Positions 1-32,000 of a stretch of 32,000 nucleotides of DNA are shown here, one piece after another. A program made the translations under genes and the position numbers. The DNA is from Opitutales bacterium (GTDB lineage Bacteria > Verrucomicrobiota > Verrucomicrobiia > Opitutales > UBA9783). Location: contig JBKSMP010000022.1 in assembly GCA_046881885.1 (NCBI GenBank), positions 1 through 32,000 on the forward strand, in the 5' to 3' direction. Under the pieces are notes generated by a model. That model did not search any database and was not told where the DNA came from. It saw nothing but the letters and a program-made list of their open reading frames with translations. The stretch's first letter is position 1. Every line of letters begins with the position of its first letter.

Positions 1-2592
1 AACAAACTTCGACACCAGGCCGGCGGATACGGCAGAAGCGACAAGGTTTTTTAGATAATTGCTATTAGAAATTTCCTTAAAGACTTTGCCTAAATCGCCA
101 GCATTGGCTAAGGTGGAAACGGAAAGGGTATTGGTGATCCCTTCCAATGCAGCTCCGGCACCTTTTGCAATTGCGGTGGACGTACTTGCCCAGTGCGTTG
201 CGACATATTCCGCACCCCAGCCAGCCGTACAAATCGCCAACCCTACCATTAGGAAGGTTCTTAAGGGAGTGCTCATGGTGGTCGTATGCTCCCGCCATTG
301 CTCATGTTGCTCCAAAACTTCCCGTAAATCTACCTCGTATACGTGGCATAAATCCACCACCCATGGGGCCAATTGGCCTTTTTTCACTTCCGCCATCAGC
401 CGGCCGACCACGCGAACATCATCGTATACCAGGATCGGCTCGATAACCTCTAGGTGATTGTAGCCTTCGTCATGGTTCGTTGTCGTAATCCAGCCACTAG
501 TACGATACTGCTCTTGCCGCATCGATCGCTCGCGGCCTGCTCCGAGTTTGACTTGACCACGTGTGCTTTCCAAATGCATTGTTCGGGTTCGAGCCTCCAT
601 GGCTACGGTTTCCAGGTCATCGTGGGCCTTTAAGGTCAGCTTTCGTCCAGCTTGTATTTTTGGCCGCTCGACCTTTTCCTTCATTTCCGTTTTTTGACCA
701 TCACTCGATCCCCAAAAATCGCTGCTATACCAGGTATAATGCGCATAGTCCATCTCAATAAACGGATGGATTTGCATAAGACCATGGGAGGATTTTACCG
801 AAACCTCCTCAATGCCATAAATTGTTGGAGCCACTAAAGTAAGCTTATTGCGGCTTTGCAGCTCAATGTTGCGCCCTGTTAATGCTGGATAAATACCGCT
901 ACGATGATGAATAAGGTGCGAACTATCAGCTTCATGCGCCTCGTCATGGTATTCCAAAACGGCCGGCATAACTTGCAGTACGTCTCCTGAGCTTAAGGTA
1001 ATATCCCCATCCGCAGCGATTTGACTACCCGTAACAACAAGCTGTTCCTTCGCATCCAAGCGAATGTCTCCACCGCTACGAATTTCCGCTTCGCCCCCTG
1101 TTATCGAATGAAATTGCTGATTACTGCCTTCACGACCGACTTGCGTCTCGCTCATAATCAGCGGTGCTTGCATGGCTACCCCTGTAGCCCCTTGGATCAA
1201 ACCATTCGTATTGGCAATACCTACTCCTGAACTTAAATTAACCGCTCCCGTGCGACTCAAAATACCACCGCCCTGATTGAGCAGCATCCCACCTGGAACT
1301 TGGATGTTTACATCTCCTCGCGTGGCTTCCATAAGCCCTTGATTCGCCCAATTGCTATCCGCTGTGAGATTGAAACTGCCTGCAATCACCATCGCAGGAT
1401 TGACATATAAAGACTTCATCGTCTCTTGGCACAAATACAGACGAATCGCATAGGTTTTTTGACCATCACAATTAAATTCTACCATCCAAACAATGTCTTT
1501 TTTCAGCTTACATTGCTCGCCCCAATTTAAATGCCGGCCGATATCCAACACAACACCGTCTTCCACACGTAGCCGATGATGTTCTTCAACCGTATTTAAG
1601 AAAAACTGCCATAATTGATCCGATTCATCCGTAAATTGCGGTAATAAGCGTCGTCCTGCCAAACGATGCATTTCACTGCGAATAATGAGAATCTCTTCAT
1701 CTGGGCTAAATAACGGCAAATCTTGCCCTTCTTGCTTGTATTTTTGGACCAACTCTCGGCAAACATTTCGTTGCTTAATGAGTTCTTTTTTTGCTTTTAA
1801 TTCCGCAAGCTGACAACGCCCGTTAACAATCAATTGTCCCTTAGTTGATGCTACTCCTGGTATAGTGCTGCAATCCCGTTCGCCATTCGTAAAAACCGCT
1901 CTCGGAGCTAAACAATCGTTATCACAAATAACCGTTCCGTAGTTTCTAACACTTGTAAGCTCAGGTAACTGTATTGTCCCAACTTGCATCCGACTTCTGT
2001 GATAGGTTAATAGTTCCGGCAAGGTTCCCATGAAACTTCCAGAAACCCTTAACGTGCTATCCTTGTCTAACGAGAAAATAGGAAAATTGACCGTAAGATC
2101 TCCGTTAATAACCACCTCTCCACGTGCCGACAACGAAACAATAGCTTTGGCAGGTTTTGTCTTATTACTGGCAACAATGTTACCATTCAAAATAAGGCCT
2201 GCATCATGTCCTAAAATAACTCTATTGGCATGTATAGTTAAATTATCGTCACTTTGTCCACTTATTACAACTCCATCCAGACGCCAATCATCACGCATCC
2301 AGACTTGCAAATTCCCAAGTCGTATCCCTAAACCACCTGCTACGCTTCTGTCCAAAGGTGCCCAAGGCGCTTCCTTCCCTTGAAAATATAACGAGGTCTG
2401 CTTTAATTTATCTGTTTTCTTAAAAAAGGTATATCGGACATTACCAACTTCTACTCCAACAGGATTAAAACGCTTGATTTGCAAAACATACTGATTGCTT
2501 GTCTTATTTAAATCAATATCATACGTATCTGCTAAAAGCTTACTGCTCGCAAAACTTGCTAATACTGCTATTAACCAGAAAACCTTCTTCAT
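1..2592 (-). CDS. Large secreted beta-helical exoprotein, filamentous-haemagglutinin/CdiA-like. N-terminal 864 codons only; the ORF continues past the left edge.
   Basis: Absent from the ORF track because it has no stop in the window. I translated the minus strand by hand from the ATG (complement of 2590-2592) to position 1 and found no stop in 864 codons. The N-terminus MKKVFWLIAVLASFASSKLLA/DTY looks like a Sec signal peptide. The body has FHA-repeat texture (SGGDIRLDAKEQLVVTGSQIAADGDITLSSGDVL; GRNIELQSRNKLTLVAP; AGRKLTLKAHDDLETVA). The last in-window residues (STLANAGDLGKVFKEISNSNYLKNLVASAVSAGL) resemble the DUF637 (PF04830) motif of FhaB/CdiA proteins, recalled from memory and not searched. 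Confidence 0.7.
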   Translation of the reverse strand, partial: MKKVFWLIAVLASFASSKLLADTYDIDLNKTSNQYVLQIKRFNPVGVEVGNVRYTFFKKTDKLKQTSLYFQGKEAPWAPLDRSVAGGLGIRLGNLQVWMRDDWRLDGVVISGQSDDNLTIHANRVILGHDAGLILNGNIVASNKTKPAKAIVSLSARGEVVINGDLTVNFPIFSLDKDSTLRVSGSFMGTLPELLTYHRSRMQVGTIQLPELTSVRNYGTVICDNDCLAPRAVFTNGERDCSTIPGVASTKGQLIVNGRCQLAELKAKKELIKQRNVCRELVQKYKQEGQDLPLFSPDEEILIIRSEMHRLAGRRLLPQFTDESDQLWQFFLNTVEEHHRLRVEDGVVLDIGRHLNWGEQCKLKKDIVWMVEFNCDGQKTYAIRLYLCQETMKSLYVNPAMVIAGSFNLTADSNWANQGLMEATRGDVNIQVPGGMLLNQGGGILSRTGAVNLSSGVGIANTNGLIQGATGVAMQAPLIMSETQVGREGSNQQFHSITGGEAEIRSGGDIRLDAKEQLVVTGSQIAADGDITLSSGDVLQVMPAVLEYHDEAHEADSSHLIHHRSGIYPALTGRNIELQSRNKLTLVAPTIYGIEEVSVKSSHGLMQIHPFIEMDYAHYTWYSSDFWGSSDGQKTEMKEKVERPKIQAGRKLTLKAHDDLETVAMEARTRTMHLESTRGQVKLGAGRERSMRQEQYRTSGWITTTNHDEGYNHLEVIEPILVYDDVRVVGRLMAEVKKGQLAPWVVDLCHVYEVDLREVLEQHEQWREHTTTMSTPLRTFLMVGLAICTAGWGAEYVATHWASTSTAIAKGAGAALEGITNTLSVSTLANAGDLGKVFKEISNSNYLKNLVASAVSAGLVSKFV

Positions 2593-2682
2593 GTCCTTTA
2601 TTCCTTTCAATACAATTTTTATTTCTTTGTAAATGTTTTTCTCTTCTTTTTAGCGGAGGTATCCTCTCCGCTAATACTTTTA

Positions 2683-4230
2683 TTATTGTTCTGGTGTTAA
2701 CGACCGTGAAGGTGCTCCGGATGGCGCTGCCGATCGTGCTTGTCGCAATTCTTGTTGCCGTACCATCGTCTGAAATACAGGATTTACTTTCATAGCCTGC
2801 AAATTCTCTTCATATTCCGCTTCATCTACTAACAACATTAACGGTATTCCTCTTTCATCTGCTAATCTTTCAAGCGCATTTTTATGCTGCTCATACTTCG
2901 CTTCTGTCGCTTTTATCACTACGGCCTGTGTCGTGTCCGCTTTGCCATTAATGAATGTTTCGATCTTTCCGGTACTCGTTCCTAATAACTCTAAGGTTGA
3001 AGGAATTTTTTCGTGAATAGATGTTTGGGTATTCGCATGAACAAAAGAATCCCAATATACAGTACGACCTCCTCCACCAAAAACATTGCCTTTAAAATAT
3101 GCAGACCTTGTATTTAAAACATATGACATAATTTGCTGATGGGTTGCATAAGCTTTTATGTTTATTGTACTTTGTACTCTCAAAGCATTACCGATAAAAA
3201 GATGACTGCAAATAACTTGAGAGCTTTGATTTAATCCCAAGGATCCCAAAACACAAAAATTGGATGGCCTCCCTTGTCTTTGTGTGAAACTTTGGATGTT
3301 TGTGATTACCCTTTTACAGTTTAAACAACGATCTCGAAAACCCCACTCATAGCCGCTTGGATTACGAGTACCTTTAGGATCAAATTGTAATTCTCCATTC
3401 CAATTTAATAAAAAACTTCTATTGTCCGTTACAAGGTTTCCTGAAGTATCTTGTAGCACCCTTTTGCTTTCTTTAAAAGCTCCAATTTGGGGTTCAAACT
3501 CACTCTTATTATTTAAGGCTTTTAACGTACAATTACCTCCGACTTGGACCTGACCGCCTGCTATATTATTAAAGGTACAGGGCTCGCCTTTCCAATCCAA
3601 AACACAAGCGATATTTCCTCGATTGTTAACTTCCGTTGCTGGTGATACAAGATCTGCACGTTGCATTGCAAAATTCCCATTTACCTCATTGGTGAATTTC
3701 TGCAAAGCCATCACTTGCCATCCTTGTCCAACAACAATCGTTCCTTTGTTCTGAATAGCTGTTAGCAAACAGGTCCAATCTTGACCAATCCTTAATTCCC
3801 CTTCATTTTCAAACAAAATGCTCTTATTGAGAAACAAACTTTCTGTAACTTCTAAACGGCTACCTTTTGCAATCTTACAAGCCCCTTCATGTTCAAAGTA
3901 CAAGCTTCCATCCCAATTCCCAGCTAAATAAAAACCACCTGAAGTTAGGTTTAGATTCAATCCATCGATCGAAAATCGAACGCCTTTTTCTGGTTGCGTT
4001 ATATCGACTTGTGTCCGATAATCTCCTGGAATAGCTTCGGCCACTTGCCAATTCGCCCCAACTTTTTGAACTTTGATCGCTTCTGTATTTTCACTCCCAG
4101 CAAAATGAACCGTCAATGTCGTAACACTTCCAGAGGTTTTGCTTGTGATTTGTACCATTTCCGCATGCGTTAAGCATATAGAGCCGACTAAATTGCCAGC
4201 TAATACTATCGTTTTGTTTATCTTTATCAT
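2683..4230 (-). CDS. Secreted repeat-rich (beta-helix-like) protein of unknown function, 515 aa, probably co-transcribed with the downstream haemagglutinin-like gene
   Basis: Long ORF in the track. The N-terminus MIKINKTIVLAGNLVGSICLTHA/EM is signal-peptide-like. It is Gly/Asn-rich with alternating short beta-strand-like segments (GTIVVGQGWQV, GGQVQVGGNCTL). The C-terminal tail is acidic and possibly coiled (EAKYEQHKNALERLADERG...). I recognise no family motif. Confidence 0.6.
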   Translation of the reverse strand: MIKINKTIVLAGNLVGSICLTHAEMVQITSKTSGSVTTLTVHFAGSENTEAIKVQKVGANWQVAEAIPGDYRTQVDITQPEKGVRFSIDGLNLNLTSGGFYLAGNWDGSLYFEHEGACKIAKGSRLEVTESLFLNKSILFENEGELRIGQDWTCLLTAIQNKGTIVVGQGWQVMALQKFTNEVNGNFAMQRADLVSPATEVNNRGNIACVLDWKGEPCTFNNIAGGQVQVGGNCTLKALNNKSEFEPQIGAFKESKRVLQDTSGNLVTDNRSFLLNWNGELQFDPKGTRNPSGYEWGFRDRCLNCKRVITNIQSFTQRQGRPSNFCVLGSLGLNQSSQVICSHLFIGNALRVQSTINIKAYATHQQIMSYVLNTRSAYFKGNVFGGGGRTVYWDSFVHANTQTSIHEKIPSTLELLGTSTGKIETFINGKADTTQAVVIKATEAKYEQHKNALERLADERGIPLMLLVDEAEYEENLQAMKVNPVFQTMVRQQELRQARSAAPSGAPSRSLTPEQ

Positions 4231-4477
4231 CTTGGATAAAAAAAGTACTAACTAAGCCTAGGATTCTTCCCATGATCTGCTCAAAAATATTTATGAAAAT
4301 TTCAACAAATTCACTGCTCGCACCAAAAAAACACTCTCTAAGTCTTGGTACTAACTTTAGACAACCTACTGCCCCTCTTAAATGACCAAAATGACCACAA
4401 TCTTTTCTTAAAATAAAATCTCTAAATCTTGTAAAACTTAAAAACCAAAAGAAAATCCATAACAAGATGCTTTTCAT
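4091..4477 (-). CDS. Hypothetical 128-aa ORF with a hydrophobic N-terminus; may be spurious or a leader/frameshift remnant
   Basis: ORF in the track. It overlaps the start of the 515-aa gene by 140 nt in another frame. The N-terminus is MKSILLWIFFWFLSF. I recognise no motif. A minus-strand TTGACA -35 element lies about 60 nt upstream. Confidence 0.25.
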   Translation of the reverse strand: MKSILLWIFFWFLSFTRFRDFILRKDCGHFGHLRGAVGCLKLVPRLRECFFGASSEFVEIFINIFEQIMGRILGLVSTFFIQDDKDKQNDSISWQFSRLYMLNACGNGTNHKQNLWKCYDIDGSFCWE

Positions 4478-4515
4478 TCGAACTTTTTTACTTTACCCCA
4501 GACCTTCTACTAGAG

Positions 4516-4544
4516 AAGTAAAAAAGCTTCAAAATCTTTGTCAA
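4516..4544 (-). promoter_or_regulatory. Candidate sigma70-type promoter for the minus-strand exoprotein locus: consensus -35, weak -10
   Basis: The minus strand reads TTGACA (complement of 4539-4544), a 17-nt spacer, then TTACTT (complement of 4516-4521). The -10 is poor, which would fit an activator-dependent promoter. Confidence 0.3.
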
Positions 4545-4620
4545 GCGCTTTTTCGTAAAAATGTAACGTTTTTATATTTATACAAATGTTTCTAGTTTTT
4601 TAAAACATAATCTTTGTTTT

Positions 4621-4722
4621 TGTCACAACTGTCACAAGCTGTCACATTTCGATGTTGTGACAATATTTCGCAGTATTTATGCAGACTTGAGGACGTTTTT
4701 GATATCTGTCACATTTGTCACA
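4621..4722. promoter_or_regulatory. Array of six copies of the near-palindromic heptamer TGTCACA/TGTGACA; candidate transcription-factor binding array
   Basis: Exact TGTCACA at 4621-4627, 4630-4636, 4640-4646, 4707-4713 and 4716-4722. The inverted form TGTGACA is at 4656-4662. Spacing within the clusters is 9-10 bp. The array lies 75-180 bp upstream of the candidate minus-strand -35. Confidence 0.55.
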
Positions 4723-4999
4723 GAGGGGGAAATCGTAATAACCGATCGTAAACTTCCACCGCGGAAAATTTTAAGAATACTCATTTAACCCAAAAACAGA
4801 TATTATGGAGGAAACATTTGCTGGGATCTGCAACATTATTCATATGCCCTCAGTAAAAAATTCTACCCTATAACAAAAGCAACACAAAAACCTTATCTCA
4901 CTAGATATATTTTGATAAAATTTTATCTGAAAGGTTGCAATAGGGTTGCAACAGAAATAATACGCACAAAAGCCAACTTACGCTATCCCGCATAAACAT

Positions 5000-5076
<77 letters not shown>

Positions 5077-5175
5077 ATAAGCAATGATTTAATAAGAAGA
5101 GATTTTTTATCGCTTGTCAAGAAATTTATATATTTTTAGCTTTTCACTTTGAAAGATTTTTGGCTAAATAGCTTT

Positions 5176-6525
5176 ATGTTTGAAGTATTATCGGATCGTT
5201 TTACAAAGATTTTTTCGAAATTATCAAAGAAACGCAATTTGACTGAGAGTAACATTGCGGAAACATTAGAAGACATAAAAAAGGCCTTATTAGCTTCAGA
5301 CGTTAATTTTGAAGTTGTACAAAAATTCATTGGGGAAATCAAAGAGGAGTGCATTGGGCAACGCGTTTTTAAAAATGTAAAACCAGGCCAACAAGTTGTT
5401 AAGATTGTTTATGATAAATTAAGGGAAATTTTAAGTAATGAACAATCCGAGATCGATTCTAAAAGACCATTACGGATCATGATGGTTGGCTTGCATGGTG
5501 CTGGAAAAACGACCACAAGTGCCAAATTAGCCAAATGGCTTAAAAAGCAAGGCGAACAACCGGCTTTGGTTGCATGCGATATCCATAGGCCAGCGGCTAT
5601 AGATCAGTTAAAAACCTTAGGTGAGCAAATTGAAGTGCCTGTTTTAGCTTATGGCCAGATTTCCGTTGAAGAAATTGCGGCTAAAGCTTTAGAAGAAACA
5701 AAGAAAAACACGGTTACGATTTTTGATACCGCAGGTCGCTTACAAATGGATGAAGCACTTATTCAAGAGGCTAAGCTTCTTAAAGAAAAAGTCCAACCTC
5801 ATGAGGTTTTTCTGGTCATCGATAGCGCTTTAGGGCAAGAAGCCGTAAATATTGCCAAAGCTTTTAACGAAGCACTCGGACTCACAGGTGTTATTTTAAC
5901 CAAATTGGATGGAGACACCAAAGGTGGTGCGGCTTTATCTATGAAATACGCCGTTCAATTGCCTATAAAGTTTTCTGGTATTGGAGAAAAGCTCGAAGAT
6001 TTTGAAAAGTTTTATCCAGATCGCATGGCCAGCCGTATTTTGGGTATGGGAGACGTTATTTCGTTAGTTGAAAAAGCTCAGGAGGAGATTGCTAGCGATA
6101 CCGTTGAAACGATTACCAAACGTTTGTTTGATGGAGAATTCAATTTAGAAGATTTTCTTTCACAAGTTCAACAAATGAAAAAATTAGGTAGCCATGGTCT
6201 AGGAAAATGGTTGCCATCTCTGCCTGCCTTTCAAAACATGGACCAACAAAACGAAGAAATTAAGCAGTTTGAAACCTTGATTTTATCCATGACACCACAA
6301 GAACGTCGGCAACCAAATTTGTTGATCTCTTCTTATCGAAAAATGCGAATTGTTAAGGGGGCCGGAATGACAATCGCCGACTTTAATAAGTTAATAAAGC
6401 GCTTTCAATTGATGAAAAAAATGTCTCAAAAAATAAGAAAATCGGATCCCAGCAAATTAAGACAAATGTTTGAACGGTTTTCCAACGGAACATCTTTTCT
6501 TAGCGACCACAAATTTTTCAAATGA
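5176..6525 (+). CDS. ffh: Signal recognition particle protein Ffh
   Basis: The track ORF is 5149..6525. I prefer the ATG at 5176 because MFEVLSDRFTKIFSKL matches the usual Ffh N-terminus. GTPase motifs are present (GLHGAGKTTT, DTAGR, TKLDGD), followed by a Met-rich M domain. Confidence 0.95.
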   Translation: MFEVLSDRFTKIFSKLSKKRNLTESNIAETLEDIKKALLASDVNFEVVQKFIGEIKEECIGQRVFKNVKPGQQVVKIVYDKLREILSNEQSEIDSKRPLRIMMVGLHGAGKTTTSAKLAKWLKKQGEQPALVACDIHRPAAIDQLKTLGEQIEVPVLAYGQISVEEIAAKALEETKKNTVTIFDTAGRLQMDEALIQEAKLLKEKVQPHEVFLVIDSALGQEAVNIAKAFNEALGLTGVILTKLDGDTKGGAALSMKYAVQLPIKFSGIGEKLEDFEKFYPDRMASRILGMGDVISLVEKAQEEIASDTVETITKRLFDGEFNLEDFLSQVQQMKKLGSHGLGKWLPSLPAFQNMDQQNEEIKQFETLILSMTPQERRQPNLLISSYRKMRIVKGAGMTIADFNKLIKRFQLMKKMSQKIRKSDPSKLRQMFERFSNGTSFLSDHKFFK

Positions 6526-7019
6526 TTAAATCTCTGTTTGCTTTTATTCCATCACGTTGGATTCTCAATGCAGCTACTTTGGGAAAAATAGGTTTTTTGG
6601 GGAAAATGCCTGGTACCAACGGAAGTTTTGTGGGACTTATTTATTATACGCTTTTTTTTCACACGTTATCCCCCTTAGCGTATTTACTATGGGCAGGAAT
6701 AACGACCTATATCGCTTGTGTCATCTGCACACGGGCTGAACTCCTTCTGGGGAAAAAAGATCCTAGCTGCGTGATTTTAGACGAAATGGTTGCTATACCT
6801 TTTTGTTTCCTAGGTCTTCAATTTCAAATGCAAATCTATCCTGTTTGGGCTTTTATGTTGCTGGGATTTCTTTTATTCCGGTTTTTTGATATCGTAAAAC
6901 CCTTTGGTATAAAAAAACTCCAGCAATTAGATGGCGGTTTGGGGGTTGTTATTGATGATGTTGCTGCCGCTTTAGCAAGCTGTTGTTGCCTTCACCTTAT
7001 TCTGATAGTTCTTGCATGA
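6522..7019 (+). CDS. pgpA: Phosphatidylglycerophosphatase A
   Basis: PgpA-like motifs are present (GKMPGTNGSFVGL, ILDEMVA, FRFFDIVKPFGI, GVVIDDVAAAL). The start overlaps the ffh stop by 4 nt (ATGA). Confidence 0.85.
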   Translation: MIKSLFAFIPSRWILNAATLGKIGFLGKMPGTNGSFVGLIYYTLFFHTLSPLAYLLWAGITTYIACVICTRAELLLGKKDPSCVILDEMVAIPFCFLGLQFQMQIYPVWAFMLLGFLLFRFFDIVKPFGIKKLQQLDGGLGVVIDDVAAALASCCCLHLILIVLA

Positions 7020-7765
7020 CCGTAGATTTAAAAGTATTGGGAAGTAGTAGTTCCGGCAATTGCGGTCTTGTGGTCCATCAAGGAAGTTATTACCTCATTG
7101 ACGCTGGATTTTCTGGTAAAAAGATTGCTGAAAAGTTGGCACCATTTGGCATTTCTTTGGACGATTTATCGGGTATTTTTATTACCCATGAACATCAAGA
7201 TCACATCTTAGGCTTAAAGCGACTCAGTAAGCTAAAACACTTGAAATTTTACGCTAATTATAAAACCGCTCAGGCGATTGAAGATCGTTTGCAATTAAAT
7301 GCGCATTGGACCATTTTTGAAACTGGAGAGATTTTCGCGGTTGATGGGTTATCGGTGATTGGTTTTGGTATTCCACATGATGCTAAAGACCCTGTAGGCT
7401 ATTTTTTCAAGTCAGAAACCGATAGCTGTGTTTGGGCAACGGATATTGGACATATTACACCAAAGCTCTCTCAATTGCTCGTAAAAGCACGCAAATTAGT
7501 CTTAGAATCGAACCATGAAATACAATTACTTTGGAATCATCCGACACGGCCTCAATATCTTAAAGAACGTATTGCAGGTCCCTATGGGCATTTATCCAAT
7601 CAAGAAGTCTTTCACTTTATAAAAAACACACCGCATACCTGGAAATCGATTTGCTTGGCCCATATTAGCAAAGATTGTAACTCTGTTGCGCATATGCAAA
7701 AACTGTTCCAACCGCTTGCAGAAGAACAACAATTTGAATTGGAGATTGTCGATCCTGTATTTTAA
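7016..7765 (+). CDS. MBL-fold metallo-hydrolase (YycJ/PhnP-like)
   Basis: The HxHxDH motif is present (ITHEHQDHILGL), and the N-terminus GSSSSGNCGLV is typical of this subgroup. I chose the ATG at 7016, which forms an ATGA overlap with the pgpA stop, over the track start at 6983. Confidence 0.8.
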   Translation: MTVDLKVLGSSSSGNCGLVVHQGSYYLIDAGFSGKKIAEKLAPFGISLDDLSGIFITHEHQDHILGLKRLSKLKHLKFYANYKTAQAIEDRLQLNAHWTIFETGEIFAVDGLSVIGFGIPHDAKDPVGYFFKSETDSCVWATDIGHITPKLSQLLVKARKLVLESNHEIQLLWNHPTRPQYLKERIAGPYGHLSNQEVFHFIKNTPHTWKSICLAHISKDCNSVAHMQKLFQPLAEEQQFELEIVDPVF

Positions 7766-7820
7766 TCCTTTCTTACTTTACATTTTATAATTATTTACTA
7801 AAGCTTATTAAACATACATC

Positions 7821-9431
7821 ATGAAAGTTGCATCCGTTTTTTTAGGACTTGGAATTCTTTTTTTTACACATATAGGAAGCAGGCCATTGGCAAATCCCGA
7901 CGAAGGACGGTATGCGAGCATGGGGTTAGAAATGGTACAGACGAATGACTGGATTGTACCACGACTCAATGGTCTTATCTATTTTGAAAAACCACCGTTA
8001 GCTTATTGGTCGATCGCCTTAGGGCAAAAACTTTTTGGTGAAACCTTGTTGGGATCTCGCTTTTTCAATGCACTTTTTTCATTATTAACCTGCCTTTCGC
8101 TTTATTTATTTTGCAATAAATTCTTATCAAAAAAAGTAGCCTTATGGGCCGCCTTTATTTACGGAAGCTCTGCCCTACCCTTCGGCATGAGTCAAATGCT
8201 AACACTCGATAATGCACTTACGTTCTTTTTAACGGCAACATTATTGCTTTTCGCAAGCGGTTTTTTAACAGAAGACCCCAAACAATCTAAACATTTGTTC
8301 TTATGGGCGTATGCATTTATGGCCTTTACGGTACTTACCAAAGGGCTCATTGGCATTGTTTTCCCAGGACTTATTGGCGGGATATGGCTTTGTTATACGG
8401 GCCATATTCGAAAACTTCCAAAAGCACATCTCGTAAAAGGCCTTTTACTCTTTTTCCTCATTGCAGCACCTTGGCATTTGCTCGTACAACAACGCCATAA
8501 CTGCTTTTTCAATTTCTACTTTTGGCATGAACATTTCGAACGTTATTTGACTTCGGTCCATAATCGCACAAAACCGCTTTATTTTCTACCTTTATCCTTT
8601 TTAATTGGTCTTATTCCCTGGCTTTTCTTTTTACCAAGAACTCTACATGCTTCTTTGAAACAATCTAAAACCACACTTGAAAAACACGTAATTTCATTTT
8701 CGCTTATTTGGACGATTTGCATCTTAGGCTTTTTCACCTACTCCAAATCACAATTAATTCCCTACATTTTACCTGCAATTTCTGGGGTTACCATTCTAAT
8801 GGCTTTCGGAATTACCAAGCTAGATCTTAAAAAAACAAAAATAGAATCTATTTTATGGGCAATAAGTTTTATTGTTGCAGCTTGCGTTTTATCCAAAGTG
8901 CTTGCGAAAAAAGCATTGGTACCTGTACCCAGTTATCTCATATTACTAGCACAAACCATCATCATAAGTGGTTCTTTAATCGCTTTATGCCATATAAAAA
9001 ACAAACCTTTACGCTCTTTCTATTCATTACTCGGAACGACTTTATTAATTTACATATTACTACCAATCTATTTACCCTATTGCCAGCGTTTATGCGGACA
9101 AAACATTTGCGAATACATTCGTAAACAATCTTCAGAAAAGGTAGATGTTTTTTGTGCTTATAATTATTTCAACGACCTACCTTTTTACTTAAAGCAAACC
9201 GTAGGAACGATTGACTGTGTACCTGAAGAACACGAATTAGGTTACAAGGAACAACATCCGAAGGCGTACATGTCATCGCACGATTTTCGTAAACGTTTAC
9301 AAGCATCTGAACGGTGTTATGCGGTCGTAAAACGTGGCCAAGAAGCTTACTTTGAATCCGTAATGTCAAATTATCCGATTTATAAATTGACGCAAGACCC
9401 TTATTTTAGTTTATACTCTAATCAGCCATGA
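7821..9431 (+). CDS. ArnT-like polyprenyl-phosphate-sugar-dependent glycosyltransferase (GT39/GT83, PMT_2-like), polytopic membrane protein
   Basis: The N-terminal motif is NPDEGRYASMGLEM...YFEKPPLAYW, and many TM helices follow over the 536 aa. Confidence 0.8.
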   Translation: MKVASVFLGLGILFFTHIGSRPLANPDEGRYASMGLEMVQTNDWIVPRLNGLIYFEKPPLAYWSIALGQKLFGETLLGSRFFNALFSLLTCLSLYLFCNKFLSKKVALWAAFIYGSSALPFGMSQMLTLDNALTFFLTATLLLFASGFLTEDPKQSKHLFLWAYAFMAFTVLTKGLIGIVFPGLIGGIWLCYTGHIRKLPKAHLVKGLLLFFLIAAPWHLLVQQRHNCFFNFYFWHEHFERYLTSVHNRTKPLYFLPLSFLIGLIPWLFFLPRTLHASLKQSKTTLEKHVISFSLIWTICILGFFTYSKSQLIPYILPAISGVTILMAFGITKLDLKKTKIESILWAISFIVAACVLSKVLAKKALVPVPSYLILLAQTIIISGSLIALCHIKNKPLRSFYSLLGTTLLIYILLPIYLPYCQRLCGQNICEYIRKQSSEKVDVFCAYNYFNDLPFYLKQTVGTIDCVPEEHELGYKEQHPKAYMSSHDFRKRLQASERCYAVVKRGQEAYFESVMSNYPIYKLTQDPYFSLYSNQP

Positions 9432-10402
9432 ATTTGGAAGAAACGAAAAATCCGGAATTATCGGTTGTTGTCCCTGCATACAACGAAGAACCCAATATCG
9501 ACGAATTATGTTCGCGCCTCCTTACGATTTTAAAAAACACAGGACGAACATTTGAAATTGTTATTGTAAATGATGGCAGTCGAGATGAATCTTTGCTTAA
9601 GCTGTTAGAATGGTACCATAAATATCCCAATTATTTTCGAATTCTCGATTTTAATAGCAATTTTGGTCATCATAATGCACTTTGGGCCGGTTTCGAACAT
9701 GTACGTGGAGACATTGTTATCACCATGGATGCCGATTTACAAAATCCTCCCGAAGAACTTCCAAAATTACTTGAAAAAATAGACGAAGGTTATGATTATG
9801 TCGGAAGTTATCGACTTGGCAAACGTCAGGATGCTAAATGGCGCGATTGGGCTTCCAAATTAAACAACAAGTTTAGAGAAAAGATTACAGACATTCGTAT
9901 GTCCGATCAAGGCTGTATGCTTCGGGCTTACAAACGTTCTGTTGTAGATGCAATCGTTGGCTGTGGTGATTATACAGCATTCATTCCTGCACTTGCTTTT
10001 AAATTTGCCTCTAAATACACCGAAATTGGGATGCGTCACGCACCTCGTTTTAAAGGCGAAACGAAATATGGCCTCTATTATTTGTTGAGAACGCATTTCG
10101 ATTTAATGACGGGATTCTCGCTTGTTCCCCTTCAATTATTCACTTTATTTGGATTCACACTTTCGGGTGGAAGCTTTTTATTGGTCCTTTATCTTTTGGC
10201 TCGACGCATCTTTATCGGCCCAGAAGCAGAAGGCGTATTTACCTTGTTTGCAATTTTGTTCTTCATGGTAAGTGTTGCGATCGTAGGCATTGGCTTGATT
10301 GGCGAATATGTCGGTAGAACCTATCAAATTGTCCAAAAACGCCCACGATATATTTTAAAAACCATCTATGAGGCAAAAAAAAGTAAAGAAGATAAAAAAT
10401 AA
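9428..10402 (+). CDS. Family-2 glycosyltransferase, ArnC/GtrB/DPM1-like polyprenyl-phosphate glycosyltransferase
   Basis: Motifs LSVVVPAYNEE, VNDGSRDES and MDADLQNPP are present, plus two C-terminal TM helices. The start overlaps the upstream GT39/83 gene by ATGA. Confidence 0.85.
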   Translation: MNLEETKNPELSVVVPAYNEEPNIDELCSRLLTILKNTGRTFEIVIVNDGSRDESLLKLLEWYHKYPNYFRILDFNSNFGHHNALWAGFEHVRGDIVITMDADLQNPPEELPKLLEKIDEGYDYVGSYRLGKRQDAKWRDWASKLNNKFREKITDIRMSDQGCMLRAYKRSVVDAIVGCGDYTAFIPALAFKFASKYTEIGMRHAPRFKGETKYGLYYLLRTHFDLMTGFSLVPLQLFTLFGFTLSGGSFLLVLYLLARRIFIGPEAEGVFTLFAILFFMVSVAIVGIGLIGEYVGRTYQIVQKRPRYILKTIYEAKKSKEDKK

Positions 10403-10443
10403 GATTGACCCGATAACAAATATATCAAATTGTTTATAGTATT

Positions 10444-10578
10444 ATGCAACCAACTTATTCACCATCTAAATTAAAGAGAGCTAGAATGTGCGGTTTTTTT
10501 GCAAGAAAAGCCACTAAAGGAGGACGTGGTGTTTTAGCCGCTCGTCGCCGCAAAGGACGCAGAAAGTTATGCGCTTAA
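10444..10578 (+). CDS. rpmH: 50S ribosomal protein L34
   Basis: Too short (44 aa) to appear in the ORF track. Hand translation gives [44 protein letters not shown], the canonical L34 pattern, and the gene sits immediately upstream of rnpA. Confidence 0.9.
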
Positions 10579-10579
10579 T

Positions 10580-10939
10580 GTGAGTGTAGGCAAAAAGCAG
10601 AGATTGTGTAAAACAAATGATTTTCAGGCTTTATATCAGTCTGGGATGAAGTTTTATGGAAACGGTTTGGTTTTTTATTGTAAGCCATCTGTCAAAATGT
10701 ACCATCGTATAGGCATTATCGCCTCAAGAAAAGTAGGAGGAGCTGTTGTACGCAATACATTTAAGCGTCGCATGCGGGAATTATTACCTACTTTCTTAGC
10801 GGGCTTTCAAAAGCCTTACGATTGCGTCCTTATCGCTACACAAGCTCAAGTTGCTTCTGCCAATTTTTCTATATTGCAAAAAAGCTTAAAAACGATTTTT
10901 GAAAAAGTTTCTCACGTTCAACATGAGCAAGCAGCCTAA
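10580..10939 (+). CDS. rnpA: Ribonuclease P protein component
   Basis: GTG start 1 nt after the rpmH stop. Motifs RIGIIASRKVGGAVVRNTFKRRMRE are present, and the gene has the conserved position after rpmH. Confidence 0.9.
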   Translation: MSVGKKQRLCKTNDFQALYQSGMKFYGNGLVFYCKPSVKMYHRIGIIASRKVGGAVVRNTFKRRMRELLPTFLAGFQKPYDCVLIATQAQVASANFSILQKSLKTIFEKVSHVQHEQAA

Positions 10940-11195
10940 AAATCTTTTGAAAAGTACGTGTACACAAGGCATTTGTTGGGCATTGGTACTTTATAAAAGA
11001 TTTGTGTCGCCGTTTCAATACGTTCTGAAGGTTTGCTTCGGTCTTTCATGTGAATGTCGTTTTTATCCGACCTGTTCGGACTATGCTCAGCAATGCTTTC
11101 AACGTTATTCCTTTTTTAAAGCCAGTTGGCTTACAATGAAACGGCTTTGTCGTTGCCACCCTTTGTGTGCAGGAGGCTATGACCCCGTTCCTTAA
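10923..11195 (+). CDS. yidD: Membrane protein insertion efficiency factor YidD
   Basis: Motifs YKRFVSP...CRFYPTCSDYA...RCHPLCAGGYDPVP are present. The start is ambiguous: the track gives 10899 and I prefer the ATG at 10923. Both overlap the rnpA end. Confidence 0.85.
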   Translation: MSKQPKNLLKSTCTQGICWALVLYKRFVSPFQYVLKVCFGLSCECRFYPTCSDYAQQCFQRYSFFKASWLTMKRLCRCHPLCAGGYDPVP

Positions 11196-11206
11196 CAATT
11201 TTTATT

Positions 11207-12844
11207 ATGGATAAGAAAAATTTTATCATCGGTATCATCTGTTTATTTGCTGCTTTTTCATTATTTGTGCGGCAAGAAAAGCAATTGCGCCAACAAGCGC
11301 CGCAGCAACCTGTAGCAGTCGTTCAAAATGAGTCTCCTACTCCCCAACCAGAACCTGCCTTGGTTTTGCCACAACAAGACCTAACGACTTCTCAAATTTA
11401 CACACTTGAAAATGAGGCTGTTAAAGTTCATTTTACGACACATGGTGGCGCCATCCACTCTATTGAACTCAAGCGTTATCCGGCAGAATTAAAAGGTGAA
11501 CAAGCTTATATTTTCAATCAAACCTCAAAAATTCCTGCACTTGGTCTTGCCTGGGATAAAAATCATCTCATTCTTAACAATTTTGTTCTTTCTGCACAGA
11601 CGAACGATTTTATCCAGTTTTCATGCACTTTAAACGATGGTACACAAATAATTCGCGGCTATCGTTTGGCAAATTCTAACGATGAAAATCCGTATCGTAT
11701 TCAAAACGAATTTTTAATCCAACAACCGGAATTTAAACACGAAAGCGTTTGGGTACATTTGGGTACCATGCCCGATACACCAGGCGATAAGTATCTCGAA
11801 TATTTGAATTTTTGCACTTTTGATGGGAAAACGGCGGATTTCAAACGTATCGCCGATTTTGAAGCCAGTAACGGTTTCCTTGGAATGGGAAAAAAAGCTG
11901 CATCCAATTATTTAGAAGCAAACGCAAACTTCACTTGGTGTGCGCTTAAAAATCAGTTTTTTGCAGCCATTTTTACACCGAAAACATCGATTAATGGCTA
12001 TCTTACCTTTCCGAGAAAAGGTACTTCTGCAAACGAATCTCACCTCATTGAAGGCCTGATAAAGTTTGATTTAAACAGTGCTCAATCGAAAGTTACCGCA
12101 GAATACTATGTGGGACCTAAGGATTTCTTATTGCTCAACAAAATGGGACAAGAACAAGATCAACTCATGCAATTTGGCTTTTTCGGGGCCGTCAGCAAAA
12201 TCTTGTTAATGGCCATGAAGGCTATTTATTCGGTTATTCCCAATTGGGGCTGGACGATCATTGTCCTAACATTTATTATTAAGTTACTAATGTGGCCTAT
12301 TACACAAGCTCAATTACGAAGCTCTAAGAAAATGGCCAGCATTCAAGCTCCTTTGCAACAAATTCGTGAAAAATACAAAAACAATCCGCAAAAACTGCAG
12401 ATGGAAACCATGAAATTGTTCAAAGAAAATCGCGTCAATCCAGCAGCAGGTTGTTTGCCAATTTTCCTTCAAATTCCTATTTTTATCGGCTTATATTACA
12501 TGTTACGCACCTCTTCGGAAATTCGCTTTCAATCTTTCTTGTGGATTCAAGACTTGTCGATTCCGGATACCGTTGCAAGCTTAGGGTCATTCCCAATAAA
12601 CATTTTGCCACTTATTATGGGGGTTACCATGTTTATTCAGATGCGCATCACACCAACACCTTCTGTCGACAACATGCAGCAAAAAATCATCATGTGGATG
12701 CCTTTTATATTCCTCATTTTCTGTTATAATTTTCCAGCTGCACTTGTTTTATACTGGACGGTTCAAAATATTTTTACTATTTTACAACAGTGGCTGACCA
12801 ATCGTAAAAAAGAATTGGATCAACCTGCACCTAAACATTCTTAA
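11207..12844 (+). CDS. yidC: Membrane protein insertase YidC
   Basis: 545 aa with an N-terminal anchor and a periplasmic domain. The C-terminal 60-kDa-IMP core is present (WGWTIIVLTFIIKLLMWPIT...NPAAGCLPIFLQIPIFIGLYYML). Confidence 0.95.
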   Translation: MDKKNFIIGIICLFAAFSLFVRQEKQLRQQAPQQPVAVVQNESPTPQPEPALVLPQQDLTTSQIYTLENEAVKVHFTTHGGAIHSIELKRYPAELKGEQAYIFNQTSKIPALGLAWDKNHLILNNFVLSAQTNDFIQFSCTLNDGTQIIRGYRLANSNDENPYRIQNEFLIQQPEFKHESVWVHLGTMPDTPGDKYLEYLNFCTFDGKTADFKRIADFEASNGFLGMGKKAASNYLEANANFTWCALKNQFFAAIFTPKTSINGYLTFPRKGTSANESHLIEGLIKFDLNSAQSKVTAEYYVGPKDFLLLNKMGQEQDQLMQFGFFGAVSKILLMAMKAIYSVIPNWGWTIIVLTFIIKLLMWPITQAQLRSSKKMASIQAPLQQIREKYKNNPQKLQMETMKLFKENRVNPAAGCLPIFLQIPIFIGLYYMLRTSSEIRFQSFLWIQDLSIPDTVASLGSFPINILPLIMGVTMFIQMRITPTPSVDNMQQKIIMWMPFIFLIFCYNFPAALVLYWTVQNIFTILQQWLTNRKKELDQPAPKHS

Positions 12845-12850
12845 AGTATC

Positions 12851-13597
12851 ATGTCAGGACATAGTAAGTGGTCTACAATTAAACGTCACAAAGCGCTTGT
12901 TGATGCGAAACGTGGCAAAATTTTCAGTATTATTGGCAAGGAAATTACGCTTGCGGTTAAGTCAGGCGGTAAAAACCCAGATTTTAACCCTCAATTGCGT
13001 ACCTTATTGGCTAAAGCCAAATCGGCCAATATGCCCAATGACAACATTCAGAAGGCAATTCAAAAAGGTACGGGCGAGCTTCCAGGAATGCAAATTGAAG
13101 AGCTCCTCTATGAAGGTTATGGGCCAGGCGGTGTCGGCTTTATCGTTGAAGTAACTACGGATAATAAGAATCGTGCAGTTTCCGAAGTTCGTAGTGCATT
13201 TTCAAAATGTGGCGGTAATTTAGCCAATTCCGGTGCTTTAGCGTTTACATTCCAACGTAAAGGGCAATTTCTCATTTCAAAAGAGAAAATTGACGAAGAT
13301 AAGTTACTCGAAGTTGCCTTAGAAGCTGGCGCAGAAGATGTTGTAACCGAAGAGGATCACTTTGAAGTTTTAAGTTCGGTTGCTGATTTTTATACGGTTT
13401 CAAAAGCTTTTGAAGAAGCACAGATCGAACCTGATTCTTCCGAACTTGTCTATTTGCCTGTAACAACGATTCCCGTTAACGACGCTGAATTAGCCACTAA
13501 GTTGCTCAAACTTGTTGAACGTTTAGAAGAATCGGATGATGTCAAAGATGTCTACACCAATTACGAATTCGATCCTTCCCTCAACATGGAAGGATAA
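12851..13597 (+). CDS. yebC: YebC/PmpR-family DNA-binding regulatory protein
   Basis: The N-terminus MSGHSKWSTIKRHKALVDAKRGKIFS and the overall 248-aa layout are typical of the family. Confidence 0.9.
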   Translation: MSGHSKWSTIKRHKALVDAKRGKIFSIIGKEITLAVKSGGKNPDFNPQLRTLLAKAKSANMPNDNIQKAIQKGTGELPGMQIEELLYEGYGPGGVGFIVEVTTDNKNRAVSEVRSAFSKCGGNLANSGALAFTFQRKGQFLISKEKIDEDKLLEVALEAGAEDVVTEEDHFEVLSSVADFYTVSKAFEEAQIEPDSSELVYLPVTTIPVNDAELATKLLKLVERLEESDDVKDVYTNYEFDPSLNMEG

Positions 13598-14276
13598 AGG
13601 CATTATTGCCGAAACAAACGACTGGATCGCCTGCCATAAACCGGCAGGTAAGTCGGTTGCAGAAGCGACGCACTTCCTTAAACAAGCAGGTGTTAAGTTT
13701 TCTTCTGTTTATGGATTAGATATGGAAATTGCGGGCCCTATTCTTCTAGCAAAAACCTTAGAAGCGCGTAATTTCTTAAAAAATTTGTACGGCTCTGACG
13801 GTTTTTCGTTTACTTTTTATGCATGGGGAATCCCACATAAACCTTGTCCAGATGAATGGACTTGTGATTTATCCATTGCATGGGATGAACACAAACAGCG
13901 ATCCTATCCCTCATTAAAAAAAGGGAAAAAAGCTGTAACAAGATTTCAAAAAGTCCAGACCTTAGGCTCTTATCATCTATTTAAGTGTTCTACGCATTAT
14001 TTACGGACTCAACAATTGCAAATCCATGCGCACTTTTCATATTTTGATATCTTAGGCGATACACTTTGGACAACCGATAACCATCTTGTTTATCTAGAGC
14101 AGTTAAAGCAAAATATTAAAAATCCATCTTCAAAACCCATTACGGAAGGTCTTCATTTAGCGCTTACAGAAGTTCACTTTACTTTTAATGAAAAGTCCAT
14201 AAAATTAGAAGTGCCTTTACCGCAAACCTTTGAAGTTTTTAGCAAAACCCTTGCTCGTTATTTACCAGAAGGCTAA
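13536..14276 (+). CDS. RluA-family pseudouridine synthase-like protein with divergent motifs
   Basis: Family-like segments are ACHKPAGKSV and VYGLDMEIAGPILLAK (compare HRLDxxTSG; the Asp is retained). A third segment, LRTQQLQIHAHFSYFDILGDTLW, compares with GRTHQIRVH...GD.Y. All candidate starts (13536, 13539, 13548) overlap the yebC end by 50-62 nt. Confidence 0.65.
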   Translation: MMSKMSTPITNSILPSTWKDKGIIAETNDWIACHKPAGKSVAEATHFLKQAGVKFSSVYGLDMEIAGPILLAKTLEARNFLKNLYGSDGFSFTFYAWGIPHKPCPDEWTCDLSIAWDEHKQRSYPSLKKGKKAVTRFQKVQTLGSYHLFKCSTHYLRTQQLQIHAHFSYFDILGDTLWTTDNHLVYLEQLKQNIKNPSSKPITEGLHLALTEVHFTFNEKSIKLEVPLPQTFEVFSKTLARYLPEG

Positions 14277-14280
14277 AAAT

Positions 14281-15639
14281 TTACTGAAGTAAATTTAAAA
14301 CCTTTTTTATAGTTTCTTCTTCTAAATCAGGACGTTTTTCTTTTATAAACCCTAATAAATTCGATTTATCTATCCTTGCTTTTTGCACAATTTCAGCAGC
14401 AAGATCGTAGCCAATAAGCGGCACTAAAGCTGTTAGTTGCGCACATGAAGCCGTAAGATGTTCTTTAATTTTAGTGTAATTCGCTTGAAGACCTTCCAAT
14501 ACAAATTTTGTAAACAAATTAAGGGATTTAGCAAGCGTACGAATACTGTCTAAAACCGCATAAATAAGCAGCATAGAGGTTGTATTAAGCTGAAACTGAC
14601 CCCCGATAACTGCACAACGTCGAATACTATCGCAATGACTTTGGACATAAACACAAGCTTGCAAAAGCGTTTCACAAACAACGGGATTAACTTTCCCAGG
14701 CATACAAGAAGATCCAGCGTGCGTTTTCTGTAAAATAAGCTCATTAAGACCTCCGGCCGGTCCTGAACCATACCAACGAATATCATTGGCTATTTTAATT
14801 AAACTCGTCGCTAACGTATCCAATAAACCTGCGAAAAACACATAATCGTCCCGTGAAGATTGCTGTTCAAAACGATTTTTCGAAGAAATGTAACTCTCTT
14901 GCAATTCTTGATTCAACACGTGTATAACTTGTGATCCGAAATCCGGATAACTATTTAAACCATTGCCAACTGCAGTCCCTCCTATCGGCAATTCTAGAAA
15001 ACGCCCTAAATTATGCTGAAGACTTTCTATATTTTTTTCTAATTGCCGACGATAGCCCGAAAAAATTTGTCCTAAAGTCATTGGAACCGCATCCATTGTA
15101 TGCGTACGCCCTAAAATAGCAAGGTCACTCCACTCGTTTTCTTTTCCTTCTAAAACCTTTTTACAAGCTTCTAATGCTGGCAAAAGACCTTGTTTTACGC
15201 ATTCACGAATGGCTATGTTTAATGTCGTTGGAATAACATCGTTGGTCGATTGGCCATAATTACAGTCGTCATTGGGATGAATATCTGTAGCCTTATACTT
15301 CTTTGCAATCCCAGAAATAACCTCATTTAAATTCATATGGGTTGGCGTACATCCCCCAGATTGAAAAATCTCTAAAGGAAAGCTTTCAGCCCATTTACCT
15401 TGATAAATTTCCAGAGCTATCGCTTGTATTAGCTCCGCTTTCTCTTGAGAAATACAGCTCAAAGAACCATTGGCTTTTGCACAAGCATACTTAACTAAGG
15501 CCATTATTCTTAGAAATTCTTGAGGAATTTTCGGCGCACCGATACTAGAACAGTTCATGGCTTGCTGAGTCACTTCTCCATACAAAACATCTTCCGTAGC
15601 TTCCTTCATAGCTTCATCCCACAAATTTCTCACATCCAT
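14281..15639 (-). CDS. Class-II fumarate hydratase / aspartate ammonia-lyase family enzyme
   Basis: The family signature GSSCMPGKVNPV is present, and the 452-aa length fits. By eye I cannot separate FumC from AspA, because the residues flanking the signature are mixed. Confidence 0.85.
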   Translation of the reverse strand: MDVRNLWDEAMKEATEDVLYGEVTQQAMNCSSIGAPKIPQEFLRIMALVKYACAKANGSLSCISQEKAELIQAIALEIYQGKWAESFPLEIFQSGGCTPTHMNLNEVISGIAKKYKATDIHPNDDCNYGQSTNDVIPTTLNIAIRECVKQGLLPALEACKKVLEGKENEWSDLAILGRTHTMDAVPMTLGQIFSGYRRQLEKNIESLQHNLGRFLELPIGGTAVGNGLNSYPDFGSQVIHVLNQELQESYISSKNRFEQQSSRDDYVFFAGLLDTLATSLIKIANDIRWYGSGPAGGLNELILQKTHAGSSCMPGKVNPVVCETLLQACVYVQSHCDSIRRCAVIGGQFQLNTTSMLLIYAVLDSIRTLAKSLNLFTKFVLEGLQANYTKIKEHLTASCAQLTALVPLIGYDLAAEIVQKARIDKSNLLGFIKEKRPDLEEETIKKVLNLLQ

Positions 15640-15796
15640 AACAAAAATCTACGCCAAAAGCATTCTTTTTTCAAGAAAAATATGGTTTTTTCGATCCTAT
15701 AGGTATTCCAAAAATCCGATAGTATTCTAATCCATCCCTTTTTATATATTTTATCTCGCCAAAACCATAAAAACTGTTTTATAAACTAGGCACAAT

Positions 15797-16609
15797 ATGC
15801 AACAGGTCTGTTTGTTTTGGGTGTTTTTTTGTTTTATTTTTGGGCTTATATCGCTCATTCGATATTTGCTGAGAAAAGAAAACACGTCCTTATGTTTATG
15901 TCCACTTGATATAAGTGGTTGTAAAGTTCTTTTTTCGTTTCTTTGTTTCTTAGCGTTTCCATTTTTTATCCAACAAATAGGAGGTTTGCTTTTTAGAAAA
16001 GTAACAACAATTTCGCACTTAGATTTAAGTTTGTTTTTAGCTTTTGTCAGCGAAATTGCCTTAGGTGTTTTTCTCTATTTTTTACTTAAAAAGAATCCAT
16101 TAATCCGTGAAAATTTATGTCCCCATTTTTACAAAAATAATTGGTTTAAATGGGCTTGGATAGGGTATTGCGAAAGTCTTCCTTTGTTGTTTTTAGTAAC
16201 TGTTTTTTGGTATTATGGAATGCTCTTAATGGTTTATTATGGCTTGCCTATTGTTATAGAAACGCAACCTATTATTCGCTTATTGACCGAGAACGAAACT
16301 TTATTTCTTACAAAAGTATTTATGGGGATAAGTATCATCGTTCTTGCACCTATTTGTGAAGAATTGTTTTTTAGAGGTATACTTTTGCGCTTTCTAAATG
16401 CACACATGTCTCTACGGAAAGCGTTATGGGTAAGTGCGTTTGTTTTTGCGGCAAGCCATCAACATTTTGCTTCGTTTTTACCTCTGCTTTTTTTGGGGTA
16501 TTGGTTGGGGTATTATTACATAAAAACAGGAGATTTACGGACAAACATTGGCCTACATGCCCTTTTTAATGGTACTAATTTTATACTTATTTTTGTAGCA
16601 AAATTATGA
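15797..16609 (+). CDS. CPBP-family (CAAX/Abi) intramembrane glutamic endopeptidase
   Basis: Polytopic membrane protein carrying EELFFRGILL, the FAASHQHF motif and the GLHALFNG motif. Confidence 0.75.
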   Translation: MQQVCLFWVFFCFIFGLISLIRYLLRKENTSLCLCPLDISGCKVLFSFLCFLAFPFFIQQIGGLLFRKVTTISHLDLSLFLAFVSEIALGVFLYFLLKKNPLIRENLCPHFYKNNWFKWAWIGYCESLPLLFLVTVFWYYGMLLMVYYGLPIVIETQPIIRLLTENETLFLTKVFMGISIIVLAPICEELFFRGILLRFLNAHMSLRKALWVSAFVFAASHQHFASFLPLLFLGYWLGYYYIKTGDLRTNIGLHALFNGTNFILIFVAKL

Positions 16610-17025
16610 AAGATATCCCTTTAGATTATATAGCAAAAACCGAAACCGATTTTTTAAATTACGCCCAAGAATTTGCTAAGCAATGTCCAAGGGAGTACTC
16701 GATAGCATTGCATGGGACATTAGGAGCCGGTAAAACGACCTTTACACGTGGGTTAGGGAAAGCTTGGCATATTGACACCGTGAAAAGTCCATCTTTTAGT
16801 ATTTTGGATGTACATAGGGGTGATCGAACACTTATTCATATTGATGCTTATCGGCTAAAACCGGATATAAAAAATCCATTTGATTGGGATGATCTTTGTG
16901 TCCCACCGTTTTGCATTGTTGTTGAATGGCCAGAATGCTTAAATCTTCCTATTGGTTTTGATGCCCATATTACGCTCGAAATTTTGCCTGAAAATTTCCG
17001 TAGAATTCACGTTGTATTCTCCTGA
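16606..17025 (+). CDS. tsaE: tRNA t6A37 biosynthesis ATPase TsaE
   Basis: Walker A GTLGAGKTTFTRGL is present, along with SPSF and DAYRL. Length is 139 aa, and the start forms an ATGA overlap with the upstream gene. Confidence 0.85.
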   Translation: MKDIPLDYIAKTETDFLNYAQEFAKQCPREYSIALHGTLGAGKTTFTRGLGKAWHIDTVKSPSFSILDVHRGDRTLIHIDAYRLKPDIKNPFDWDDLCVPPFCIVVEWPECLNLPIGFDAHITLEILPENFRRIHVVFS

Positions 17026-17115
17026 AATTTACAATGTTTTAATTAAGCGATTACAAAACCATCAAGAAGAAATTGTTTGTTAAAAATCCTTTCTTGAGGT
17101 TAAATTAAGTGATCC

Positions 17116-19752
17116 TTAAGATCTGATAATATGTTGATTCTTTTCATTAGGCAAAAGCATTTGAATTGTAGCTTCATTGCCATCGGAGGAAATTTCTAAT
17201 TTCCCATGCCAAGTTTTAACAACCTCTTGAAGCTCTTGAAAGCCTATGCCAAATTGTAATTCATCGCTCAATCTTTGATTTTGGTTCAAGACTCTAAAAA
17301 GTTTTTTGGTGGAAAAGCTACCTAAATCATTTTTGAATAAGATTTGCTTGTTACCGAATTGATCTTGGCCAACAGATATAACAACTGTATTGCTGGCTTC
17401 CGGCAAAGCCTCCATACAAATGCCGATCAAATTATTCAGGGTTCTCCGTAACAATTGACCATCTACGCGAGCAAATACATTTTCTTTTGCTTGCATTTGA
17501 ATCGTTATGGTTTTGTACAAAATTTTATTTTTTTCAATACAACTGAGGATAGCTTGATTGATACTTTCTAGCGTTAGTTGGTCATAACCTTTTAGGCTTC
17601 CAGGGATAAAAGCGTCCAAACAGGCAGCCATTTCCTCAAGCGTACTGGTTACAAGTTTACATTCTTTTTCATCCAATTTATTGGGACTCTTATCAGCAAG
17701 CAGCAGGCGCAAAACCATTAACGGCGTAATGATGTCATGCGATAAACTACGCGCAATATTGTAACGCTCTAAATAAATAGCTAATTCTTTTTCTTTTTGT
17801 AGTGTATTTAGATTGGAACGTAGCAAAAATAGAACAGCAAGGTAACCTAATATATAGAACGTATGTTGCCAGCTAAAGGTTTCTGGCCAACAAAACGTAC
17901 AATTCGCTTTCGTGTAAATAACGGTTGTTATCAATGCGGTTACTAAACAGGCGAAAATGATTTTACCTTCATGTTGCTTTTCAACGCTCAACAACATGAC
18001 TACGAAAGACAATAATAAGGTTATTATATTTAGGCCATTTTCAGCGGACGTCAAAAAGAGATAGGCGGAGGTAACCGGCAAACAGAAGAATAATGTTGTT
18101 AATTTCAACCATTTTAAGCGATTCTGTTTTGCAAATATTTCTAAAGAATTTCCAAAAATAAGCAATATTGCCATAGTAGCATTGATGAGTATTAACAAAA
18201 GCTTTGAGTAGGTCAAACTTTTGGGCTCAAGTACTAAAGGCATGAGTTGCAAAAATACAAGACAAAAACCTAAGAATGCATTATTGTTTCCTTGTATTTC
18301 TTGAAGGCTTGGACGTTTTTTAGTCCGCTTTTCTTCAACAAAACGCAAATGTTCCAATTCTTTTTTTGTAAAAATCTTTTGTCTTCCCGTACGAAAATAA
18401 GAGAATAAAAATAGTATTACATTGGTGAAAAAACCAGGAAACACACCGTCTATTTTAACGATAGGCTTTGCATAAGTATCCCATAATATAAAGGTAAGAA
18501 ATCCAATTATTGCATTAAAAAGGAAGTGTTTGAAGGGAATCTTCATGTTAAAAAGAAGGAAATATAATGGTGCCAATATCGTAGGGAACCAAAATCCTTC
18601 CACCAAAACCGCTAAATCAAATAAGCCAATGCGTAAACTTGCAAAAATGATGGCTCCGGAGCCTATGAATAAAGCAAATCGACGAGCCCACTTAAGTTTT
18701 TCTGCATCTGAAAATTCTCTATTCTTACGTTTATTGTAGGGTATCATAACATCGTTGACTAACATGATACTTCCAATATTTAAGTAGGAATCTGCTGTAG
18801 ACATTAAAACTGCCAAAATACCAATAACTGCTATGCCAAAAACACCTGCAGGTAAGTAACCTGTAATCAATGTGAGTAATGCTTCATCACCATGTTCTAA
18901 CACAGGCAACAAAACTCTTGCAGCCAAACCCAAAAATATTGCTACAACTGCTAAGAATAGGCAGATGAATGTCGTGTTTCGATAAGCTTTTACTGCTTGG
19001 TTACCATTTCGCATCATAAGTAAGCGTTGGATATGATGAGGTGCAAGTGTTGGCAGTATAAACAAGGTTAAGAATAAATATCGAGGAAGATGCTCATTTG
19101 CAAATGTCATATGAGATTTTGGCAAACGCTCCATTAAGGTGTTCAAGCCGCCAATATCTCCAACAACTGAAATTAAAAGAATAGGGAAGGCAACAATTAA
19201 AACGATTAATTGTAAAACATCCGTAAACGTTACTGCGCGTATTCCTCCACGTCCCGTATAAATAAGGATGATGCCGGCAGAAATTAATAAACTTTTTATG
19301 TATGAAAGTCCGGTTAATACACTGATAGCTGTTCCCATTGCAGTAAACTGTAAGCTTACTAAAAGTATTTCATAAAAACTACCTGCAATTCCTGCCAAAA
19401 CTTTTCCAGATGTTCCATAAGATTTGTAAAAAACGTCACCGATAGAATGACAACCGTAATAATTGCTAAAACGACGGGCAAAAAATAGTCCCACCACTAA
19501 ATAGGCTAGTACCCCTCCGATTTTTCCTACAAATTGTATGATGCCTACTTCATATGCTTTTCCGACTGCACCCATGGTTGAGCTACCACCAATAACGGTC
19601 GCTGCTACGGTACAGCAAATGGCAAAATCGGAAAACTTACGATTGCCAATTGTGTAATTGTCGAAGGTTTTAATTTTTTTTCCAGATACTAATCCTATAT
19701 ATAAAACCGCAACTAAAAACACAATAATGATTGAAACATCTAAAATATGCAT
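17116..19752 (-). CDS. Sodium:solute symporter (SSS/SLC5-like) domain fused to a second multi-TM block and a histidine-kinase-like C-terminus (paralogue 1, 878 aa)
   Basis: SSS-type motifs are present (IYTGRGGIRAVTFTDVLQ, LAVLMSTADS). A charged linker and about six more hydrophobic helices follow. The H-box is ERYNIARSLSHDIITPL, with the His codon at the complement of 17737-17739. The C-terminal ~140 aa are HATPase_c-like with weak N/G1/G2 boxes. Confidence 0.8.
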   Translation of the reverse strand: MHILDVSIIIVFLVAVLYIGLVSGKKIKTFDNYTIGNRKFSDFAICCTVAATVIGGSSTMGAVGKAYEVGIIQFVGKIGGVLAYLVVGLFFARRFSNYYGCHSIGDVFYKSYGTSGKVLAGIAGSFYEILLVSLQFTAMGTAISVLTGLSYIKSLLISAGIILIYTGRGGIRAVTFTDVLQLIVLIVAFPILLISVVGDIGGLNTLMERLPKSHMTFANEHLPRYLFLTLFILPTLAPHHIQRLLMMRNGNQAVKAYRNTTFICLFLAVVAIFLGLAARVLLPVLEHGDEALLTLITGYLPAGVFGIAVIGILAVLMSTADSYLNIGSIMLVNDVMIPYNKRKNREFSDAEKLKWARRFALFIGSGAIIFASLRIGLFDLAVLVEGFWFPTILAPLYFLLFNMKIPFKHFLFNAIIGFLTFILWDTYAKPIVKIDGVFPGFFTNVILFLFSYFRTGRQKIFTKKELEHLRFVEEKRTKKRPSLQEIQGNNNAFLGFCLVFLQLMPLVLEPKSLTYSKLLLILINATMAILLIFGNSLEIFAKQNRLKWLKLTTLFFCLPVTSAYLFLTSAENGLNIITLLLSFVVMLLSVEKQHEGKIIFACLVTALITTVIYTKANCTFCWPETFSWQHTFYILGYLAVLFLLRSNLNTLQKEKELAIYLERYNIARSLSHDIITPLMVLRLLLADKSPNKLDEKECKLVTSTLEEMAACLDAFIPGSLKGYDQLTLESINQAILSCIEKNKILYKTITIQMQAKENVFARVDGQLLRRTLNNLIGICMEALPEASNTVVISVGQDQFGNKQILFKNDLGSFSTKKLFRVLNQNQRLSDELQFGIGFQELQEVVKTWHGKLEISSDGNEATIQMLLPNEKNQHIIRS

Positions 19753-20069
19753 GGCTTATAATTAGTAACGAATTTTTTAGAAGTCAAATGTTTTTAAGCT
19801 TTATTTTTCTTGGGTGCATTATTGCTGGTTTTTTGTTAAAACTATGCATTCTTTGATAGGGTGTTGCGCTTCTAAGTAAACATTAAAAAGGCAAGGATTG
19901 AAATTTTCATAAAAATTTTACAAAAAAGAATAAAAAATATTGTAGGATTTTAAGAAAAGAATCATGAACGATTTATTGAACCAGTAAACGAATTGCGAGA
20001 GAAAGGTTTTTAGAAAAATTTTTAAAAAAAGTATTGCAATTGTATTAGGAGTATTGCCATTCTAAAGTC

Positions 20070-21776
20070 ATGCAAGAGTTTGCCGAAAGGTACATGGGGA
20101 TTAGCGTTAATGGAGGAAAAATTTTAGGAGAGGTCTTTTGTTATCAAAAAGATTCCTTAGGTGTTCCTCGTTATAAAATTTCCCAAGAAAGCGTAGATGC
20201 CGAATGGAAACGTTATCAATCTGCGTTAGACTTGACCAAGGTACAACTATTAGAATATAAAAAAAATATAGAAGAAAAGTTAGGAGAAAACGAAGCCGAA
20301 GTTTTTGAAATACAATTGGCTTTGTTGGAGGATGATTATTTGTCAAAGGCTTTATACAAAGAGTTGCAAACAACGCTTTACAATGTAGAATTTTGTTTAA
20401 AAAATGTTATTGAGGCCTGTATGCAACAATTTAAGGGACATGCAATGTTGCATGTTCGTGAAAGTTGTTTAGACTTTAATGATGTAACTTCACGTATTCT
20501 GAAAAATTTGCTTTCTATTTCTCCGGTAGCTCCGTTAAAAGTAAATTTGCAAGGTAAGATTATTGTTGCAGACAATCTTGAGCCTTCAGATGTTGTAGAT
20601 TTGGCCGACAAAGGAATTGCGGCTATTGTTTTGGCGGATGCTTGCTTGAATTCGCATGCAATCATTGTAGCGCGCGGTTTAAATATTCCTATTGTTGCTG
20701 GGGTGGAGGCTGTTCATTTAAAAGTTGCTTCAAATGATGTTTTGCTGGTCGATGGTTCTGAGGGTAAAATTTTTGTAAATCCTTCAAAAGCTTTTTCAGA
20801 TCATTATTTAACTAAAACGGAAAACAAAAAGAAGCTAGCGATAGCGAAAAAAAGTGTTTTAGATGTAGATTTTTGGCTTTCTTATGATTCGAATTTAACA
20901 AAAGAATTCATGGATTCAAATCAGGTAAAGGGGATCGGTTTGTTGCGATCGGAATCCATTTTTCTTGCAAAGGATGAATTACCTAAAGAAGAAGAGCAGT
21001 TTTTGTTTTATAAGTCTGTTGTTGAAAAGTTTGCTCCCTATCCAGTTGTTTTACGCGTGTTAGATGTGGGTGGTGACAAAATCGCAAAAGGTTCTGTTCA
21101 AAGGGAACCAAATCCTTTTTTAGGGGTTCGCGGTATAAGATATTGTTTGCATAATAGTGGACTTTTTAAGCATCAATTACGTGCGATGTTGCGTGCAAGT
21201 GCGTTTGGAAAGGTCCAGATTTTGTATCCGATGATTACGGGTTCGGAAGATTTATTGCAGGCGAATGCCTTATTGGAAGAATGTAAGTCGGAATTAAGGG
21301 ATGAGAAAATTGCTTACGACGATTCTATTCCTATAGGTTCTATGATTGAGATTCCAAGTGCGGTTTTGTTAATGGATCATTTAAGTAATTTTTGTCAGTT
21401 TTTTAGCTTAGGAACGAATGATTTGGTGCAATATACTTTGGCGGCTGATCGTACAAATAATTTAGTGGCTAAACGTTATGGGGACTTGCATCCTTCGATT
21501 TTAAGAATGTTAAAAATGGTTTTTGAAAATGCGCAAACGATACATACGCCCATTACGGTTTGCGGTGAGATGGCAAGTTCTGTTAAAGGTTTTTTGGTTG
21601 GCTTAGCGCTTGGTTTTCGTTCTTTTTGTGTTTATGATAAACAAGTAGACTGCTTAAAGTCTATTTTGTATAATTTGAGTAAAGAAGATTTGGCTTTTAT
21701 TGCCGATAAAATGTGGAGTTTCAGCAACTCGCAAGAAATTTCTCGTTTTTTTGAAAAATTTTTGAACAAAATTTGA
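20070..21776 (+). CDS. ptsI: Phosphoenolpyruvate-protein phosphotransferase (PTS enzyme I)
   Basis: 568 aa. The phospho-His region is NSHAIIVARGLNIPIVAG. The PEP-binding TIM-barrel motifs are present (LRSESIF, LGTNDLVQYTLAADR, VCGEMAS). The start may instead be the ATG at 20094. Confidence 0.85.
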   Translation: MQEFAERYMGISVNGGKILGEVFCYQKDSLGVPRYKISQESVDAEWKRYQSALDLTKVQLLEYKKNIEEKLGENEAEVFEIQLALLEDDYLSKALYKELQTTLYNVEFCLKNVIEACMQQFKGHAMLHVRESCLDFNDVTSRILKNLLSISPVAPLKVNLQGKIIVADNLEPSDVVDLADKGIAAIVLADACLNSHAIIVARGLNIPIVAGVEAVHLKVASNDVLLVDGSEGKIFVNPSKAFSDHYLTKTENKKKLAIAKKSVLDVDFWLSYDSNLTKEFMDSNQVKGIGLLRSESIFLAKDELPKEEEQFLFYKSVVEKFAPYPVVLRVLDVGGDKIAKGSVQREPNPFLGVRGIRYCLHNSGLFKHQLRAMLRASAFGKVQILYPMITGSEDLLQANALLEECKSELRDEKIAYDDSIPIGSMIEIPSAVLLMDHLSNFCQFFSLGTNDLVQYTLAADRTNNLVAKRYGDLHPSILRMLKMVFENAQTIHTPITVCGEMASSVKGFLVGLALGFRSFCVYDKQVDCLKSILYNLSKEDLAFIADKMWSFSNSQEISRFFEKFLNKI

Positions 21777-21796
21777 AAGCCTTAGTCTAAAAAGGC

Positions 21797-21825
21797 TTGA
21801 CAAAATTTCTGTAATTTTTTCTAAT
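21797..21825 (+). promoter_or_regulatory. Candidate sigma70-type promoter for the OMP gene
   Basis: TTGACA (21797-21802), a 17-nt spacer, then TCTAAT (21820-21825), about 50 nt upstream of the ATG at 21874. Confidence 0.4.
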
Positions 21826-21873
21826 AATTTATGTTAGCTAATTTTGGCTAGCAAAATAGAAAGATAAAATAAA

Positions 21874-22464
21874 ATGAATAAAAAAGTATTATTAGGTGGC
21901 TTCAGCTTAGTTGCTGGTAGCTTGTTCGCAGCAGAAAATGCAGTTTCTTCCTTCAACCCATATGTTGCAGTTAAAGGTGGATACTCGATCTTGACCAAAA
22001 AAGATAGCATCAAGTACAAAAATGGTTTCAATGGTGCTGTTGAATTTGGTGTTTCTTATGACGCATGGCGCTTAGGTTTGGAAGTTTCTTATCGTCAAAA
22101 CAAGATCAAGAACTCCACAAATGCTGCTGTTCCTGTTGCTACATACAATAAAGTTAATGCTTTGGCAGGTATGATCAACGTTTACTATGACTATGCTTTG
22201 ACCGAAGAATGCTCCTTGTATGTTGGTGCCGGTTTGGGTATGGCCAAATTCAACTTTGTTGCAGTAAACACCAAAATTGAAACTGGAAAGTGCGTTTTCG
22301 CATGGCAAGTATTGGCTGGTGTTGCTTATGACATCAACGAAAACTGGACTGTTGAAGCAGGTTATCGTTTGTTCGGAACCAGCAAAGTTAAGGTTAGCAA
22401 CACTGCTAAAATCAAGACTCCTTTGCAAAACAGCTTAGAGCTTGGTTTGCGTTACAACTTCTAA
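21874..22464 (+). CDS. Small outer-membrane beta-barrel protein (OMP_b-brl/Omp25-like)
   Basis: The signal peptide is MNKKVLLGGFSLVAGSLFA/AE. The body shows an alternating aromatic/aliphatic beta-strand pattern, and the C-terminus is LELGLRYNF, ending in Phe. A strong terminator follows the gene. Confidence 0.8.
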   Translation: MNKKVLLGGFSLVAGSLFAAENAVSSFNPYVAVKGGYSILTKKDSIKYKNGFNGAVEFGVSYDAWRLGLEVSYRQNKIKNSTNAAVPVATYNKVNALAGMINVYYDYALTEECSLYVGAGLGMAKFNFVAVNTKIETGKCVFAWQVLAGVAYDINENWTVEAGYRLFGTSKVKVSNTAKIKTPLQNSLELGLRYNF

Positions 22465-22483
22465 TTGTTGTTACAAACTTTAG

Positions 22484-22512
22484 AAAAAAGCACACCTTCG
22501 GGTGTGTTTTTT
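22484..22512 (+). terminator. Rho-independent terminator after the OMP gene
   Basis: The sequence AAAAAAGCACACC-TTCG-GGTGTGTTTTTT forms a GC-containing stem with a TTCG tetraloop and a T-run. Confidence 0.85.
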
Positions 22513-22586
22513 GTTTTATGGAATTTTTGTGAAAAATAAGACTTGCTTTGTTTTATATTTTGCTACACATTTAATTTAATAGTTTT

Positions 22587-22663
22587 GCCCTGTTCGTCTA
22601 GTTGGTCCAGGACATCGGGTTCTCATCTCGACAACAGGAGTTCGAATCTCCTACAGGGTGCCA
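22587..22663 (+). tRNA. tRNA-Glu (anticodon CUC), CCA encoded
   Basis: GCCCTGT TC GTCT AGTTGGTCCA GGAC A TCGGG TTCTCAT CTCGA CAAC AGGAG TTCGAAT CTCCT ACAGGGT G CCA. It folds as a cloverleaf with a 4-nt variable loop typical of tRNA-Glu. The acceptor stem opens with a G1-U72 wobble. Confidence 0.9.
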
Positions 22664-22814
22664 TTTAGTGGTGAGATAAGATTTTTTGAGAGGTTTTTTA
22701 TTTTTAGAAATTAAAAAAATTTTTCTTTTAACCTAGTAATTACTTTTTCTTCAAAAGGCTTGACGTTGTGAATGAAGTAGTCAAAGATTTCTAGAGTAAC
22801 TTCTTTAAACTGAT

Positions 22815-23090
22815 ATGAAAAAAAATCGATTCATTGTTTTGGGAGCAGCTTTGTTTGCTCTGAGTGGTTTATCTTCAATTGCTGATTATGTTGCTCAAGA
22901 CTTTATAAGTCCTCGCACGGGCAAATCAACTGTTTTCTGGGGAGATGCTTCTAAAGGTAAGGATGCTTATGTCTTGGAGTATGATGAAGCTACCGATCAT
23001 TATTATTTCAAAAAAGTAGAAAAGAATTTTCCAACAAAACCAGCTGCTCATGCCAAAACGGCACAAAAAGCTGTAAGTGAAAATAAGTAA
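22815..23090 (+). CDS. Hypothetical small secreted protein, 91 aa
   Basis: ORF in the track with a signal-peptide-like N-terminus MKKNRFIVLGAALFALSGLSSIA. I recognise no family. Confidence 0.5.
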   Translation: MKKNRFIVLGAALFALSGLSSIADYVAQDFISPRTGKSTVFWGDASKGKDAYVLEYDEATDHYYFKKVEKNFPTKPAAHAKTAQKAVSENK

Positions 23091-23101
23091 GTTCGATCAA
23101 C

Positions 23102-23518
23102 ATGCTTGCGTGGTTTACAAAATTGGGTCGTTGGTTAGAAAAGGAGAACTTTGGTCTGCTTTTGATCCGGTTTTTCTTCGGAGTATGTTTGATTATTTAT
23201 AGTATTGTTTGCTTTAGGGATGTTTTTCTCTTAAAGCATTTGGGACGTGCAGCTACAACTCTGCACTTCCCATTTTCGGATATTTTCTGGGGGATTTTTA
23301 CGGCATTTACCTTTATTTGGACAGGGTTATTTATCGTTTTGGGATTTTATTTTCGATTGGCAACAGTTGCCTTGTTTATAATCGGGTTAGTAGGCGCTTG
23401 GCCAGCCTTGTCATGGAAATTTTTATTTTTACCGCCGTATACACCTTTAAATTTTTTAATTATTTTGAGTTTGGCCTTTTCATTTATAGGCCCTGGAGCA
23501 TTTAGTGTGAAAAAATAG
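23102..23518 (+). CDS. DoxX-like small integral membrane protein
   Basis: Four predicted TM helices. The N-terminal LLLIRFFFG and the C-terminal IGPGAFSV resemble DoxX-family ends. This is a weak assignment made by eye. Confidence 0.5.
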   Translation: MLAWFTKLGRWLEKENFGLLLIRFFFGVCLIIYSIVCFRDVFLLKHLGRAATTLHFPFSDIFWGIFTAFTFIWTGLFIVLGFYFRLATVALFIIGLVGAWPALSWKFLFLPPYTPLNFLIILSLAFSFIGPGAFSVKK

Positions 23519-23532
23519 AACAAAGGAATTTT

Positions 23533-24837
23533 GTGAAAACACATATTGAATCTATTAATACAGTATCTAAAAAAGTAACAGTCACATTTGAAAAGGACAT
23601 GTGTAAGGATGTTCGTTTGACTGTTTTGAAAAAAGCGCAGAAAGATGCAGCTTTGCCTGGTTTTAGAAAGGGCAAAGTGCCTTTAGAACTGTTAGAACAA
23701 CGTTATGCTGAAGCTCTTTTGCAAGAATTTCGTCAAGAATTAGTTGTAAAAGCCTTGGAGCATTTAAAGCAATCCGATAAGATGGATGTAGTTGCTGTTG
23801 TGAAGTCGGATTTTAGCGACAAGGATAAAGGGCAAGAATTGCATTTAGAAGTAGAATTAGCTCCAGAAATTGCCTTGCCAGATTACAAAAGTTTTCAGCT
23901 AGACAAAGCGGATTTTGAGGTTTCTGAAGCCGAAGTAAACGATTTTATTGAACGTCTTCAAAAGCAACAAGCCTCTTACGAAGTTGTAGAACGTGAGGCG
24001 CAATCTAAGGATTATGTAAAGTTGTCCTACGAAGGTTTTGTAGATGACCAGCCAATCGATTCTTATCAGGGTTTGCCGCATCTTTGGGCCAAGCAAAAAA
24101 TGACTTGGGAAGAAGTTGATGCACAAGAAACACCTGGAATTCCTGAGATTGTAAAAGGTATTAAAGGGTTGAAGGCAGGCGATAAGAAAGAGATCAAAGT
24201 ACAATTGCCAGCGACCTTTGCCGTTAAAGAATTGCAGAAAAAGAAGGCCGTTTATAAAGTAGAAATTCTTGAGGTTCGTGAAGTTAAATTGCCGGCCTTA
24301 GATGAAGAATTTTTCAAAAAATTGCAGGTAAAAGATAAGGCAGAATTGGAAACTTTTGCCAAGAAAACCTTGTCTAATCGTAAAGAACAAGAATATGCAG
24401 CTCAGCAAAAACAACGCATTTCGGAGTTCTTAATCCAATCGGTTACCTGTGAAATGCCTTCTTCTTGGGTACGTTCTGAAACCAATAAAGTTTTGCAAGA
24501 AATGGTGAATTTGTTCTCGTCACACGGCATTAAACAAGGTATGTTAGAAGAACAAAAAGAGGCCTTGGTAGAACGTGCAAGAACTGTTGCCTGTGATCGT
24601 ATCAAGCTAAACTTGTGTTTTGAGAAGATTTTTAGTGCAGAAAAATTGAAGGTAGATGCGCGTGATATCGAGTTGGTTTTGGTTCAAGAAGCGGCTCAGC
24701 GTCATATAACCCCGCAAAAATTGCTACAGCTTGTTCAGAAGGATGAACGTGAGCGCAATGCGATTCAAAACAAGGCCTTTCAGGCCAAGATGATTAATTG
24801 GTTGTTTGATACATTACGCGAAACTTCTAAGAAATAA
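23533..24837 (+). CDS. tig: Trigger factor
   Basis: GTG start. The ribosome-binding signature PGFRKGKVP is present. Length is 434 aa, and the gene has the conserved position upstream of clpP-clpX. Confidence 0.95.
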   Translation: MKTHIESINTVSKKVTVTFEKDMCKDVRLTVLKKAQKDAALPGFRKGKVPLELLEQRYAEALLQEFRQELVVKALEHLKQSDKMDVVAVVKSDFSDKDKGQELHLEVELAPEIALPDYKSFQLDKADFEVSEAEVNDFIERLQKQQASYEVVEREAQSKDYVKLSYEGFVDDQPIDSYQGLPHLWAKQKMTWEEVDAQETPGIPEIVKGIKGLKAGDKKEIKVQLPATFAVKELQKKKAVYKVEILEVREVKLPALDEEFFKKLQVKDKAELETFAKKTLSNRKEQEYAAQQKQRISEFLIQSVTCEMPSSWVRSETNKVLQEMVNLFSSHGIKQGMLEEQKEALVERARTVACDRIKLNLCFEKIFSAEKLKVDARDIELVLVQEAAQRHITPQKLLQLVQKDERERNAIQNKAFQAKMINWLFDTLRETSKK

Positions 24838-24840
24838 GCT

Positions 24841-25455
24841 ATGACCTACTTACCTTTACCTTATGTTTATGAGCGTGATGGTCGCGGCGAAAAGGCTTGG
24901 GATATTTACAGTCGTTTGCTGAAAGATCGTATTGTTTTTGTCGGTACTCCGATTGATGATTTTGTCGCAAATGCCGTTATTGCTCAGTTGTTGTTTTTGC
25001 AGATGGAAGATCCTAAAAAGGATGTTCATATGTATATCAATTGCCCTGGAGGGAGTGTAACTGCTGGTATGGCGATTTACGATACGATGAATTTCTTGCA
25101 TTGTGATATCGTGACGTATTGTGTTGGCCAAGCAGCAAGTATGGCGACAGTTTTATTAGCAGCAGGTACGCGCGGTAAGCGTTATGCCTTGCCTCACAGT
25201 CGGGTTATGATCCATCAACCTTCAGGTGGGGTAACCGGTCAAGCATCCGATATTTCGATCGCGGCCAAAGAAATTTTACGTTGGCGTTCAACGATAAATT
25301 CTATCTTGGCGCAACATAGCGCAAAATCGGTTGAACAAATCGAAAAGGATTCAGATCGTGACTTTTTCTTGTCGGCAAATGAGGCAAAAGAATACGGATT
25401 GGTGGATCATGTGATTGTCAATAATCCGGAAAAGACACAAGCATCGAATGACTAA
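24841..25455 (+). CDS. clpP: ATP-dependent Clp protease proteolytic subunit
   Basis: The catalytic triad contexts are GQAASMA (Ser), MIHQPSGG (His) and DSDRDFF (Asp). Length is 204 aa. Confidence 0.95.
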
Positions 25456-26776
25456 GGATACTTTGTTTTGTTCGTTTTGCGGTCGACACGCAAGCCAAGT
25501 AAAAAATTTGGTAACCTCACCTAATGGAACGGCAGCTATTTGTACCGATTGTTTAAGCATTTGTCGTTCTATGTTGGAGCCATCAAATGGGAAAGATTTG
25601 AGGCCAACAGAAAGTGATACCTTAGATGTACAAGAAGCTTTACCTAAAGAAGTTTCAACCGAAATTCCACGTTTGAAAGTTTTGCCGCCTCATGTCATTA
25701 AAGCCGAACTAGATCGTTTTATTGTAGGTCAGGAACATGCTAAAAAGACCTTGGCAGTAGCTGTTTATAATCACTACAAGCGTTTGGTACTTCAAAAAGG
25801 CTTAGATTTGTTGGAAGAAAACAATGAGTTAAGTTTTACAGCAGAGTTGTCAGAGGATTTGCAAAATGTAGAAGTTGACAAAAGCAATATCCTGTTTGTG
25901 GGGCCTACAGGAAGCGGAAAAACTTTGCTCGCACGTACTTTGGCGCGTTTATTGAATGTACCATTTGCCATTGCAGATGCGACCACATTGACCGAAGCAG
26001 GTTATGTAGGTGAGGATGTGGAGAATATTGTTCTTCGACTTTTGCAAGCCGCTGATTACGATGTAAAGCGCGCAGAAATGGGTATTATTTATGTCGATGA
26101 AATTGATAAAATCGGTCGAAAGACTGATAATGTTTCCATTTCGCGCGATGTGTCTGGTGAAGGCGTCCAACAAGCTTTATTAAAGATTTTGGAAGGTACG
26201 GAGTGTAATATTCCGCCTAAAGGAGGACGTAAGCATCCCGACCAGGAATATATTCGAATTAACACGGCGAATATTTTGTTCATTTGCGGTGGTGCTTTTG
26301 TGGGGTTGGACAAAATTGTATCGCATCGTGTAGGCCATCAAGTGTTGGGATTCAATAAAGATGTTTCTAAAAATCTGGAAAGTGCAGAATTGATTGAGGC
26401 CCACGTACAGCCAGAAGACTTGATAAAGTTTGGTATGATTCCGGAATTTGTGGGGCGTTTGCCAGTGGTTTCTGTATTGCGGGAATTAACGAAGGAAGAT
26501 TTAATTTTTATTCTCACAAAGACTCAAAACGCAATTCTTAAACAATACGAAAAGCTCTTTGCGATGGAATCTGTGCATTTGGAATTTACGGAAAGCGCGA
26601 TCGATGCCATTGTTCAGCAAGCTTTAGAATTAAAAACGGGCGCACGTGCCTTGCGGTCTATTATCGAGCGTTTCATGTTAGATATCTTTTTTGTAGTTTC
26701 TAAAGATAAATCTATTCGATCGGTAACGGTTACCGAAGAGGTTGTGCAAAAAGGCGCACATCCGTTGATGCAATGA
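25448..26776 (+). CDS. clpX: ATP-dependent Clp protease ATP-binding subunit ClpX
   Basis: I prefer the ATG at 25448 ([12 protein letters not shown]...) over the track start at 25415. The C4 zinc-binding N-domain is present (CSFCG...CTDC). Walker A is GPTGSGKT, Walker B is IIYVDEIDK, and the ClpP-docking IGF-type loop reads LGF. Confidence 0.95.
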
Positions 26777-27498
26777 AGCAAACCTGGCATTATCCTTGGG
26801 TATTTGCTTCAAATTTGTCAGAATGTACAGATGTTCTTCCTTTGTCTGAGGAAGAATTTCGGCATGTAGCGTTCGTTTTGCGCTGCAAAAATGATGAGTC
26901 TTTAGTGGCTTTTGATGGAAACGGTGGAGTACGTTTAGGAAAATTAGCTTTGACTTCAAAGCAAGGTTTCATCCAGTTTAAAGAGGGGTTTGAGAAAATT
27001 CCTCAACCACCCAAACAGTATAATTTGGTCCAATTTTTGCCCAATAATGTAGCCACTTTTGAAATCGTTTTACGAAAATGTTGCGAGTTGGGTATTCAGG
27101 CTATTTATACTGTTTTGGGCGAACGTTCAGAACGTAAGCAGTGGGTTCCTGAAGTTTGGAAAAAACGGGCCGATCGTTTTCAACGCATCTTAATTGAATC
27201 ATGTAAGCAAGCTAAGAATCCTTATTTACCGCAAATTCTCCCTCCGGAAACGATTTCAAGTATAAATTGGCAAGCATTGGGATGTTGTTTTTATGGTAGT
27301 TTGTATGGAAAGTCGTATCAGGGAATACAAGAAAGTTCAACCAATCTTTATTCGATTGTGGTTGGTCCTGAAGGCGGTTTTTCTGAAAATGAAGAATACT
27401 TTTTAAGTAAAGTTTCAACTGGAATTCATCTACCAACTTGCGTCTTACGTACCGAAACCGCTGTTGTTAGCTTAATTACAGCAGTCAAGTTAGGATAG
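26773..27498 (+). CDS. rsmE: 16S rRNA (uracil1498-N3)-methyltransferase RsmE
   Basis: The C-terminal SPOUT motifs are VVGPEGGFSENE and LRTETAVVS. The start forms an ATGA overlap with clpX. Confidence 0.85.
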   Translation: MKQTWHYPWVFASNLSECTDVLPLSEEEFRHVAFVLRCKNDESLVAFDGNGGVRLGKLALTSKQGFIQFKEGFEKIPQPPKQYNLVQFLPNNVATFEIVLRKCCELGIQAIYTVLGERSERKQWVPEVWKKRADRFQRILIESCKQAKNPYLPQILPPETISSINWQALGCCFYGSLYGKSYQGIQESSTNLYSIVVGPEGGFSENEEYFLSKVSTGIHLPTCVLRTETAVVSLITAVKLG

Positions 27499-27864
27499 AG
27501 ACTTTTGCAACCTTGCAATTTAAAACAAAAAAGTCCACAATACAAATACAGCATATATAAACTTAAAAAGCGAACACTATTTTTCTTCTCTAAAAAAGGT
27601 TTAAAAACCTTTTGAAAATAAACATCCTTCAAAAGTCTAAAATGGTTGTAAAGTGGAGCCGTAGTGAGGATTTTTAGAAATATTAGAATTCAATTTTTTT
27701 CTAAAACTTTTCTAACTTTTTTAATTTTCTTTAAAAACAATTTCCCATAAAAATTTTTAGGTTTTCGACTTTTGCAGGATGTTTAATATTATCCAATGTC
27801 ATTTTAACAATAAAAAATTAATTAAAAACTGGACATTTTATTAAAATCCAACTAATAAAAAGTC

Positions 27865-30498
27865 ATGCATGTCATCGATATTTCAATTATTATAAGTTTC
27901 CTTATAGCAACATTATATGTAGGTTTAAAATCTGGTAAAAATATAAAAACATTTAGCGATTATGCTATCGGTAATAGAAATTTTTCTGATTTTGCTATTT
28001 TTTGTACAGTAGCAGCTACTATTATCGGAGGAACGGTAACAATAGGAAATGTTGGGAAATTTTATGATGTTGGAATTAGTCAAATATTAGTACAAATTGG
28101 AGAACCTATTGCTTATATTTTGGTTGGCTTATTTTTGGCACGTCGTTTTGGAAATTATTATGGTTGTTGTTCTTTAGGCGATATGTTCCATAGATCCTAT
28201 GGAATGCCAGGGAAAATTTTAATAGGCATCATAGGAAGCCTGTACGAAATACTTGGTGTGGGATTACAATTTATAGCGATGGGGACAGGTATCAGCGTTT
28301 TAACAGGCCTTTCTTATATAAATAGCCTTTTAATTGCAGGTGGTATTATTCTCATTTATACGGGTCGTGGGGGCATACGTTCTGTAACATTTACAGATGT
28401 TTTGCAGTTTATAGTACTTATTGTAGCTATTCCTATTCTTTTGATAACAGTAATTACAAAAATTGGGGGCATACAAGTATTAATGGAGCAATTACCGCGA
28501 TCGCATGTAACCATTACAGGTGAAAATTTTCGACGATATATATTTTTAATGTTTCCTATGATGTTAATAACATTTTCACCGCATCATGTCCAACGTTTGT
28601 TAATGACTAAAAACTATGAGCAAGGAGCAAAGGCTTTTTTTAATTTAAGTTGGGTTTTTTCATTTGTAGTTATTATGGCCTTGTTTTTAGGTTTTTCAGC
28701 AAAAATTTTATTTCCCGGATTAACACGTCCTGATCAAGCTTTGCTTGTCTTAATGACAAATTATTTACCTGCAGGAATTTTTGGAATAGCTATGATTGGT
28801 ATTTTAGCTGTTTTAATGTCTACGGCAGACTCAAATATAAATAGTGGAAGTATTGTATTGGTTAACGATTTAATTATTCCTTATAAAAAATACATACAAA
28901 AAAAAGAATTATCAGAAGCTGAAAAATTAAAATATGCTCGTATTATTTCAGTATTTATAGGTTTTGCGGCTTTTATTTTTGCAAGTCAATGCACAAGTAT
29001 ATTTGAAACGAGAATTTTTATTCGTACCATATGGTTTTCTATTATTTTATCCCCGTTATATTTCCTTCTTTTTAATGTAAAAATTTCTGTTAAAGGACTT
29101 ATGTTAAGTGCTTTAATCGGCTTGTTTACATTTTCTTTTTGGAATGCAAATCTCAAACCAATTACACAAATTGATGGCCTATTCCCGGGATTTTTCGCAA
29201 ACATCATAACGGTACTTTTCTTTTATTTTTGGGGAGGTCGGCAGAAGGTATTTTCGAAGGAGGAATTAGCAAAGATGCGTCAAGCAGAGGCGTTGCAAAT
29301 CAAGAAGAAGCCGAGTGTACGTGATTTACAAATGCGCAATCATGTATTTTTAGGTTTATGTCTTGTATTTCTTCAATTGGTACCCTTGGTTTTTGAATTA
29401 AATGCATTAACTTATTCAAAGTTAATGTTAACACTTATAAACGGAATTTTAGCCATATTACTTATTTTTGGAGGATCCTTGGAGATTTTTGCAGCATCTA
29501 AGCACTTTCAATGGCTAAAGTTGACGATCTTATTCTTTTGCTTACCAGTTACGTCAGCTTATTTAGTGATAACATCTGCCGAAAATGGCCTGCATGTGTT
29601 AACTTTGTTGTTATCATTTGTTATAATGATTTTAAGCGTTAAGAAGAGGCAAGAAAGTAAAATTGCTTGGGTATGCGCGCTAACTGGTTTTATCACGGTT
29701 ATTACTTATTTTAAAATGGGATGCGAAATTTATTGGCCACATAGTTTTTCTATTCATCATTTGCTTTATTTGTTCGGATTTGTAGCTGTTTTATTGTTGC
29801 TAAGATCTAACATGAATATGTTGCGTATGGCTATTTATCAAGAACGTTACAACATGGCACGGAGCTTATCGCATGATTTGATGTCACCTTTGATGGCATT
29901 TCACATGCTTGTTGGGAACAAAAAGAAGATAGAATTGGATGAAAAAGAAAGTCAGCTCCTCAAAAATATTGCCAATGAAATGGGCAGTTACATTGATGAT
30001 TTTATTGTCGGCAGCTTAAAAGATCAGTCACAATTAAAGCTCGAAGACCTGAATCAATGTGTCCTCAGCTGCATCGAAAAACAAACGATTTTGAATAAAA
30101 ATCTAGAAATTCAATTGCAAGCGAAGGAGACAATTTTTGCACGCGTAGATGCGGTTCTTTTGCGCCGAATCATCAATAATCTCGTCAACGTTTGCCGGCA
30201 TGCATTACCGAACGGTTGCAACACGATCGTAATTGCCATCGACAACGATCCGCTCGGCAATACCCAAATCCTCTTGCAAGCTGCCAATGGTGATTTTTCC
30301 GCAAAAGCTCTTAAGGGGATGTTTATCGAGGATCAAAAATTAGGCGACGAAGTTGAACTCGGCATCAGCTTCCCTGAATTCCAAGATATTGTCGCTAAAT
30401 GGAACGGCAAGTTGGAACTTATTTCTCAAGATAATAACGCTATTATCCAAATCCTTCTCCCTAATAAGGATAACGATAAGCTGATCCAAAAAGCGTAA
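27865..30498 (+). CDS. Sodium:solute symporter domain fused to a second multi-TM block and a histidine-kinase-like C-terminus (paralogue 2, 877 aa)
   Basis: Colinear with the 17116..19752 protein; 42 of the first 60 residues are identical by hand count. SSS motifs are present (IYTGRGGIRSVTFTDVLQ, LAVLMSTADS). The H-box is ERYNMARSLSHDLMSPL, with the His codon at 29872-29874. The C-terminal domain is a degenerate HATPase_c-like domain. Confidence 0.8.
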   Translation: MHVIDISIIISFLIATLYVGLKSGKNIKTFSDYAIGNRNFSDFAIFCTVAATIIGGTVTIGNVGKFYDVGISQILVQIGEPIAYILVGLFLARRFGNYYGCCSLGDMFHRSYGMPGKILIGIIGSLYEILGVGLQFIAMGTGISVLTGLSYINSLLIAGGIILIYTGRGGIRSVTFTDVLQFIVLIVAIPILLITVITKIGGIQVLMEQLPRSHVTITGENFRRYIFLMFPMMLITFSPHHVQRLLMTKNYEQGAKAFFNLSWVFSFVVIMALFLGFSAKILFPGLTRPDQALLVLMTNYLPAGIFGIAMIGILAVLMSTADSNINSGSIVLVNDLIIPYKKYIQKKELSEAEKLKYARIISVFIGFAAFIFASQCTSIFETRIFIRTIWFSIILSPLYFLLFNVKISVKGLMLSALIGLFTFSFWNANLKPITQIDGLFPGFFANIITVLFFYFWGGRQKVFSKEELAKMRQAEALQIKKKPSVRDLQMRNHVFLGLCLVFLQLVPLVFELNALTYSKLMLTLINGILAILLIFGGSLEIFAASKHFQWLKLTILFFCLPVTSAYLVITSAENGLHVLTLLLSFVIMILSVKKRQESKIAWVCALTGFITVITYFKMGCEIYWPHSFSIHHLLYLFGFVAVLLLLRSNMNMLRMAIYQERYNMARSLSHDLMSPLMAFHMLVGNKKKIELDEKESQLLKNIANEMGSYIDDFIVGSLKDQSQLKLEDLNQCVLSCIEKQTILNKNLEIQLQAKETIFARVDAVLLRRIINNLVNVCRHALPNGCNTIVIAIDNDPLGNTQILLQAANGDFSAKALKGMFIEDQKLGDEVELGISFPEFQDIVAKWNGKLELISQDNNAIIQILLPNKDNDKLIQKA

Positions 30499-30527
30499 TC
30501 CTTTGTATTCATAGCCTTTTGAACCTT

Positions 30528-30555
30528 AAAAACCTGCTTCTAATGGCAGGTTTTT
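30528..30555. terminator. Rho-independent, potentially bidirectional terminator after SSS-HK paralogue 2
   Basis: AAAAACCTGC-ttctaatg-GCAGGTTTTT: a 5-bp GC-containing stem extended by A5/T5 arms, starting 30 nt after the stop codon. Confidence 0.7.
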
Positions 30556-30603
30556 AAGTAATAGTTTTTAAGCAAAATATCGAATAATTTTTGCCTATTC
30601 CAC

Positions 30604-31074
30604 TCAATTGAGAGATAATTGATATATGGGAACATTATCTTTGTAAAAAATATCGACAATGCGCAGTAATAGTTTAACGCCTAGAAACAAACAGCAAAGA
30701 TTTTCAAAAAACAGGCCCATGATGTGCAAGTTTTGGATCAAGTCTTGCGGTCCAAGTCCCAGCGCAGTAGTACCGATCTACGGATCTGTAAAATAGCGCG
30801 TACTACTAGTCCTTATGGCCGTTTTGAGCGAAAATTGGGATTTCACGCAGTCACTTCATCGATAAAAAATCTGTTTCAATACGGAAATATAAGTAGTAAC
30901 TGTGTAATCCGAGAACATTTTTAATTCATGGCTTGCTAGATCTCGACCGATTGACCGTAAATTCATTTGTGAGGCAATCGCTCGACGCAATTTCTTACTT
31001 CCCGTGTTGTATTCACGGTTGAAGTTGCAGGCATTTTTGAAAAAATCTTGAGAAGTTTTTGAGTCTGATTTCAT
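30604..31074 (-). pseudogene. Probable decayed gene: a 73-aa ORF (30856..31074/31077) whose reading frame continues through two in-frame stops to 30604
   Basis: The minus-strand frame of the 73-aa track ORF stays otherwise open past TGA (30856-30858) and TAG (30778-30780) to a TGA at 30604-30606. That is 157 codons in total. The segment SKKLRRAIASQMNLRSIGRDLAS is HTH-like. I recognise no family. Confidence 0.35.
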
Positions 31075-31080
31075 CAAAAC

Positions 31081-31386
31081 CTAATGTAAGCTTTTAAACG
31101 TGGCTGGGCCTTCATGTCCGGCAGTTTTTACATAGCATTGAGAAATCGGATCACGAACATATTTACTAAACCCATGTTGTTCAATGTTTTTGTCCGAAAG
31201 AAGTTTTTTCGTATGTCCTTCCGAATACCCTTTGGAAAGATTGGGGGCCGTATAAATACGTTCTAATTTGTAACCTGTTTTGGGATCCCTCTCCAAACTT
31301 TCCTTGTAGCTATGCTGAACTTCAATGACAGGACAATCTTTTCGAGCAGTTTCTGGGATACAAACACGATATTGATAAATAGGCAT
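31081..31386 (-). CDS. Small FmdB-like protein (MPIYxY N-terminus) lacking the usual CxxC zinc knuckles
   Basis: The track ORF 31081..31404 begins at a TTG; I prefer the ATG at 31386, which gives MPIYQYRVCIPETARKDCPVIEVQHS. The first six residues match the FmdB-family zinc-ribbon N-terminus, but the Cys pairs are absent. Its stop abuts the start of the next minus-strand ORF. Confidence 0.5.
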   Translation of the reverse strand: MPIYQYRVCIPETARKDCPVIEVQHSYKESLERDPKTGYKLERIYTAPNLSKGYSEGHTKKLLSDKNIEQHGFSKYVRDPISQCYVKTAGHEGPATFKSLH

Positions 31387-31532
31387 ACTTTTTATTTTAA
31401 TCAAAAATCAACCAATAGCAAGAGAAGACTTATTTGATTTCATGTTAGTTTTGTTGTAAATTCTTGGACAAAAAAATCAAAAATGCTTGATATTGAAAAA
31501 ATATTTTATTTTTTTAGGCATACACTTGTTTC

Positions 31533-31561
31533 TTGACAAAATGATTTAGGTTTTATAAAAT
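31533..31561 (+). promoter_or_regulatory. Near-consensus sigma70-type promoter
   Basis: TTGACA (31533-31538), a 17-nt spacer, then TAAAAT (31556-31561). Confidence 0.5.
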
Positions 31562-31569
31562 GATTAGGA

Positions 31570-32000
31570 GTGGGATTTATTCCAAAGGTTGGGAATGATA
31601 ATCGTGCCGTTAGTTATTCTCAAGCCTTTAATGCTCTTAGAAAAAGGGCACACGGCAAAAGAAATGTAGCAGTAAGTAAACGAACAGGTAGTATAACATC
31701 AAAAACAAAAATAAGTAGTAGAAGTTTTTCAAGTAAAGCAACATTGCGATCGCAAAGGAAAGTAGACACAAGAACTCCAAGTCAATTAAAAACGATTGTT
31801 AACCTTAGTGAAAGTCAACAAGTTTTCCATTCTTTGATTAGGCGTGGAACTATATCTACAGAAGCTAAAGCTGTTTATTCAGCAGCATTGGTTATACTTA
31901 GTGAAGTTAGTAGGTGTAAAGATTTTTCTGCTGCTAATATACAAAAGGCTATAAAGATTGGATTAAAGCAAGCAGCAACTACAACAGGCCTTAAGGGGTC
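31570..32000 (+). CDS. Hypothetical protein, 5' part only; basic, Ser/Lys/Thr-rich N-terminus; the ORF runs off the right edge
   Basis: Not in the track because it has no stop in the window. Hand translation from GTG 31570 gives VGFIPKVGNDNRAVSYSQAFNALRKRAHGKRNVAVSKRTGSITSKTKISSRSFSSKATLRSQRKVDTRTPSQLKTIVNLSESQQVFHSLIRRGTISTEAKAVYSAALVILSEV.... There is no stop in 143 codons. A TGA lies in frame at 31561-31563. The start codon is uncertain. Confidence 0.45.
   Translation, partial: MGFIPKVGNDNRAVSYSQAFNALRKRAHGKRNVAVSKRTGSITSKTKISSRSFSSKATLRSQRKVDTRTPSQLKTIVNLSESQQVFHSLIRRGTISTEAKAVYSAALVILSEVSRCKDFSAANIQKAIKIGLKQAATTTGLKG

What the first reader, a model, noticed from the sequence alone, without database searches (positions are those of the whole stretch)
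1..2592. Haemagglutinin/CdiA-like exoprotein with a plain Sec signal and no TPS domain, hidden from the ORF track
The largest accessory gene in the window is invisible in the supplied track because it runs off the edge. Hand translation gives 864 stop-free codons. They begin with a short classical signal peptide and end, at the window edge, in a stretch that matches my memory of the DUF637 motif in FhaB/CdiA proteins. In canonical two-partner-secretion exoproteins that motif lies thousands of residues from the N-terminus. It is preceded there by an extended signal peptide and a TPS domain with NPNL/NPNGI motifs. Here it appears by residue ~830, and I see no NPN motif in the first 250 residues. 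No TpsB/FhaC-type transporter gene is present in the window. This may be a compact, differently secreted relative of contact-dependent-inhibition toxins. If so, the variable toxin tip and immunity gene would lie just beyond the left edge.
Basis: partly seen in the sequence, partly recalled or inferred. Interest (0 to 1): 0.7.

Follow-up and report, generated by a model that had tools for sequence, protein, structure and literature searches.

The report
TPS-less mini-CdiA toxin with partner
A gut Opitutales bacterium carries a cut-down relative of contact-dependent-inhibition toxins. It keeps only the toxin-delivery half of CdiA, replaces the usual secretion domain with a lineage-specific one, and always sits beside a hypervariable partner gene instead of the usual outer-membrane transporter gene.

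Summary
Window 1-2592 (minus strand) is an 864-codon open frame that runs off the contig end. It has a Sec-type signal peptide, a Fil_haemagg_2 hit above cut-off and the start of DUF637 at aa 814-863.

Full-length orthologs (1271-1369 aa; P0170 is 97% identical) continue through DUF637/pretoxin to a VENN-type motif (TENN/IENN). A 215-260 aa variable toxin tip follows, then a small overlapping immunity candidate and orphan pretoxin cassettes.

No TPS domain could be detected:
- Pfam gave no hit.
- An exhaustive HMMER search found no relatives for aa 1-295.
- hhalign against a TPS profile gave 0.9% (positive control 100%).
- There are no NPNL/NPNGI motifs.

From aa ~300 the protein is collinear with the C-terminal half of canonical CdiA, from the YP/FHA-2 junction to VENN.

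No TpsB gene lies in the window or in the recovered flanks of the other loci. Instead, a ~500-aa secreted beta-solenoid partner always precedes the gene. Its central ~170 aa are hypervariable between otherwise 90-100%-identical alleles.

The window ends exactly at the constant/variable junction ("GLVSKFV").

Verdict: a real polymorphic toxin and a new architectural variant of the CdiA lineage, found only in Opitutales MAGs or unassigned gut/metagenome contigs. The export route and the partner's role are unresolved.

The parts
1..2592 (-). Main gene, 5' two-thirds (codons 1-864 of about 1271): a TPS-less CdiA-like polymorphic toxin, cut by the contig end
   Evidence: 864 stop-free codons. 96.9% identical to the full-length ortholog P0170. 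Fil_haemagg_2 and DUF637 hits.
2530..2592 (-). Sec-type signal peptide (aa 1-21, predicted cleavage LLA|D)
   Evidence: n/h/c-region pattern read from the sequence. The [LF][LF]AD motif is conserved in all 5 homologs. No signal-peptide predictor was available.
1798..2529 (-). Lineage-specific N-terminal all-beta (solenoid-like) domain, aa 22-265; not a detectable TPS domain
   Evidence: AF2 pLDDT 80-90, all-beta. No relatives outside the family among 1.84 billion representatives. hhalign against a TPS profile gave 0.9%, positive control 100%; no NPNL/NPNGI motifs.
1393..1707 (-). Segment homologous to the YP/FHA-2 junction of canonical CdiA/TpsA proteins (aa 296-400; LIIR...GRRLLP...DIVWMVE...YL)
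   Evidence: About 155 of the hits match only this segment; 150 are listed, mostly at positions ~1000-2300 of 2000-4000-aa proteins. The three large proteins scanned all carry TPS + Fil_haemagg_2. In E. coli GE3 CdiA the motif lies 1069 aa before VENN, right after the Tyr/Pro-rich stretch.
763..1392 (-). FHA-2-type beta-helix repeats (aa 401-610; Pfam Fil_haemagg_2 stretch aa 488-545 = window 958-1131)
   Evidence: PF13332 25.9 bits, above the cut-off of 22. Beta-strand ladder in the AF2 model. Collinear with the P0059 FHA-2 region.
277..762 (-). Distal FHA-2 / pre-DUF637 region (aa 611-772), ending in W.EHTTT
   Evidence: Collinear BLASTP alignment with canonical P0059. Low AF2 confidence.
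1..276 (-). Start of the DUF637/pretoxin domain (aa 773-864): a hydrophobic helix MSTPLRTFLMVGLAICTAGWGA, then Pfam DUF637 aa 814-863. The window ends at GLVSKFV, the constant/variable junction.
   Evidence: PF04830 hit. Alleles P0170 and P0172 diverge from about aa 900, L008 loses homology after GLVSKFVD, and L007's contig ends at codon 895.
2650..2674 (-). Intercistronic stem-loop directly after the partner's stop codon, followed by an A-tract
   Evidence: 10-bp stem. A stem-loop at the same position, with a different sequence, is predicted in all 8 loci; it is weakest in L004.
2625..2633 (-). Conserved TTTACAAAG motif about 35-55 nt upstream of the main gene's start codon (possible -35 element / internal promoter)
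   Evidence: TTTACAAA is present in all 8 intergenic regions despite sequence divergence elsewhere; the ninth base is G in 6 of them, A in L002 and C in L005. Its function was not tested.
2683..4230 (-). Conserved partner gene (515 aa): signal peptide, beta-solenoid N-domain, hypervariable centre, helical C-terminus
   Evidence: Lies immediately upstream of the main gene in all eight distinct main-bearing loci. Only about 10 homologs among 5.8 billion proteins, none with a Pfam domain. AF2 pLDDT 67, with about 90 over aa 25-260. Not a beta-barrel; no significant fold match.
3001..3510 (-). Hypervariable cassette of the partner (aa ~241-410)
   Evidence: 10-53% identity between strains whose flanking parts (aa 41-240 and 429-515) are 90-100% identical. 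At least 3 allelic types. Seen as a DNA alignment gap.
5000..5076 (-). tRNA-Met(CAT) marking the upstream boundary of the conserved block
   Evidence: ARAGORN. An identical tRNA lies in L007. Window/L007 homology ends at window 5079, and the flanks beyond differ: ffh here, mraY there.

Best explanation
This is the promoter-proximal two-thirds of a polymorphic interbacterial toxin of the CdiA lineage, with a new, reduced architecture. The order is: Sec signal peptide; a lineage-specific ~240-aa beta-solenoid domain in the place normally held by TPS, FHA-1 and the receptor-binding domain; then the 'delivery half' of CdiA. That half runs from the YP/FHA-2 junction segment through a shortened FHA-2 beta-helix and the DUF637/pretoxin domain to a (V/I/T)ENN motif and a variable C-terminal toxin. 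A ~140-aa immunity candidate and orphan pretoxin cassettes follow. It is always paired with an upstream secreted ~500-aa beta-solenoid protein whose centre is hypervariable. Shown here: the domain order, the homology, the lack of detectable TPS sequence similarity, the polymorphic C-terminus, the conserved pairing and the mosaic variation. Inferred by analogy with CdiA: after Sec export, the protein reaches the cell surface or medium; FHA-2 engages a target cell's outer membrane; Asn cyclisation at the ENN motif releases the tip; in the P0170/P0004 allele type the tip is probably an HNH/EndoVII-like nuclease; the cognate small protein protects siblings. More speculative: the partner supplies surface display and/or receptor recognition, functions that TPS/FHA-1/RBD provide in cis in canonical CdiA. 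The route across the producer's outer membrane does not use a cis-encoded TpsB.
For: Homology and architecture: Fil_haemagg_2 and DUF637 hits. P0003 314-1109 is collinear with canonical P0059 55-892 (E 8e-35), with AIENN over AVENN, and P0059 has a PT-VENN hit there. aa ~300-420 match the mid-protein segment of TPS-bearing exoproteins, placed at the YP/FHA-2 junction in E. coli CdiA (EC93 domain map from PMC13625785). Polymorphic-toxin hallmarks: unrelated C-termini after the ENN motif. Orphan cassettes begin inside DUF637 (L002 11619-12704, L011 6832-7374). The same tip occurs behind a different pretoxin domain: P0183 has PT-TG at 32 bits and a tip 75% identical. Tip and immunity candidate co-vary: P0170 and P0004 tips are 35% identical, and their downstream ORFs 43%. 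No TPS. No TpsB in cis in the window or the recovered flanks of the other loci. Partner: adjacent in all 8 distinct main-bearing loci; hypervariable centre between 90-100%-identical flanks. The real N-terminus is supported by a conserved signal peptide and N-domain in independent samples.
Confidence: 0.7

Rival explanations
1. This is a canonical type Vb (two-partner) system after all. The N-terminal beta-solenoid would be an extremely diverged TPS domain recognised by a TpsB encoded elsewhere in the genome. The partner protein would be a second TpsA-like substrate of the same transporter.
For: The N-domain has the right size (~240 aa), position (directly after the signal peptide) and predicted all-beta solenoid character. 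The partner has a similar N-domain. There is a weak shared sub-region: hhalign 37.5%, E 3.5e-4, and BLASTP E 0.01. The weak Foldseek hits include the TpsA proteins HxuA and EtpA.
Against: hhalign against a TPS profile gave 0.9% and 0.3%, against 100% for the control. No NPNL/NPNGI motifs. No TPS hit in Pfam at E<=1. An exhaustive HMMER search returned no TPS-bearing protein aligned to aa 1-295. No ShlB/POTRA gene lies in the window or the recovered flanks of the other loci, whereas the two canonical comparison loci have it adjacent. The Foldseek hits are non-significant and generic (E 0.01-1, TM 0.1-0.2).
Confidence: 0.2
2. This is an assembly or annotation artefact: the ORF is an internal fragment of a broken canonical cdiA, and its apparent signal peptide is a chance start. 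P0018 turned out to be exactly this.
For: P0018 (1096 aa, with an apparent signal peptide and no TPS hit) proved to be an internal piece of the TPS-bearing P0166. Many hits are N-terminally truncated fragments.
Against: The same start, signal peptide and N-domain recur in 8 loci from different samples at 44-97% identity. The gene upstream is always the partner, never a TPS/FHA-1 coding region. The partner ends in TAATAA, and a conserved intergenic stem-loop, TTTACAAA motif and RBS follow. Complete 1271-1369-aa ORFs exist.
Confidence: 0.02
3. This is a secreted adhesin or haemagglutinin with no toxin function; the variable C-terminus would reflect antigenic variation, not a toxin/immunity system.
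For: Two of the three tip types have no recognisable toxin family. NCBI names the protein only 'hemagglutinin repeat-containing protein'.
Against: The ENN motif aligns with PT-VENN. There are orphan cassettes. Small downstream ORFs overlap the main gene's stop and co-vary with tip type. The tip is shared with a PT-TG toxin scaffold and gives sub-threshold Tox-SHH matches.
Confidence: 0.05
4. This is a soluble, bacteriocin-like two-component toxin released through T2SS or lysis rather than displayed for contact-dependent delivery. The partner would act as the receptor-binding or chaperone subunit in a complex.
For: The protein has only a plain Sec signal, the 'T2SS/Sec-dependent' default class in Zhang et al. 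2012, Table 1. It has no filament-forming FHA-1 region. The partner has a hypervariable centre.
Against: DUF637, PT-VENN and FilH repeats are catalogued only with the T5SS route. FHA-2 is thought to act by inserting into a target outer membrane from a cell-bound effector (PMC9086364, PMC13625785). No T2SS genes are linked to the locus.
Confidence: 0.2

Closest known systems
CdiA effectors of CdiB/CdiA/CdiI contact-dependent growth inhibition (type Vb; e.g. E. coli EC93 CdiA, Burkholderia BcpA)
   Same: The YP/FHA-2 junction segment, FHA-2-type repeats (PF13332), DUF637/pretoxin and a (V/I/T)ENN motif demarcate a variable C-terminal toxin. An immunity gene lies immediately downstream, followed by orphan toxin cassettes. 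TENN is a published pretoxin-motif variant in Pseudomonas CdiA (PMC9086364).
   Different: There is no TPS domain, no FHA-1 filament, no recognisable RBD and no Tyr/Pro-rich stretch. Length is 1271-1369 aa against ~2000-4000. DIVW-to-ENN is 688 aa against 1069. There is no cdiB/tpsB neighbour. A hypervariable partner gene sits upstream instead. Allelic divergence starts about 150-190 aa before the ENN motif, inside DUF637. The phylum is Verrucomicrobiota, which is not listed for T5SS toxins in Zhang et al. 2012.
Sec-only polymorphic toxins with lineage-specific N-terminal domains (e.g. Neisseria MafB with DUF1020/MafB-N; the 'T2SS/Sec-dependent' class of Zhang et al. 2012)
   Same: A plain signal peptide plus a lineage-specific N-terminal domain, a variable C-terminal toxin, immunity and orphan cassettes, and an unknown route across the outer membrane.
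   Different: MafB-type toxins lack FilH repeats, DUF637 and PT-VENN. Here the whole CdiA delivery half is retained. I compared this only through the literature, not by sequence.
Engineered CdiA C-terminal fragment (RBD-FHA-2-PT-CT) used for in vitro reconstitution (PMC13625785)
   Same: It contains FHA-2 + PT + CT and lacks TPS/FHA-1 and the YP region. It is reported to associate with membranes and self-cleave at VENN. This natural protein covers much the same part of CdiA.
   Different: The engineered fragment keeps the BamA-binding RBD in cis. The Opitutales protein has an unrelated N-domain and a separate partner. No biochemical data exist for it.

Membership tests
Two-partner-secretion exoprotein (TpsA, type Vb) | N-terminal TPS domain (PF05860) with NPNL/NPNGI motifs | tested here: not met
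   No PF05860 hit at E<=1. hhalign against a TPS profile gave 0.9%, control 100%; motifs absent in all 5 family members. No TPS-bearing protein aligned to aa 1-295 in the exhaustive search.
Two-partner-secretion exoprotein (TpsA, type Vb) | TPS fold (right-handed beta-helix with characteristic extra-helical elements) | tested here: inconclusive
Two-partner-secretion exoprotein (TpsA, type Vb) | Cognate TpsB/CdiB (ShlB/POTRA) transporter gene, normally adjacent | tested here: not met
   None in the 32-kb window or in the recovered flanks of the other loci: up to 10 kb in L007-L009, whole contigs of 5.6-16 kb in L001-L004 and L011. L005's flanks were not annotated. It is present next to the canonical comparators. 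A transporter in trans was not testable.
CdiA-lineage pretoxin module | FHA-2-type repeats (PF13332) | tested here: met
   25.9 bits against a cut-off of 22 in the window protein. P0004 scores 20 bits, and P0003 and P0170 have no hit, so membership rests mainly on the collinear alignment.
CdiA-lineage pretoxin module | DUF637 (PF04830) | tested here: met
   24.5 bits, truncated, in the window. 63.5, 56.1 and 42.4 bits in P0003, P0004 and P0170, against a cut-off of 26.6.
CdiA-lineage pretoxin module | VENN-type motif at the constant/toxin boundary | tested here: met
   In orthologs only: AIENN (P0003), VTENN (P0004, P0170), AIEYN (L004, L011 orphan). AIENN aligns with AVENN of P0059, which has a PT-VENN hit. 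PF04829 itself does not hit the Opitutales proteins. The motif lies beyond the window edge.
Polymorphic toxin system | Variable C-terminal tips on a conserved trunk, with orphan cassettes | tested here: met
   At least three distinct tip types after the ENN motif. P0170 and P0172 are ~97% identical to about aa 890 and then 8-40%. Orphans in L002 and L011.
Polymorphic toxin system | Cognate immunity gene immediately downstream | tested here: inconclusive
   ORFs of 139 and 141 aa overlap the main gene's stop and co-vary with tip type (43% identical to each other). They have no family hit, and binding or protection was not tested.
Polymorphic toxin system | Demonstrated toxic activity of the tip | not testable with these tools
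   Only sub-threshold Tox-SHH (HNH/EndoVII) similarity, 11.7-18.7 bits against 22.7. The P0003 and L002-orphan tips have no hit.

The most novel reading that the evidence does not exclude
This is a previously unrecognised two-component toxin-delivery system of PVC-group gut bacteria. The CdiA 'post-arrest' half (FHA-2, pretoxin, toxin) has been detached from the type Vb machinery. It is exported by a route that needs neither a TPS domain nor TpsB. It is targeted by a separate, diversifying partner protein that takes over the receptor-binding role. This would show that FHA-2 + PT is an autonomous, portable module for crossing a target cell's outer membrane.
Probability: 0.3. Interest if true: 0.8.

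Novelty: new variant of a known kind. Interest (0 to 1): 0.62.

Why it matters
CDI is defined as a type Vb system: CdiA is thought to need its TPS domain and CdiB to reach the surface, and its FHA-1 filament and RBD to find a target. Here a natural protein keeps only the part of CdiA believed to carry the toxin across the target's outer membrane, joined to an unrelated N-domain and a separate hypervariable partner.

If it is active, it would be a minimal natural test case for what FHA-2 and the pretoxin domain can do on their own. That complements recent in vitro work with engineered C-terminal fragments (PMC13625785). It would also point to a second export and targeting solution for this toxin lineage.

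It extends CdiA-type pretoxin modules to Verrucomicrobiota of human and animal guts, where mechanisms of strain competition are little known.

On the practical side, it explains why metagenome contigs end inside these genes: assembly breaks at the constant/variable junction.

Tried and rejected
1. Partner as a paralog of the main protein's N-terminus. Whole-profile hhalign gave 1.4%. With N-domains only it rose to 37.5% over 61 columns. I kept this as a weak hint, not a finding.

2. Partner as a hidden TpsB or Omp85 barrel. The AF2 model is a beta-solenoid plus helices, not a barrel. There were no Pfam, NCBIfam or PDB sequence hits. Rejected.

3. P0018 as a second TPS-less type in another lineage. 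It is an internal fragment of the TPS-bearing P0166. Rejected.

5. Toxin-tip identification. There were no Pfam hits for the P0003, P0004 or L002-orphan tips scanned alone. Only sub-threshold Tox-SHH matches appeared for the P0170 type.

6. The small ORF at 4091-4477(-) as a third component. Its translation looks non-protein-like and has no family. Its conservation probably reflects conserved upstream DNA. Not included.

7. Internal DNA repeats as the cause of the contig break. Only a 57-nt, 84%-identical repeat was found in L002 and none in L011. The better explanation is allelic heterogeneity from about aa 865-900.

8. Literature. The searches returned no description of TPS-less CdiA-like proteins or of CDI in Verrucomicrobia. 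Ruhe et al. 2018 was not held.
Full report
**Observation.** Window 1-2592 on the minus strand translates into 864 codons without a stop. It starts at ATG 2592 and runs off the left edge. The ORF lister omits it for that reason. With this window's stop-codon frequency (0.052), such a run has a chance probability of about 1e-20. The N-terminus MKKVFWLIAVLASFASSKLLA|DTY has the n/h/c layout of a Sec signal peptide; I read this by eye because no predictor was available. AAGGA lies 5 nt before the ATG. Pfam gives Fil_haemagg_2 at aa 488-545 (25.9 bits, cut-off 22). It gives DUF637 at aa 814-863 (24.5 bits, cut-off 26.6), truncated by the edge. There is no TPS hit at E<=1. The identical sequence is in NCBI as 'MAG: hemagglutinin repeat-containing protein, partial [Opitutales bacterium]' on a 68-kb contig. 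The rest of the window is housekeeping: ffh, pgpA, an ArnT-like gene, rnpA, yidC, yebC, an aspartase/fumarase-class lyase (Lyase_1), tsaE, ptsI, tig, clpX and two SSF transporters. It has no Omp85/ShlB gene.

**What lies beyond the edge.** The family is tiny: 5 clusters among 5.8 billion proteins, and two reference genomes, both Opitutales MAGs. Complete members are 1332-1369 aa (P0003 from pig gut, P0004 from Hadza gut). A member of the window protein's own 90% cluster, P0170, is 1271 aa and 96.9% identical over the 864 residues. All of them continue through a full DUF637 (42-63 bits) to a VENN-type motif: AIENN, VTENN, or AIEYN in L004 and an orphan. After the motif the sequences are unrelated between types.

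In L011, P0170's locus, a 139-aa ORF starts on the main gene's stop codon. A 180-aa ORF follows that begins inside DUF637 and ends at AIEYNSISLI, so it is an orphan pretoxin remnant. An SSF transporter gene comes next. L002 has a 141-aa ORF and then a 361-aa orphan. The orphan copies P0003's pretoxin region up to AIENNS and then carries a different tip.

The P0170 and P0004 tips are 35% identical, and their downstream ORFs are 43% identical, so they co-vary. The C-terminal ~105 aa of the P0170 tip recurs at 75% identity in P0183, behind a PT-TG pretoxin domain (32 bits, cut-off 23.5). It matches Tox-SHH (HNH/EndoVII) only below threshold. Together these are the hallmarks of a polymorphic toxin system.

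**Relation to CdiA.** An exhaustive HMMER search with a profile of aa 1-420 returned 160 proteins at E<=0.001, of which 150 are listed.
- Residues 1-~295 matched nothing outside the family. The only hits were the family members P0005, P0002 and P0016, plus one distant 443-aa fragment, P0017.
- Residues ~300-420 matched a segment that in most listed hits lies at positions ~1000-2300 of 2000-4000-aa proteins. The three large hits I scanned all carry TPS + Fil_haemagg_2. Hits with the segment near their N-terminus are mostly fragments.
- P0003 aa 314-1109 aligns collinearly with the canonical fragment P0059 aa 55-892 (E 8e-35). The alignment ends with AIENN over AVENN, where P0059 has a PT-VENN hit.
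- In an E. coli cdiB-cdiC-cdiA locus, the motif LIREQV...DIVWLV directly follows the Tyr/Pro-rich stretch PYLVETDPRF...SDY and lies 1069 aa before VENN.

The published EC93 map gives RBD 1358-1566 and YP 1567-1820, followed by FHA-2 (PMC13625785). On that map the segment falls at about the YP/FHA-2 junction. This placement is approximate and rests partly on my recollection that EC93's VENN is near residue 2905. In P0170 the distance from DIVWM (366) to TENN is 688 aa. So the Opitutales protein is a compacted version of the CdiA half that, in the current model, stays in the periplasm until receptor binding and then carries the toxin into the target (PMC9086364, PMC13625785).

**The TPS question.** Four sequence-level tests were negative.
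- Pfam gave no hit.
- The exhaustive search found nothing.
- hhalign of aa 1-295 against a TPS profile built from 11 canonical exoproteins gave 0.9%, matching only the signal peptide. The held-out positive control gave 100%.
- No NPNL or NPNGI motif occurs in any family member, whereas 8 of the 12 canonical proteins checked have NPNGI.

I also checked that this N-terminus is real, because one apparent look-alike, P0018, proved to be an internal fragment of a TPS-bearing protein. Here the same signal peptide and N-domain recur in 8 loci from different samples at 44-97% identity. The gene upstream is never a TPS or FHA-1 region.

**The partner.** Window 2683-4230(-) encodes a 515-aa protein with its own signal peptide. 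A homolog lies immediately upstream of the main gene in all eight distinct main-bearing loci: window, L001, L002, L003, L004, L005, L007 and L008 (L006 is the same contig as L002). The same is true in L011. It has about 10 homologs in the whole database and no Pfam, NCBIfam or PDB sequence match. AF2 (11 sequences, pLDDT 67) gives a confident beta-solenoid at aa 25-260, a second beta region at 305-372 and C-terminal helices. It is not a barrel, and fold searches were non-significant.

Its N-domain shows no TPS similarity (0.3%). It has only a weak similarity to the main protein's aa 201-274 (hhalign 37.5%, E 3.5e-4; BLASTP E 0.01).

The most informative feature is mosaic variation. Among the alleles compared (window, L011, L007 and P0011), aa 41-240 and 429-515 are 90-100% identical, but aa ~241-410 are 10-53% identical. 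Those central regions fall into at least three allelic types (visible as DNA alignment gaps). A diversifying cassette between conserved flanks is what receptor-binding regions show, for example the RBD classes of CdiA. I therefore propose, as an inference only, that the partner supplies display and/or target recognition.

**Why the gene runs off the edge.** The window ends at GLVSKFV (aa 858-864). Several lines converge on this point:
- L007's contig ends at codon 895.
- L005's contig also ends inside the gene.
- L008's degenerate copy loses homology right after GLVSKFVD.
- The near-identical alleles P0170 and P0172 diverge from about aa 900.

So the polymorphic region starts inside DUF637, about 150-190 aa before the ENN motif, and metagenome assemblies break there. 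L009 is a decayed locus in which the main gene's signal peptide is fused to a pretoxin fragment.

**Context.** GC rises along the main gene from ~42% in the N-domain to 50% in the FHA-2/pretoxin part. The partner is 37-39% and the rest of the window 33-41%. This fits a foreign origin for the CdiA-derived part, though a Gly/Ala-rich composition could contribute. An identical tRNA-Met lies ~800 bp upstream of the partner here and in L007. Homology between the two ends at the tRNA's far end, and the flanks differ: ffh here, mraY there. This suggests an island associated with a tRNA gene. In all 8 loci examined, the partner's stop codon is followed by a predicted stem-loop (sequences differ; it is weakest in L004), an A-tract and a conserved TTTACAAA(G) motif about 35-55 nt before the main ATG.

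**Comparison with what is known.** Zhang et al. 2012 (PMC3482391, Table 1) list FilH repeats and the DUF637, DUF637-N and PT-VENN pretoxin domains under the T5SS route, which is defined by the TpsA secretion domain and a neighbouring FhaB/CdiB gene. Verrucomicrobia are not among the phyla listed for that route. Sec-only toxins with lineage-specific N-domains, such as MafB, are known, but they lack these modules. My literature searches returned no description of a TPS-less CdiA-type protein or of CDI in Verrucomicrobia.

I therefore classify this as a new variant of a known kind. It works like a CdiA toxin in its delivery half. It fails the TpsA membership test on the TPS sequence and the adjacent transporter gene. 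It also adds a dedicated hypervariable partner.

**Confidence.**
- It is a genuine polymorphic toxin of the CdiA lineage with this architecture: about 0.85-0.9.
- Export is truly TpsB-independent: about 0.5.
- The partner is the targeting or display subunit: about 0.3-0.4.
- The combined statement under Best explanation: 0.7.

Noticed in passing
window 3001-3510 (-), partner aa ~241-410: A hypervariable cassette inside the partner gene. It is 10-53% identical between strains whose flanking parts are 90-100% identical, with at least three allelic types.
   Followed up: partly
window 2593-2685 (stem-loop 2650-2674; TTTACAAAG 2625-2633); same position in L001, L002, L004, L005, L007, L008, L011: The intergenic architecture between partner and main gene is conserved: a stem-loop right after the stop codon (sequence differs between loci, structure kept), an A-rich tract, then TTTACAAA(G) about 35-55 nt before the ATG. 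It may be a terminator or attenuator plus an internal promoter that sets partner:toxin stoichiometry.
   Followed up: partly
window 5000-5079; L007 9093-9172: An identical tRNA-Met(CAT) bounds the conserved block. Homology between the window and L007 stops at the tRNA's 5' end, and the genes beyond differ (ffh vs mraY). This suggests a tRNA-associated island sitting in two chromosomal contexts. No integrase was seen.
   Followed up: partly
window 1-2592: A GC gradient along the main gene: about 42% in the N-domain, rising to 50% in the FHA-2/pretoxin part. The partner is 37-39% and the rest of the window 33-41%. This is compatible with a foreign origin for the CdiA-derived portion.
   Followed up: no
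window 4091-4477 (-): A 128-codon ORF overlaps the partner's start. It is 91% identical to a called 91-aa gene in L007 and 36% to a 107-aa ORF in L009. The translation looks non-protein-like, so it is probably conserved upstream or leader DNA rather than a gene.
   Followed up: partly
L009 11592-11897; L008 11587-14381: Decayed copies of the locus. In L009 the main gene's signal peptide is fused to a pretoxin fragment (internal deletion of about 950 aa). In L008 the main gene is interrupted after about aa 122 and truncated right after GLVSKFVD. Two ankyrin-repeat genes lie downstream on the opposite strand; Imm-ank is an immunity type linked to Tox-AHH in Zhang et al. 2012.
   Followed up: partly
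window 17116-19752 (-) and 27865-30498 (+): Two ~877-aa paralogous proteins have an N-terminal sodium:solute symporter domain (aa ~33-410) and about 460 further residues with no Pfam family. An SSF gene also follows the toxin locus in L011.
   Followed up: no
window 21874-22464 (+): A small 196-aa OMP_b-brl/Opacity/OmpA-like outer-membrane barrel. It confirms a diderm envelope but is unrelated to TpsB.
   Followed up: no
L002 12670-13668: Downstream of the orphan cassette lie Cys-rich zinc-ribbon proteins (204/216 aa and 82 aa, with weak DUF6980/DUF7575 hits). These may be further immunity or orphan-associated genes.
   Followed up: no

What the first reader, a model, noticed from the sequence alone, without database searches (positions are those of the whole stretch)
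17116..19752. Symporter - second TM block - histidine-kinase-like tail: an architecture unlike known SLC5-coupled sensor kinases
Residues 1 to ~455 look like a complete sodium:solute symporter. A charged linker follows (KKELEHLRFVEEKRTKKRPSLQEIQ), then about six further hydrophobic helices (about residues 487-660). The protein ends with a DHp-type H-box (SLSHDIITPL, His672) and a C-terminal ~140-aa domain alignable by eye to HATPase_c. The SLC5-sensor kinases I know of (CbrA, CrbS/MxtR) connect transporter and kinase through cytoplasmic STAC and PAS domains, not a second membrane block. In the kinase-like domain, the Asn expected in the N-box (NLxxNA) is Ile (NNLIGICMEA). The G1 box reads NDLGSF and the G2 box reads FGIGF. 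The phospho-accepting His is conserved while ATP binding looks compromised. No receiver or response-regulator gene occurs anywhere in the 32 kb. This could be a transport-coupled sensor (transceptor) with a non-canonical output.
Basis: partly seen in the sequence, partly recalled or inferred. Interest (0 to 1): 0.75.

Follow-up and report, generated by a model that had tools for sequence, protein, structure and literature searches.

The report
Symporter fused to dead histidine kinase
This gene from a tiny-genome gut bacterium encodes a sodium-driven nutrient importer joined to a sensor-kinase module; the module keeps its fold and phospho-accepting histidine but has lost the residues that bind ATP, so it is a preserved "pseudokinase" version of a widespread but unstudied transporter-sensor family.

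Summary
ORF 17116-19752 (-) encodes 878 aa with four parts:
- a solute:sodium symporter (SSF) domain;
- a short basic linker;
- a six-helix membrane block, whose last helix runs straight into a DHp helix carrying His672;
- an alpha/beta CA-like domain.

In the CA-like domain the Mg-binding Asn is Ile778. The G1 Asp/Gly and the first G2 Gly are also lost.

The architecture is not unique. A profile of the membrane block plus H-box finds 806 cluster representatives at E<=1e-10. These are SSF-fused proteins and stand-alone six-TM kinases in similar numbers. About 90% keep the canonical ATP-binding residues. Some have a neighbouring response regulator, a C-terminal receiver or a split SSF gene.

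The window protein belongs to a degenerate offshoot in reduced-genome gut Opitutales:
- all 35 members lack the catalytic Asn and the G1 Asp;
- 34 of 35 keep the His;
- the tail is under purifying selection (dN/dS 0.04-0.10);
- the family is multi-copy, with a second copy at 27865-30498 and at least 10 loci in a related MAG.

The most likely function is an active importer carrying a selected pseudokinase module that can no longer autophosphorylate. What that module signals to is unknown. This is a new variant of known kinds.

The parts
17116..19752 (-). Gene A: 878-aa symporter + six-TM block + pseudo-histidine-kinase protein. Identical to NCBI MFQ6723408.1, which is annotated only as 'sodium:solute symporter family transporter'.
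   Evidence: ORF listing. Identity to P0238.
18373..19752 (-). Residues 1-460: solute:sodium symporter (SSS/SLC5) domain. It includes the TM8 ion-site motif M317-S-T-A-D-S322.
   Evidence: Pfam SSF E 8.5e-32. Foldseek to SGLT2, SiaT and CHT1, E about 1e-14, TM-score (target) 0.69-0.82. Sequence alignment to CHT1, where MSTADS matches MSSADS. dN/dS 0.11 against the ortholog.
18307..18372 (-). Residues 461-482: basic cytoplasmic linker, predicted helix 463-477.
   Evidence: Sequence: 10 K/R in residues 455-486. AlphaFold2 secondary structure.
17803..18306 (-). Residues 483-650: second membrane block of six helices. It is homologous to the membrane domain of a large family of six-TM histidine kinases.
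   Evidence: Hydropathy. AlphaFold2 helices. Block HMM hits in relatives. Profile search with 806 representatives at E<=1e-10. No Pfam family matches.
17608..17802 (-). Residues 651-715: DHp-like helical hairpin. Helix 1 is continuous with the sixth membrane helix. The H-box is SLSHDIITPL, with His672 at 17737-17739.
   Evidence: AlphaFold2 helices 628-687 and 695-713. Foldseek to EnvZ-chimera, VicK-type and HK853 DHp+CA structures. His present in 34/35 clade I members. dN/dS 0.044. Coordinates checked.
17119..17607 (-). Residues 716-878: CA-like (HATPase_c-like) alpha/beta domain with degenerate ATP-binding motifs. N-box NNLIGICMEA lies at 17407-17436 (Ile778 at 17419-17421). The G1 equivalent KNDLGSF lies at 17314-17334. 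The G2 equivalent QFGIGF lies at 17239-17256.
   Evidence: Sub-threshold Pfam hits. Predicted fold and Foldseek matches. Motif register and census. dN/dS 0.10. 36 tail positions conserved in >=33/34 clade I members.
27865..30498 (+). Gene B: 877-aa paralog with the same architecture. H-box SLSHDLMSPL at 29863-29892, N-box NNLVNVCRHA at 30175-30204, G1 equivalent QAANGDF at 30277-30297, G2 equivalent ELGISF at 30355-30372.
   Evidence: Translation. 58% identity to gene A. Pfam finds SSF only, with no kinase hit even at E<=10. Coordinates.

Best explanation
Gene A, and its paralog gene B, encode a sodium-coupled solute importer fused to the remains of a membrane-embedded sensor histidine kinase.

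**Ancestral form.** The ancestor was a transporter-coupled two-component sensor. It had an SSF domain, a six-TM kinase membrane domain, a DHp, a CA and often a receiver. It paired with a response regulator. In that system the transporter acts as the co-sensor of the kinase.

**What changed here.** In the reduced-genome gut Opitutales lineage of this window, the phosphorelay was dismantled stepwise:
1. The receiver lost its Asp.
2. The CA lost its Mg-binding Asn.
3. The receiver was deleted and the G1/G2 ATP-binding residues were lost.

**Proposed present function.** The protein can no longer phosphorylate itself with ATP. It works mainly as a nutrient transporter. The DHp/CA-like tail is kept as a dimerising pseudokinase module that is conformationally coupled to the transporter through the six-TM block. 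The strictly conserved His-Asp-x-x-Thr/Ser-Pro motif suggests some phosphoryl chemistry with an unidentified partner may remain. That could be phosphatase activity or phosphotransfer towards a phosphorylated regulator. It would not be autokinase activity.

**Shown:** domain anatomy, homology, motif loss, purifying selection, family distribution and multi-copy status.
**Inferred:** loss of ATP binding, transport activity, dimerisation and the role of the tail.
For: **Anatomy**
- Pfam SSF hit.
- AlphaFold2 model with pLDDT 82 and pTM 0.70. It has six extra helices, and the last one is continuous with the His672 helix.
- Foldseek matches SLC5 transporters at E about 1e-14. It matches DHp+CA kinase structures at E 2e-7, TM-score (target) 0.65-0.71.

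**Motif loss in 35 clade I sequences (register)**
- Mg-binding Asn: 0/35.
- G1 Asp: 0/35.
- First G1 Gly: 1/35.
- First G2 Gly: 1/35.
- His672, Asp673 and Pro677: 34/35 each.

**Graded decay across relatives**
- PF02518 bit scores are 59 and 53 (clade III), 47 (clade II), 16 (gene A) and none (gene B, P0013, P0058).
- Clade II has lost only the Asn.
- The C-terminal extension of clades II/III aligns to family receivers. hhalign gives probability 84% and E 7e-6, with Glu at the phospho-Asp position.

**Ancestral state is canonical**
- Among the best 150 superfamily representatives, the Asn is kept in 112/122 and the G1 Asp in 110/122.
- Pfam finds HisKA + HATPase_c, with or without Response_reg.
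- Homologous response-regulator genes lie next to the kinase gene.
- In L088 a separate SSF gene overlaps a stand-alone six-TM kinase gene.

**Tail retained by selection**
- dN/dS of gene A against its syntenic ortholog: DHp 0.044, CA-like 0.10, SSF 0.11.
- 36 tail positions are conserved in >=33/34 clade I members.

**Transporter looks intact**
- The TM8 motif MSTADS aligns to CHT1 MSSADS, and Ser318 and Asp321 are invariant.

**No partner nearby**
- No receiver is found in the window or in about 395 kb of related Verrucomicrobial DNA.
Against: - Loss of ATP binding is inferred from motifs only. No pocket geometry or biochemistry was examined.
- The near-invariant His argues that phosphoryl chemistry persists, so a purely structural tail does not explain it.
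- The whole genome could not be searched. A response regulator, an Hpt protein or a catalytically intact kinase paralog may exist elsewhere.
- The receiver HMM I built is crude. It missed the atypical regulator of L003.
- Transport activity and substrate are unknown. In CbrA, by contrast, the Na2 site is not conserved, although histidine transport was shown (PMC7918813).
Confidence: 0.6

Rival explanations
1. The His is still phosphorylated, but in trans. The dead-CA protein would heterodimerise with, or be phosphorylated by, a catalytically competent paralog or another kinase. It would then pass phosphate to a regulator encoded elsewhere.
For: - His672 and the H-D-x-x-T/S-P motif are kept in 34/35 members.
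- Four related MAGs each carry one canonical ~1000-aa copy and one copy of the degenerate type. The pairs are L020+L024, L026+L023 and L017+L027, plus L018+L050, where L050 is only a 408-aa fragment.
- This is consistent with an old pairing of active and inactive copies.
Against: - In the closest MAG, all ten loci found are of the clade I type (58-64% identical to gene A, one 98%). The two with a complete tail are degenerate.
- Both copies in the window are degenerate.
- The DNA patterns used in that scan did recover canonical copies in other genomes.
Confidence: 0.12
2. Non-canonical output. The tail would report transport state to a partner that is not a response regulator. One candidate is the phosphotransferase system, whose Enzyme I gene lies divergently next to gene A.
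For: - ptsI at 20070-21776 is adjacent to gene A, and this is conserved in the syntenic ortholog locus L005.
- The lineage is reported to lack sugar transporters (PMC12306168), which would fit a regulatory PTS.
- Among gene B-type paralogs the CA-like domain is more conserved (75-92%) than the transporter (61-70%). That is expected for a shared docking surface.
Against: - The ptsI adjacency is absent in the clade II locus L001, which has TLC, Lyase_1 and ligA instead. It is also absent around paralog P0028.
- No HPr or EIIA gene was identified in the window; small ORFs were not scanned for these families.
- High tail conservation with lower dS (0.39-0.79, against 0.97-1.24 for SSF) can equally reflect gene conversion.
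Confidence: 0.12
3. The protein is still a working autokinase that binds ATP in an unusual way despite the substitutions.
For: - The CA fold is predicted with pLDDT 78-89.
- The tail is under strong purifying selection.
- Asn774, Gly835 and (in gene A) Gly837 are retained.
Against: - The Mg-binding Asn, the adenine-binding Asp, the first G1 Gly and the first G2 Gly are all missing together in 35/35, 35/35, 34/35 and 34/35 members.
- The replacements vary (V/I/T/L; A/N/S/T) rather than converging on a new motif.
- From established knowledge (my own recollection, not checked here), replacing the equivalent Asn in EnvZ (N347D) abolishes kinase activity.
Confidence: 0.08
4. The tail is a functionless relic on its way to deletion.
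For: - The lineage has a reduced genome of under 1 Mb (PMC12306168).
- The receiver-like extension has already been lost.
Against: - dN/dS is 0.04-0.10 in the tail, as low as or lower than in the transporter.
- All full-length members keep the tail intact.
- 36 tail positions are conserved in >=33/34 clade I members.
- The predicted fold is confident.
Confidence: 0.03

Closest known systems
SLC5/STAC sensor histidine kinases (CbrA, CrbS/MxtR, RpuS, PrlS)
   Same: An N-terminal solute:sodium symporter domain is fused in one chain to a histidine-kinase module. For CbrA the transporter domain is shown to transport (PMC7918813).
   Different: - Those proteins link the 13-TM transporter to the kinase through cytoplasmic STAC, PAS and coiled-coil segments.
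- They keep conserved H, N, D and G boxes, autophosphorylate, and have LuxR- or NtrC-type regulators next to them (PMC7918813, PMC9100948).
- Here the link is a six-helix membrane block that runs directly into the DHp helix. The ATP motifs are lost and no regulator is nearby.
Uncharacterised SSF + six-TM + HisKA + HATPase_c (with or without REC) family. It may include the multi-copy 'PutP' and 'PanF' kinase fusions noted in Orientia tsutsugamushi (PMC10732058); that link was not tested by sequence.
   Same: - Same domain order and a homologous six-TM block.
- Also found in small-genome, host-associated bacteria (Rickettsiaceae and Megaira).
- The Orientia 'PutP' proteins are reported as multi-copy (PMC10732058).
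   Different: - Typical members have canonical kinase motifs and a fused receiver or a neighbouring response regulator.
- The window protein and its clade have neither.
Pseudo-histidine kinases (DivL of Caulobacter; the kinase region of RetS)
   Same: The histidine-kinase fold is retained under selection after loss of catalytic competence. In DivL the kinase domain is repurposed as an input sensor of a response regulator's phosphorylation state (PMC4211667, PMC5361649). RetS kinase-region structures were among the Foldseek matches of the relative P0044.
   Different: - From my own knowledge, not checked here: DivL has lost the His (it is Tyr) and is cytoplasmic with PAS domains.
- Here the His is kept, the ATP-binding residues are lost, and the module is welded to a transporter.
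- The module is present in many paralogs.
Membrane-embedded kinases whose last TM helix continues into the DHp (for example DesK, AgrC and LytS/BceS-type; from established knowledge)
   Same: There is no periplasmic or cytoplasmic sensor domain. The signal must pass from a helical membrane bundle directly into the DHp helix.
   Different: No sequence relationship was detected to their membrane domains (no Pfam hit). Those kinases are catalytically active.
Transporter/kinase co-sensor pairs (DctA-DcuS, BceAB-BceS, UhpC-UhpB; from established knowledge)
   Same: A transporter supplies the stimulus to a membrane kinase. The split arrangement in L088, where a separate SSF gene overlaps a six-TM kinase gene, mirrors such pairs.
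   Different: In this family the two partners are usually fused. In the window lineage the kinase half is catalytically degenerate.

Membership tests
Solute:sodium symporter family (SSS/SLC5, Pfam PF00474) | Profile match above the curated threshold | tested here: met
   110.9 bits against a cutoff of 22.8, residues 33-405. Gene B scores 122.1 bits.
Solute:sodium symporter family (SSS/SLC5, Pfam PF00474) | LeuT-type fold as in SGLT, SiaT and CHT1 | tested here: met
   The predicted model matches SGLT2, SiaT and CHT1 at E about 1e-14, TM-score (target) 0.69-0.82. This rests on a prediction, not a solved structure.
Solute:sodium symporter family (SSS/SLC5, Pfam PF00474) | Conserved ion-site residues on core TM8 | tested here: met
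   M317-S-T-A-D-S322 aligns with MSSADS of CHT1. Ser318 and Asp321 are invariant in 56 family sequences.
Solute:sodium symporter family (SSS/SLC5, Pfam PF00474) | Sodium-coupled solute transport | not testable with these tools
   Needs uptake assays. The substrate is unknown. The best sub-threshold NCBIfam models are PanF and PutP.
SLC5/STAC sensor histidine kinases (CbrA/CrbS type) | STAC domain directly after the transporter | tested here: not met
   Only about 25 residues of basic linker follow the transporter, then six hydrophobic helices. No Pfam family lies between residues 405 and 764 apart from a chance-level POPDC1-3 hit (E 0.47).
SLC5/STAC sensor histidine kinases (CbrA/CrbS type) | Cytoplasmic PAS domain before the kinase | tested here: not met
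   No PAS hit at E<=10. The membrane helix 628-687 is continuous with the DHp.
SLC5/STAC sensor histidine kinases (CbrA/CrbS type) | Conserved H, N, D and G boxes, and a neighbouring response regulator | tested here: not met
   Only the H box is kept. No receiver occurs in the 32 kb.
Class I (HisKA-type) histidine kinase | Phospho-accepting His on DHp helix 1, with an acidic residue and Thr/Asn following (H-E/D-x-x-T/N) | tested here: met
   H672-D-I-I-T676-P677. His is kept in 34/35 clade I members, Asp in 34/35, and Thr/Ser in 33/35.
Class I (HisKA-type) histidine kinase | DHp hairpin plus alpha/beta CA fold | tested here: met
   AlphaFold2 secondary structure. Foldseek to 4kp4_A, 4u7o_B and 5c93_B at E 2e-7 to 2e-6. 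A family profile matches HisKA+HATPase_c kinases at E about 1e-30.
Class I (HisKA-type) histidine kinase | N-box Mg-binding Asn | tested here: not met
   Ile778 in gene A and Val in gene B. 0/35 in clade I, against 112/122 in superfamily representatives.
Class I (HisKA-type) histidine kinase | G1 box Asp-x-Gly-x-Gly | tested here: not met
   Gene A has N808-D-L-G-S. The Asp is kept in 0/35 and the first Gly in 1/35 of clade I.
Class I (HisKA-type) histidine kinase | G2 box Gly-x-Gly-x-Gly | tested here: inconclusive
   The first Gly is lost (Q833; 1/35 in the clade). Gly835 is kept in 35/35. Gly837 is kept in gene A but is Ser in 26/35.
Class I (HisKA-type) histidine kinase | Pfam HisKA and HATPase_c above the curated thresholds | tested here: not met
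   HATPase_c scores 16.4 against 26.4, HATPase_c_5 scores 18.6 against 22, and there is no HisKA hit.
Class I (HisKA-type) histidine kinase | ATP-dependent autophosphorylation | not testable with these tools
   Needs biochemistry on the soluble tail.
Uncharacterised SSF + six-TM + histidine-kinase family | Homologous six-helix membrane block between transporter and DHp | tested here: met
   Block HMM hits in Verrucomicrobial and alphaproteobacterial/Rickettsiaceae relatives. The profile finds 806 representatives at E<=1e-10. Of the best 150, 62 are complete fusions.
Uncharacterised SSF + six-TM + histidine-kinase family | Partner receiver, either fused or encoded next door | tested here: not met
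   Present in P0272, P0311, P0320 and others and in L003 and L087. Absent from genes A and B and their surroundings.
Pseudo-histidine kinases | Kinase fold kept under selection although catalytic residues are lost | tested here: met
   Motif loss together with dN/dS of 0.044 (DHp) and 0.10 (CA-like).

The most novel reading that the evidence does not exclude
In a genome of about 1 Mb, a dozen transporter-anchored pseudokinases share a conserved cytoplasmic tail. This tail would dock one common hub protein, or accept phosphate by reverse or PTS-type transfer on the conserved His. The paralog set would then form a nutrient-flux sensing network that works without any ATP-dependent sensor kinase, and possibly without classical response regulators.
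Probability: 0.12. Interest if true: 0.8.

Novelty: new variant of a known kind. Interest (0 to 1): 0.55.

Why it matters
**An overlooked family**
- Symporter-kinase fusions are known mainly from the STAC/PAS type. What their transporter domain contributes is still called enigmatic (PMC7918813).
- This work brings out a second, large, unstudied family. Here the transporter is coupled to the kinase through a dedicated six-helix membrane block.
- That family also occurs as split gene pairs, which supports a direct transporter-to-kinase coupling.

**A natural experiment**
- In one lineage the phosphorelay was taken apart step by step, while every fold was kept under selection and the gene multiplied.
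- This offers matched active and inactive homologs for asking what a kinase module does for a transporter once it can no longer use ATP.

**A practical point**
- Gene A's own record, and those relatives that carry a source name, are labelled only as 'sodium:solute symporter' or 'hypothetical protein'. Metabolic reconstructions of these reduced gut Verrucomicrobia miss both their number and their signalling ancestry.

Tried and rejected
1. **Receiver identity of the C-terminal extension in the ~1000-aa relatives.**
   - Pfam found nothing.
   - hhalign against six textbook receivers gave 8% probability in the wrong register.
   - The idea was kept only after a family-specific receiver alignment gave 84% probability and E 7e-6 in the expected register. 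AlphaFold2 also showed an alternating beta/alpha pattern.
   - Foldseek on the whole model could not show it separately.
2. **A conserved link to ptsI.** Synteny holds only for the close ortholog L005. It does not hold for clade II or for paralog contexts.
3. **Promoter and terminator scan around gene A.** Counts equal the shuffled expectation, so it is uninformative.
4. **Single-sequence search of the tail against solved structures.** Only E 0.9 to VanS. The fold search was needed.
5. **Search for the family-specific response regulator (L087/L003 type).**
   - Only 12 database hits, none named as Verrucomicrobial.
   - None in the 395 kb of related DNA held.
   - The index search is not sensitive enough to prove absence.
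6. **Look-ups that returned nothing.** Contig look-ups for P0013, P0017, P0022 and gene B were not on record. The afdb50 fold library was unavailable. The first alignment was too diverse for a locus scan.
7. **Rfam and tRNA scan of the window.** Only two tRNAs were found. The higher-GC start of the window is not rRNA.


Full report
**1. Observation**

The ORF is real. It runs 17116..19752 on the - strand, starts with ATG and encodes 878 aa.

- Pfam places a solute:sodium symporter domain at residues 33-405, E 8.5e-32.
- The only kinase-related hits are below threshold. HATPase_c scores 16.4 bits against a cutoff of 26.4. HATPase_c_5 scores 18.6 against 22. There is no HisKA hit.
- NCBIfam agrees. 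It gives transporter models (sss, PanF, PutP) plus weak VanS/CusS-type kinase matches over residues 747-869.
It lies at 27865-30498 (+), is 877 aa and 58% identical, and has the same layout. Pfam sees only the transporter in it, even at E<=10.

**2. Anatomy**

I predicted the structure with AlphaFold2 from a 56-sequence family alignment. The model has mean pLDDT 82 and pTM 0.70.

- After the transporter comes a basic linker helix at 463-477. Residues 455-486 hold 10 K/R.
- Six helices follow: 483-508, 515-533, 543-568, 573-589, 592-615 and 628-687.
- The sixth helix leaves the membrane and continues without a break as DHp helix 1, which carries His672.
- DHp helix 2 is 695-713. An alpha/beta domain spans 728-867.
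- Hydropathy independently supports the second membrane block, finding six hydrophobic segments in the paralog.
- An even number of helices after an SSS domain (13 TM in PutP, CbrA and MxtR) puts the tail in the cytoplasm. This is an inference from known SSS topology (PMC7918813).
- Foldseek against the PDB matches the N-terminal half to SGLT2, SGLT1, SiaT, CHT1 and NIS at E about 1e-14.
- It matches the tail to DHp+CA kinase structures 4kp4_A, 4u7o_B and 5c93_B at E 2e-7 to 2e-6, TM-score (target) 0.65-0.71.
- There is no STAC or PAS domain. The region that would hold them is membrane helices.

**3. The ATP-binding motifs are lost**

Alignment with canonical relatives fixes the register:

| Motif | Canonical relatives | Gene A |
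|---|---|---|
| N box | NLINN(S/C)IEA / N(I/L)xxN(A/S) | NNLIGICMEA |
| G1 box | (R/K)DNGCGI | KNDLGSF |
| G2 box | GFGIGL | QFGIGF |

Counts in the 35 closest family members, which I call clade I:

| Residue | Kept in clade I |
|---|---|
| Mg-binding Asn | 0/35 (replaced by V16, I12, T6, L1) |
| G1 Asp | 0/35 |
| First G1 Gly | 1/35 |
| First G2 Gly | 1/35 |
| His672 | 34/35 |
| Asp673 | 34/35 |
| Pro677 | 34/35 |

The single exception at the His is a sequence with a local deletion.

**4. The architecture is a populated family, and this lineage is its degenerate branch**

*Relatives of the whole protein.* About 60 full-length relatives come from Opitutales and Puniceicoccales metagenome-assembled genomes. 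Those that carry a source name are labelled only as symporters or hypothetical proteins. I grouped them by similarity rank, not by a formal tree:

- **Clade III** (P0043-51, about 1000 aa, plus P0045 at 875 aa): canonical Mg-Asn and G1 box, with G2 reading GLSIGL in most.
- **Clade II** (P0034-39): has lost only the Mg-binding Asn.
- **Clades I and IV**: have lost everything except the His.

PF02518 bit scores fall in the same order: 59 and 53, then 47, then 16 (gene A), then no hit.

*The C-terminal extension.* Clades II and III carry about 115 extra C-terminal residues.
- AlphaFold2 predicts an alternating beta/alpha fold there, pLDDT 75-87.
- Pfam and a textbook-receiver profile do not recognise it.
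- A profile built from the family's own receivers matches it with 84% probability and E 7e-6 over 88 columns.
- In that alignment FVLIDSD sits on ILVVDDE, and CFFIEY sits on the phospho-acceptor strand.
- I read it as a receiver whose Asp has become Glu.

*The wider family.* A profile of the six-helix block plus H-box was searched against 1.84 billion cluster representatives.
- It found 1392 hits at E<=1e-3 and 806 at E<=1e-10.
- Of the best 150, 62 are complete SSF + block + kinase proteins and 57 are stand-alone block + kinase proteins of 349-593 aa.
- Among those with a tail, the Mg-binding Asn is kept in 112/122 and the G1 Asp in 110/122.
- Pfam confirms SSF + HisKA + HATPase_c in sampled members, plus Response_reg in P0272. 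Several others have clear C-terminal receivers.

*Genomic contexts.*
- A fused kinase is followed by a 342-aa receiver protein and a dicarboxylate symporter gene.
- An SSF gene, a fused kinase and a 298-aa receiver protein lie in one block. The two receiver proteins are homologous over 257 aa, E 4e-17.
- A stand-alone six-TM kinase gene overlaps an upstream separate SSF gene.
- The coexistence of split and fused forms argues that transporter and six-TM kinase work as one unit.

*Taxonomic spread.* The same architecture occurs in Rickettsiaceae, Megaira and other alphaproteobacterial MAGs. A paper on Orientia reports multi-copy 'PutP' proteins with symporter + HisKA + HATPase_c + REC, and 'PanF' proteins with a kinase domain (PMC10732058). 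I did not test those proteins against this family.

**5. The degenerate tail is under selection**

Gene A was compared with its syntenic ortholog in locus L005, which has the same gene order (CAAX protease, tsaE, gene A, ptsI, OMP, tig, clpP, clpX, rsmE). dN/dS values are:

| Domain | dN/dS |
|---|---|
| Transporter (SSF) | 0.11 |
| Six-TM block | 0.15 |
| DHp | 0.044 |
| CA-like | 0.10 |

- Thirty-six tail positions are conserved in at least 33 of 34 clade I sequences. They include C738, R770, N774, C779, L783-P784, F813-S814 and W848xG850.
- Among gene B-type paralogs the CA-like domain is 75-92% identical, while the transporter is 61-70%.
- The CA-like domain also has lower dS, 0.39-0.79 against 0.97-1.24.
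- This fits either a shared binding partner or gene conversion between the 3' ends of paralogs. I could not separate the two.

**6. Lineage and copy number**

- Gene A is identical to MFQ6723408.1 from an Opitutales MAG.
- One relative, P0022, lies on a contig whose length equals the N50 of MAG 101_22-192. That MAG belongs to family UBA9783, a gut Opitutales group with genomes under 1 Mb and about 940 genes (PMC12306168).
- The closest genome hit, CAZIZB01, holds ten separate loci that each begin at residue 1 of the protein.
- So the family is highly multi-copy there. The caveat is that a MAG can mix related strains or species.
- Four other MAGs (three termite-gut Puniceicoccales and one human-gut Verrucomicrobia MAG) each hold one canonical ~1000-aa copy and one copy of the degenerate type; in one of the four this is only a 408-aa fragment.
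- The window's surroundings are housekeeping genes.
- No receiver domain was found in the window or in about 395 kb of related Verrucomicrobial DNA. This used both a generic receiver HMM and an HMM of the family-specific regulator.
- That is a sample, not a genome census.

**7. Most likely mechanism**

- *Shown:* an intact-looking symporter domain with its ion-site motif. MSTADS aligns to CHT1 MSSADS, and Ser318 and Asp321 are invariant. Also shown are the homologous six-TM kinase membrane block, a DHp with conserved His, a CA fold without ATP-binding residues, purifying selection throughout, and descent from canonical sensor kinases.
- *Inferred, step 1:* the protein still imports a solute.
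- *Inferred, step 2:* it cannot bind Mg-ATP and so cannot autophosphorylate.
- *Inferred, step 3:* the tail dimerises and is conformationally coupled to the transporter via the six-TM block. It would act as a regulatory or scaffolding pseudokinase.
- *Inferred, step 4:* the conserved H-D-x-x-T/S-P motif matches the HisKA phosphatase signature H-E/D-x-x-T/N (my own knowledge, not checked here). This suggests residual phosphatase or phosphotransfer chemistry with an unidentified partner.

I give the overall picture 0.6. The loss of autokinase activity is the best-supported step. The present role of the tail is the weakest.

**8. Rivals**

- Trans-phosphorylation by an intact kinase elsewhere: 0.12.
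- Signalling to a non-regulator partner such as the PTS, whose Enzyme I gene is next door in this and the ortholog locus only: 0.12.
- An unusual but active kinase: 0.08.
- A functionless relic: 0.03. This is contradicted by the dN/dS values.

**9. Comparison with known systems**

- It works like a transporter-coupled sensor, but it is not a member of the SLC5/STAC kinase family. STAC, PAS, canonical boxes and a neighbouring regulator were all tested and not met.
- It is a member of the SSS transporter family by sequence and predicted fold.
- It descends from class I histidine kinases but fails their catalytic criteria. It is best described as a pseudo-histidine kinase.
- From my own knowledge, DivL lost the His; this protein instead keeps the His and has lost the ATP site.

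**10. Verdict**

- The novelty is a new variant of known kinds. It is a lineage-specific, multi-copy, selected pseudokinase branch of a large but unstudied symporter + six-TM + kinase family.
- Interest is 0.55. The dismantling series and the split/fused forms make the old question of what the transporter domain does in such sensors directly testable.
- The architecture itself is not unique, and the function of the tail remains inferred.

Noticed in passing
window 27865-30498 (+): A second full-length paralog of the finding lies in the same window. It has the same architecture and degenerate kinase motifs, and Pfam detects only its transporter.
   Followed up: yes
window 1-2649 (-) and 2683-4230 (-): An open frame of at least 883 aa runs off the window start. 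It has a signal-peptide-like N-terminus and lies in DNA of 45-49% GC, against about 35% elsewhere. Next to it is a 515-aa ORF with no Pfam family apart from a chance-level hit to a Rickettsia surface antigen. Both are probably surface proteins.
   Followed up: no
L001 8191-9774: A TLC-family ATP/ADP translocase gene sits directly upstream of the clade II homolog in a related reduced-genome Verrucomicrobium. This hints at energy parasitism, whereas the published description of UBA9783 suggests free-living scavengers.
   Followed up: no
window 20070-21776 (+): PTS Enzyme I (ptsI) is transcribed divergently from gene A. The lineage is reported to lack sugar transporters. The adjacency is kept in ortholog locus L005 but not in more distant relatives.
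   Followed up: partly
L038, L039, L043, L055 (P0069-P0074): Cardinium/Amoebophilaceae and other Bacteroidota (Cytophagales) MAGs encode 1150-1190-aa proteins. Each joins a related symporter domain to an HD (RelA/SpoT-like, PF13328) domain. This is another transporter-signalling fusion in intracellular bacteria.
   Followed up: no
L035 and L036, 9995-12949: A Rickettsia endosymbiont of Polydrusus carries two copies of a 984-aa protein (same length and neighbouring ORFs at both loci). The protein has a symporter domain and about 550 C-terminal residues that match no Pfam family and not the kinase-tail HMM.
   Followed up: no
L087 6805-7833; L003 12666-13562: The response regulators next to canonical family members form their own small family. 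Each has a receiver with an insertion plus a ~150-aa C-terminal domain with no Pfam match.
   Followed up: partly
L088 2602-5335: This is a split version of the architecture. A separate 470-aa SSF gene overlaps by 14 bases the start of a 444-aa stand-alone six-TM histidine kinase gene.
   Followed up: partly
window genes A and B; L006, L008: Among paralogs the dead CA-like domain is more conserved than the transporter (84-90% against 66-74% amino-acid identity). It also has lower synonymous divergence. This suggests gene conversion of 3' ends or a shared partner.
   Followed up: partly
L086 1353-4934; L085 4930-7357: Paralog P0028 lies beside genes for a TraG/TrwB-like coupling protein and a ClpB-like AAA protein. 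In L086 there is also a 714-aa protein with a faint OTU (deubiquitinase-like) hit. This may be a mobile or host-interaction region.
   Followed up: no
window 5000-5076 (-), 22587-22663 (+): tRNA-Met (CAT) and tRNA-Glu (CTC) genes. No other Rfam family matches in the window.
   Followed up: yes

Follow-up and report, generated by a model that had tools for sequence, protein, structure and literature searches.

The window analysed here, a 32-kb (32,000-nucleotide) stretch of DNA from an Opitutales bacterium, contains two related genes, termed PAR1 and PAR2 and separated by 8 kb. Both proteins consist of a sodium:solute symporter (SSS/SLC5) transporter, six further transmembrane (TM) helices and a DHp-CA histidine-kinase core, and both open reading frames are free of frameshifts and premature stop codons. 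The features of the locus are listed in Table 1.

Table 1. Features of the two transporter-sensor genes, with positions in the window
Feature	Position	Strand	Description and basis
Conserved 5′ flank with promoter-like element	27813..27864	+	blastn similarity starts 52 nt before the ATG; alignment
PAR2	27865..30498	+	Complete 877-aa open reading frame, stop codon included
PAR2 residues 1-470	27865..29274	+	Sodium:solute symporter (SLC5/LeuT-fold) domain; Pfam, PDB sequence matches, Foldseek
PAR2 residues 471-650	29275..29814	+	Short cytoplasmic linker, then six predicted TM helices; hydropathy, AlphaFold
PAR2 residues 651-745	29815..30099	+	DHp helical hairpin; AlphaFold helices, Foldseek
PAR2 H box, residues 660-676	29842..29892	+	ERYNMARSLSHDLMSPL (H670, D671, S674, P675)
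PAR2 residues 746-877	30100..30495	+	CA-like (Bergerat-fold) domain, degenerate ATP site; alignment, AlphaFold, Foldseek
PAR2 N-box helix	30163..30210	+	RRIINNLVNVCRHALP; canonical Mg-Asn column is V776, N775 one position early; family alignment, KinB 3d36 profile alignment
PAR2 G1-box region	30271..30324	+	LLQAANGDFSAKALKGMF; canonical D/G/G columns are A806/N808/D810; family alignment
PAR2 G2-box region	30349..30393	+	EVELGISFPEFQDIV; one of three glycines left (G833), E-L-G-I-S-F; family alignment
Terminator-like hairpin just past PAR2 stop codon	30525..30558	+	Within the stretch still aligning to phage locus L061
PAR1	17116..19752	-	878-aa paralogue, architecture as PAR2; divergent from ptsI (20070-21776)
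PAR1 H box, residues 662-678	17719..17769	-	ERYNIARSLSHDIITPL
PAR1 N-box helix	17401..17448	-	RRTLNNLIGICMEALP; canonical Asn column is I778; family alignment
PAR1 G1 region	17290..17343	-	ILFKNDLGSFSTKKLFRV; canonical D/G/G columns are N/L/S, Asp shifted +1; family alignment
PAR1 G2 region	17218..17262	-	ELQFGIGFQELQEVV; two of three glycines left, Q-F-G-I-G-F; family alignment

Domain layout and predicted fold

PAR1 and PAR2 are aligned end to end by BLASTP, with 505/879 identities (57%) and six gap positions. This bears out the initial annotation, which described the two as colinear over their whole length; its hand count of 42 identities in the first 60 residues is exact on recount. The C-terminal third was also correctly seen to be lower, as identity by alignment thirds is 63.1, 60.5 and 49.5%. 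By domain, the SSS part is 60.9% identical, the second TM block 62.0%, the DHp 53.7% and the CA-like domain 48.1%.

By Pfam SSF score and a LeuT-type fold, both proteins are placed in the sodium:solute symporter family, and Na+-coupled transport is predicted. The SSF family (PF00474) scores 122.1 bits in PAR2 and 110.9 bits in PAR1, against a cut-off of 22.8, and is matched in 35/35 members of the clade to which the window genes belong. PDB sequence matches of the PAR2 transporter are to bacterial and human CHT, NIS and SiaT, and the full-length AlphaFold model (pLDDT 85.5, pTM 0.77) has Foldseek matches to SGLT1/2, SiaT, CHT1 and NIS, with target-normalised TM-scores up to 0.83. Residues Y165, G170, D178, Q181, S319 and D322 are invariant across 91 family sequences. 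The PAR2 segment AVLMSTADS aligns with MSSMDSS of a CHT homologue and LSTASTS of NIS, and its S319 and T320 are presumably the TM8 Ser/Thr pair of the Na2 site, the position being that of PutP and vSGLT. The best NCBIfam similarities of the transporter are to PanF and PutP, far under the cut-offs.

The second TM block of PAR2 shows AlphaFold secondary structure at pLDDT 70-92, and residues 471-650 match no Pfam family. In the model, the helix at residues 630-684 is the last TM helix running unbroken into DHp helix 1 and spanning the H box.

The PAR2 tail is predicted to retain the DHp-CA histidine-kinase fold. A tail-only model (pLDDT 85.2) has a confident Bergerat fold except in the lid region. 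Its top Foldseek matches are an EnvZ chimera (4kp4, E 1e-10), HK853, WalK and VicK, and the pseudo-kinases DivL (4q20) and RetS (6dk7) are also among the neighbours. The predicted DHp hairpin resembles solved DHp domains (EnvZ chimera, HK853 and CpxA-type cores), and matches of the CA domain have E values of 1e-10 to 1e-8 and TM-scores of 0.64-0.70. A profile of the clade tails matched 2822 proteins at E<=1e-3 in a search of 1.84 billion proteins, and matches outside the family, at E 1e-10 to 1e-13, span most of the DHp+CA profile. Against PDB sequences the clade-only profile gives sub-significant histidine-kinase matches only (KinB, E 0.049); homology to kinases is therefore shown via intermediates, the large profile search and structure.

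The His box and the ATP site

The His box is intact in both proteins, as had been proposed, with cores SHDLMSPL in PAR2 and SHDIITPL in PAR1. H670, D671 and P675 are kept in at least 90% of the 35 clade members, and E660, A665, R666, L668 and L676 are invariant among them. Conservation thus covers the His, the Asp at +1, Ser/Thr at +4 and the Pro at +5. One clade member, P0018, has the His box wholly missing. Pfam HisKA is matched in none of the 35. The phosphatase motif of HisKA proteins is H-E/D-x-x-T/N; HDIIT of PAR1 is an exact match and HDLMS of PAR2, with Ser rather than Thr or Asn at H+4, a conservative one. In the more distant degenerate clade P0060-64 this position is Ala.

The boxes of the ATP site present another picture. 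All motifs quoted in the initial annotation are found at the boxes to which it assigned them: NNLVNVC (PAR2 771-777) and NNLIGIC (PAR1 773-779) in the N box, ANGDFS (PAR2 807-812) and NDLGSF (PAR1 808-813) in G1, and LGISF (PAR2 832-836) and FGIGF (PAR1 834-838) in G2. Asp and Gly had been considered kept in the G1 box of PAR1; the letters are indeed present, but each is one position off the canonical register, and no indel supports a shift. This register was set by a gap-free family alignment with relatives having canonical boxes (P0036, RDNGRGLS). In the N box, the Mg-Asn column is V, I, T or L across the whole clade, and in the KinB alignment, likewise, the catalytic Asn is paired with a column of the clade tail profile that is hydrophobic. 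The out-of-register Asn of PAR2, N775, does not appear to be a substitute, as its column varies (N/K/S/G) among clade relatives and is Gly in PAR1. Pfam HATPase_c has no match in PAR2 and a sub-threshold one in PAR1 (16.4 bits, cut-off 26.4); it is matched in 1/35 clade members (E 0.004), and none passes the gathering score. Still conserved in the clade are the motifs G-I-G/S-F and W-H/N-G-K-L, as well as C736 and C777, two invariant cysteines of the CA-like domain.

The erosion had been described as different and partly complementary in the two paralogues. This does not hold, as the same N-box Asn and G1 residues are missing from both. Neither paralogue could therefore make good the missing ATP site of the other, and the PAR2 tail would not be expected to bind ATP. 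Since the loss is common to all PAR1- and PAR2-type members, the degeneracy most parsimoniously predates the PAR1/PAR2 duplication. The suggestion that both are pseudokinases fits well: the Asn and G1 residues are lost, G2 is partial, and the fold is retained. With Mg-ATP residues lost in every PAR1- and PAR2-type member, and with the tail under purifying selection (below), the proteins follow the pattern of pseudo-histidine kinases and are most likely kinase-dead.

The wider family forms a graded series. P0053 is fully canonical, G2 is weakened in P0044-50, the Mg-Asn is lost in the sister clade P0036-40 (already V), and in the window clade G1 is lost as well; an unbroken G1 DxGxG is present in P0036-53 but in no window-clade member, and G2 is partial. 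P0053 (875 aa) and P0044-50 (1000-1011 aa) have the same SSS, six-TM, DHp and CA layout as PAR2, are 38-44% identical to it over the full length and have the H box ERYxLARSxSHD in common with it. P0065-P0117, including the ‘Candidatus Megaira’ proteins P0092 and P0096, are about 20-24% identical and share SSS, HisKA and HATPase_c, whereas the sequence upstream of the His differs. These canonical members (P0053, P0044-50, P0065-P0117) keep the N-box NLINN, G1 DNGCG and a Pfam HATPase_c match, unlike PAR2. The window clade also lacks the extra C-terminal extension of about 130 aa found in the 1000-1018-aa relatives, which is weakly receiver-like (no Pfam match; weak PDB receiver-domain match, E 0.084). 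Such a natural series could reveal how a kinase turns into a phosphatase-only protein or a scaffold.

Relatives, flanks and mobility

Relatives of the gene form a recombination mosaic, in which the flanks are 97-100% identical and the gene itself 68-87%; that is, the gene is 13-32% divergent within genomes that elsewhere are 97-100% identical. The two ‘paralogue’ types are defined by the tail only, and each tail type is conserved and distinct, with a DHp identity between types of about 51-54% and four fixed type-specific DHp differences. The low C-terminal identity of PAR1 and PAR2 reflects these two tail types, the transporter part being shuffled by recombination. Recent gene conversion between PAR1 and PAR2 in the window was considered and rejected, as third-position identity is 32-56% throughout and dS is saturated. 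No silent gene fragments that might serve as recombination donors were found in the window or the fetched loci.

PAR2-type homologues sit alone on temperate-phage contigs of about 30-35 kb, or adjoin T4SS genes; PAR1-type genes are found in other contexts. The 5′ flank of PAR2 is common to three phage-borne loci (L058, L060, L061), the T4SS-adjacent L062 and the chromosomal L056. The left part of the window was also considered as a possible prophage, a reading rejected because its open reading frames have no PHROGs matches. A search for Rfam elements gave two tRNAs and nothing else. The gene has no matches in IMG/VR, and tblastn against GenBank phages gave two distant SSS matches only, at about 24% identity; the phage carrying the homologues is thus absent from those collections. 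A scan of genome contigs gave three partial loci only, and one of metagenome contigs no close orthologues, the best match being 44% identical.

It can be tentatively proposed, as a rather unlikely reading, that the gene is a mobile hypervariable cassette. Two kinase-dead tails would have recombined with many divergent transporter/sensor modules, on temperate phages, possibly on conjugative elements, and on chromosomes of host-associated Verrucomicrobiota, under frequency-dependent selection, and the dead kinase would reset a host regulator through ATP-independent phosphatase activity. If so, phage and bacterium could change the host-derived solute that is taken up or sensed; a role in phage-host conflict, as an injection route or in superinfection exclusion, would be an alternative. 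Phage carriage, T4SS adjacency, the gene's own promoter-like element and its divergence suggest a role for the protein in host-associated bacteria, either as part of an ecological arms race or in adapting to nutrients.

No response regulator gene is encoded in the 32-kb window, and neither an NtrC-type nor any other response regulator was seen beside the PAR2-type copies examined. PAR1-type genes at two loci (L054 and L059) have the gene of an NtrC-type response regulator at a distance of about 2 kb. It is intact, with D52 as acceptor Asp, and is carried on the other strand, separated from them by further genes and sharing no operon with them. This regulator is a possible candidate partner.

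Selection, function and known systems

The PAR2 tail is under purifying selection. In NG86 estimates made per domain, six comparisons with unsaturated dS put dN/dS (omega) of the CA-like domain at 0.08-0.16. This is similar to or below the value for the transporter domain; the pairs are few, non-independent and from a recombining gene, and transporter-domain dS is near saturation. Values are 0.13 for PAR2/P0003 (dS 0.51), PAR2/P0005 and PAR1/P0032 (dS 0.76), 0.12 for PAR2/P0012, 0.09 for P0005/P0012 and 0.08 for P0020/P0030. The tail is also the best-conserved part between PAR2 and its closest retrievable relatives, which are phage-borne (88-90%, vs 65-69% in the transporter). The initial annotation had raised relaxed selection confined to the tails, with dN/dS near 1, and the lowest PAR1/PAR2 identity does fall in the C-terminal third. 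The CA omega values exclude simple decay, however, and the intact reading frames, the tail conservation and a confidently predicted fold leave decaying remnants scarcely credible.

PAR2 is perhaps best explained, with somewhat better than an even chance, as an intact, selectively kept but kinase-dead transporter-sensor (‘transceptor’) with a His-dependent role other than that of a kinase. Because the H box is at least 90% conserved and the tail is under purifying selection, we infer that the DHp tail may carry out His-dependent chemistry without ATP. The likeliest activity would be that of a phosphatase acting on a response regulator, or else phosphoryl transfer in either direction between the tail and such a regulator. 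It would be gated, via the continuous TM-DHp helix, by the conformation of the transporter.

One might instead regard the tail as a structural or regulatory appendage without phosphoryl chemistry, in which the DHp bundle dimerises, the CA-like domain modulates transport or binds another ligand or protein, and the His box is kept for packing or an unrelated interaction. This is less probable, but a serious possibility. The transporter core is well conserved, response regulators are missing from the window and from beside the examined PAR2-type copies, and a single self-contained cassette on a phage or beside T4SS genes suits stand-alone uptake; P0018 lacks the His box, and the clade-invariant cysteines hint at a function of the CA-like domain's own. 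The conserved H-box residues, however, are the catalytic ones and extend beyond the hydrophobic core; they are kept in every sub-clade, even where the CA domain is most degenerate, and dimerisation by itself leaves an omega of about 0.1 across the CA-like domain unexplained.

Two further readings deserve mention. That these are still-active kinases with non-canonical ATP binding, for example with N775 replacing the lost Asn/Asp, appears improbable. The confidently predicted Bergerat fold (lid region excepted), the two conserved CA motifs and a fully canonical H box speak for it, but all three kinds of ATP contact (Mg-Asn, adenine-binding Asp, G1 glycines) are missing together, the N775 column is variable, no member exceeds the HATPase_c gathering score, and it is the motif-keeping relatives (P0053, P0044-50) that show the family's functional state. 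The heterodimer put forward in the initial annotation, in which PAR1 and PAR2 work only as complementing degenerate halves, is very improbable. Both genes are present in one genome 8 kb apart, both tail types occur in metagenome sample SRR33036534, and each is conserved and distinct. Yet the same residues are absent from both, such that no complete ATP site would result, and the DHp divergence with its four fixed differences fits insulated paralogues better. PAR2-types moreover occur singly, on phage contigs and beside T4SS genes, and PAR1-types elsewhere, which gives no support to an obligate pair.

Sensor kinases fused to transporters are already known, as are pseudo-histidine kinases. We know of no described natural, clade-wide kinase-dead transporter-sensor that combines an intact His box with loss of the ATP site. 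The kinase-dead transceptor reading also bears on annotation, in that ‘sodium:solute symporter family transporter’ conceals a signalling tail, and to call the protein a ‘histidine kinase’ would be a misnomer.

Sensors of the CbrA/CrbS type (Pseudomonas CbrA-CbrB, Vibrio CrbS-CrbR) have an N-terminal SSS domain fused to a C-terminal DHp-CA module. PAR1 and PAR2 join the same two parts, and the NtrC-type regulator near PAR1-type genes at two loci is like CbrB. Unlike CbrA/CrbS, they have no STAC or PAS domain, and the transporter is joined to the DHp directly through six additional TM helices; the CA lacks the N-box Asn and G1, HisKA and HATPase_c are never above threshold, and the window holds no regulator adjoining either gene.

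The pseudo-histidine kinases DivL of Caulobacter and RetS of Pseudomonas keep the kinase fold, with kinase activity absent or dispensable. DivL has a Tyr in place of the His and is not fused to a transporter, and RetS acts by heteromerising with GacS. PAR1 and PAR2, by comparison, keep the His box, lose the ATP site and have a transporter as sensor, and the PAR2 tail has no sequence relationship to DivL or RetS beyond the superfamily.

A further parallel is EnvZ. The N347D mutant is kinase-negative and phosphatase-positive, and phosphatase activity persists in the DHp domain of EnvZ on its own; loss of the N-box Asn thus abolishes kinase activity but leaves the DHp-based phosphatase. I778 of PAR1 and V776 of PAR2 would be natural equivalents of that N-box substitution. 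It should be added that the EnvZ variants were made in the laboratory from a kinase that is otherwise canonical, whereas the state of PAR1 and PAR2 is natural and clade-wide, and G1 is lost too.

Architecture and the ATP-binding boxes

PAR2, the open reading frame under study, and its paralogue PAR1 (Table) align colinearly from end to end by BLASTP, with 505 identities in 879 positions (57%) and six gap positions. The initial annotation had counted 42 identities in the first 60 residues and found the C-terminal third lower; the count is reproduced exactly, and the thirds of the alignment show 63.1, 60.5 and 49.5% identity. Both proteins contain ERYNxARSLSHDxxxPL, and the motifs quoted from PAR2 (NNLVNVC, ANGDFS and LGISF) and PAR1 (NNLIGIC, NDLGSF and FGIGF) are all found as written.

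The sole Pfam domain above threshold is that of the sodium:solute symporters (SSS), at residues 33–419. HATPase_c has no match in PAR2 and a sub-threshold one in PAR1, and NCBIfam gives weak PanF/PutP-like and EnvZ/VanS-like similarities. The full-length AlphaFold model (pLDDT 85.5, pTM 0.77) predicts an SLC5-type transporter, a short cytoplasmic linker, six extra membrane helices (approximately residues 485–650), the second helix of the His-bearing hairpin (DHp) and an alpha/beta domain of ATP-binding type (CA). The last of the six helices (630–684) continues unbroken in the model through the H-box histidine, His670. By Foldseek, the transporter part matches SGLT1/2, SiaT, CHT1 and NIS, and the tail (DHp plus CA) matches histidine-kinase cores. 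A tail-only model (residues 645–877, pLDDT 85.2) best matches an EnvZ chimera (4kp4, E 1e-10), HK853, WalK/YycG and VicK, and the pseudo-kinases DivL and RetS are also among its matches. The transporter core looks intact: residues Y165, G170, D178, Q181, S319 and D322 do not vary across 91 sequences, and the TM8 motif MSTADS aligns with equivalent motifs in solved SLC5 proteins.

PAR1, PAR2 and 33 homologues form a clade of 35 members. Among 1.84 billion representatives, its tail profile matches 2822 proteins at E ≤ 1e-3, and hits outside the family at E 1e-10 to 1e-13 cover almost all of the DHp and CA profile. Just 16 clusters reach E ≤ 1e-30, and thus the family itself is small.

The register of the kinase boxes is fixed, without indels, by natural intermediates in the family. 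The homologue P0053 has NLINN (N box), DNGCG (G1) and GFGIGL (G2). P0044–P0050 keep the N box and G1 and have a weakened G2 (L-S-I-G-L), and in P0036–P0040 the Mg-Asn column is already Val (NxLNV), with DNGxG and GFGVGL. Throughout the clade the Asn column is V, I, T or L, G1 has no in-register Asp or Gly, and G2 has one or two of its three glycines. Independently, the catalytic Asn falls opposite a hydrophobic column when the profile is aligned to KinB (3d36). The Asp and Gly that PAR1 had been said to keep in G1 are present, but each lies one residue out of register relative to P0036, and no indel accounts for the offset. The out-of-register Asn of PAR2 (N775) is no conserved substitute either, as its column varies among N, K, S and G in the clade and is Gly in PAR1. 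HATPase_c matches one of the 35 members (E 0.004) and HisKA none of the 35.

The H box, by contrast, retains its canonical form. At least 90% of members keep each of H670, D671 and P675, and H+4 is Ser or Thr. The only exception is P0018, a PAR2-type protein of 874 aa with a typical CA-like domain but unrelated sequence in place of the H box and most of the DHp. Either an artefact of assembly or frameshift or a natural His-less variant could explain it.

Two other features of the tails may be mentioned. Two cysteines of the CA-like domain, C736 (within SCIEK) and C777 (directly after the lost Asn column), are invariant in 35 of 35 clade members and largely conserved in the wider family; they may have a redox or metal role. 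Relatives of 1000–1018 aa (P0036–P0040 and P0044–P0050) end in a receiver-like extension of about 130 residues, which is lost in the clade. The extension has no Pfam match, its best PDB match is the receiver 3kto (E 0.084), and an invariant Glu (CFFIE) stands in place of the phospho-accepting Asp.

Locations of features in the window and in loci around homologues (L054–L063)
Feature	Location	Strand	Remark
PAR2	window 27865-30498	+	877 aa
PAR1	window 17116-19752	-	878 aa
PAR2 C736	window 30070-30072		
PAR2 C777	window 30193-30195		
Terminator-like hairpin	window 30525-30558		3' of PAR2
PAR1 and ptsI (PTS enzyme I)	window 17116-21776		divergent
P0032 and ptsI	L055:123-4784		divergent
OMP	window 21874-22464		
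TGTCACA element	window 4617-4722		106 bp
TGTCACA element, phage-borne	L058:12927-13032		94% identical to window
TGTCACA element, phage-borne	L060:12915-13020		86% identical to window
tRNA gene	window 5003-5076	-	
ORFs	window 59-457, 2030-2383, 2683-4230, 4091-4477		
G+C-richer region	window 1-2000		G+C 0.45-0.49
P0003	L058:10001-12652		locus 1-22652
P0005	L060:10001-12640		locus 1-18552
P0012	L061:10001-12646		locus 1-12957
NtrC-type regulator	L054:6485-7795	-	
NtrC-type regulator	L059:4153-5463	-	
ATP/ADP translocase (TLC)	L056:6377-7885; L057:6366-7874		
OTU-domain protein	L063:2790-4934		
T4SS coupling protein	L062:5915-7357		

Selection and mosaicism

Nei–Gojobori dN/dS ratios were calculated per domain on a codon alignment with the DNA of eight homologues. 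CA-domain omega is 0.13, 0.13 and 0.12 for PAR2 against P0003, P0005 and P0012 (dS 0.51, 0.44 and 0.53), 0.13 for PAR1/P0032 (dS 0.76), 0.08 for P0020/P0030 (dS 0.13) and 0.09 for P0005/P0012 (dS 0.71), and transporter-domain omega is 0.10–0.30; the pairs are few and non-independent, the gene recombines and several transporter segments are near dS saturation. An omega near 1 confined to the tail, proposed earlier as the mark of simple decay, is not seen in these six pairs (0.08–0.13), and therefore the tail is under purifying selection. Among the closest retrievable relatives of PAR2 the tail is the best-conserved part, with 88–90% identity in CA versus 65–69% in the transporter.

Segments of one gene pair differ more than 10-fold in dS. 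The transporter and tail values are 1.0 and 0.08 for P0020/P0030, and 0.64 and 0.05 for P0021/P0024; P0005/P0012 has 1.41 in the second membrane block and 0.05 in the DHp. In sliding windows, nucleotide blocks of 100% identity abut blocks of 47–62%. Between PAR2 and the phage-borne copies a switch occurs at about residue 700–710, where nucleotide identity rises from 65–75% to 86–96% and third-position identity from 40–55% to 70–90%. Neighbour-joining trees (without support values) of transporter, second membrane block and tail are incongruent, and a PAR1 type (PAR1, P0033, P0032, P0020, P0030 and P0031) splits from the PAR2 type in the tail tree alone. Mean identities within and between types are 67 and 63% for the transporter, 62–82 and 51% for the DHp, and 63–72 and 45% for CA. 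Transporter modules are thus exchanged among copies, the tails are two old, separately conserved types, and ‘paralogue’ identity resides in the tail. The low C-terminal identity noted initially reflects these types and is not erosion. Recent conversion between PAR1 and PAR2 is not detected, third-position identity being 32–56% throughout.

In 500-bp windows of three allele pairs (L058/L060, L060/L061 and L056/L057; gene at ~10001–12650 in each), the flanks are 97–100% identical versus 68–87% in the gene. The gene is a local diversity hot spot, a hypervariable recombining locus.

Phage carriage and genomic neighbourhood

P0003, P0005 and P0012, each 70–71% identical to PAR2, lie on contigs of 29–35 kb, where one flank has a serine recombinase and an HTH_17 gene and the opposite flank has SSB/RecT. 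PHROGs identifies on L058 a major head protein, portal/adaptor, protease, large terminase, replication initiator and DNA invertase. The element is a temperate phage and the PAR2-type gene is its cargo; this phage is absent from IMG/VR and GenBank phage records. In PAR2 itself (27865–30495), the transporter part matches PHROGs families of unknown function (phrog_20720, E 8e-17, and phrog_15045), and the DHp and N-box region matches phrog_857 (E 1.5e-4); this lineage is therefore not alone in having SSS-like proteins encoded by phages. Elsewhere, P0006 adjoins a T4SS coupling protein and, in one variant, also an OTU-domain protein. P0021 and P0024 are chromosomal; their neighbours are TLC, DNA polymerase III alpha and DnaA, and Mu-like prophage genes lie close by.

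The window and the mobile copies are similar from 52 nt before the ATG onwards, in a stretch that holds a promoter-like element conserved in all contexts. Against L061 the similarity continues 157 nt beyond the stop codon, across the terminator-like hairpin. The gene thus acts like a self-contained cassette. Its carriage by phage, its cassette structure and its extreme local mosaicism add interest but are descriptive so far.

One element contains every TGTCACA heptamer in the window, six in number, of which five are direct and one is inverted. A tRNA gene is about 280 bp away, and two leftward ORFs of unknown function lie downstream of the element. In L058 and L060 its counterpart lies shortly past the 3' end of the phage-borne SSS gene, and it could be an operator of the phage or a site related to attachment. 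The first 2 kb of the window are richer in G+C than the rest (~0.35–0.40), and the four ORFs listed in the Table match no Pfam or PHROGs family.

PAR2 lies between rsmE and a stretch in which no gene is recognisable. PAR1 and ptsI are transcribed divergently, as are P0032 and its ptsI, an arrangement not conserved at other PAR1-type genes. The nearest relatives are in ‘Opitutales bacterium’ MAGs and more distant ones in Puniceicoccales MAGs. TLC, OTU-domain and T4SS coupling proteins are usual markers of host-associated or intracellular bacteria; given the TLC and OTU genes of related loci, the lifestyle may be host-associated. The window OMP also matches Rickettsiales-type surface-antigen families.

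Possible function and known systems

PAR1 and PAR2 are probably kinase-dead, judging from their boxes. On balance we favour a His-dependent, ATP-independent transporter-sensor: the transporter-like domain is intact, a rigid helix joins it to a DHp with all catalytic H-box residues, the CA-fold domain lacks ATP-binding residues, and all parts are under purifying selection. The protein would not autophosphorylate; its DHp would dephosphorylate a response regulator or exchange phosphoryl groups with one, and transporter conformation would set this activity. By analogy, EnvZ supports such chemistry: EnvZ N347D is reportedly kinase-negative and phosphatase-positive, and the isolated EnvZ DHp is said to keep phosphatase activity. 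The HisKA phosphatase motif is H-E/D-x-x-T/N, to which HDIIT of PAR1 is an exact and HDLMS of PAR2 a conservative fit. The 32-kb window encodes no response regulator. In the ~10-kb flanks of relatives, an NtrC-type regulator (REC with intact acceptor D52, sigma-54 AAA+ with GSFTGA, HTH_8) occurs in L054 and L059 some 2 kb away from PAR1-type genes, on the opposite strand and with genes in between, and is absent near PAR2-type genes; this loosely linked regulator is a candidate partner class.

With the H box so widely conserved, a purely structural or regulatory tail seems rather unlikely. A non-canonical kinase that is still active is improbable; N775, the candidate substitute for the lost Asn, lies in a variable column. 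Erosion described as partly complementary had suggested a heterodimer as one of three options, and an obligate PAR1/PAR2 heterodimer is highly improbable: the same essential residues are missing from both paralogues, the erosion is not complementary, and the losses, being common to the whole clade, would most parsimoniously predate the duplication. Decay of the tail, to which the lower C-terminal identity had pointed, is excluded by the per-domain dN/dS.

The ATP-independent transporter-sensor that we prefer has its closest functional analogues in CbrA and CrbS, which are SSS-fused kinases. No counterpart was found here of their STAC and PAS domains, canonical kinase boxes or adjacent regulator, although the NtrC-type regulator near PAR1-type genes recalls CbrA–CbrB. 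PAR2 belongs to the SSS family. Its homology to class I histidine kinases does not justify classing it as a histidine kinase, since it falls short on three catalytic features that define the class. By function it groups with DivL and RetS among the pseudo-histidine kinases, being specifically related to neither.
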